A DNA stretch of 64,000 nt from Gekko japonicus (GCF_001447785.1 NW_015172593.1:298811-362810); one strand, 5' to 3'; numbered from the stretch's first letter, positions 1 through 64,000 are shown. The notes: generated by a model not told the origin, from the letters alone. Numbers and translations: made by a program.

Positions 1-1639
1 CAATGCCAGTTCAGCAACTCCCCAGGAACAGGTATGTCAGTCATGGCGCACTGCACAGCCACCTGGGAGGGACAAGGTGATAGGTCACTGTGCCAACCAA
101 TCAGATGATTTCCACTTTTCCTGTTGGCATCCCATGGAAGAGCCCAGGACAGACCAGAGTTCGGGACAGACACCCACAACATGTGATCTATAGTGTCTGC
201 CCATTCCCTGCCACAAAGAAATTAGCAAGCACTACCAAATTGAAAATAAAAAATGCTGTTAGCAGTGCAGGAGGAAGCTACACTCAAGCTCACTGACATA
301 TTACTGCACAGAGCATGAAGGGTTTTGTTTGTTTTGTTTTTTCACTTAGGTATCATGATTAACATAATAGACCTATCCTATATTTACGGCTATCAGGAAA
401 AGCTTTTTGGCACTATCCACACAGTGGCAGTTATATCTGAGTAGGCCCAAGCATTGATGCTCTTTTGGGGTCCTACTGCAAACTGATATTATTAAAGAGG
501 AGCTCAGCAGCATCTTAAAGACCTATACCAACATTTATTCCAGCAAAAGTTTTTTGTCAGCATACGCTTTTGAATTTGCCAGATGCATGAACAGCACATT
601 CAGTTGCCAGAATTTTATTACTTTTATCAGTTCATCAACAGATTGGAGTGGTCCAAACCAACTCTTAGTGGATTATTTATTTTAATTTTTTAAAATTTAT
701 TATCAGATTTATACCCCGCCCTCCCCACAAAGCAGGATTACTGACGAGATCTGATTTTCATCTGTGGCTCACTATGCAAATGCAACACACTGTTATCATG
801 AGAAACAGCACCTTCCATCCTCTCTTTGTAACAACCCCTTCCGCACTTCTGTTGTTTGCAGCTTGGGGTATAAACATACCTCACAACTGAATGGGCACAT
901 CATGCATCTGACAAAGTGAGCTGTGACTCACAAAGGCTGGAGTAAGTATTGTTAGACATTAAAGGTGCCACTGGACTCCTGTTTAATTTTGCGATAACAG
1001 TCACACAGCAGCTACCCCTCAGGACAAACTAGCAGGGTTTCTCTTCAGAAATACTCTTTCTTCACTGCTGAGTGATCACAACCGACCCACAAATGTGTGG
1101 AAGTAGTTTTAGATCCAGAGAAGTAGCCATGCCAGCATCTTTTTGAAGCAAAATCAATTAATGATTCTGTTGAATGTGCAATTGATCTGATGGTGGGTTC
1201 CAGTCCATAAAATCTTAGGCCACAATAAATATCCTTAGAGCGCCAGAAGACTTTGCTGCTTCCAAACAAGTTTGACCCCAGCGCTCTGGCTTTTTGAAAG
1301 AAAGCAAGGCATTCATATATAGTTGCAAATAATTGCACCCCTTTCATTTGTTATACATCTCCCATCTCAGTCCCCAAACCAGTGTAATCTGCTTCCACAG
1401 CTCTCCCCCTGTCTCCACACCCCCACCCAAAACTATACCCATCCCATTACAAAATGAACACAGTTCCACACATTATCCCACCCAGATGTTACCCAAACAG
1501 GGCTTACTTTGAGCCAGGGCTCAACACTGGAATGTTGAGAACACCAAAGAGAACACTCCTGTGCATATGCAAAGAGCATTTCTTGCACCAAGGGATAAGC
1601 AGCAGCTACCGCTTCCCCCCACCAGTCTAGAACTAGGAG

Positions 1640-2100
1640 CCACAGCCTCCAGCGCGGCACTGGCAATGCAAACAAAGTTTGCCCTTCCAGACGGGCTACA
1701 TACACGCCAAGACTGCCCCCCAAGCTCCGGCTCCGCTCCTCGGCTGGATGGCTCCTGATAACCTTATTACGCCCCGTCTCTTCGCTTGCTCTTCAGCTCA
1801 GCCCCTTCCCGAGGAGGCTGAAACCCACCTCCCCTGCTGGCCCCCTGGATATCCGAGGGGTGGAAGGCGGCCGAAGTGCCTGTTCCCCGCCTGCGCGGCC
1901 CCAGCTCCTCCCCACAGCTCCCAGACGGCTGTTTGACGTCTCTATGGAAACGAAGCAAAGGCAGTATATATTGCTTGGAGAGCTGGGTGTTGCACCCCGG
2001 CCTGTAAAAGGGCAAAGGGGGCTGGAGCACCTCTGTGCTAAACGCGTGCACTCTTAACTAGGAGCAACAAAAGTATTTTGCAGTACGCACGCGCGTGTGT
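1640..2100 (-). promoter_or_regulatory. CpG-rich promoter-like element with RFX X-box (1938-1951) and overlapping CRE-like site; probable promoter of the next gene to the left (TTLL3 by synteny)
   Basis: GTCTCTATGGAAAC fits GTYNCY-AT-RGNAAC; TGACGTCT at 1934-1941; local CpG enrichment. Confidence 0.55.
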
Positions 2101-2191
2101 GTTGGTTTTGGGGGGACTAGACATGACCACAGGACAAGGTGCCCTCTTGGTTTGGAAAGGAGAAACCTCAGACCTCCCAAAGAGATGTTAT

Positions 2192-2397
2192 CAATGTTCC
2201 CTCTAAGCTGTGGAGTCTTGTGAGCAAAAATTCCACTTCGTGAGCTACTGGCACTAAAGTTGTGAGCGAGCAATTTGGCTACTGCATAAATTCATTTGCT
2301 CTGGAGCCATCCTTCCTGAGCTAAGACAAAAATGTGTGAGCTGGAGGCTAAAAAACCGTGAGTTAGCTCACACTAACCCAACTTAGAGGGAACACTG
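2192..2397 (+). mobile_element. hAT-type MITE (TIR CAGTGTTCCCTCTAAGCTG family)
   Basis: About 19-bp TIRs; 8-bp TSD gatgttat. Confidence 0.88.
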
Positions 2398-5300
2398 GAT
2401 GTTATACGTCGTTATACTTTTTGTCCCTAACGTTTACCTCAGAGGTGTAATTCGATGGCACGTTTTCCCACCCATCTCCCTTCTCCTAGGGTTGCCAACT
2501 CTGGATGGGGAAATACCTGGAGATTCTGGAGCCTGGAGAGGGTGGGGTCTGGCGAGGGAAGGGAGGTCAGCAGGGGACGGTGCCAGAGTCCACCCTCCAA
2601 ATTAGCAATTTTCTCCAGGGGGCCTGACCGCTGGAGGTCAGTTGTAACGGGGAGATCTCGAGGCTCTACAAACTTATTTCTCTACTGCTCCCACCCATAA
2701 TGTAACCCAGACACAACAACAGTACAAAATAAAACAATGTCACACACTGTCCCACCCACACACTATGTTGGGCTGGTGTGCCTGTGGAGAAAACAGCTCC
2801 CTACCATCACTGGGAAAGACTGCATATGATTTTTACATGAACTTTGCCATCAGGTATCTCTGGGGTGACCAGGTAGATAGCTGGCTGGTAGAATGAAGGG
2901 ATGCAACTGTCTGAGGTGATGTTCCAGGCAATGTTATGAAGAGAGGCTGTCCAGAATTAGACTTGAGAGGTTTATAAAGTCGAACACCAGGTAGGGGGAA
3001 AATGCTTGCTTCTTGGTAAAGTTGCCCTCTCTCACTTTCAGTCTTGAGGAGGCAGCTGAAGACAGTTTTATTTAGGACTGCATTTTGTTCAGTTTACTAG
3101 CAGTCCTGAGTTGCGATTTAGAAATTTAGTTTTTTATATTTTAGTGCACATTATTATATATGTTCTATGATGGAAGCCACCATGAGTTCTGCAAAAAAGA
3201 AAGGCAGCTACTAAATGTTTTCAATACAATAAAGAGGTCAGAAAAGGGAAGGATGAAAGTCTGTGTGGTTGAGAAACGCATTGAACAATAAACCACAGAT
3301 CTGTTGGAGGACATGAAACTTACAGAGAAGAGGACATACTAGTCATTTACCTTAGATGTGGCTCATGCAGTCTCTCGGGAACCTCTGATGAGTCATTCAC
3401 ATCTGCTTCCCCCAGTGACAGAAGGGTACGCACAGGGACACGGGTACAATTGGAAACCTCTCCCTTCACAATTCGAGTATGGACAAGCCTACTTATGGAT
3501 GCAAGCGTGGAAAGCCTCAACAGGATAGTCGGAGCTTAGAAGCAAACAAAATCCTAAAAGCAGGGCCTGCTTTGAAAGAGGATGAATGACATTACAGAGT
3601 AAATGTAATGGAACCTAGAGAAAAGATCCAGGATGCTTCACCTGTGACATCAGAGGGTGTCAGAACCACTATACATTCCAGGCTTCTGTTCCATGAGCTC
3701 AGTGGCTGCATTTCCGTGTGATTGCACATCCACGTCAACCCATATCTGAGACTGGCAATGAAACATCAGTCATCCTTAGGCTAGTAATGCCTCAGTTTTA
3801 TCATCCCCCTCATCCTCCCTCTGGGCAGATACTGCTGTAATTTTCCATGGTGCAAAAGGAGGCTAGGACTAAGTGCAGCATGAACAATCACTGTCTTAGA
3901 CCTCAACTGGATGGACTGGAAACTCAGCATCAGGCGATCAGTGTCTGATATGGATCGTATGAACTAAATTGAGTCAAAAGCTTAGGAAGAGCTCATATGT
4001 AGCATTACCAACACTAAAACTGTAGAAACCCAGAAGCAGCAGCCCCAGCTGACACAACAAATGTAGTAAACACCTACCTTTACCTAGGCCAGTGGTCTCA
4101 ACCCATGGCTCAGGACCCTCAGCCCCTTCAGGGCTGCCTTTGTTGTTGCTTTTTTTTTGGAAGATCCATGGAACTGGTGCACACACAGAGAGAGCAAAGG
4201 TGCCACATCAAGCTGCCTTGGCATACACGCTCAAAGAACAGCAGGACAGTGATGTTTCTCAGTGACGGGACTCTTCCTCAGCTTCTTCCTTAGTATGGTA
4301 CACCATACGGGGTGTGAATTGCTTCCTGTCCTCAGCTCCCTTGGTTTCACAGTTCTGGCCTTGATCAGTGTGAGGACATAAGTCTCCCCTCTTCCTTTCA
4401 TTTCACCATCGGCTTGCAATGCTCACAAGAGCCCCAGCTCCGGAAAAGGCTGAAGACTACTAGACTGTATAAGAAGCTTCCATTTCAGAGAATGGAAACC
4501 GGTAATGTGTAACACCGCAACCCCCCCACCCCCAGCTTGGCTTGGATCCAGTGGTAATTTCTGCTAACGGAAGCAATTGCCACCAGCAGAATGCAACCTT
4601 CTCCCCTTCCCCTGTACTGCTAACAGTCCAAAATGCTTCCCTCCTAGGGGAGCCCTCCAGGAACAGCATGCAGTGGAAGAATGTCTCTGTGTTATGTGCC
4701 ATCAAGTTGCCTCTGACTTCTGGTGACCCTATGAATTAATGAGCTCCAAAATGCCCTATCAAAAACAGCCTTGCCAACTGAAGGCTGTGGCTTCCTTTGA
4801 GACAACCCACCTCATGTTGGTAACGTACACTAAGAAATGCACACGTGTGTCATGTGCTGGATTTAACCATATGCCTACCAACCCATATCCTTTCTAGAAC
4901 CTTATCACTCCTCATCACATCCATAGATTTCTATATATGGAGGCTGCAATAGCCAAGCAGTTGCCTGGGAATAATATGTTGCTAAGGAGCAGCAGGGGAA
5001 GACTGATCCCCTTAGCCTTGCTTGCAGGCCTCCTCTGTGGATATGGTCAGTGATCGTAGGAAACCGTAGTGCCGTCTGTAAGCCGCCCTGAGCCCGTTCG
5101 CAGGGAGGGCGGGGTACAAATACAATTAAATAAATAAAATAAATAGGAAACAGGATGTCAAAACTTTAGACACAGCAGAAGTCTTATGTTTTCTTGCAAA
5201 ACCCCTTTGGCTTCATATCTTTGAGAGAGAACCCGTTTGGGTTTTTTTGCATCAAGTCACGACTTACATGGCGACCCCGTGGGGTTGTCAAGGCAAGAGA

Positions 5301-5918
5301 TGTTCAGAGGTAGTCTGCTATTGCCTGCCTCAGCATCAAGACCCTTGGTGGTCTCCCATCCAAATACTAACCAGGGCCGACCCAACTTAGCTTCTGAGAT
5401 CTAATGAGGTCAGGCTAGTTGGCCCATCTAGGTCAGGGCAAGAGTGCCCAACTGCCCAGTTATTAATCACATTCTTTTAAACAGTCGCCCTCTGAGCCTT
5501 TTCAACTTTCTTTTTTGTAAACTTAGTACAGGAAAAACCACATAAAGAATGGGTGTTCATTCTGCCATCAGTACATTGAGAGTAGGCAGTAGAAAGCAGC
5601 TCTTGAATCAGTTTATGGGCTACAGCTTGGCAGTCTCTTACCCACAACAGAAGCTCAGTATGAGACACTAGCGAGAGTCCATTTTTTGCTTAACAGAGGG
5701 CATTGCTTTACACCACAGATTAACATGTGCTACAGGCTCTCAGTGGGGCAGAGGTACATGCTCTGTCTTCACCACAAACGGTGAGGAGGAACAAGACCAA
5801 ATCTTTGCCCTCTAGAAGAGACCTATCTTTCTTTGAGGCTTGGAACATTTTGTCTATAACCCATTTGAGAAACAGGCAGTTGATGCAATTTTGGCATTTA
5901 AAATAATTTAGCAGCACA

Positions 5919-5924
5919 TTTATT
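5919..5924 (-). terminator. Candidate distal ARPC4 polyadenylation signal AATAAA
   Basis: tttatt on + strand at the end of a repeat-free 1.4 kb stretch after the stop codon. Confidence 0.5.
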
Positions 5925-6840
5925 CAAACCACTACTGTGGTTTACCAAAACTTCGATACACTACCTACTGTTCTATTGTCACTGTGAGTGAAAGAGGAGT
6001 GAGTGGGGTGCAGATTCCCTATGCTTAAACAATCTGTACACGGGAACATCAGAAAAAGATAGAGCAAGCCCTGCCTCCCCAGGTGGAATGCCTGTAAGTA
6101 CAAGGAGGCCTGTTCTGTGTAAAGCAAAGATGAACTCTGAATAAGTTCTCTTATGAGCATGCAATCTTCTGCACCAACATGAATGAGCTGCACAAAATCA
6201 GAGCATTAACAACTGCACATTAGGTACCTAATGTTGTTTGCCTTTGTTCGGGATAATGCCGTCTGCCTTCTGCTAAGATGTAAAAGGAGCGAGCCGCCAG
6301 GGGTCAATACTCCATCCATGTGAAATAACTACTCTGAGGGAACATAGCTCCAAGATTAGGGCAGGGAGGACACAGCATGCAAAAGCACCCTTCATTTCAG
6401 GAGGCAAGAGGAAAAAGGCTTTAATAGGGAGTAAGAAAGTTACAGCAAGTGCCATAGCAAAAAAAGAACCAAGAGTTACAGATTCCAGCTCCGTCTCGTG
6501 CTGCTGATGCGTGGCTTGGACCTCTCCTCCCATCACAGCTTTCTGTGGCACAGGTATGGAAGGGAATGAAATGGCAGGAACAGGAGGCAACACTGTCCAC
6601 AGAATGCTCTGATCCCTATGGGAGCGAGGGGGGGGGGCAGCAGGAAGTTGAGCGGGCTCTCTCCCTAGAAACTGGAGTGACTTGGCACAGGGAAGGTTGC
6701 TGTCTCTAGCACCCAGCCAGCCAAATACTTCCGTGCACCGCTGGAGAGGTGGCGCAAAGTGATCACCCCTGCTGCAGTGAAACGTACCAAGGCTGACTGG
6801 CACGGCAATCATTCCAAGAGCAAGATGCTTCAGGCCTCAA

Positions 6841-6846
6841 TTTATT
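6841..6846 (-). terminator. Candidate proximal ARPC4 polyadenylation signal AATAAA
   Basis: tttatt on + strand, about 470 nt after the stop codon. Confidence 0.5.
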
Positions 6847-7308
6847 CGTTCTTTGTGTTTGAGAAAGGCAGCTTTTCGGAGGCGATTTCTGCATGCGCGG
6901 CAATGAGCTGGAATTCCTGCTGCAGCTCATGCCGAGGGGCTNNNNNNNNNNNNNNNNNNNNNNNNNNNNNNNNNNNNCCCCCCCTCTCCTGCTTTCCCTT
7001 ACAAGAACTTGGCCACTTGGGAGACTCGAGTCAACAAATTACAGCAAGTGATTGTTTTTTTAAAAAAAAGATATCAAGTTAAACACAGGTTTGTTTAAAC
7101 AAGCACAGTTTTTGTTCCAAAAAACATTAAAAAGCACCCTCCCTCCCCTGGGCACGCTGGCGAGTACGGTGGACATTTAGCTGGGACAGCCCCCGCAGGT
7201 CTGGCTGCTTCTCATCTCACTCCCGAGCTGCGGCCCTCTCTGTAGCCCCAGCAAGGTGGCTGTGCAGAGAGAATGAGAAAGCAAAGCTCTGGATTCCAGC
7301 CCCTCGGT

Positions 7309-7314
7309 CTAGAA
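7309..7314 (-). CDS. ARPC4: ARPC4 exon 6 coding part (Phe-stop)
   Basis: Long polypyrimidine tract + cccag, then TTC TAG; completes the 168-aa protein. Confidence 0.88.
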   Translation of the reverse strand, partial: F

Positions 7315-10300
7315 CTGGGGGAAAGAGAAAAAGAAGAAAACCCTGGTTAAGCCAAGAAGCGCATTCACGCAAAATGTATTTTCACCTGCCCAGAACCCCT
7401 TCCAGCACCCCCCCCCCACCCTCCAAGGGCAAAATAAGTACAAGTTATACGATCCTAATGCCATCTCTCCCTTAACATACACCACAGCTCTTGTGCTTTC
7501 ATTGCTGGAGGCAGGACAATTGAGGCAGCAGCAATGCCTTCCTACGCAGAGTTCGACGCTTTTAAGCTGAATGAAGACTTGGAGTAACTCTGCTTAAGAC
7601 GGCACCCTTAGATTATATTACACGGAACGCTTCAAGACTCCAACCAATGGCTCCCTCTAAGCTGTGGAGTCTTGTGAGCAAAAATTCTACTTGGTGAGCT
7701 ACTGGCATCACAGTTGTCAGCAAGCGATTTGGCTGCTGCATAAATTAGTTTGCTCTGAAGCCATCCTTCCCGAGCTAAGACAAAAATGTGTGAGACAGAG
7801 GCTAAAAAACTGTGAGCTAGCTCACACTAACTCAGCTTAGAGGGAACACTGATTATATTTGATTCCCACCACAAGCTTTGTTAGAACGAGTCCAAATGCA
7901 TTCATTCAGAAAAGTCTATAGCTTGTTACTACAACTCCTTTCCCTCAATTCTTTTTATCATTGCAAGTCCTTCTCTTAGTGCCGTCACCCATAGAAGTAA
8001 GGTGAATAGTAATCACGGACAGAGCTTTCTAAGTAGCAGTTGCCCCAGTTGTTGGAACATCTTTCCCAATGCAGGCTGACTGGTAACTATTTTACTGGCT
8101 TTTAATTTAAACACAAAGGGAAACATTCCTCTTCACCCATCCTTTCAGCTAGCTGACATCTTTCTGGGATTTTCATACCACTCTCTATGGCTAGCCTTCT
8201 GTTTACAAACAACTTTTATATTGCTGGTTTTACTGACTGTTTTCACTGCTGCGAGTTTTAGTGTCTGGATCTTAAAAAATTATTTGAAATTAACCATATT
8301 ATTGTTTTATCATCGCTGTTAGCCACTTCCAGCAAGATTTTTAGAAATGCAGGATAGAAATATTCTAAGTAAAATAATACTGACCCTAAAGGATAAGATG
8401 TGCAATACTGACTTCTGGCTATACCCAATATATTTCACCATTAAGCCAGAGTTCAGAGATATAGATAATATTGCAGCACAAAGGCCCTTAATGGCTCCAA
8501 AATACTTAGATAGCTAGCTGAGTCACCTAATTTCAATGGGAAAAGGTCTCCTTTTTTATTTACAAATAATTCTGGCCACACCAGCCCCTGGTACTAAATA
8601 GTCTTCCTTCTACATAAGATGCTGGCAGTCTGATGACCTGTCTACTCATTTCCTGCAAGCCACCAGTGAATTCCAGCACATCATTTGGGCATCACTTCTG
8701 TAATACTTCGATTGGCTTACATTCTTGAGGAACTCCTCAGCCACAATGCGAGCCCTGGCATTGACAGACAACTTCATCTCGCTGATTTCCTTGTCGATTT
8801 CCTCCATGAAGTGAATGACAAAGTCCACCAGCTTGTGCTTGTACATCTGTTCTGTATGGAAGTTTGTGATCAGGAAGCTGATGTCATAGCCCTGAAACAT
8901 AAGAAGAGCAGTGAGAGATTAGCATACGGTCAGCTGAGACAGACCCATCATTCCTTCTGTTGGCTCTTATAATCTACTCACCACTGGCAGAAAAAAATCA
9001 GAAGCCCTAAAATTGTTTATTAATAATCTAGAATAATGGTTCTCTATCTCCAGAAGTAGTAATACCTCAAGATAACTGCAGCTATGTTTGGGGTTTCTGG
9101 AACAGCGACATCTGGAAGCCAGACTGTACTAACCACAGCATCAATACACCCAAGTATTCATTTACTAAATGGTGTATTGCCTACATGGAGAGACACTGAA
9201 AAGAATCAGGAAATAGACATGGCACATTGGGTTTGATCCCAAGCCCTTCCGGTTGTGTGACTCCCACATCACCAATCTGACGGTGGCTACCTTCCATTAT
9301 TCTGAGAGTATGTGAGCTTCCCTGTAAACAAACTCAGAACCCAAGGGGAGGGTGTTTAGACTGGAATTCAGTCACCAAGCCCCACCTGGGACCCGAGTAT
9401 TCCAAGGGGGTTGCAATGCTACAATCTGAGACATGGTGAAGGGTCAAGCTAATTCCTAGCTATTGTCATGGCTGGAAATAGAATATAAGAGGAGCCCCGC
9501 TGGCCCACACCAAGGGTCCATCCAAGCTCTGATCCAACAGAGCCCAATAACAGGAGACTGGATTTATACCCCGCCCTTCAGTCGGAGCACCTTACAATCT
9601 CCTTCCCTTCCTCTCCCCACAACAAACACCCTGGGAGGTAGGTGGGGCTGAGAGAGGTCTCAGAGAACTGCTGTTGAGAGAACAGCTCTGAGAGAACTGT
9701 GACTGACCCAAGGTCACCCAGCACCTGCAATATAGAAGAGTGGGGAATCAAACCCAGTTCTCCAGATTAGAGTCTGCTGCTCTTAACTACTACACCAAAC
9801 TGGTGTAAGACGCTTGCAGGAAGCCCATGAGCAGGACATGGGAAGCAGACCTCCCCTGCTGCTGCTCCCTATGACTGGTATCCAGTTGCATATTTCCTTT
9901 GAATGTGGAGATTCCACAAAGCCATTATGGGTTAAAAGCTGTTTGTAGACCTAGACCATGGCTTTCTCAACCCCCTTTGAAAACCATCTAAACTAGGGTA
10001 CATTACCCTATCCTGTGGAAGAAAGTAAATATTGCTAAACAAACATTATATGAGGAAGTATTCTGTATGTTTAGCATTAGTATTCCTCAAATCAGCCAGT
10101 GCAAAGATAAAAAGTACATACAAACATTCTTTAGCCAGTCAGCAATAAATGTCACTTGTGACCTTAAGCAAATCAGCACCTCGCACAGAGCCAAGACCCT
10201 GGTCAGCAATGTTCCCTCTAAGCTGTGGAATCTTGTGAGCAAGAATTCTACTTTGTGAGCTCCTGGCATTAAAGTTGTGAGCAAGCTATTTGGCTACTGC

Positions 10301-13300
10301 ATAAATCAGTTTGCTCTGGAGCCATCCTTCCTGAGCTAAGACAAAAACGTGTGAGCTGGAGGCTAAAAAACTGTGAGCTAGCTCACACTAACTCAGCTTA
10401 GAGGGAACACCGCTGGTCAGGTCACCTCAACTCACCTCAACAGGTTTCCGACGTAAAATGAAGAAGTTCTCCGCTCTCATCATCATGAAGCGCATGAACT
10501 TGTGACACAGGATCTTCTCAATCTCATCTGCCTGCAGAACCAGAAAAGGAAGCCCTTCAGCATTTCCACCAAGGTAAGCTGGAGTGACTATCCCAACCCC
10601 TTTTTCTCTTGGGCTCTGCTTACCTGCTTCACTGCAATGCTGACTCGCACAGAGTTGATAGACCCTTCAATCAGGACTTTCTCTTTCTCATTTCGGCTGA
10701 TGATCACAGGCTGCAACAACAGCTCCTTGCTGCTTCTGCAAAGCCACAAAGAGACATACATTTGTATCAAAGAGGCACAGTGCACACTCCGGTACAAAAT
10801 CATCCAGATTTCTCCCCATATGCATGCATCTGACATACACACAGTATAAGCCTATATTCAGCTTTCAGGAGGCCCCCCCCCATTCAGAAGCATTTTTACA
10901 AGTCTTGGAGTAAGGGGAACAATTGTGTAATTTCCTCAGCCCTTAGATTTTGTAGAACACATAAGACCTGCAGATTACATGAGGGGTATCTCCTCACCCG
11001 CACCAGTTGCTGTATGGCAACTTATTTATGAGTGGTTTGTTGTGAGGGAAGTGGGGAGAGAAGACAAGAGGATCTGATGTGCAGGAGGCAGCCCAGAAGC
11101 CATATGTCATCTATCCCTGCCCCAAAGACAAAGTATAGGAGCGATTAATTCAGTTACTTGATCAAGAACATTCCAGTAACATGACTAAATGGGCACAGCC
11201 TGAATAAATTCTTAAGATTTTGCATAAAGCCAGAAAATAGCACATTAAAAATGCCATTCAGTTCTATGGGTTGGATTCTGATCTCCTAATGTTAAAGGAG
11301 CCTCAATCATAATTTGGAATCCAATAGGTTTAGCATGATTACATTATACTGCAAGCTGTGAAATCTGGCAAGGACTACTTAAAGGAGTCGCATGCATCAT
11401 CTGGAACCCAACACACACGTATTGTTTACAGCAGCTCTAGAGACTATAGTCTGGGGATTGTGTTTCTCCTAAAATAAGATTAATTTGGCAAGAACTTCCT
11501 ATATGATTTAGACACTTTGTATGGGATATTTAGGCACTGCGGTGGCTCAAGTGGTTAAGACGCTGAACTGCAGGCTGTGGAAGGTCAGTAGTTCAGCAGT
11601 TCGAGACCCGAGTGGCCGCACAATGGGGTGAGCTCCCGTCTCTAGTTCCAGCTCCTGCCAACCTAGCAGTTCGAAAGCAAGAAATTGCAAGTAGATAAAT
11701 AGGTACCACTTTGGTGGGAAGGTAACAGCGTTTGGTGCGCCTTGGTGTTTAGTCATGCCGGCCACATGACCACGGAAACGTCTTCGGACAGCGCTGGCTC
11801 TTCGGCTTTGAAACGGAGATAAACACCACAACCCTAGAGTCAGACTCGACTGGCTTTCGAGCAAGGGAACCTTTACCTTTATGGGATATTTATTATGCTG
11901 AATATATGGAACATTCATTTATGCACCATGTTGTATTTATAGGTTATTTATATATTATTATAATATTTATATTTTTATATTATTTAATTTAGTAATGTAT
12001 GGATTATTAGTTATTCACATGGACTCTTTTATATCTTGGAAAATATTTAACAAATACTCCCTTCTGGATGCCACACAGCTTCACGTCTTCCTTGAACAAC
12101 CCAACCTGGATATTTTAAAAACCACATTTGCCCAGAGAAACCTACCTACACACTTTGGGGAGTCCTTTCTGTGTCCGCATCACCCTCTGAGGTGTGGAAA
12201 CATGAGAAAGAGTTTTTGTTTTGCTTTTAAATAGAGGCACATAACCGTTGGAGCTCTTTCCTCAAGAAGACCAGGCTTTCTCGGGAGGTAGTGGGCTCTT
12301 CTTCTTTGGAGGTTTTTAAACAGAGGCTAGAATGGATGTTAATGGATGGCCATCCGTCCTCTGCCCCTGACATTCTGGCTGAGGCTCCGGCGGCTGTGGT
12401 TGGACGGGTGCGGCAGAGCTGGTTGAAGCTTAATCCATCGAAGACGGAGGTCCTGTACCTGGGTCAGGGGGGAGTGGATGTGGGTATCAGACTCCCCATG
12501 CTGGAAAGGGCACCTTTGGTGCCGGCCCAGAAAGTGAGGAGCCTAGGAGTAACACTGGATGCCTCCCTGTCCATGGAGGCCCAGGTTACTGCAGTCGCCA
12601 GATCTGCATTTTTCCATCTTAGGCAGATTAGGTTCCTGAAAAAAAAGGGGGGACGCGGGGGGGGGGGGATTTGTGAATTTCCTGCATTATGCAGGGGGAT
12701 GGACTTTATGACCCTGGAGGTCCCTTCCAGCTCTATGATTCTAAAACGTACCTTAGCCTTCTTATAACAGGTCAAGGTGGTATTACTTAACACACCTTTA
12801 ACCAGGGTAACACTTAATGATTATAGGCTTCTGGTCTGACTTGTTAGTGCAGTGGTTGAACTAGGATTTGGGAGATCCAGGTTCAAAACCCCACTCTGAC
12901 ATGCAAGCTGGCTGTGTGACCGCGGACCACCCACACTCTTGTAGCCTATAGCCTACCTAACAGGGCTGTTGGGAGGATAAAATGAAGGTGGGGAGAATGA
13001 GCTGCTTTGGGTCCCCACTGGGAAGAAAGGGGGCTATAAACATCTGAATACTGATATGTGGGTTCTGCTGCTGTTTTTGATCTGATTGGTTACCATGTTC
13101 CCTCTTAATGTTTGTTTTTCCCCTACTGAGTGGAGCAGTTCACATCCTGAGCAGAATATAACTGCTGTAATCTTAAAATGTAAAGTACATTATAAATCTA
13201 CTAACAGAAAAGTCCACAGAGACCTATTCCAATGCTGTAGACTGATAAGAGACTGATGGAGGTTGCAGCAGTCATAAATGATAAGAGATGCAGCCGGCTG

Positions 13301-16300
13301 TTACATTCGCCACAAAAAGTGATTCAGCAAGCATCAAAGGAAGCATGAGAGATGCAGCAGGCAGTTATATTTTCCACACAAAGTGATACAGCAAACATCA
13401 GAGCAAGCAACACGCCTCCTAGGCAAAAACTGTGTGTTTTGACAGATTCTTCTTCAGGCAGATATATTTTTCCTGGAACCAAAGCTCACAATCTTACAGT
13501 GCATAAGTCAACAATTCTATAGAAGGCTTCTCCAGTTCAATTTTTGCCTAGGAGGTATGTTGCTTGCTTTGATAAGAATAAGCTGCTTTGGTTTCCCACC
13601 GGGTGAAAAGGCACAGTATAACTGAAGTATATAAAATAAAATAGGGGCCCACGTTCTTTGCTCTTGGGCGGGAGGTACAGAGCAGGGCCTCCAAGTTATT
13701 TAATTGGCAAATAGGTTCAAACAGGAACATTCAGCCTTTCAGCTGTTATGGATCCTTAGCTGCAATGAATGTCCTGCTAGGATTGTGCTGCAAACTAGAG
13801 AGGAGGTTCCTCAGCCTGGCAACAGAAGCCATGTTCTTTCAGCAGCAGGCTAATCAGCCTGTGCTTCCTTTGTACACATACAGCTGCACCCTTAGCTCAC
13901 ACAAGATTGTGTAGGCAGTAGAAAAAGGGAATGATCATACAGCTGATCTCAGTCCCTGTGTTTGCAAATAGGAGGGGCAACCCACTCTACAACTCCCTGC
14001 ATACCTATGCGACCCAACAGATAATTTTTTTTTGCAATCAAATCATAGATGACTTATGGCAACCCCATAGGATTTTCAAGAAAAGAGACATTCAAAGGTG
14101 GTGTGCCATTGCTTGTCTCTGCATAGCAACCCTGACTTCCTTGGCGGTCTCTTATCCAAATACTAACTAGGGCCAACCCTGCTTAACTTTTGAGATCTGA
14201 TGAGATTGGGCTATCCCGGGCTATCCAGGTCAGCGTGCAATAATATATATTTTTAAAGTAGCACAGCAAAATCCCAGTTCTCACCCTTGCCCATTTGAGG
14301 TGACCTAAAACACATTTGTGGATCACAGTATATTAGTCATGATTAAATGTTGAGATTACTAATTTGGTTCACAGTACAGACCCTCTTTATAACTCTGTGC
14401 TTGCTATGCCCAGGGTGCAACAATACTTACACTAGGGCAGGCATGGCCAAACTGAAGCTCAAATGGCCACCAAATGAGAAGGGACCACTCACTGGAGAAG
14501 TCCCTCATGCTGGGAAAGACTGATGGCAACAGAAGAAGGGGATGGCAAAGGATGAGATGGTTACACAGTGTTATCAATGCAACGAACTTGAAATTAAGCA
14601 AACTCCGGAGGACAGTGGAGGACAGGAGGGCCTGGCGTGATGTTGTCCATGGGGTCGTGAAGACTTGGACTCAACTGTGCGACTGAACAACAACAACAAC
14701 AAAAGAAATGCCTGGAAGCAGAAAATTAGCGTTTGTAGTTAGATAAGAATCCTACGTCCCTATTCAGCCCTAGGGGATCCATTGTTCTGAACTTGTGAAT
14801 TAACTCAAATTCAGCAATTTCACCATTGTAATTTCTCCTTGATTTTTGTTTGTTTGTTTGATGACTGTCAGTTTTAGGTCAGCAATGGGCCTCGAAGACT
14901 AAAATGTTCTCCCACTGCTTTTTGAGTGTTGTGGTTTTTAATGTCAGATTTATGTCTGCTTATTTTTTTGCGTGGGGACTGTCCTTTTTGTCTGATGTAG
15001 AGAGTGGAAATCCATTGCTGGCATTGGATGGCATATATAACATTGCAAAAGGAACAAGTGAATGAACCTGAGATGGCCTGGCTGGTGTTGTTAGGTCCGG
15101 TGAGTGTGTTGTCAGAGTGGCTATGGGGACAGAGCTGGCATCTTGTTTGATGCAGGTACCAAAGCCCGTGTCCCAGGACATTTGGCATGCCAAGCAGACA
15201 CCACACCACTATGCCACAGCCCTTCCACTGAAGTGAAGAGTGTGTTTGCTGAAGCCAGCATTTTGGGGAGGGATGTGCTTGGCTACTCCCGTCTGAGCAA
15301 CTCTGGTTTAGAGCACCCTTTTGGCACCTGAGGCCCAGCCCTCACCGATCTCTCGGTGCACACGCTCCGTCACACTGCGGGCCCCCATGCCCAGCTCTTG
15401 GCCGTAGTATCGCTTGGCAACCTGCCAGATGTGGGTGTCCACGGGGACCGCCTCCGCCTTGTCCAGTGCCATCAGACAGACACAGTCAGCCACCTGCAAA
15501 GGAGGCAAAGAATGTCAGAACAGAATAGCCCTTTGCCACGGTCTATGCTTTTAGGGTCTACATTTTGATGCTGTGGCTGGTTTTGGGGGTTTTTTTACTG
15601 GCTTTTAATTAACAGCTTTTAATGTTTTCTTTTTATGATGTTCTAAGATGCCTCGGGCAGGTTCCCCAAAGAGGCGGCATAACATTTTCCTAAACAAATA
15701 AATACATTCCCCATGGGCACACGGCTCCAATCAGGCCACTGTCTACAACCCCTGCTCTCAACTCACCACCACTGTTGTTATTCTTGCCCCACTGCTACAA
15801 ATATCAACCACCATCTCTGACCTCCCTCCTTAGCCCTTGTATGAAGTGGTCTGGAAGGGAGGCAAACCACTGGCTAGGCTAGCCTTGCCCCGCCCTTTTT
15901 ACGCTGGCCGGAAATAGTTCTCCAAGGTCTCGAGCTGGGAAGCCTCCCCTGACAACTGTTACACAAGATCCTTCATATTTACGCATTTATCTACATTATT
16001 TGGAGTCCGACTTTCTCACAGGGACTCCAGGCAGGTACCTCATTGTGAGTTAGTGCAATCAACAAAATGGGACCAATGCATTTCGATATATGGAGTCCGG
16101 AGCCACCAGGAAGAAGAAGAAGAAGAAGAGATTGGATTTATACCCCGCCCTTCGCTACCCACAGGAGTCTCAGAGTGGCTTATGAACTCCTTTCCCTTCC
16201 CCTCCCCACAACAGACACCCTGTGAGGTAGGCGGGGCTGAGAGAGCTCTTGACAGAAACTGCTCTTTTTCAAGAACAGCTGTCCCAGAACTATGGCTTGC

Positions 16301-19300
16301 TCAAGGTCATCCAGCAGGTGCAAGTGGAGGAGTGGGGAATTGAACCTGGTTCTCCCAGATTAGAGTCCGCACACTTAACCACTACACCAAACTGAAGCAT
16401 AGCATAAGCAATGCTCCCTCTAAGCTGTGGAGTGCTACTGCATAAATTAGTTTGCTCTGGAGCCATCCCTTCCTGAGCTAAGGCAAAAAATGTGTGAGCT
16501 GGAAGCTAAAAAACTGTGAGCTAGCTCACACTAAACTCAGCTTAGAGGGAACACTGAGCACAAGTATTACCTGCACAGAAAAGCCCTCCTGGATAGTTCA
16601 GTTTTGCATCATTTGCCGAAGGCCAGTGGAGAGCAGGGGGGTTTCCTGACCTCTTTAGACAGGCCTTTCCACAAGGTGGGAGCCACAACAGAGAACGCGC
16701 GGGTACAGGCAGTTGCTGGTTTTGCCCACTTGCAGGTTGCCCCTGCTGGCTCAAGCAAAGTTGTTGCGGCGGAGCATTGGGAAAGAGACAGTCCCACACA
16801 TAAGAGGGGCCAAGGCCATGAAGGGCTTTGTATGTGACAGCCGATACATTAAGCTGAGCCTGGTGACAGACGGGCAGCCAATGGAGCGTCTGCAGAATGG
16901 GAGTAATGGGCATGCTTTGTCTAGCTCCGGTTAATAGCCGAGCTGTGGCGTTCTAGACCAGCTGGAGTTTCTGAGTCAATTTTGAGGGGAGACCAATGTA
17001 CAGTGCATTGTAGTACTCTGGCCTTGATGTCCCCATGGCATGGATCCGGGTGGCCAGATCAGCTGTATCAAGGTAAGGGGCCATCTTGTGGGCTAGGCTG
17101 AGTTAGTACAAAGCCTTTTTTGCAGCTGCATTAACCTGTTTCTCCCGTAATAAGGCTGGATCCAGTATGACCCCAAGGCTTTTAACAGAGTCAGCAAGGG
17201 TCAGTTGAACTCCATCAAACGTGGGGAGAATACTGTCCTTCAAGACCTCCTCTTTTCCAACCTGCAGTACCTCTGTCTTTTCAGGGTTTAGTTCCAATCT
17301 GTTCACTTTTAGCCAGTTAACCACTGTGGCCAAGCAGCTATTTAGGACCTCTACCCCATCACCAGGAGATTTGGACAAGAATAAGGCTATATACAGCTGA
17401 GTGTCATCTACACAGTTGTAACTGGAATTACCAGCAATTGAATTTCAGACGTTCTGAAACGTAGGTTGCCAGAGGTTACGTTTATCTCCCCCTGGCGTGT
17501 TTCCCATTTCAATTCCCACTGAGCTGCACAGAACGTCTTGTTACAAGCCCTCCCCGCTTTAGTTATTGTGGCAGCGGGAACACTCACCTAGGCAGAGAGT
17601 TCCACCAGGTTGGAGCCAAAGACACAATGCTCCAGACCCAAGTAACAGCCACCAAGGGTCAGTTTCTTTTCAGTCACTCCAGTTGGGTATCAATGCAAGA
17701 ATCAAGGGGCCAGCAGCTGGCCTGCACACATGACAATCATTTGGTTTTTTAATCGTTTGCTTGTGCGGAGGCAATAAGCACAATTCCATCATGTCACCTT
17801 TTGAAATAAGTCAGACTGCAGGGGTAGAGATAATGCTACCACAGTTCAGTGTATCAAAATCAACAGTGAAAGAGAATCATATAAAATCATAAAGTTGGAA
17901 GGGACCTCCAGGGTCATCTAGTCCACCCCCTGTACAATGCAGAAAATTCACAACTATTTCCCCCCCACACACTCCCAGTGACCCCTGCTCCATGCCCAAA
18001 AGGTGGCAAAAAAAAGGTACTCCCCCAAAACACCCAAAAAAACCCCCTCCATCATCCCTGGTTAAACTGACCTGGAGAAAACTGTTTCCTGACCCCGAAG
18101 TGGAGTCACAGAAAGTGGAGACACAGAAAGATATACAGGAACGGTACAGGGGGAGCAATTTTGATAACATGAATATTATCATGGAGATCAGGAGAGTCAG
18201 GCTGGTTACATGCCAGGATGTAGAGTTTCATGTCTACCACACACCAAGACAAAGTGATGGAAGGAGGAAGAGACCAGGTAAAGAACCAAGAAGAGATAAG
18301 AGAACAGAACTACAAGGTGAGCTGCAGCAGGAGCATGAAGAGCTGCAGATGAAAAGGAGGCATTCAGTGTACATGTGACATTCTGTGTACTCCTCTTTGA
18401 ATCATGCTCTATATAAAGTGCTATGAGCTGGAGAAATAAGCAGAAACAGAAGCTATCAAAGGATATTTGTGATGGGGCAACTGGGAATGAACAGAGCAAA
18501 AAGAGGGAACACAAAGTGAAAAAAGCTATGGAAGGCCTGAAGAGATGCCATGGTCACATGGGAATCCAAAGGGAAACCTTATTTTGCTAACAGTTTATAA
18601 TATTTTCAGAATGAGATCTCAAAGCAGGGAACAATACTAAACACGAATATACAGATTAAAATCCAGAAGATGAAACCTAAATCCAAGACAGTGTGAAATG
18701 ATGACCACAATCAGAATACCACCACCATCTCTCCACCGCCAGACGTCATTTCATTCTGGAACCAGCTATAGTTAGGAGATCTGGCACATTTGGCTCCCAT
18801 AGCAACAACCATGCCTTTTCATTCATTCTCCCATGACTTCCCTTTTCTATTCTGCTACTTCCTTGTGCTTTTCTACTTCCCACTGTGCTGCTTCAGCTCG
18901 CTTCAGAAATGAAACACAAGTACATTTTTATAAGAGCCAGTTGCATCTATCAACCATTAGTTATAAGCTCAGTATGTTAATCCTCTGTGTGCACCAAACA
19001 TTATTTCCAAAGACAGTTCATCTACTTGAGAAGGAGCTAAAAGCTGCCAGCGAGACATGCCCTTCTCCCCATAAAACTCATACAGTCTTATACTCCTCCA
19101 ACCCTTCACCTCTTTGTACCTGACTTCCACCTCGGGCTTGTTGTGCCGCTCCACCACCTGGGATGAGAAGTTCTCCAGGCACAGGGCAGCCTGCAAGGTA
19201 GCACGAACTGCATTGAGATAGGGGCGCAAGGTGGCAGTCTGTAAGGAAGGAGGCAAAACCATGAGGCACCAAAGAAACTAGAGAGTCCTAAAAGAGGCCT

Positions 19301-19961
19301 TTTCCCACTTGAGACAACACATCAATAACGACACCTTTTGCACAGTATGAATCTGTCAGGCCAATGGCTCAATTCTCCCCAAACTACGCACACTCTGTAT
19401 TCCCAGCAAGCCTTAAGATCATGGCCTGAGCTGTCTTCTCTGCTATTGCTTTCAAACATCCAGCAAGATAAATGAGCTGCTAAGAAGGCTAGCACACTGC
19501 TTTGCGTCACTGAGGTTGAGCCTAACAAACTCTACAACACAGCTTTTGTTTCTGAATTTTGCTTCGGACCAACGCAGTTACCAGAAACCACCACCCTTTA
19601 GGAAGTTCAATGCAATAACTAGAGGGTCAGATTAGGCGTTCAAAACCCCACTCAGTCACAAAGCTCGCTGGGTAGCCTTCGACTAGTCACGCTACAGCAT
19701 CCAGGCCTTCCCGGCAAGACTATTGCAAGGAAAGCTATTAACAGAGAAAACAATGTATGCACCCTGAGCTGCCTGGAGGAAAGACAAGATGAGCGTGGGA
19801 GAGACCAGCGAACAAGTCATCCCACCACCCACTGGACAAACCACCCATTACCTCGACACATCTCTCTCTCCGTCCCCATCACTTTCCCTCCCGCTAATGG
19901 CAGCTCTGACATATCCCCACCCTTCCTCCTGTCCAGCCGCCCACCCCCTCAGACTCACCAT
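7309..19961 (-). CDS. ARPC4: Actin-related protein 2/3 complex subunit 4 (p20-Arc), complete; coding exons 19959-19961, 19120-19238, 10624-10735, 10436-10531, 8721-8891, 7309-7314
   Basis: Exons of 3+119+112+96+171+6 = 507 nt with GT-AG boundaries join to [51 protein letters not shown]...[12 protein letters not shown] (168 aa), near-identical to vertebrate ARPC4. Confidence 0.98.
7645..7851 (+). mobile_element. hAT-type MITE, same family, in ARPC4 intron 5
   Basis: TIRs; left TSD actccaac, right TSD missing. Confidence 0.88.
8721..8891 (-). CDS. ARPC4: ARPC4 exon 5
   Basis: [57 protein letters not shown]; tttcag / gtaagc. Confidence 0.97.
9553..9803 (-). mobile_element. Squam3-like tRNA-derived SINE
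   Basis: Reverse of ccagtttggtgtagtggttaag...gggcggggtataaatcc. Confidence 0.8.
10207..10412 (+). mobile_element. hAT-type MITE, same family
   Basis: TIRs; TSD ctggtcag; lies about 23 nt from the ARPC4 exon 4 donor. Confidence 0.88.
10436..10531 (-). CDS. ARPC4: ARPC4 exon 4
   Basis: [32 protein letters not shown]; ctgcag / gtgagt. Confidence 0.97.
10624..10735 (-). CDS. ARPC4: ARPC4 exon 3
   Basis: [37 protein letters not shown]; tgcag / gtaagc. Confidence 0.97.
11533..11880 (+). mobile_element. Sauria SINE, full length
   Basis: tRNA-like head, cctgccaacctagcagttcgaaagc core, (ACCTTT)n tail; TSD atgggatattta. Confidence 0.9.
12343..12632 (+). mobile_element. L2-clade LINE RT fragment (CR1 pieces flank it at about 12245-12330 and 12665-12742)
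   Basis: [15 protein letters not shown]...[33 protein letters not shown]. Confidence 0.8.
14440..14703 (+). mobile_element. BovB/RTE LINE 3' fragment
   Basis: [30 protein letters not shown]; ends in (CAA)n tail. Confidence 0.88.
14725..15215 (-). mobile_element. Penelope-like retroelement fragment (GIY-YIG endonuclease C-terminus)
   Basis: [64 protein letters not shown] and downstream [21 protein letters not shown], typical of vertebrate PLE endonuclease; degenerate. Confidence 0.85.
15346..15493 (-). pseudogene. OGG1: Isolated OGG1 (8-oxoguanine DNA glycosylase) exon-5 copy inside ARPC4 intron 2
   Basis: [50 protein letters not shown] matches human OGG1 [30 protein letters not shown]; intact acceptor tttgcag and donor gtgagg; no other OGG1 exon found in the window. 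Confidence 0.88.
16110..16394 (-). mobile_element. Squam3-like SINE with (TTC)n tail
   Basis: Same consensus, reverse strand, (GAA)n at left end. Confidence 0.82.
16409..16556 (+). mobile_element. hAT-type MITE, same family, internally deleted
   Basis: TIRs; TSD agca(t/c)aag. Confidence 0.85.
16560..17410 (-). mobile_element. L2-clade LINE fragment
   Basis: [27 protein letters not shown] and [24 protein letters not shown]. Confidence 0.85.
17875..18100 (-). mobile_element. CR1 LINE 3' end
   Basis: Reverse of ggactagatgaccctggaggtcccttcc...attctatga terminus. Confidence 0.75.
19120..19238 (-). CDS. ARPC4: ARPC4 exon 2
   Basis: [39 protein letters not shown]; ttacag acceptor, gtacaa donor. 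Confidence 0.97.
19959..19961 (-). CDS. ARPC4: ARPC4 exon 1 coding part (ATG only)
   Basis: ATG immediately followed by donor GTGAGT, inside the CpG island. Confidence 0.92.
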
Positions 19962-20700
19962 CGTAGCAAGGGAGGCGGCGGCACCTTTGGTCCAAGTCCC
20001 GGGAACGGAAGCGGAAATAACCCCTCCACCCAAAACTGCCCATCGCTTCCGGACTATCTGGACCGTCCCAAAGGGTGACGCGAGGGGGGAGTCGCTTTAG
20101 ATCTCCCCCCATTTCGATTTCTGCTTTTCCATCGAGTTAACTGAAGAGTGAGAAAGATACCGACGGCCCCTACGCGCTATTTCCCGCGCGCCGCCACCCC
20201 CCCCATTTCACTGCCTTACTCTCCATACTTCCCCCTCCTCTTGTCTCGCAGTTGGTACAACCCAGCCTTCCTTACTCCATATTTGGAAACAAGAATGGGA
20301 TGGGCGTTCCCGAAAAGAATCCTGCCAATGAAGGGGAGAGGAACTCCACCCGCAGAAAAGTTGGCTCTCAGCCAATAGGGCTTGCCCAAAAGGAAGGTGT
20401 CTAGCCAATAGAAAGGCAGAGTAATTGGAATAGGGCGGGGCCGGAAGTGGAGCTGGGGGAACGCAGGAGGAAGCCCTGCACGGCGGCGCTGAGATCTGCG
20501 GTCTCCGCCCCTCCCCCGTGGTCGGCAGCCTGCGCTGTCTCCTGGGGATACACGGCTCGGCCACCCCCTCAAGCAACGTGGGAGGTGGGTGTGACCTGGA
20601 AGGGAACGAGGAACTAATTCCTTAGAACCGGAAGCGACCCCTGTACGCTTTTTCCTCCTTGCGCCAGTGACCCTTCCTGGCCGCCCCATTCATCCGCGTT
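19962..20700. promoter_or_regulatory. Bidirectional CpG-island promoter of ARPC4 (-) and TADA3 (+)
   Basis: CpG-rich; CCAAT at 20325, 20372, 20405, ATTGG at 20424, GC box 20433-20440, ETS CCGGAAGT 20441-20448, E2F-like TTTCCCGCG near 20180; head-to-head gene arrangement as in human. Confidence 0.85.
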
Positions 20701-21269
20701 TGTGCATCGTGCAGAGTCCTTTCCTAACAGTGCCTGCGCTTCTAGTCCCTTTCCCCATGCATGCCTGCCCCTTCGCCCATCCTGCTTTCATTACGTCCTC
20801 AGTACTAGTTTCATATCTGCCTAACCCATTGCAGACACTCCTCTCTCCTATATGCTCACCTTGCTTTGCTCCCTTCTGATCTGCCATCTTTCCTAACCTC
20901 TCTCCTGCAGCCTGGCTTGCCTCACCAGTCTCTTCTGTCCTTCCCCTAAAATTCAGCAAATCAGATGATCTGCATACTTTTTAATCCAGTTCCTTCACTC
21001 TTTTAATTTTTTTTGCACTTCTCCCAATAACACCTAACATTCATCCTGTGCCTCTGCCTTTCCAATATTTCTGTCTGAACAACTGCCTGCCTTGACCTTT
21101 CCATAGGGTTAGAGATGGCAAGGCCTGTTTGCATACAAGTCCCTTTCAACGGCTGAAGAGATCTGCCCCAGTCCTGTCCTGGGCAGGTATTGTCTTTGTA
21201 GGTGTTGCACCTGCGTATGTTTTGCCCACCTTAATATCTTCCTTTCTTTTCCACAGGCCCAGCAGCACC

Positions 21270-21476
21270 ATGTCTGAGCTGAAGGACTGCCCCCTTCAGT
21301 TCCATGACTTTAAGTCTGTGGACCATCTGAAGGTATGCCCACGTTACACAGCCGTGCTGGCCCGTTCAGAGGATGATGGCATCGGCATTGAAGAACTTGA
21401 TACGCTGCAGCTGGAGCTGGAAACACTGCTGTCTTCTGCTAGTCGCCGACTCCGGGTGTTGGAGGCTGAAACTCAG
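21270..21476 (+). CDS. TADA3: TADA3 first coding exon
   Basis: MSELKDCPLQF...LEAETQ; Kozak caccATG; donor gtcaga. Confidence 0.97.
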
Positions 21477-24400
21477 GTCAGAGGATAATCCCATGGAATG
21501 GAGATGCTTTCAGTTATGGCCCAAAATACAGGTGTTGGTCTCTGCAAAAGTCAAGCACCTTTTTTTCCTCCAGATCACATCTCCGCATGGTTGGTATGAA
21601 GGCTTTTAAGGCAGATTCCACAGCCTGTGTGGTCCTCTGGTCAGTTTTGTGGTCAGCTGGGTACCATATGAGGCTGAAGAGTTACTTCATAGACTAGATG
21701 CAATGTATGGGAGACTCTGGCCTGTGAAGTTATGCTCTTGTATTGCCTCTGGAGCACATTGCTTCTTAGGCAGCCGAAGTACAGCAATACTGCAACCTCT
21801 TACTCCATTCCTGCCGATTTGCTTTTGGTTCATTATATTACCATGGACAGAGCCACACTTTGCATGCAAACGAAGCCTGCAGAGAAGGCATCAGAGTGAC
21901 TACTGAGATGCTGATGGTTTGATTTAGCCTGCTCCTTGGTGAGCTGATGATGTGATGCTACCATCCTAAACATACCTAACCCTGAATATTCTCTTGGAAT
22001 CAGTATTTTAACATCTGAGTAAATGGGTTTCAGACTGAAGTGTTTCAGTCAGTGTGCTGTTGCAAGTAGCGGCCCACCCTCCTAACCAGTATGAGAAAGC
22101 TGGGTGATGAAGGTGAATCATATGAGACCGTGCGTTTATCCCAAATGAGCAAAAATGGCATCATCCCTGCTGCCCATGAACCCCGTTCCGGCCCTCTGAG
22201 GCATCATCCCGAATCTCCATCTGGCAACATGCCACTCTCCCAAGTCCACCTTGGAGGGGTTTCCTCTCACTTCTCTTTAGGTACATTGAAGCCAGCCAGT
22301 CGGCTTTGGAAATTCTCGACAAAAGGGCCAGCAACACCCCTATTTTCCCTTTCGGGTCGCTGTTTTAAGTCTCTGCCCTAGTACCCGAGTCTTCTGCTAC
22401 TCAACTGGTTACTGTGGGGACAGCTTTACTGCTTTTGTGCACTCCCTGGGGAAATAACCAGCACCCCCACTTGCCTCCCTTTCCTGGCACCTGTTTTAGA
22501 TAGTCCGTTTGAATCGTGGAGATCTATGTGGTGTGGATATCAACTACCAGCATTTAAAGTTGATAAGGATTTGTTGAAAAAAGGGAAGTTGACATACATA
22601 CTCTGTAGAGCAACAGGGCATACTCTTGTCTCTCCGCCTACATATGCCCTAGCTAGTTTTGTTCTGTTTAAACTTAAAAGGTGTGGCATCCTAAAGCTTC
22701 CTACTACCTTGGAGTCTTCGTCTAGGCTGCCTGCCCTTTGTCTTTTCCACATGGCAATGGTGGCTATCAAGATGGAGCCTAGATGTGAGAGCTTCTTCCT
22801 CCAGATGAAATCAGCCATAAAGGACTCCATTCCCTCTGTGCCAAGGAAATTTATATCCTGTGTCTGCGCACGCACACACACCAAAGATAGGTCAAATCTT
22901 CCCTTCCTGAGGTCTCCAGGAAGATACAATGTAGACGTCTACATCCCATGTCTTTGTCATTATTAAGTGTCAGATTCTAGCTAAGGTGTGAGCTGTCCAG
23001 TTTCATTGTTTTCTGCTGGGAGAGCCGTTTGTGTTTATAAAGCTTTGATGGTTGTGTACTTGACAACAGTTGACAGAGTGAGCGACACTTGGGAGCAATC
23101 AACTTCCACTTCTTACCTGTCTTTGCCAAAAACAAACTAACCCCTTTTAAAGTCAAGTGTGGGATATTGCAAGCCCCAAATCAGGAGACATTGGGATGTA
23201 ACCCCTAAGAAAAGAACATTTCTCCACAAAAGGCTTATCTCCTTCACCACCCTATCCCCCATACTCTTCCCCATTAAAAAAAAAATCCCATGGTGGTTTC
23301 CATGTTATCTGCAGAAGTGAGGCAGGATTCACAAAAGTTCACGTTGAAATAAATGTGGTTAGTCTTTAGGGTGGTCTTGGAGCTCTGTTTTATTTTGGAT
23401 GGCATCCTAGCCCCTATACCAGGATCAGAACTACTCAGGAATCCATGCAAGGCTGTACTCTGCAAACGGAACTCAAACCACAAGACTCAGAGTCTTACTT
23501 CACTGGGTGACATTGGGCTAGTCTTTTTCTCTCTTGGCCTAGCTTACCTGACAGGGTGGTGTTTATGAGCGTAAAATGAAGAGAAAGTTGATGGTGTAAG
23601 CCAGTGTTGCTTCTAAGCTGAGTTAGTGTGAGCTAGCTCACAGTTTTTTTAGTCTCCGGCTCACACAGGAAGGAGGGCTCCAGAGCAAACTAATGTATGC
23701 AGTAGCCAAATCGCTTGCTCACCACTTTAATGCCAGTAGCTCACAGAGCAGAATTTTTGCTCACAGGACTCCACAGCTTAGAGGGAGCCCTGGTGTAAGC
23801 TGCTATGAGCCCCTATTGCAAGGCATAAATAAATAAATTTGGACCAAGCATAGGGGCATGTAATGTTTTATAATGGATATCTTACCTAGCTGCTGGACAA
23901 GTAGGGATATTGCTTCAGATTTACGATTCCCAAAGGCTGAAGTTGGTTTTCCTTGAGGAGGACTCATTCGGACACCACCCTGTTACCTGTGTTGTGTGTG
24001 TGTACATGCACATTTTTTGGCCATAAAGCATAATCCTGCATTTCTGTTTTCTCCACAGCCTCTGCCCTCATCTCTCATTCAACGTTACACGAGCTGATAG
24101 CACCATTGCACAACATCAAGATGTATCATTTTGGTGTAGTGTAGAATATTGGACTAGGATCCAGGTTCAGATTTTACTCTTAATGCTCCCTCTAAGCTGT
24201 GGAGTCTTGTGAGCAAAAATTCCACTTTGTGAGCTACCGGCATTCAAGTTGTGAGCGAGTGATTTGGCTGCTGCATCAATTAGTTTGCTCTGGAGCCCTC
24301 CTTCTTGAGCTAAGAGAAAAATGTCTTAGCCGGAGGCTAAAAAGACTGTGAGCTAGCTCACACTAACTCAGCTTAGAGGGAGCACTGCTTACTCTTGACA

Positions 24401-27400
24401 TGGAAGCTCACTGGGTGACCTTGGGCCAGTCCCTCCCTCTCAGCTTAACCTACCTCACCGGGGTTGTGAAGAGAAAAGGATGGAGAAGAGAGTGATGGAA
24501 GCCACTTTGGGTTCCTGTTGGGGGGGAAAGTTGAAGCCAAAATAAAGTAAATACTGTCGGTGATGATCTCACCCTGCTTGGGGAAGCCTGTACTAACACA
24601 CCCAAACATGGCTTCTTTTCTCCTGCTCCGAGGGGGGTGATATTATGAAAGAGAAGCCCAGCACCAAAATCACCAGGGCTGCTGCACTCTTGAAGTGGTG
24701 GTCCCTGGCGGGCTTTTCAAACACAGATTCCCGCCCCCATCCAGATCCTGACAGACTGGCAAGACAAGAAAGGGGACAGGCGATTTCTGAAGCTGGGCAA
24801 GGAACATGAGTTGGGTACTCCTATCAAGCATGGCAAGCCCAAGAAGCAGAAGCTGGACGGGAAAGGAGGCCACAGCACAGGACAGGGCCCCGGTCGGCCC
24901 AAATCCAAAAACCTGCAGCCAAAACTCCAAGAGTATGAATTCCCAGATGACCCGATCGATGTGCCACGCATTCCCAAGAACGATGCACCAAATAGGTATG
25001 GGGGAGTGAGATTTGCATGACTTTGTAATATCAGTAATGATTCTTGGCTACATAGATGGTATTTCAAGTATGTTCTCTTGGGAGTCTTTCATAGAGGAGC
25101 TTTTCTTGCTGTGGGGGGTTATCTTCAGCATGATTTCATCTCTCGGAGGTGTTTCCTGGTTCTCCTGGATCGGCTTGGCCTTGTGGGTCTGACTTCCACT
25201 TCCACTGTGCCTGTGGGTGGGGACGAGAGAGGGGACCGATCAAGTGGTCTCTTTCCTCAGCCTTTTCCTCGCCAGCCACCTGCAAGCCCGGCCGTGTGTT
25301 CCCTTTCAAAGGGCCTGGTCTGGGGCTGTGGAGCCATCACCTGTGGTCCTCTAACAGCATTCTCATGTCTCATCTGCAACTGTTGGGGATGATCAGACAG
25401 GTGCACCGCTGCTTGGTTTCAGGGGCAATAGGGCTCCACATATAACCAGTTTGCTCTGTTGCTCTCTAAGTTCCCTGGGTGTGGATGGAGTTTGGAAATG
25501 GAGGATTCACAAACCGTTGTGCAAAAAAGCATCGCAGAAAAGAACTCCGGGATGCTGCCGCATGACCTCCTTGATCATCCTTGTGGAACTAAAAGCAAGG
25601 AGCGGATTCCTGTTAGTGAAGTGCTTTTGGACAGTGAGAAGTGATATGTTTTCTCATGGCTAACCCTTAGAGAGGAGTTGCTGCCACTGGTCCTGTAAGT
25701 GCAGCTACAATATACCCTTCCATTACCTGGAGCAACATGGGATGCCCGGCAGCCCTCTAAGGAATACAGGCCGCCCTCCATCTGGAACCCATGTGCCAGA
25801 ATTGTGATTCTTTCATGTTTTGAATTGCGTTTGTAGGTTCTGGGCCTCAGTGGAGCCGTATTGCTCAGACCTCACCAGTGAGGAGGTGCGTACTTTGGAA
25901 GAGCTCCTCAAGCCTCCAGAAGATGAAGCTGAACACTACAAGGTAAAAAGCCCCATGATCTGTTTGTTTGTTTGCATTCCTTTGATCCTGTTCTCTTTCC
26001 AAGGAGCTCAGGGTGACATACATTAGCCAGTTTGGTGTAGTGGTTAAGTGCGGGGACTCTAATCTGGGAGAACCGGGTTTGATTCCCCACTCCTCCACTT
26101 GCACCTGGCTGGATGACCTTGGGCAAGCCATAGTTCTGTCAGAGCTGTCCTTGAAAAAAGAGCAGTTTCTGTCAGAGCTCTCTCAGCCTCATCTACCTCA
26201 TAGGGTGTCTGTTGTGGGGAGGAGAAGGGAAAGGAGTTTGTAAGCCGCTCTGAGACTCCGAGTGAAGGGCGGGGTATAAATCGAATCTCTCCTCCTCCTC
26301 CTCCTCCTCCTCCTTTCGATCCCTTGCAAGGGGAAGGGAAAGGAGTTTGGAAGCTGCTCTGAGACTCCGAGTGAAGGGCGGGGTATAAATCGAATCTCTC
26401 CTCTTCCTCCTTTTGATCCCTTGCAAGGTGGTTTGAGCTGAGAGTGAAAGACTGACCCAAGGGCACCCAGTAAGTTTCACGGCAAGTGACCATGTGAACT
26501 GGGTCTCCCTTGCCCGAGTCGTCCAGCACTCTAAGCTGCTCCACACTGGCTCTCCTGTTTACGCCCTGTTCTTGCTTGAGTCTCTGGCTTCCCACCCTAT
26601 AGCACTGGGTCACTACTAGCGTCATTTACTTGGGCCTGAGATGCCCTCTCCACCAGACAACCTGTGACAGAGCTCCAGGAGTATTAGGCCATGGGCTGTA
26701 TTGCCCACTGAGCCGCCAGTGCTGTAAAGCATGGATTGCAGGCTAAGCTGTAGTCCCCAGGTAGTATGTTCCCTGCCTTTAAAACTCCTTTAAAGTTTCC
26801 TGCAATGCAGAATGTGGCAGCAGCTGTTCTGTTGCCCCCTGATAGAGCGGAAAACCCATTTTGCGGAACACCCATGTTGGCAGGCACAGCCCAAAGAGCC
26901 ATCTTGTATCATGAAAAACCTCTCAGTTGGAAAAGAAGATTTCCCACCCACTTTATTAGGCCCTGATCCTGTTGTCCACCCTTCCTTTTGCTGGGGGGGG
27001 GGGTTTGCAGCAGTAGGCTGGAAGTGGAGCCACAGGAATGGGCAGGGGTGGGAGAAGCTGTCGTCCCCTTTACATTTACAGCTGTAGGGCTGTTGAGAGA
27101 AACAAGAGCAGCTCTCTGCCTTGTAGCCTGGCAATGCTACCGCCTCGGCTTCTTAAAGCATTTCCTTAGATGCCACAACTCCAACTCGTTTAAGCCGCCA
27201 CCTTCTGCATTTTAGCCAGTTCAAACAAGTCCTCATGTTCAAAGGTAAATCTCACTAATTTCTATGAGAGTGACCCTCTTCAGAGTTCCAGCCTGCCAAT
27301 ACTTGCCTCGAGGTGTTTGCTTGCTGGGGCAATCCAGAGTGGGTGCAGATCATGAGTACGGGACATTAGCATATTGTTTATATTGTATGCGTGCCGCTGG

Positions 27401-30400
27401 TAGCAGTGGCCCTGTGAAAAACATACGTAAGAAGAGCCCTGCCGGATCTGACCAGTGGTCCATCAAATCCAGCCTCCTGCTTCAAACAGAGGCCAAGGCT
27501 GTCTCTGGACATTGCCTTCTAGCTCTGACAGTCAGAGGTTGGCTGCCTCTGAACATGGAGGTTCCCTTTAGTTGCCATGACTGTTATCCATTGGGCACAT
27601 TACAGACACACAGACATGTGCGAGTGAGGGGAGGAGAATGAGCTGCTGCTGCCTCCGCACCCATTTTGTACTTACATAGCATAGAGCCAGTTTGGTGTAG
27701 TGGTTAAGTGTGCGGACTCTAATCTGGGAGAACCGGGTTTGATTCCCCACTCCTCCACTTGCACCTGCTGATGTGACCTTGGGTCAGTCACAAGCTCTGG
27801 CACAGCTGTCCTTGAAAAAGAGCAGTTTGTGTCAGAGTTCTCTCAGCCCCACCCACCTCACAGGGTGTCTGTTGTGGGGAGGGGAAGGGAAAGGAGTTTG
27901 TAAGCCGCTCTGAGACTCCAAGTGAAGGGCGGGGTATAAATCCAATCTCTTCTTCTTCTCTTCTTCTTCTTCTGGTCCCGCTGATCAGAATGTGGAATAT
28001 CTTGGAATAGGTTCAGTATGAAGAACAACTAAAACGCAATCTTAAGGAGAGTTGCACCCTTCGAAACCCATTGATTTGAAAAAAAAAAAATAGAATAAAA
28101 ACAAGTCCTACATATTGGCCGTGAGTGTGTTCCTGGGCGTGGCCATGTGGCTTCTGGAAACCTCCTCCAGCTGGCGGGCTGACCCCTTCCATTGGACCTG
28201 TGGAATAATGGAGTCATTTCCTCTTCCTCAGCCCAGGGAGTCATTTCCTCTTCCTCAGCCCACCCTCCCATCTGTTCTTGATGCTCTGAGTGACCCGGAA
28301 GACAATGGCTCAGTCAAAGGTGTTGGGGACACAGCTAGAGCAGGGGAGTCTGCTGTTTGGAAGTGGGGGTGGGTACCTCAGTTCCACATGATGTGGGTCA
28401 GATCATTTGGGGAAAGTGATGAGCTGAAAGGGAGTTGAGGATGTTGGGGAAAACTCAGCTGGGAGAGAGAGAAGGAAATGGTTCAGTGATGGTACAGCCG
28501 GATCTGGGCTTGCAGGAGAACAGTGATACGAGCTTGGCCAGAGGGGGCAAGGTGGACCTGGACTTTGTGTTTTCCCGGACTGTTGGCTGCTTCAGGTCGG
28601 TCCTGGAGTCCTCACGTTACTCATCTCACCTGTGGATCCTTGTCTTACAGATCCCACCCTTGGGGAAGCACTACTCTCAGCGCTGGGCCCAGGAAGACAT
28701 GTTAGAAGAGCAGAAAGACGGAGCTCGGGCTGCAGCTGCCGCCGATAAGAAAAAAGGCATCTTGGGGCCGCTGACGGAGCTGGACACGAAAGGTCTTTTG
28801 AGCAGTTTGGTGGAATCTCTTGCGGATAGGGAAGAGGGTGTATAAAGGAGCATACCGGCTCATCCACTGCTGTGGTTGTGTGTTCCGTGCCAGACATCTG
28901 TTCCAGTCTCCCCCTCCCCCTTTAAAGTCACTTATCCAGTCTGAAGGCTGGGGCTCAAGGGCTGGATTGGAGGCACTGTCACTTCACATTAAGGCCTGGA
29001 CTGACTCGGTAGATTTTTTCTCTCGTGGACCTCAGGATACATCCAAGGTTTTGCTTGTTTTGCCTCGGTGGAATGTGGTAGGAAGCTACAGTTGCCAAAT
29101 CTGGGTTGAGAAATTCTTGGAGATTTTTTTGGGGGAGGGTAGTCTAAGGAGGCTGGAGTTTGGGGAGGGGGAAGGATCTCAGCAGGGTATAAGTTCACAG
29201 CGTCCACCCTCTGAAGCAGCCATTTTCTCCAGGGGAGCTGACCTCTGTAGTCTGGTGCTAGTTGAGATTCTGGGAAGTCTCCAGGGCCCACCTGGAGATT
29301 GGCAAAGTCCAAAACTCTTTCCCCCCCTGCAGTGTGTGTGTGTGTGTTTGGGTGGACTTCTGCAGTGTACTCCCTGCTGTTGTCCTTTGTGTGTGGCTCA
29401 AGCCGTCTCAGCCCAGGCAAGCCCCCGATCTCATCAAATCTCGGACGCTAAGCAGGGCCAGCCCTGGCAAATATTTGGATGGGAGACCTCCAGAGAACAC
29501 CAGGGCCGGGAGGCAGAGGCAGGCTATCAAGCCACTTCTCTGAACATCCTCCATGCCCCAGTAGGAGTCGCCAGAGGTCGCCATGACTTCCAGGCATGCA
29601 CAGAGTGCAAAAATACCCCCCAAACCCATCTCAGCCAGCACCCTCACTGCTCCTTCATTCCCTCCGCTCCAGATGTCGATGCTCTGCTGAAGAAGTCGGA
29701 GTCCCAACATGAACAGCCTGAGGATGGCTGCCCGTTCGGCCCTCTGACCCAGCGTCTCCTGCAGGCCCTCGTTGAGGTAAGTAGAACCAAATCCCAGTTA
29801 CCCCTTTCTTTAGCTGCAGCTGGTCAGGGTCTCCGGCAGGCAAGAAGCTAAGCTCCTGCTCTCTCTCTCTCTCTGCCCTCCAACCGTAGGAGAACATCAT
29901 CTCCCCCATCGAAGACTCGCCGATTCCAGAGATGGCCGGCAAGGATTCTGCAGGGGATGGTGCCAGCACTTCGCCTCGCAGCCAGAACAAGCCCTTCAGG
30001 TGAGCATCAGCCAGAGTGTTGCTTTCTATGGGGGAGTGGGTGCCAGGAAGATGTGGGGCTCCAAAGGCAGTATTGTGGTGCTGTAGCTCATGCTGTCTCT
30101 TCTGAGTGACCAGGGAAACGCAGAATGGTTTGTTGTGTTCACGGATGAAGTTTTACACGTAAGTGCAGAAATTGGCTGTGCCACAGAATTCAGCCTCTCG
30201 ACCGTCAAAACCAAAACACGCCAAGTTTCCAACTCTGAAGATCAGGAAGATAAGCCCACTTGTTTGAGGGCAATGCCTGGTAAAATATCAGTAGTTGAGG
30301 AGGGTCAGCAGGATTTCCAGTGGCCGGGAGATGAGGCCTCTGTGGTTTGCAGAAGCAAAAATAAATTAGGCAGAATAAGCCAGCGCAAGTGGGAACTTGC

Positions 30401-32135
30401 GGGGGGGGGGGGGGGGTTTGTTTCTACAACTCCAAGATCTCTCTCTTGCTCAGTCTCTGCCAGTTCAGATGAGGCCTCTGTGGTTTGCAGAAGCAAAAAT
30501 AAATTAGGCAGAATAAGCCAGCGCAAGTAGGAACTTGCAAGGGGGGGGCCGTTTTGTTCCTTTGCCCTCTTCTTCCCCTTACCATAATGGAGCCAATGGG
30601 TATGGGGAAGAAGAAATTTCTCTGAGCCTCATCTTCCCCCTCTGACACGCGGTGGCTTCCGAGAGAAAGTAGCCATTCATTCCAAGAGCGATTGCTATAG
30701 GGAGGGAATTGGACTTGGAGGGAAGAGAGCACAGACACCAAAGACAATGTTGTCCCTAGGCTCAGTCTCTTCCCCCCACCCATCACTCCCTGCCCAAACT
30801 CTTCCCACCTCTGATGTAGCCACAGCAGCAGGGAATGCAAGAAGCCAGCCAGTGGGGTGTCCAGCCGGTAGGCACCATATTCTAAGAGGTCTTGCGCTGC
30901 AGCAGCAGGCAACCCGTTTGTTCAGCTTGGGAGCTCCTCGCACTGGCTGATGGGGAAAGGGAATGCACGTCTCCTCTTGACTAGATAATTCCCAGCTCTC
31001 TTGTGAAATTAGAACAAATGCCTGTTTGGGCCCTCCAATGAGAGGGGTGTTCCTCGATGGCTCAAGGGATGCATGCGTTCATGTGGTATTGAGGAAGGGA
31101 AGCGGCAGGGACTGTTGTGCTTTTGTTTGCAAGGGAATGCAGGCTCTCCTCTTCTGGCAGAGATCCACTGTTCTCCCTCCTGTCCCCCATTTAGGTACCC
31201 ATGATGATAATCTGCACGCAAACAGCTTGATTTACGAGTTGACATAGGCAGCTTTGTTTAACGTAGACAGGTTGTGCCTGCCAAAATCTGAAAACTACAA
31301 AGTCTGGTTACCATACAAGTTTTGACGTTGTTGAGTGTGTTGTTGTTGTTGTTGTTTTTGTTCCTCCTATTAAAGTGCAGAGAAAACAGCTCTTGGGGAG
31401 CCGATGTTGAGATCTAGTAATTTGTCCAGAGCTCATTCAGTGAGTTCAGGGATCTGAACTCTGAAGTCAAGAGTCCATTTTGTTTTCCATGGGAGAACAC
31501 TGGCGCTCAGGATGGGTGGTCTTTCGGCTCTCATCGGACGCCTCCTCATGGGTGCTGCTCCTCCTCTCTCCTCTCCAGCGTGCCCCACACCAAGTCCCTG
31601 GAGGGCCGCATCAAGGAGGAGCTGGTTGCTCAAGGCCTGCTGGAGTCGGAGGACCGGCCTGCCGAAGACTCGGAGGACGAGGTGTTGGCTGAGCTGCGGA
31701 AGAGGCAAGCTGAGCTTAAGGCCTTGAATGCGCACAACCGAGCCAAGAAACTTGAGCTTCTCAGGTGAGGCCCCCATCCCTTTTGCCACCTGGAGACCAA
31801 TGACTTTGGCCGCCGCCCTCTCCTTAGGAGTCGGGACTCGTCATCAGACCTTGGGTGGGGCTGGCCAAGATCGGGAGGCTGAAATGCCAGCGTGGTTGAA
31901 AGCCCCCCAACCTTTTTTTTTTTGTTTGTTTACCCGTTGCAGGCTGGCCAAGGAAGAGCTACATAGGCAGGAGCTGCGGCAGCGGGTGCGGATGGCGGAC
32001 AATGAGGTCATGGACGCCTTCCGCAAGATCATGGCAGCGCGCCAGAAGAAGCGCACGCCGACCAAGAAGGAGAAAGACCAGGCCTGGAAGAGCCTCAAGG
32101 AACGTGAGAGCATCCTTAAGCTGCTCGACGGCTGA
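21270..32135 (+). CDS. TADA3: Transcriptional adaptor 3 (SAGA/ATAC subunit), complete; coding exons 21270-21476, 24745-24995, 25837-25942, 28651-28792, 29673-29776, 29890-29999, 31579-31764, 31943-32135
   Basis: Exons total 1299 nt = 432 aa + stop, phases compatible, all GT-AG; MSELKDCPLQFHDFKSVDHLKVCPRY...KERESILKLLDG*. Confidence 0.98.
23602..23792 (-). mobile_element. hAT-type MITE, same family
   Basis: TSD gtgtaagc; inserted in an older SINE. Confidence 0.85.
24181..24387 (+). mobile_element. hAT-type MITE, same family
   Basis: TSD (t/c)ttactct; inserted in an older SINE. Confidence 0.85.
24745..24995 (+). CDS. TADA3: TADA3 coding exon 2
   Basis: ILTDWQDKKGDRRFLKLGK...RIPKNDAPNR. Confidence 0.96.
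25837..25942 (+). CDS. TADA3: TADA3 coding exon 3
   Basis: FWASVEPYCSDLTSEEVRTLEELLKPPEDEAEHYK. Confidence 0.97.
26025..26412 (+). mobile_element. Squam3-like SINE with tandemly duplicated 3' end
   Basis: A/B-box head; the tail block ...gggcggggtataaatcgaatctctcctc occurs twice. Confidence 0.82.
27683..27972 (+). mobile_element. Squam3-like SINE
   Basis: gagccagtttggtgtagtggttaag head, (TTC)n tail. Confidence 0.85.
28651..28792 (+). CDS. TADA3: TADA3 coding exon 4
   Basis: IPPLGKHYSQRWAQEDMLEEQKDGAR...LTELDTK. Confidence 0.96.
29673..29776 (+). CDS. TADA3: TADA3 coding exon 5
   Basis: DVDALLKKSESQHEQPEDGCPFGPLTQRLLQALVE. Confidence 0.96.
29890..29999 (+). CDS. TADA3: TADA3 coding exon 6
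   Basis: ENIISPIEDSPIPEMAGKDSAGDGASTSPRSQNKPF. Confidence 0.96.
30329..30538 (+). repeat. 72-bp direct repeat (30329-30400 and 30467-30538), each copy followed by a G run
   Basis: agatgaggcctctgtggtttgcagaagc...ggaacttgc occurs twice with 1 mismatch. Confidence 0.9.
31579..31764 (+). CDS. TADA3: TADA3 coding exon 7
   Basis: VPHTKSLEGRIKEELVAQGLLESEDRPAEDSEDEVLAELRKRQAELKALNAHNRAKKLELL. Confidence 0.96.
31943..32135 (+). CDS. TADA3: TADA3 last coding exon
   Basis: LAKEELHRQELRQRVRMADNEVMDAFRKIMAARQKKRTPTKKEKDQAWKSLKERESILKLLDG*. Confidence 0.97.
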
Positions 32136-34170
32136 CGCTGGGGTCTAGATGCAAGCCACGTTGGCCCGGCTCCTCTGTTCGAGTCGCAGCCTAGGCCCCC
32201 CCACTCTTAGGGGCAAGTGCACACTGCCAGTACAGACTGCAGCAGCTCCCTCCATCGGCTTTCCAGTGCCCTCTTTGTGCCCTCTTTGGCCATGTTGTAG
32301 CCAGGGTCCCAGACAAACCTGGGCTTTTGGCAGCCATCTTGTCCCTTCCCACAGGTGACTGCAACCATTGGTGCTGTTGAGATGGGGGCTGCCTTTCGCT
32401 GAAGGCTACAATTCCCACCCTAGATTATCTGTAGGTCTCTCTTTTCGTGACTTGGCATCAGGGCAGGACAGTACCACCTGCATCACGTTTTGGCATCGCA
32501 TCAACTTTCAGAGCTGGCCTGCAGCACAGACTGAATCTCAAGAGCTGCCTTGGGTCTTCATTCATGTTATCGCCCACTGCTGTTCTCTCTTTGCCCTGCT
32601 TTGTGTGAGCCACCAGCAGCTGCAGGCACAATGCATTCTGGGAACAGAATTCTGCAATGACAAGTCTATGTGTCCCTCTCCCACTGCCTGTGTTGCAGCA
32701 GATGTGCATTCTTAACCTGACAACTCTGGGGGCTAGGCCTGAGTTAAAAGGGCCTGTGTAGCTCTGAATTTGTCCGGAACCAGCCCCTTCTTCCCCTGAG
32801 TGGTGCCTGCACTATCCAGTGCCGAACAGTAGAGGGAGCCATGCACTTCCTGATGGTACTTGTTGAGCTCTAACACTGGTCCAAGCACCAGCTGAGAGTG
32901 TGGAGTGCAGCACCCTACATAGGGGAACAGGAGTCTGAGACAGCTCTTGATGGCTTTGCTTTATTTCCTGTCTGGTTAGCCATTTCCTGTGGTAATGATA
33001 GGTCACACGTTAGTTTCCTGCCCATCTTGATGACATTAAAAAGGGATTGGCCTCTCGGAACTGGCCATAAGGGTCCTTGGGTCCTTGGTGGAAGAGGACC
33101 AGAGCAGTGGGTCAAGGAGAGGCCATACAACACGACAGGTATGACCAGGTGGGGGGGAGGGCTTGGCATTTAGGGAGGGGCAGAACTGGATCTAGTCACC
33201 CAGCTCAACCCTGTGTCCATCATACCTCCATGCAGATCAGGAATGGAATTGCCAAGGAGGAGTTTTGGGGGGGGCATTCTCCCAGAATGCTTTGCTTTAC
33301 TCCAGCCATGCTTCATTTTTTTAGAACAGACTGTGGGAGAGCAAGAGAGTAAGCTGTGCAACAGGGAAACTGGAGCTCCCCACAGACCACCTCTTCTGTT
33401 CTGCAGGGAAGTAGAAAGACACTGGCTGTGCAGGGGCCACTTCGGTGGATGAAGGCTTCTTCCTGCAAACTCTTATGGGAGAACGCTGGGTCATGGGAGC
33501 AGCCCATCTGGCCAAGCTCTACCTGATTCAGGGGGGAGGGAGGCTGTGCAAAGCCACCCACGTCTCTGCTTCTCTTGGGTGACATTGAGCAGACCACAGC
33601 CTGACATTAGCTCCTTGAAGGCAGGCGGTGGGGGAGATGCCTAGTCTTGTCCTCCCTCTTGGCTCCTTTGCCCCATTTCTCCTCCTTTGCCTTGGCTGCT
33701 CCAGAAGGACCATGTTCACCATTACAACGTTCAGTCCTAAGACAATGCAACACTGGGGGAGGGGCTTTCTTCTCTGTCACAGTTGGATAGTGCAGCTACT
33801 GGAGCACAGTCAAAACCTCGGTGGGAGAATCTGGAGCAGGCATTTAGCTTTACATCGGACACTGTTGGGCTTTGGTGTCCAGTTTCCTGCTGCCGCCTTC
33901 TCAGTGTTTGATGTGTCTTTTGCTATGTGTTCTCAGAAGCATTCTTTGTCTGTTTCATTTTTAAAAAAAACTTGGAACCTTTTGCACCCTGGTATCGGCA
34001 AGTTTCAAAGCTGTCCTGTTGTGTCTGTTCTCGGGAGTTTAAAGTGTGTCAGGGTGGTTTTGGGAATAGCCTGGAGCTGGGATTGGGGGAAAGAGATTGA
34101 AGGAGTTCTCCACATATACTGTAGTGTGTGGCTGTTGCGTCAACATAGTGCCTCACAAGGATTCTCCCAG

Positions 34171-34176
34171 AATAAA
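34171..34176 (+). terminator. TADA3 polyadenylation signal
   Basis: AATAAA followed about 30 nt later by a GU-rich tract (ggtgtgtgtgtgtttgg), 2 kb after the stop codon. Confidence 0.7.
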
Positions 34177-34317
34177 CTATTGACTACAGGAGCAGCAGTG
34201 GCTGGTGTGTGTGTGTTTGGATTTTCATTTTTACCCTATGGAAACTTCAGAGGTGGGAAGGTGGTATGGTACAGTTCAATCTCAGAAGCTAAGTGGGGTT
34301 GGTACTTGGGTGGGAAA

Positions 34318-34553
34318 CAATGCTCCCTCTAAGCTATGGACTCCTGTGAGCAAAAATTCTTCTTTGTGAGCTCTCCTGTGAGCAAAAATTCTTCTTTGTG
34401 AGCTACTGGCATTAAAGTTGTGAGTGAGTGATTTGGCTGCTGCATCAGTTAGTCTGCTCTGGAGCCATCCTTCCTGAGCTGTGACAAAAATGTGTGAGCT
34501 GGAGGCTAAAAAACTGAGCTAGCTCACACTAACTCAGCTTAGAGGGAACACTG
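34318..34553 (+). mobile_element. hAT-type MITE, same family, with an internal ~32-bp duplication
   Basis: TSD gtgggaaa. Confidence 0.85.
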
Positions 34554-35399
34554 GTGGGAAACCACCAAGGAAGACGGGCTATGTAGAGGAAAGCAATGGT
34601 AAACTGCCTCTGCTCATCTCTTGCCTTTAAAGCCCCTTGCTATTGGCTGTGACAGGGTGGGGCAGACATCTTGTGGGCCTTCTGTCAAGGTATTAAAACT
34701 TATCGCCTTATCTTGTAACTTGGCAGCATGAGGGAAATGAGGACTTAATTCGCATGCGTTTTTATGCTGGGGGGAGTTAGTGATGGATGGAGGAATATGG
34801 ATCTAATGTGTGAGTTGGGGAATGGCTGTTCACTGGAGGAAGAACACAGCAAAGCCTGTGTGGTAAACTGCCTGTCCTCTGTCCTGAAGCCCAAGGTGTG
34901 TCCTTTCAGGGCAGTAATCAGACCTCTTTTCCCATGTGTGTTCACATCTAAGGCTATAACTAAGACTACAGTACCTGTGAGGAGAAGAAGTGGTGGGTGA
35001 GTAGGTTGACCAGTGTCCCAGGATCCTGGGGGGTTGACTGAGATAGAATTGCCAATCTCCAGGTGGGCCCTGGAGATCTCCCGAATTAAAGCTCATCTCC
35101 AGGCAACAGAAATCACTTCCCAGAAAAAAAATGGCTGTTTTGGAGGGTGAATCTATGGAATCATAACCCTTTATGGTCCTCGTCCTCCCGAGGCTCCGCC
35201 CCCAAAATCTCCAGGTATTTCCCAACCTACAGTTGGCAACCCTGTTCACCACGACAGAGGAAGGCAGCTCTCCCAAGCCTTGTTCTGTGCAACAATAAGG
35301 ACCAAAGTGCATCTGAATATGCGAGCAGTCTTTCCTAAATCATTCGAAGATGCTACACTTCCGGGATATAGACCGGAGGGTCGGGGAACGAGGTCTGAT

Positions 35400-35905
35400 T
35401 TCTAAGCAGGCGGGGCGGGGGGGGGGGAGGCGGATCCATGCACTATTTGCTTTCTAGCAAGAGAGCTTCCTCGGGCCTTATGAAACCACGGAAGGCTTTC
35501 CGAATGAGGGGGAGGCTGTTTGGAAAACGCGTGCCAGCGGCAGGCCCAGCCGCGGGACAAGAGGCCACCCTGCACCTTGGGCGCTCGCGCGTGCGCGTAT
35601 TTATGAATGGGAGAGCCTCTGCCCGCCTTCCCTCCCTCCCTCTCCCGCGGTTTACTGTTAGTTGAATCTCGTCGCCAGGCAGCTCCCGCCTCCCGAGCTC
35701 CGAATTGGTTGCCCGTCGGCTTCAGCCCCGCCCCCTCGTGGTGACATCTCTGGGGAGGGGGCGAGGTGGAGAAGCTGGAGGGCTGGAGGGGAGCGACGCC
35801 GCCGCCGCTTGGAGCCCTGCGCGCAGCGGAGTGGGGAGGGGGACAAAGGGGCCACTCCCAGCCAGCCTGGCAGCCACCCCCGGCGGAGCCAGCGCAAACC
35901 CCCAT
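35400..35905 (+). promoter_or_regulatory. CAMK1: CAMK1 CpG-island promoter and non-coding exon 1 (donor GTAAGT at 35906)
   Basis: CpG-rich, GC boxes, NRF1-like GCGCGTGCGC, strong donor cat|GTAAGT; upstream of the CAMK1 ATG exon. Confidence 0.7.
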
Positions 35906-38487
35906 GTAAGTAAGGCGAGGGACTTGGCGGAGACAGATGGAAGTGGAATGGCTTGTTGTCCATCTCCTTGGCTGCGACGGGTGCCCCGGGCTACCTGTCT
36001 CTGGGCAGGGGCTGGCGCCGCCGACGTGCGTGGCACCTTCCGGAGCTTTTCTCCTGGGGTAGGGTTTGTCTGCCTGTCTCCCTTCCTCCAGATGTGGTGT
36101 GTTCCTCCCTGCACCTGCCAAGGTCCATGCGCGGCTGTCTGTTGTGCGGTTGTCTCTGTGCAGTTGTCTCCGTGCCGGTGTTCCTTCTGTCTATCGGTTC
36201 TCTGTATTGGACTTCTGTCTTCATGCTGTGTGTATGCGTGTGAGACTGAGCTTCGGGGTGGGGGGCTCTCTCCGTCTGCAGTTAGCATGCCAGCACATCT
36301 TAGCTGTGCGGCTCTTCCTTCCTCCATACCATTCGGCATGGCAGAGAACTTGCCTTGCTCTGCACACCTGTTCCGATGCATTGATGCTTTCTCTTTTGAT
36401 GCATTGATGCATCTTTCTCTTTTTTGGGGGGGGGAGGTATGTGTGTGAAACACTCCTGAGCATGGAGGCGGGGGGGGGGGCATGTGCTGCAGTGGGTATG
36501 AATGTGCTCTGTTCCCCTGTACAGCTGTGACTGATCAGGTATTGGGGAAGGGCTGTGGCTGGGCGGTAGAGTACCTGTTTTGCATGCAGAGGACCCCAGA
36601 TTTTATCATTGGCTTGGGAGCAGGTGTAAGGACTGAATCTGCCGAAGACCCTGGAGAGCCACTGCCAGTCACAAGAGCTGATATTGAGCTACATGAACCA
36701 GGGCTTGGCAGGGCATAAAGCAGCTTCATGTGTTGAGCTGTGGCTTGGTCAACATATGCAGCAGAATGAGGAGGTGACAGAGTGCTGAGGTGGTGGTAGG
36801 AAAAGGGACTGTACCATCTCAGACAGCGGGAGAGGGGATTGTATTTCTCAAAGGTACCCCCTACATTGATGATTCCCTATAAGTGAAAGATTTGCTCAGC
36901 ATGTGAAAAGCTAGGCTGGAACCATTCTTTTTGATGTGCTGTATTTAAAAAAAAAATGCAGGGAGTTTTTAGATGAAGGGGCTCACTGAAAATGTGATGC
37001 TTCCCCCACCCCAACAGTCTGGAGTGGTGCAGCCCATTCTGCCACCTCAGGAATCTTATCACCACGTTCTGCTGTTTGTAGAGACTATTTGGTACAACCA
37101 CTGCTGTGTGTGATCATACCTGGCACTATTCCATGTGAACCTTCACCCTCACCAGAGTCCATGAGTGCATCCTGTATGAGTGTCTCTGAAACAGAACATC
37201 CATCTGTGGTTTTTGTGAACACATGAAGCTGCCTTATACTTTATTTTATTTATTAGATTTTTTTAGTTGCCATTCTCCCAAAGGGTCTCGTGGTGACTTA
37301 CATTACAACCAATAAAGTAAAAACAGCATTAAAATAATTAACAAATAATTAACAGCATTAAAATATTAACATTAAAATATGTAGCTATCACGATACCACT
37401 GTTAAAACAGCCCAAACGCGTGGTTACCCTCCAAATGCCAACCTAAATAATTCAGCTTTGCATGCCCTGTAGAAACTAAACAAATCCGGCAGGGCATGGG
37501 TCGGAGTCAGATCAGACCCTTGTTCTGCCTAGGTTGGCATTTTCTACTGTGTATGTGACAGTGGCTCTCCAGGTTCTCAGGCTGAGTTCTTTCCCATCAC
37601 CTAGAACCTGGTCCTTTTAACAGGGGATGCTGGGGATTGAACCTGGGACCTTCAGCATGCAGAGCAGGTGCTCTGCCACTGAGCCACAGCCCCTCCCCTG
37701 ATAGCACTTGGTGGGGATAACCCGCTATCTCAGATGGCATGCTCCTCTCTCTGCTACTCTGCACTGGGGTGGGAATGCACTGCAGAATTTCTTGTCTGTA
37801 GTGGTGTATCTGCAATTTTATCGGTGTCTGATTTAATCGTGCACATGTATCTGAAACCAGAGGTGAGCATGGACCTTTCTTCAATTTTCCATACGTGAAT
37901 GTATCCCTGTGTGCAACTGCATGTATGGAGTCTTTTCTTGCTGTAGCACTTCTCGGCATCTGGACATGAGTGTTATATAATTCATTTGTACGCATTACAT
38001 TTGTACACCTACTTTGGTGTTTGTAGAGCAAGATTCGAGTCGAGTAGTACCTTAGAGGCCAACAATATTTCCAGGGCGTAAGCTTTCAAGATTCAAAGCT
38101 CCCTTCGTCAGCTACCAACAGTTTTGTGTTTGTGTAAGTGTACGCAGTGTGTGACTATTTACTACTTCTGGCCACATTGTTCAGCTTTGTTCTGTCAAGT
38201 TCCTATCTTTGAATAAAAACCCTTTGTGATGATCGTCATTGTACGGGGGAGACTTTTCCAAATTATCTTTTCATGAACTGTTTCTTAAAGGCTGGGGTTT
38301 TTGGCTTTAAAAAAAGACTTAATGATAGTATTATCTTAATTCTGCTACAGTTATTATGGTTGTTACGGAGCAGCATGTTGTGTGGGGGAGTGATCCGACA
38401 TAAAAGGAAGAGCAGGAAAAGGGGGAGTTCTGTAAAAAGTATTCAAAGCCTACAACAAACACTTAGTAGAAAGAAAATACCCATCAC

Positions 38488-38585
38488 TTACAGTGCAGTC
38501 CTAAGCAGAATTGCACTCTTGTGAGTCTACTGAAGCCAGCAGACTTAAGAGATGTATAAGTCTGCTTAGGGTTGCACTGTTAGTG
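38488..38585. repeat. Short palindromic (hairpin) MITE-like repeat
   Basis: acagtgcagtcctaagcaga ... tctgcttagggttgcactgt inverted arms; diverged relative near 7530-7610. Confidence 0.6.
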
Positions 38586-39374
38586 CCTCATTTCTGCACC
38601 AGAGATCTAGGCATCTTCTTCCTACGTTCTGCTTTTGAGAGATCTCATCTCTCTGCACTTGCGCTAGATCATGCTCTTTGGAGGTCTGGGGGGGGAAATG
38701 GAATCCTTTCTCTACAGGGGCCGTTGCTACTGATCTGACCACTCTGTGGACTGTTGTTCCCACCCTTGCTGTGGGCACCTGTTGGACAGCATCTGTGTCA
38801 ACATGAGTAAAGCATATCTCCTCATGTCATGGAACTGTTTGCTCCCTTGTTTTTTTCTTTCAGGAAACCCTTAAGGCTAAGCGTTACCCTCCGTTAGCTG
38901 TATGAACTTGGAAGCACTCATCTAGCAAAGAAGTTGTTTTTTTCCCTTAATTGTCAGGCAGGTCCTACTGACAGGCCATCCTAGAAGCCCCCCCCCCCCT
39001 CTCCGTTTCAAACAGGTGCTGCGTGCTCCTCCTCCGCTACCCCTGACAACACAGCACCTTTTAAAAATTGTGTGTGTTGGTGGGAAAGAGCAGGATGGCT
39101 TTCTCTCTCCTCCCCCCGCCCCAGTATTTTTCTGCTATGTTCCCATATGGATAACAAGACAGCCTTCGTGTTGTGTGACTAACATCCAGGGTGAATGAGG
39201 AAAAATACAGATGGGACGTTTGTTGCTTCGTTGTCTGGAAAGCTATGCTCACGCTGACTAACTCTGGGATGTGTGCCTGAGCCTCTGGCCCTGTGCCTGG
39301 TTCTGTTGTGGTTGTGTGTGTGTGTGTGTTTCTCCTGTTGGTTCAGGCACCCTTGGAGATACTTGCCGTGGTGC

Positions 39375-39573
39375 CAGTGTTCCTTCTAAGCTGAGTTAGT
39401 GTGAGCCAGCTCACAGTTTTTAAGCCTCTGACTCACAGTTTTCTTAGCTCAGGAAGGAGGGCTCCTGAGCAAACTAATTTATGCAGTAGCCAGATCACTC
39501 ACTCACAACTTTAATGCCAGGAGCTCGCAAAGTAGAATTTTTGTGCACAAGACCCCACAGAGAGGGAGCACTG
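39375..39573 (-). mobile_element. hAT-type MITE, same family
   Basis: TSD cgtggtgc. Confidence 0.85.
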
Positions 39574-40801
39574 CGTGGTGCCATTTCCCCATAGAAAACT
39601 GCCATGAAATGCCATGCAGTCATTGCTACAATAGGACGATATAACCATTTTTTAAAAAAGAAAATAAAAAGGGGGTGGGCTAATGGGCGTGGGAAAAGTG
39701 GGGAGGGGGGAAGGTAGGCGGGCTAGATCACTGCGAAGCAAAAGAAAAATCCTGGCAAACGAGGATCACGCTGATGCGGAGCAAATCGGGGAAAACTCCG
39801 GGCTAAAAGCAGGCTGCGAGTCAAGTGGTGTGAAATTGACAAGATGTACTGGAGGAAACAGAGGGTTCACCTCGGGCCAAAGTCTTGTGCGAAATCACCT
39901 TGTGTCTACCTTGGCTTTTGCTTGGAATCCTCTCTTTCTCTGCCTGGGCTTGTACCCTTCTGTGTACACAGAGCTATCTTTATGGGTTGTGTCTCTATGA
40001 GATCCATCACTGCACCAGCAGCTGAGAGTCAGATGGGCAGTCCCTTGACTTTTGCAGAGTTGCTGTGCGTGTATGACATGAACCGTGAACGCAAGGAGAT
40101 CTGATAACTGTACTTTTGAGTGGTGTATGGTCAATAAAGGGGGCAGAGGTAGGAGTTCCACAGCACAGTGTCTGCAGTTCAATCCCTGGTATCTCTCGTT
40201 AAAAAAAAAAAAATCTGGCATGGGGCTTCTACTGATGTCCTAGAAAATTGTTGGCATTTAGAGCAGGGATGTCAAACATAAGGCCTGGGGGCCGGAACCG
40301 GCCCATCCAGGGCTGTTATGTGGCCCTCAAGCAACTGGTACAAGGAAGGGAGTACTGGAGGGAGTGGGCGGAGCCACTGTTGTGGCTTCAGCATGGCCTT
40401 GCAGTGAGGATACATCAACTTGGAGCTGTCCTTTATACAGTTTCTATCTCTGGTACCTGGCATGACATTGTTTTCGCACACATGGCCTGGCCCGTTAAAG
40501 TGACATTTATGTCACCTCTGATTTAGAGTCTCCAGGACTGGTTTGCTGGAGCATCTGTTGCTGTTCACACTGGGGAGGAAGGGGTTAGAAAGCTCCTTTC
40601 CTGTCTGACCATAGTGTCAGGTCTGGATCAAATTCTGGAACTCCTATGCTAAAGACAAAAGCTCCCTGCAAACGAACAGTAGCTCAGCAAACAAAAAGAG
40701 AGAGGCTTGATGCTTCTTTCCTAGCTGTGCTGGCTTTCTGTTTTCAGGGAGTTCTTTTTTTTAATATAAAGGGACATTCAAAGCTGGAGTTCACCCCACA
40801 C

Positions 40802-41007
40802 CAGTGTTCCCTCTAAGCTGAGTGAGTGTGAGCTAGCTCACAGTTTTTTAGCCTCCGGCTCACACATTTTTGCCTTAGCTCAGGCAGGATGGCTCCAGAG
40901 CAAACTAATTTATGCAGCAGCCAAGTTGCTCACTCACAACTTTTATGCCAGGAGCTCACAAAGTAGCGTTTTTGCTCACAAGACTCCACAGCTTAGAGGG
41001 AACATTG
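40802..41007 (-). mobile_element. hAT-type MITE, same family
   Basis: TSD ccccacac. Confidence 0.85.
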
Positions 41008-41212
41008 CCCCACACAGCTGGAAATGTTGCAGTCCATTTTACCTCTTCATTCTCCAGCATGTGTGAACAAGGCTGGAGAGAGAGGGCAACCTTTTATACT
41101 TGTCACATGAGATCTGTGTAGCTCTGCCTCCTAACACTTTTGAAAGTTTGCCATCAGCAGCATCAAGAGTGAATGGCTGTGTGCCCTTGCAACACCAAGT
41201 TTACAGCTGGCA

Positions 41213-41625
41213 CCAGGGCTTTTTTTGTAGAAAAAGCACAGAAGGAACTCATTAGCATAATAGGCCACACCCAACAGCAGAAACCTATTAGCATATTAGG
41301 CCACACCCCTGACAGCACAGCTTTTTGGCAGAATAGGCCACACCCCATGTCTTTCCTTGGCTTGCCAGGGCGCCCCGCGGCTGTGCAGAGCCCGGGCAAG
41401 CTGGCCCTTGGACAGGCTGGGGAAGGTGTGGGGAGTCATTTAAATGCCACCCCGATCCTTCCAGGGCCCCCTGGCCTGCCCGCCTTGGAGTTGCTGGAGA
41501 GGGGGGTGATCTCCAGGCCTTCCCTCTGTAGCCACACATGCAGAGGTTTTGGCTGTAGTGGGCGTGGCCAACTCTGAAGTCAGCCGGAACTCCGTTCCTG
41601 TGCGTTCCTGCCCAAAAATAGCCCT
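41213..41625. mobile_element. hAT-type MITE (CAGGGCT TIR)
   Basis: cagggctttttt...aaaatagccctg; TSD g(c/t)tggcac. Confidence 0.7.
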
Positions 41626-42177
41626 GGTTGGCACTACCAAACATGGTTGGCTCACCCACCTAGGAGACTGGGGGGGAGGGCCTCAGAGACTCACCAATGC
41701 CCTTTCCAGCTGCAGAACTGGAAGTGGCATCATCACGTTGCTGGGCACTCAAGGATGAACGCGGTGATGTCACTTTAGGTTGTGCAGCTAGAAATGGCAT
41801 TGTGGGATACCTTTCTAGCCCTTCCATTTCCACCACAATGATTTTTGGAGCAAAGATGGGCAGTAGAGGGAATTCCTGCCCTCAGCAATCACTTGGCAAC
41901 CCTACCATATAGTGCTCCCCCCCCCCCATATTTTTCCTGATCCTGGGAACAGGGCCTGCCCCACCCAACAGGCAGGGACCACCTTTGGATTTTCCAAATC
42001 AAACTGGAAACTAAGTATAGGGGGTATTACTTTAACACAGTGATACTTAACCCATGGTTCGGGAGCCTCTTGTGGCTCTTTGACATGAAACCTGTGGCTC
42101 TTCCCCAATGTGGCACCCTTCCCATGTTTAGGGTTGCCAACCTCCAGGTGAGACCTGGAGATTTTTGCTGTTACAGC

Positions 42178-43093
42178 CAAAGTTCCCTCTAAGCTGTGGA
42201 GTCTTGTGAGCAAAAGTTCTACTTGGTGAGCTACTGGCATCAAAGTTGTGAGCAAGTGATTTGGCTGCCGCATCAATTCGTTTGCTCTGGAGCCATCCTT
42301 CCTGAGCGAAGACAAACAATGTGTGAGCCAGAGGCTAACAAACTGTGAGCTAGCTCACACTAACTCAGCTTAGAGGGAACACTAACTCAGCTTAGAGGGA
42401 ACACTGACTCCAACCCTTGCAAGAGTATATTTGATTCCCACCACAAGCTTTGTTAGAACGAGTCCAAATGCATTCATTCAGAAAAGTCTATAGCTTGTTA
42501 CTACAATTCCTTTCCCTCAATTCTTTTTATCATTGGAAGTCCTTCTCTTAGTGCCGTCACCTATAGAAGTAAGGTGAATAGTAATCACGGACAGAGCTTT
42601 CTAAGTAGCAGTTGCCCCAGTTGTTGGAACATCTTCCCCAATGCAGGCTGCCTGGTAACTATTTTACTGGCTTTTAATTTAAACACAAAGGGAAACATTC
42701 CTCTTCACCCATCCTTTCAGCTAGCTGACACCTTTCTGGGATTTTCATACCACTCTCTATGGCTAGCCTTCTGTTTACAAATAACTTTTATATTGCTGGT
42801 TTTACTGACTGTTTTCACTGCTGCAAGTTTTAGTGTCTGGATCTTAAAAGTTATTTTAAATTAACCATATTACTTATTGTTTTATCATCACTGTTAGCCA
42901 CTTCCAGCAAGATTTTTAGAAATGCAGGATAGAAATATTCTAAGTAAAATAATACTGACCCTAAAGGATAAGATGCGCAATACTGACTTCTGGCTCTGGA
43001 GCCATCCTTCCTGAGCGAAGACAAACAATGTGTGAGCCAGAGGCTAACAAACTGTGAGCTAGCTCACACTAACTCAACTTAGAGGGAACACTG
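42178..43093 (+). mobile_element. Composite hAT MITE carrying about 590 bp copied from ARPC4 intron 5
   Basis: TIRs at both ends; TSD gttacagc/gttacaac; internal 42426-42995 is about 97% identical (by eye) to 7854-8420. Confidence 0.88.
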
Positions 43094-43907
43094 GTTACAA
43101 CTGATCTCCAGGCAATAGAGATCACTTCCTCTGGAGAAAATGGGGGCTTTGGAGGGTGGACTCTATGGCATTGCACCCTGTTGAGGTCCTGCCCCTCCAC
43201 AAACCCTGCCCTTCCCCAGGCTACGCCCCCCAAATCTCCAGGTATTTCTCAATCCAGAGCTGGAAACCGAACGCCGTGTTCCAGGAAAGGTCATTGCCCG
43301 GTAGGCAGATAGTTCCTGCTTTGAAATAGCTGCAGCTGGAGGGAGTGGAGGACAGCTAAGCCGTGAGCCTCCCTGAGGTGTAGCCCTCATTCTAGAGGTG
43401 GAAGAAGGCCTGCCCTCTCCAATAACCACCCCACCCCTCAGCCTCTGCGCTCTCATCCCAGCACCCGGCAACTGCCAGGAGGAGACCAAGCTGACTGCAG
43501 AGAAAAAGAGAGTTCGACTACCACCATGGCAGCCATCCAAGAAAAAGAGGCACCTGGCCACAGTAGGCTGGCTTCCTCCACAGCCAGCTGGCCCTCCTCC
43601 AGGGGCCTTGGCAATCTCATGCTCACCCGACCTGCTGTGCCTCAGGCTGAGGAGAAAGAGAGCGGGAAGGCAGAGAGGGAAGCCCTTCCCCTCACGCCTG
43701 GTACACAAGGGCTGGTGAAGGGTGAGGACTCAGGGGCAACCTGAGTTGTTATTTATGTGTTTATTTTTATGTAAGCCGCCCACAGGGAGGGCAGGGTATA
43801 AATTGAACAAATAAATAAATAAACCCTTAATGTGCGGCGGTATTCTAGTATAGTTTTTTTAAACGTTATAGTTACACACACACACACACACATATATATA
43901 ACACCTA

Positions 43908-44250
43908 TAAAGGTAAAGGTAAAGGTTCCCCTGCTCGAAAGCCAGTCGAATCCGACTCTTGGGTTGCGGTGCTCATCTCCGTTTCCAAGCCGAAGATCCA
44001 GCGCTGTCCGAAGACGTTTCCGTGGTCATGTGGTCGGCATGACTAAACACCAAGGCGCACGGAACGCTGTTACCTTCCCACCGAAGTGGTACCTGTTTAT
44101 CTACTTGCAATTTCTTGCTTTCAAACTGCTAGGTTGGCAGGAGCTGGAACTAGAGATGGGAGCTCACTCTATCATGTGGCACCCGGGTCTCGAACTGCTG
44201 AACTACACAGCCTGCAGTTCAGCGTCTTAACCACTTGAGCCACTACAGCT
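43908..44250 (-). mobile_element. Sauria SINE, full length
   Basis: Reverse complement of the 11533-11880 element with aaggtaaaggtaaagg tail. Confidence 0.9.
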
Positions 44251-44574
44251 CCTATATAACTATATTCATAGTTATATTACTGTGTGTGTGTTTGGTGGGC
44301 GGCACACATTCCCCATGGGGCTCTTTTGGTTGCAGGTAGTTGCAAAAATAGCTGTCCGTTAGGGATGCCAGCCTCCAGATGGGACCTGGGGATCTCCTGG
44401 AATTGTGGTTCAACTCCAGACTACAGTGATCAGTTGCCCTGGAGAAAATGGATGCTTTGGAGGGTGGACTCTCTGGCATTGTACTCCACTGAGGTCCCTT
44501 GTCCTCCCCAGGCTCCACCCCCAAAATCTCTGGGAGTTTCCCAACCTGAAGCTGGCAATGCTACCTCCCACCAC

Positions 44575-44780
44575 CAGTGTTCCCTCTAAGCTGAGTTAGT
44601 GTGAGCTAGCTCACAGGTTTTTAGCCTCCGGCTCACACATGTTTGCTTTAGCTCAGGAAGGACGGCTCCAGAGCAAACTAATTCATGCAGCGGCCAAATC
44701 GCTTGCTCACAACTTTAATGCCAGTAGCTCACAAAGTAGAATTTTTGCTCCCAAGACTCCACAGCTTAGAGTGAACAGTG
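44575..44780 (-). mobile_element. hAT-type MITE, same family
   Basis: TSD cccaccac. Confidence 0.85.
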
Positions 44781-46330
44781 CCCACCACCGCCTCACCAGT
44801 GGCCAGGAGGGGGGACCTGGCAGTACCACCGCTCTAGCATTTCTAGCTTTATATGCTTCCCCTGCCCTGAACTTCAAATCCGGCTTTCAATCAGCAGTAG
44901 CTAAGTCCGTAAATGAGGATGATGGTGCTGTCTCCCCCCCCCCCCCCCCCCCCCGCCCAAGTTTTTTGCCCTAGAAAGCCTTGTGGTGCACCATCGACTT
45001 AAGCAGGCTTTCCCATATTCAGGCTGGGGTGGATCACTAGGCTGAAGGCAACAGTGTCTGCTTTTTGGTTTTCTGTTTACCTGTCTTCTTCAGACTCTAA
45101 TTTTCCTGACTCTCCCAGTGCTGGAGGAATCATAGGTGCCAAGGAGGATGTGACAATGGATGGAGAAAGGAAGCCGGCCTGGTCCTCACACCTGTCTCTC
45201 TCCCCCGCCCCCCCAGCATCTGGGGAGAGGATGATTTGGACAGGAAAATGGTCGTGAGAGAAACAGCTAAGCAATCCCTGCCCCCCCCCACTCCCCCATT
45301 CTTCTGTTCAAATTAATAGTCTCCCACAGCGGCTTTTCATTTAAAAAAAAATCCCATCAAAAGATTTTTATATGCATCTAATGCGTAGCGTCTAGTTTGG
45401 GTGGAACCACACTGCCAGCCCTCCATCCCTCGCTTAGTTCAAGACATGATACTCATTAAAAATTAGCTGCTGCCTAGGAATAAAAAGGGTTCCCCCCCCC
45501 CCTGAAATTATACAACCGGACACCATTGACTCATGAACGTCATCTGATTCAGATCATTTCTATCCTACCCTTTCCTACGTAAAACAGAGGCTCAAGGTGG
45601 CCTGCTAATTTAAAAACAGATATCATAACAATAAAATAAGAATACAGCGAGCCCAACATAAAGAGCCAACAAGCTGTCCCCTGATTCTCATCAGACCTGG
45701 CCTTGACAGTGCTTTCTTCGCTAAGCTCTGGTCTTTGCCATTTACTTCTTACATTTGGATTGCAAATGGTCATTTTAGCTGCTAGGTGCCTGGGCTGGAT
45801 CATTCCACGAGGGGAATAATGTTACCCTGGGTGGTAAAGATGCCATTCAGCCATAGGTGGTTAATTCGTCTGGATGCATGTTGGTTTTAAATGGTCTGTT
45901 GATGTTTTGAATTCTTTCTTCTTCTTCTTTTAAATAGCCGTGATGCAAACATTTCTGCCCGGGTGGCAACCTGACTGCATGGAATGAAAAAATGACTGAT
46001 TTTCCTCTGTGTATCTTATACCTGTAGAATAGACTGAAGTCTGGAAAGATGATGAATATATGCATGGAAGTGTAGAGAAAGGAATTGTGGATAGGGATGC
46101 CAGCCTCCAGGAGGGATCGGGGGATCCCCGGAATTACAGCTCCTCTCCAGACTACACAGATGAGTTCCCCTGGAGAATATGTATGCTTTGGAGGGAAGAC
46201 TGTATGGCATTGTACCCCACTGAGGTCCCTGTTCTCCCCAGACTCCACCCCCCAAATCTCCAGGGGTTCCCCAACCTAGATCTGGCACCCCTACCCCCCA
46301 TCCCCCACCGGTGGCCAGGTGGGACCTGAC

Positions 46331-46536
46331 TAATGTTCCCTCTAAGCTGTGGAGTCCTGTGAGTAAAAAGTCTACCTTGTGAGCTACTGGCATTAAAGTT
46401 GTGAGTGAGCAATTTGGCCACTGCATAAATTAGTTTGCTCTGGAGCCATCCTTCCTGCGCTAAGGCAAACATCTGCGAGCTGGAGGCTAAAAAACTGTGA
46501 GCTAGCTCACACTAGCTCAGCTTAGAGGGAACACTG
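46331..46536 (+). mobile_element. hAT-type MITE, same family
   Basis: TSD gacctgac. Confidence 0.85.
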
Positions 46537-47284
46537 GACCTGACAACCCTAGAACTTGTGGAACTTGGAGAGAGGTAGAGGTTTGGCTCTTGTTAGGGAG
46601 CCGTGAGTGGCCCTACCTAAGTGGAAGCTAAAACAACTACTCCTGTTCCTTAAATTCACACAGACAGTTATATTCATTTTAACACATGGACTTTAATGCT
46701 TTCTTCACACATAGCCAACTACGTGTTCAGAAGAACAGCATGCTGTGGTCCTCCCGGGATAATGCCATTTCAGAATGCTGGTGGCAGATTGTAGTTTTGA
46801 ACATCTGAAGGTCCTGCAGATGGAAAGCCATCATATTAGGAGTCTTGTGGCACCTTAAAAATCCACGTGTTTGATCTGGCATAAGCTTTTGTGGACTAGA
46901 ACATGCTTTGTCAGATGTTGTGGTCCTTGAAAGCTGATGCTAGAATAAAAGCTTATGAGTCTTTACAGCGCCACATAAGCAGAGGCTAACCCTAGAACCT
47001 TTCTTTCAGACATGCCAGCTCTCATGGGCAAAATTTTTTTGATGCATGGAAGCATTCCAAAGAATTGTGTATGTAGATTGGCCCTGAGAGAATAAAGACC
47101 TCTCTTTAAAGAGGAACAGCCTTCAAACTGATTCACTGAATGCAACCTTCCTGCGCAGGAGGGAAAAACAGTATTACGTAATTCTGTTTTTTAGAGCATG
47201 TGTGAACAGTATGTATTTTTAACTGAAATCAGCCTTTCCTTCTGTGGCAGACGTACAGGCAACAAGAAGTACAGGCTTCCAGTG

Positions 47285-48110
47285 GAGTAATGGATCCGGT
47301 TCAAGGTGTTGGTGTTGACCTTTAAGGCCCTTAATGGCCAGGGACCTACATATCTTCGGGACCGCCTCTCCTGGAGAGCCTTGCACTCTGTTGATCAACA
47401 TTTGCTGGTGGTCCCTGGCCCAAGAGAAATCCAGATGTACTCAAACAGGGCCAGGGCCTTTTCTGCCCTGGCCTCAACCTGGTGGAACTGTCTGCCAAGT
47501 TCCATCTGGGCCCTGCGGGACTTATTATGGTTCCGCAGGGTTTGTAAGGCAGAGATGTTCCACCAGGCATTTGCCTGACGGTGGCAACAGTTCCATCTTG
47601 ACTAGGATTGCCAAGTAGGGGCGGGGGGCGGGGAAACCCCCGCTTTGGAGGCCCGATTTCCGCGGCGGAATCGGGCCCTGGGGGAAACTCCCCCCCCCGA
47701 AGCTACGTCACCAGGGGTGACGCAGCCACATCGCTCACGTTGGGGGCGTGGCCACGCCCCCAGCGTGAGCGACGTAGCACATCACTTCCTGTGACGTGCT
47801 GGTGGCGCACGCGTGTCCTGGAGGAGCTCCCGGAGCCCGGCAAGACTGCCCCGCTGCCAAGGGTAAGTACACTTGGCAACCCTAATCTTGACACTCCCAC
47901 CTCCACTTTTTTCACACACACACATACACACCACGAGATAGTGACACCATCAGGACTCAGAAACCATCTTGGGTTTTTTTCTATAATCGAATGTTTTATT
48001 GTTTGCTATCTTGGTTTTAATTGTTCTTTTTCTGGTATTATATCACTGTAAACCACCCTGAGCCCGGATTCTGGGAAGGGCGGTCAAAAATCCAATAAAT
48101 AATAATAAAG
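47285..48110 (+). mobile_element. L2-clade LINE 3' end, interrupted by a hAT MITE
   Basis: VLTFKALNGQGPTYLRDRL..RAFSALASTWWNCLP; tail gtaaaccaccctgagccc...aataaataataataaa. Confidence 0.8.
47603..47884. mobile_element. CpG-rich hAT-type MITE (TAGG(G/A)TTGCCAAG TIR)
   Basis: taggattgccaag...cttggcaacccta; perfect 8-bp TSD atcttgac. Confidence 0.85.
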
Positions 48111-49146
48111 CACTTCAGGCACAAATGCACCTTTCCTTTGTACAGCCTTTGCAGAAGCCCCCATTGCGGCTTGCTTATGTTTGTGTGAGTGCTGGCTGAA
48201 TCGCCGATCAAGCATGGGGTCTGGTCCTTAAGGGGTGGTGGTGGAGAGAATGGGCAAGTCTGCCCCCAGGAGATGCAGGGTAGGGCAAAAACAGGAACTG
48301 TGTTTTCAGTGTTGTGAGAACTATGGCTGTTGTCATGGAGATAGCAGTAATGTTACTAAATAGGCTAAAGTCTATGCTTAAGGGCATAACAGTGAAGAAT
48401 AATGGAGAGGAATGGGGTGAGATGAGCTGAAGCAAAATAAGACCTTAGCTGTGTCTGTGGTCACAGCTACACCCGCTTTTGGAAAGGCCGCATGGTCCTT
48501 GCACAGGCACCTCTGAGGTCACAGAGGGTAGCGGTAAAAAGTGAAGTGCTTAGGGGAACTTGGTAGATTTTGGGATAGGAATACCGATGTCTGCAAGTAA
48601 ACTATTTATAACTAAGCTGCTTCTCTTAAGAATGTCCATTTGTTGATGTAGATCAACAGCCTTTGGATTGGAGCCTTTTGCTGGGAAGGAACAGGTAGCT
48701 GCAGCTCTGTATGAATGTGATGAACTGAGGGTCAAAACACAGAGTATGCTTTCCTCAGGTAGGTCCCTGGGCCTAGTCGACAGGCTTGGTCTTGGAGGTC
48801 TGTGTTGCCAGGCATGTATGGGCCTGATTCAGATTGGGCCCATAATTTGTGGGGAGAGGGGGCAATAAGCCTTCTCCCCACACTGTGTTCCTGACCTTAA
48901 ATAGCACTGGATAATTATTTTTTGCCCCATTGAAGAAACTTGACAGGTACTGATGGGCTACGTGGAACTTTCCCCAGTGGGACAAATAGTAGTACCCTGT
49001 TGTCTTTTCAGTTCCCTGGAGGGAAATAATGCAGGTGAAGGTTTAAATCCCCTCACCCTATGTGTTGTGGTCTGGTTCTGAATTGGACCTGCATACACCT
49101 GAGAACTCACAGACCACACCTGTCAACCATGGTTCCCTCTAAGGTG

Positions 49147-49195
49147 AACGGATTCGACTGTATGTGTAGCAAGGGAACCTTTACCTTTACCTTTT
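49147..49195 (+). mobile_element. Severely 5'-truncated Sauria SINE/RTE tail flanked by a 53-bp direct repeat
   Basis: gcaagggaacctttacctttacc tail; repeat copies at 49094-49146 and 49196-49248. Confidence 0.75.
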
Positions 49196-49229
49196 TACAC
49201 CTGAGAACTCACAGACCACACCTGTCAAC

Positions 49230-49437
49230 CATGGTTCCCTCTAAGGTGTGGAGACTTGTGAGCAAGATTTCTACTTTGTGAGCTCCTGGCCTTAAAGTGG
49301 TGAGCGAGCCATTTGGCTGCTGCGTCAATCAGTTTTGCTCTGGAGCCCTCCTTCCTGAGCTGAGGCAAAAAACGTGTGAGCCGGAGGCGAAAAATCTGTG
49401 AGCTGGCTCACACTAACTCAGCTTAGAGGGAACGCTG
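49230..49437 (+). mobile_element. hAT-type MITE, same family
   Basis: TSD ctgtcaac. Confidence 0.85.
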
Positions 49438-49729
49438 CTGTCAACCCAATCCTGAGACCTTATTGGGTAAAAGCGTAGTGTGTAATTAAGCCCTCAGTGA
49501 GACAGAACTGAATGTGTGAGGCACCCTCTGCCCCTGTTGTGCCATCCTTCCCCTTCTCATAAATGTTGTGGAGATCCGGGGGTGCAGTCTGAGCCCCTGT
49601 CTTCAGCTTCCCATGTTTCAACACCACCTCTGTCCTTGCCTTCCTAGGCCCTAAGTTTGCTTCGTCTTTCCGTCCCGCTGCTCCTGGCCAGCTGGAGATT
49701 GGGCCACCCAATTCAGCCTGGGAAGAACC

Positions 49730-60400
<10,671 letters not shown>

Positions 60401-60516
60401 TGGAGCGTCCCACCTTCCTGATTCACTGCTTTTTAGTGAATAATCAGAAAAGGGAAAGCAGGTCGAATATTTTGCATATATTAAGGACCCAACTTCCATT
60501 CCTGGTGTTAAAAATG

Positions 60517-60590
60517 AGATAGATAGGTAGGTAGACAGGTAGATAGACAGGTAGATAGACAGGTAGATAGATGGATAGATGGATGATAGA
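60517..60590 (+). repeat. (GATA/GACA/GGTA)n microsatellite
   Basis: agatagataggtaggtagacaggtagatagac... Confidence 0.9.
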
Positions 60591-62625
60591 CACCTGTTTG
60601 GAAGCTGTGTTCTCTTGGGTTGGAGTGACTATCTCTTCAGGTACCTTTTAATGCAAATAGATGCACAGCAGCATGTCCAGTCCCTGCAGCCAGGCCATAG
60701 CGGTTTGGTCTCTAGCATCCTTGCCAATCTGAGGTAGAGGACCTGGGAATTATCTTCACCAAAGACCCACTCAGAATGGGAAGTTCTAGGTTAAGTAGAC
60801 TTTATGCCTGACTTAGTACAAGGCAGCTTCTCCTATAGAGGCTCATTGTGCACTATTTCTTGTGCTTTCAAGTTCAAGTATATGGCTTGCAGCATCCATG
60901 TGCAGACCTGGGGTGGTGGGTGTTTTCTGCAAGCAATTTGGTATTGGGCAGCATATGCAAAATCCCAGGTATTTCAGCTTTTGTTTTGAAAAAGTAAGCC
61001 TATTTCCAGCTATTGTGATGGCACAGACAGGTGTTGAGACGTACAGACAATGCCCGGTGAAATCAGAGGGGCCACAGGTAAGCACAAGCAAGCTTTCCAT
61101 TGGGAAGGTTATCGGGTTTCAGTGCCTTCTTGCCCCCTTTCCATAAGTCATGGCAGCAGAATGAATGAATGCAAAGCAGTATGAACAAGCAAGATGAACA
61201 GCTGGGCTTCTCTGGATGCAGAATTTGGTTACCTTGGCATAGCATCTCAATTTCCCTTGTAAAATCACAGAGTGCACGTAGCTAGAGTACACTGTTCCCA
61301 CTGTCCAAACAGGTGGGTGGCTGGAATCAGGACAGGATGTTCATGGGCGCAAGGTGGCTGGCAAAGCCTCCATCAGAAGCCCTTGGAGGCTGACCCAGGC
61401 ACAAGCCAGCTTCCCTGAGCACCAAACCTGGGTACATTCATCACGTGGAGGCAGGTGGAAAAGACCCGTGTGGCAGTGACTCCATATGGGGGCTACATAG
61501 CATTCGTATGCAGCTTGCCTCGAGCACATGTTAATGCACATTTCCTGTGGCTACTGCTACTACCACAGAGGCTCTCCTTATGATCAGGCCGATCCACGTG
61601 GCAAGCAAGCTCTGGATGTGATGATATCTGAGTAGAGCTGGTGCCACGTGCAGTTTTCATTGGGTCTTGGTGTGGAGGGTAGAGTATGTGAATTAGGGGG
61701 GAAGCCTAAAAGAAGCCAGGAAAGGAGCTCCTCTGGAAAGAGGCATGTACATCTCAACTTTCAAAACAGGGGGGGTTTAATATCCCCCCCCCCAGGGTGT
61801 CTCTGTCCACCATAGGCAAGGCTTCCGCTTCTCAAGGAAGCTGAGCACAGAACTTTGCAATGCTCACCCAAGACTTCATGTTCTTACTTAATGGGGGAAT
61901 AGAAGGCAGGAATGGACCCCATCCATGAAATCAGTGTCAATCGTAGAGAAATAAGCCATACCCTCCTGGATAGCTCCCCCCCCCCAAAAAAGGAATCTAT
62001 CATGCAAAGTGCCCTGGTTTGTGGGAAAACATCCTTAGAGAGTGTGCCCCTGCGCAGGAGGTCCCTTTGCTCGTATGTACAGGCCACCACCAGCCGATAC
62101 ATAGTTCCCCATATTTGGGCTTGGGATGCCTGCCATTCTGAAAATAGCCCAGGAGCCGCGCAATATCTCTTTGTGCCCAAAGCAGCCGCGTGACTGTTCC
62201 CGTGCCTGCCTCATGCTTAGTGAGGGCACCACATCTGCCTCCTTTGGCATGAGCACAGGGCAAGGAGATTCTGACAAGACAGGTGCCGCGTCCGATGTCC
62301 TTCTTGTCTACCTCATCTAACCCCTTTGAGCTCTGAGCCCTCAGAGCATGCAAAACAAAGGCAGATGCACTCACCCTGTCTAATGCAAGCTGCCTTATAA
62401 TGAGTCAGACCTTTGGTCTGTCAAGGTCAGTGTTGTCTACTGTGATAGGCAGCAGCTCTCCGGGGTGGAGGTCTTTGACATCAACCACTGTCTCATCCTT
62501 TAAACTGGAGATGCTGGGGACTGAACTTGGGGCCTTCAGCTTGCCAAGCTGTTGCTCTGCCACAGTGTGCAACCCACTGTGAGGGCTGGACATGTACGGT
62601 TCCTGGCAGGAGTGGGCAGGTGCTA

Positions 62626-62894
62626 GAGAGCCAGTTTGGTGTACTGGTTAACCGCGTGGACTCTAATCTGGGAGAACCGGGTTTGATTCCCCACTCCTCC
62701 ACTTGCAGCTGCTGGAGGACCTTGGGCAAGCCATAGTTCAGTCAGAGCTGTTCTTGAAAGAGCAGTTCTCGAGGGAGCTCTCTCAGCCCCACCTACATCA
62801 CAGGGTGTCTGTTGTGGGGAGGGGAAGGGAAAGGAGTTTGTAAGCCACTCTGAGACTCCTAGTGAAGGGCGGGGTATAAATCCAATCTCTTCTC
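62626..62894 (+). mobile_element. Squam3-like SINE
   Basis: Consensus match. Confidence 0.8.
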
Positions 62895-63049
62895 TAGATC
62901 TGCTAGAGCAGGGGGGTGATTAGCAGGGAAGGGAGGCTGGGCTCTGCGGAAGTGTGACCAGTCTCCTTCACAGACTGGTATATTGTTGCATCAGTGCTTA
63001 GTTGCATCAGTGGTTAGTCCCCGTGGCCCTTTCTTACACGCCCAGGGAA

Positions 63050-63265
63050 ATGCTGATCGCCACTTTGGGGTCAGGAAGCCATTTTTCTCCAGGCCAGTTT
63101 GGCCAGGGATCCTGGAGGGGTTTTTTTTTGTCATCTTCTGGGCATGGAGCAGGGGTCACTGGGTGTGTGGGTGTGGAGGGGGAGGTATTTGTGAATTCCC
63201 TGCATTGTGCAGGGGGTTGGACTAGATGACCCTGGAGGTCCCTTCTGACTCCAGGATTCTATGAT
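63050..63265 (+). mobile_element. CR1 LINE 3' end
   Basis: ggttggactagatgaccctggaggtcccttc...attctatgatt terminus. Confidence 0.75.
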
Positions 63266-63444
63266 TGTTTTAGTGGTAAGGAGGAGCTCAGTCCTTTCCT
63301 AAATGCTTGCATCTGGTAGCAAAGCTGAGCAGACTGTACCCCACTTTTCTCGCCAAATTGATGATTACATTTTAAATCTGTGGCCTTCCCAGCAACTCCC
63401 CCCCCACCAAGAACTTTCATGATTAGGACCCACCGGGGGGGGGT

Positions 63445-63657
63445 AGGGTTGCCAGCTCTGGGTTGGGAAATACCTGGAGGTTTTGGGGGTGGAGCCTGAG
63501 GAGGGCGGAGTTTGGGGAAGAGAGGGACTTCAGTGAGGTCTCATGCCACGGAGTCCATCTTCCATATTGTTCATTTTCTCCAGGTGAACTGATCTCCGTG
63601 GCCTGCAGCTCAGTGTCATCCCAGGTCTCCAGCCACCACCTGGAGCTTAGCAACCCT
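63445..63657. mobile_element. TAGGGTTGCCA-ended MITE family (further copies near 2486, 29090, 35045, 42128, 44359, 46091, 58880)
   Basis: tagggttgccagctctgggttgggaaatacctggag...gcaaccct. Confidence 0.65.
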
Positions 63658-64000
63658 GTGCAGTGGGAATCTAGTTCCCACCCGGCTTCCCTCTCTCGTG
63701 CCCCATCTCTGCTTCGTCGCCTGGTCAGCCCATCCTTCCAAGCTCTTCTTCTTCTCTCATCCTTTTGTCTGGCAAACCACCTGGTCTTTCCTGCCTCCAA
63801 CAGCTTGCCCTTCCTACTCTCCTTAACCCACCTCCAGACCTGTGGTTTCTCTTTCACTTGGTCTTATCCCCTCTCCTGTTTCTTCCACCAAACTCACTTC
63901 CTTCTCTCCCTCTCTCCCCCCCCCTCTGCATCCTTCCTGAATCCCCCCCATGTCAGCCCCTACTCTGCTTCCTAGCCTTTTGCTGCCCCATGGTCTCTCC

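What the first reader, a model, noticed from the sequence alone, without database searches (positions are those of the whole stretch)
15346..15493. Orphan, intact OGG1 catalytic exon embedded in ARPC4 intron 2
Seen: a 148-nt minus-strand segment with a polypyrimidine/AG acceptor and GTGAGG donor encodes [30 protein letters not shown]..., with no stops and phase 0 to 1. Known: this is OGG1 exon 5 (HhH-GPD region with the catalytic Asp of PVD and the His two residues later). In human, OGG1 lies beyond CAMK1, which here is more than 48 kb to the right. No other OGG1 exon is visible in the window. Splice sites and flanking intron-like DNA are retained, so this is a genomic or pre-mRNA copy rather than a processed retrogene. 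Inference: a recent exon-shuffling event placing a DNA-repair catalytic exon into a neighbouring housekeeping gene.
Basis: partly seen in the sequence, partly recalled or inferred. Interest (0 to 1): 0.85.

Follow-up and report, generated by a model that had tools for sequence, protein, structure and literature searches.

The report
Stray OGG1 exon 5 inside ARPC4
A perfect, stand-alone copy of one exon of the DNA-repair gene OGG1 sits inside an intron of the neighbouring actin-regulator gene ARPC4 in this lizard assembly; it is most likely a young, functionless duplicated gene fragment, or else a misplaced piece of the assembly, and not a productive exon-shuffling event.

Summary
Window 15346-15493 (minus) is a 148-nt open exon with a branch point, a pyrimidine tract, an AG acceptor and a GTGAGG donor. 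It encodes OGG1 residues 250-299, is identical to the squamate consensus, and is the only OGG1 exon in the 64 kb. It lies in sense inside the 8.4-kb intron 2 of ARPC4. The gene order ARPC4(-), TADA3(+), CAMK1(+) puts the real OGG1 beyond the right edge, on the same strand.

- The exon carries Asp268 and His270 but not the nucleophile Lys249, which is the last codon of exon 4.
- The host intron is phase 2 and the exon runs phase 0 to 1, so no in-frame chimera is possible.
- Inclusion in ARPC4 mRNA gives a stop after seven codons, i.e. a poison exon.

Zero amino-acid changes and retained CpGs mean the copy is young (about 3% neutral divergence or less), constrained, or the genome's real exon 5.

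My odds:
- Young local duplicate, passenger: about 0.58.
- Assembly misplacement: about 0.22.
- RNA-templated copy: about 0.07.
- Selected orphan: about 0.08.
- Truly relocated sole exon: about 0.03.

The parent copy, the junctions and splicing remain untested. The scan noted this stretch before (s1-831014).

The parts
15346..15493 (-). OGG1 exon 5 copy: 148 nt, phase 0 to 1. It encodes residues 250-299 of the HhH-GPD domain, including Asp268 and His270. Lys249 is not included.
15494..15518 (-). 3' splice signals: CTGAC branch-point match (15518-15514), pyrimidine tract, cag acceptor (15496-15494).
   Evidence: read from the sequence
15340..15345 (-). 5' splice site gtgagg. The same donor read-through (Gly-Glu-Gly) is seen in other sauropsid exon-5 contigs.
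15180..15339 (-). Native-looking OGG1 intron 5 flank. It is homologous, with two small frame shifts, to the read-through tail of P0002 down to about 15212.
   Evidence: frame comparison by eye (inference)
14877..15179 (-). 5'-truncated fragment of a GIY-YIG endonuclease-bearing retroelement (Penelope-like), same orientation as the exon. The block ends at about 14720, against the tail of a plus-strand BovB LINE fragment (14451-14712).
15519..16104 (-). Upstream flank, unique within the window. It includes a repeat-like A-rich stretch at about 15575-15705. It is bounded at 16105 by the (CTT)n tail of a SINE that has 8 copies in the window.
19120..19238 (-). ARPC4 exon 2 (context). It ends ...GTCAG|gtac, which makes intron 2 phase 2.
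10624..10735 (-). ARPC4 exon 3 (context). Intron 2 is 19119-10736, 8384 nt.

Best explanation
This is a real but functionless gene fragment. A segment of the OGG1 gene was copied at the DNA level from OGG1 into intron 2 of ARPC4. The segment is at least about 0.35 kb and at most about 1.4 kb (window 14.72-16.10 kb). It holds exon 5, its splice signals and short stretches of introns 4 and 5. By synteny, OGG1 lies at least 50 kb upstream on the same strand. The likeliest route is a local replication or repair template switch, which favours nearby donors in cis and can keep orientation. The copy is young, with no more than about 3% neutral divergence since copying, which is why it is still letter-perfect at the protein level and still rich in CpG. 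It encodes only 49 residues of the HhH-GPD domain, without the Lys249 nucleophile, and cannot make an enzyme. It cannot be read in frame with ARPC4. If the spliceosome uses its intact sites, it acts as a cassette 'poison' exon (stop after 7 codons) that sends that fraction of ARPC4 mRNA to nonsense-mediated decay. Shown here: identity, position, isolation, phases and the premature stop. Inferred: the existence of the parent copy, the mechanism, the age and any splicing.
For: - Identity and intactness.
- Only exon 5 is present in 64 kb, although exons 4 and 6 are equally conserved in 28 squamates and would be found easily.
- ARPC4(-), TADA3(+) and CAMK1(+) sit in the order known from human 3p25. 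OGG1 is therefore expected just beyond the right edge on the minus strand, the strand of the orphan exon. Being within roughly 100 kb of the donor and in the same orientation fits a local DNA template switch. A retrocopy inserted in trans would land anywhere in the genome.
- Native splice sites and intron flank are kept.
- Zero amino-acid differences from the squamate consensus. Against P0002 the exon is 42/42 identical while the adjoining intron read-through is only about 65% identical with 2-3 indels.
- CpG observed/expected is 0.68 in the exon against 0.28 in the host intron.
- Phases are incompatible and inclusion gives a premature stop, so there is no coding role in ARPC4.
- Other first-reader notes in this genome list further orphan or duplicated exons. 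These are unchecked leads only.
Against: - No parent exon 5 was seen: the window ends before OGG1 and no tool could search the rest of the genome.
- No target-site duplication or microhomology could be defined, because the breakpoints are unknown.
- Perfect conservation and retained CpGs are equally expected if this is the genome's real exon 5 placed wrongly by the assembler.
- The unique block is bounded on both sides by repeat tails with simple-sequence runs, (TTG)n at about 14700 and (CTT)n at about 16120. False joins occur at such places.
- The 281-N run at 55718-55998 splits a SINE at a point where other copies are continuous. The scan's windows also lie on many separate pieces. Both suggest a fragmented, gap-closed assembly.
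Confidence: 0.58

Rival explanations
1. Assembly artefact. The block at 14.72-16.10 kb is the genome's only OGG1 exon 5 region. It was threaded or gap-closed into ARPC4 intron 2 through the repeats and simple-sequence tails on either side, and the canonical OGG1 locus in the assembly then lacks exon 5.
For: - The exon is identical to the functional consensus and keeps its CpGs, as the real exon would.
- The block is bounded by a BovB/GIY-YIG-element tail with (TTG)n and by a SINE tail with (CTT)n.
- The N-run at 55718-55998 lies inside a SINE whose two sides abut in other copies.
- The scan has 766 windows on 550 pieces.
- The same orientation as the expected OGG1 is what scaffolding errors preserve.
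Against: - There are no Ns within 8 kb of the block.
- The repeats at its edges are only 75-88% identical to their other copies in the window.
- The true locus should be about 60 kb or more away, beyond CAMK1. That is farther than usual small-contig misplacement.
- Both joins would have to be false and seamless.
Confidence: 0.22
2. RNA-templated copy. During reverse transcription of the adjoining GIY-YIG retroelement, or of a LINE, the enzyme switched template to unspliced OGG1 pre-mRNA. This produced a chimeric insertion: an OGG1 intron 4/exon 5/intron 5 piece fused to a 5'-truncated element.
For: - The exon and the truncated GIY-YIG element fragment are adjacent (about 166 nt apart) and in the same orientation.
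- Intron sequence is retained, as expected from nascent RNA.
- Other notes in this genome describe exon pieces fused to CR1 LINEs (unchecked).
Against: - A retrocopy lands anywhere in the genome. Landing within about 100 kb of the donor gene has a chance of order 1 in 10,000.
- No target-site duplication or tail was found.
- Homology to the P0002 contig runs to about 15212, close to the element. The junction may therefore predate a species split at about 15% intron divergence, which a neutral exon would not survive unchanged.
Confidence: 0.07
3. An old orphan exon kept by selection. It could act as a regulated poison exon that tunes ARPC4 output. It could also be a distal exon used by long OGG1 transcripts that read through CAMK1 and TADA3 on the same strand.
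For: - Splice signals are perfect and there are no amino-acid changes.
- Against P0002 the exon is 42/42 identical while the flanking intron is about 15% diverged. This counts only if P0002 is the orthologous orphan.
- The exon lies on the strand on which OGG1 is transcribed.
- From my own recollection, not checked here: human OGG1 has long isoforms with 3' exons in the CAMK1/TADA3 region.
Against: - Selection for a poison exon would conserve the splice sites and the stop, not the OGG1 reading frame.
- P0002 is far more likely the canonical exon 5 of another species.
- No expression data were obtained.
Confidence: 0.08
4. True relocation. This is the sole, functional exon 5, spliced into OGG1 mRNA across more than 48 kb. 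OGG1 would then overlap CAMK1, TADA3 and ARPC4.
For: - Same strand as OGG1 is expected to be.
- The exon is perfect.
Against: - Exon 6 is absent from the 15.3 kb downstream, which holds ARPC4 exons 3 to 6.
- Exons 6 and 7 would then have to lie beyond ARPC4, in the direction where an unchecked first-reader note places TTLL3.
- Several independent rearrangements of an essential repair gene would be needed.
Confidence: 0.03

Closest known systems
Canonical OGG1 exon 5 (HhH-GPD domain of 8-oxoguanine DNA glycosylase)
   Same: - Same boundaries, phases (0 to 1), donor and acceptor.
- The amino-acid sequence is identical to that of Python, Elgaria, Varanus, Eublepharis, Gekko, Heteronotia and Salvator.
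- It carries Asp268 and His270.
   Different: - It stands alone. Exons 1-4 and 6-7 are not within 64 kb.
- It lies inside another gene's intron.
- It lacks Lys249, which belongs to exon 4.
Small templated insertions and gene-fragment duplications made by replication or repair template switching (FoSTeS/MMBIR-type events)
   Same: - A sub-kilobase to kilobase piece of a nearby locus is copied in cis with orientation kept.
- It has no poly(A) and no transposon ends.
- The mechanism is named from general knowledge.
   Different: The breakpoints, microhomology and donor copy were not observed here, so membership is inferred, not shown.
Exon shuffling by LINE 3' transduction or by transposon capture (Pack-type elements, Helitrons)
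   Same: An intact exon with its splice sites is placed in sense in a foreign intron, next to mobile-element fragments.
   Different: - No terminal repeats, target-site duplication or poly(A) were found.
- The adjoining element is 5'-truncated and downstream of the exon, not upstream as in 3' transduction.
- The phases rule out a productive chimera.
Poison (NMD-coupled) cassette exons
   Same: The exon is in sense with strong splice signals, and inclusion gives a premature stop 7 codons in.
   Different: - Known poison exons are conserved for their regulatory function and are seen in RNA.
- Here inclusion is untested, and what is conserved is the OGG1 reading frame.

Membership tests
OGG1 / HhH-GPD glycosylase (as a coding unit) | Significant sequence match to OGG1 over the segment | tested here: met
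   E 1.7e-12 to solved OGG1; profile E 8.6e-31; identical to 7 squamates
OGG1 / HhH-GPD glycosylase (as a coding unit) | Catalytic pair Lys249 and Asp268 both encoded | tested here: not met
   Asp268 is present. Lys249 is the last residue of exon 4 (...GVG[A/V]K|VADC...), and exon 4 is absent from the window.
OGG1 / HhH-GPD glycosylase (as a coding unit) | Complete domain and complete gene in cis | tested here: not met
   Pfam HhH-GPD scores only 12.7 bits against a cut-off of 26.2. No other OGG1 exon is in the 64 kb.
Processed retrogene or retropseudogene | Intronless copy of spliced mRNA with a poly(A) tail | tested here: not met
   It is a single exon with its own acceptor, donor and intron flanks. 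It has no neighbouring exon sequence and no poly(A).
Productive exon shuffling | Exon phases compatible with the host intron phase | tested here: not met
   Host intron phase 2; exon phase 0 to 1; a stop follows after 7 codons.
Poison cassette exon | Premature stop on inclusion | tested here: met
Poison cassette exon | Inclusion seen in RNA | not testable with these tools
Duplicated gene fragment (segmental or templated) | A parent copy elsewhere in the same genome | not testable with these tools
Protein searches found no second same-species copy, but that collection seems not to hold this species' contigs.
Transposon-mediated capture | Terminal repeats and target-site duplication around the captured piece | tested here: inconclusive
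   Only short, chance-level repeats were found in 14.4-16.3 kb. The boundaries of the copied piece are unknown.

The most novel reading that the evidence does not exclude
The orphan exon is not a passive fragment. It would be maintained by selection in several lizard species, either as a switchable poison exon that couples ARPC4 output to splicing or as a distal exon of long OGG1 read-through transcripts on the same strand. Alternatively, it is one visible product of a genome-wide process in this lineage that scatters intact exons into foreign introns. Several similar unchecked notes exist for this genome.
Probability: 0.08. Interest if true: 0.7.

Novelty: new member of a known kind. Interest (0 to 1): 0.3.

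Why it matters
If real, this is a clean natural example of the raw material of exon shuffling: an intact exon with working splice signals dropped in sense into an essential neighbouring gene. It also shows why most such events fail, through phase mismatch and an immediate stop. It would predict a measurable nonsense-mediated-decay isoform of ARPC4. If it is an artefact, it flags a class of assembly error (small unique blocks misplaced between repeat tails). That class would also affect the other 'orphan exon' notes in this genome and the OGG1 gene model itself. Either way it does not change what is known about OGG1 or ARPC4 function.

Tried and rejected
One slip: the Rfam scan of the whole window by reference included those 38 bases. 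It gave no match there.
- Local scripts used the whole window only on the closed machine.
- Weak tblastn hits to the OGG1 N-terminus at 19.13-19.24 kb turned out to be ARPC4 exon 2. Hits at 63.56-63.69 kb and 42.0-42.2 kb are noise (E 0.07-1.2) and did not reappear in the profile search.
- The search for close-relative contigs of the exon ORF found only P0002, an unnamed 1149-nt contig.
- The search with the intron-plus-retroelement ORF found only one distant element fragment. It therefore did not show whether the P0002 contig shares the element.
- The literature search on OGG1/ARPC4/TADA3/CAMK1 returned only mammalian locus lists.
- The scan's notes hold nothing on the canonical OGG1 locus.
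Exons were searched one by one, by reference.

Full report
**What is there**

On the minus strand, 15493-15346 is a 148-nt open segment. It is preceded by a CTGAC branch-point match (15518-15514), a pyrimidine tract and a cag acceptor, and followed by a gtgagg donor. Its 49 codons match solved OGG1 structures at E 1.7e-12. In the full-length chain 1ko9_A the match covers residues 250-280, so the PVD aspartate is Asp268 and the histidine two residues on is His270. A profile built from 22 vertebrate OGG1 proteins scores the segment at E 8.6e-31.

**Context**

ARPC4 lies on the minus strand.
- Its start codon is at 19961.
- Exon 2 is 19238-19120 and exon 3 is 10735-10624.
- A further exon lies near 10.43-10.53 kb, and the large C-terminal exon near 8.7-8.9 kb.

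TADA3 runs on the plus strand from 21270 to 32132. A CaMKI kinase exon (residues 28-72) is at 59812-59952 on the plus strand. This is the mammalian 3p25 order (OGG1, CAMK1, TADA3, ARPC4; the genes are listed together in the papers, and the exact order is from my own knowledge) seen in reverse. OGG1 itself is thus expected beyond the right edge of the window, on the minus strand. That is the strand of the orphan exon, and at least 50 kb upstream of it.

**Is it alone?**

Yes. tblastn with 18 OGG1 proteins, including seven squamate clusters, finds only this exon. A maximum-sensitivity profile search of all 2996 six-frame ORFs gives E 0.45 for the next best hit. Exon 4 (ending ...GVG[A/V]K) and exon 6 (starting NFFRSLWGPY...) are nearly invariant in 28 squamates, so they could not have been missed. 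Only 317 masked or gap bases are unread. Weak hits at 19.1-19.2 kb are ARPC4 exon 2.

**What kind of copy**

It keeps the native acceptor and donor. The read-through after the donor (Gly-Glu-Gly) is shared by exon-5 contigs of other sauropsids. P0002 is an 85-residue ORF on an unnamed 1149-nt public contig. It is identical over the 42 exon residues it covers, then continues into intron sequence homologous to the window down to about 15212. Once two small frame shifts are allowed for, about 65% of the intron-encoded residues agree (my comparison). I take that to mean roughly 15% nucleotide divergence plus indels. The segment is therefore a genomic or pre-mRNA type copy, not a processed retrogene.

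From about 15179 downward, the flank is a 5'-truncated fragment of a retroelement with a GIY-YIG endonuclease, in the same orientation. It ends near 14720 against the tail of a plus-strand BovB fragment. Upstream, sequence unique within the window runs to 16105, where the (CTT)n tail of a SINE begins. No terminal repeats or target-site duplications stand out.

**What it can and cannot do**

The exon has Asp268 and His270, but the Schiff-base lysine, Lys249, is the last codon of exon 4. 'Catalytic exon' is therefore only half true, and 49 residues of a helical domain cannot fold into an enzyme. ARPC4 intron 2 is phase 2 (exon 2 ends ...GTCAG) and the exon runs from phase 0 to phase 1. Inclusion in ARPC4 mRNA reads ...EVEVR-WLTVSV-stop (computed locally to read the frame, and the joined sequence was not searched). 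No productive chimera is possible. If spliced, it is a poison exon, which agrees with the scan's other note on this stretch (s1-831014).

**Age or constraint**

The peptide has no difference from the squamate consensus, which itself varies at only 0-2 of 50 positions across geckos, skinks, lacertids, anguimorphs, iguanians and snakes. The exon has 10 CpGs (observed/expected 0.68) in an intron with 0.28. With about 100 non-synonymous sites, zero changes bounds any neutral period to about 3% divergence at the 5% level (my estimate). The copy is therefore young, or constrained, or it is the real exon 5.

**Weighing the explanations**

- *True relocation.* This would need exons 6-7 to lie beyond ARPC4, in the direction where an unchecked first-reader note places TTLL3 about 23 kb before the window. 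I give it about 0.03.
- *Retrocopy in trans.* This would not be expected within about 100 kb of its donor, so the template-switch chimera with the adjoining retroelement gets about 0.07, despite the suggestive same-orientation adjacency.
- *Local DNA-level duplication or assembly misplacement.* Closeness to the donor and shared orientation fit either one.
  - For misplacement: the block is bounded by repeat tails with simple-sequence runs. The 281-N run at 55718-55998 splits a SINE exactly where other copies are continuous. The scan's 766 windows lie on 550 pieces. All this suggests a fragmented, gap-closed assembly.
  - Against misplacement: there are no Ns within 8 kb. The bordering repeats are only 75-88% identical to their other copies in the window. 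Two seamless false joins about 60 kb or more from the true site would be needed.
  - I put a real young duplicate at about 0.58 and an artefact at about 0.22.
- *Old, selected orphan.* This is possible only if P0002 is its ortholog, and gets about 0.08.

Other first-reader notes in this genome describe more orphan or duplicated exons. They are unchecked. They could point to a real lineage-wide process or to a recurrent assembly fault.

**Limits**

The whole-window Rfam scan included them by oversight.
- Species names of the runs are coded. The exon's identity to gecko, anguimorph, tegu and python OGG1 does not fix the species.

**Verdict**

The reading as a recent exon-shuffling event is only partly supported. 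It is most likely an ordinary, young, non-functional gene-fragment duplication that may act as an accidental poison exon, with a substantial chance of being an assembly misplacement. Interest is modest.

Noticed in passing
window 55718-55998: The 281-N run lies inside a SINE copy. The bases on its two sides (...cagctgtc / tttgaaaaagagc...) are adjacent in the intact copy at 16270-16290, so the true gap may be only about 2 nt or a masked insertion. This suggests a scaffolded, gap-estimated assembly.
   Followed up: partly
window 14877-15179 (-): A 5'-truncated retroelement fragment encodes a CxxC/His motif and a GIY-YIG endonuclease domain (Penelope-like). It is 43% identical to one public fragment. 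The family seems rare in the protein collection: only 10 candidates were found.
   Followed up: partly
window 16434-16556 and at least 13 other places (e.g. 10293-10410, 42264-42383, 42993-43093): A repeat unit of about 120 nt has many copies in the window. Two copies in direct (not inverted) orientation lie at the ends of the stretch that another note calls a Pack-type hAT MITE with captured ARPC4 intron DNA. One copy sits in the ARPC4 intron next to exon 4. Part of that 'capture' may be just this shared repeat.
   Followed up: no
proteins P0162-P0166, P0278-P0310: Squamate OGG1 is unusually uniform. The C-terminal 160 residues are 94-98% identical between gecko, lacertid, varanid, tegu, snake and Anolis, against about 75% to turtles. 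Exon 5 differs at 0-2 positions.
   Followed up: partly
window 29409-29506 (+), 37622-37693 (-), 57741-57804 (+), 60194-60265 (+): There is a 5S-rRNA-like match inside a TADA3 intron and three tRNA-like matches, one of them next to the CAMK1 kinase exon. These are probably SINE heads rather than genes.
   Followed up: no
Erythrolamprus reginae: Two sets of 'N-glycosylase/DNA lyase-like' isoforms are annotated on two different contigs (0.53 Mb and 355 Mb) of one snake assembly. This may be a haplotig or a real OGG1 duplicate.
   Followed up: no
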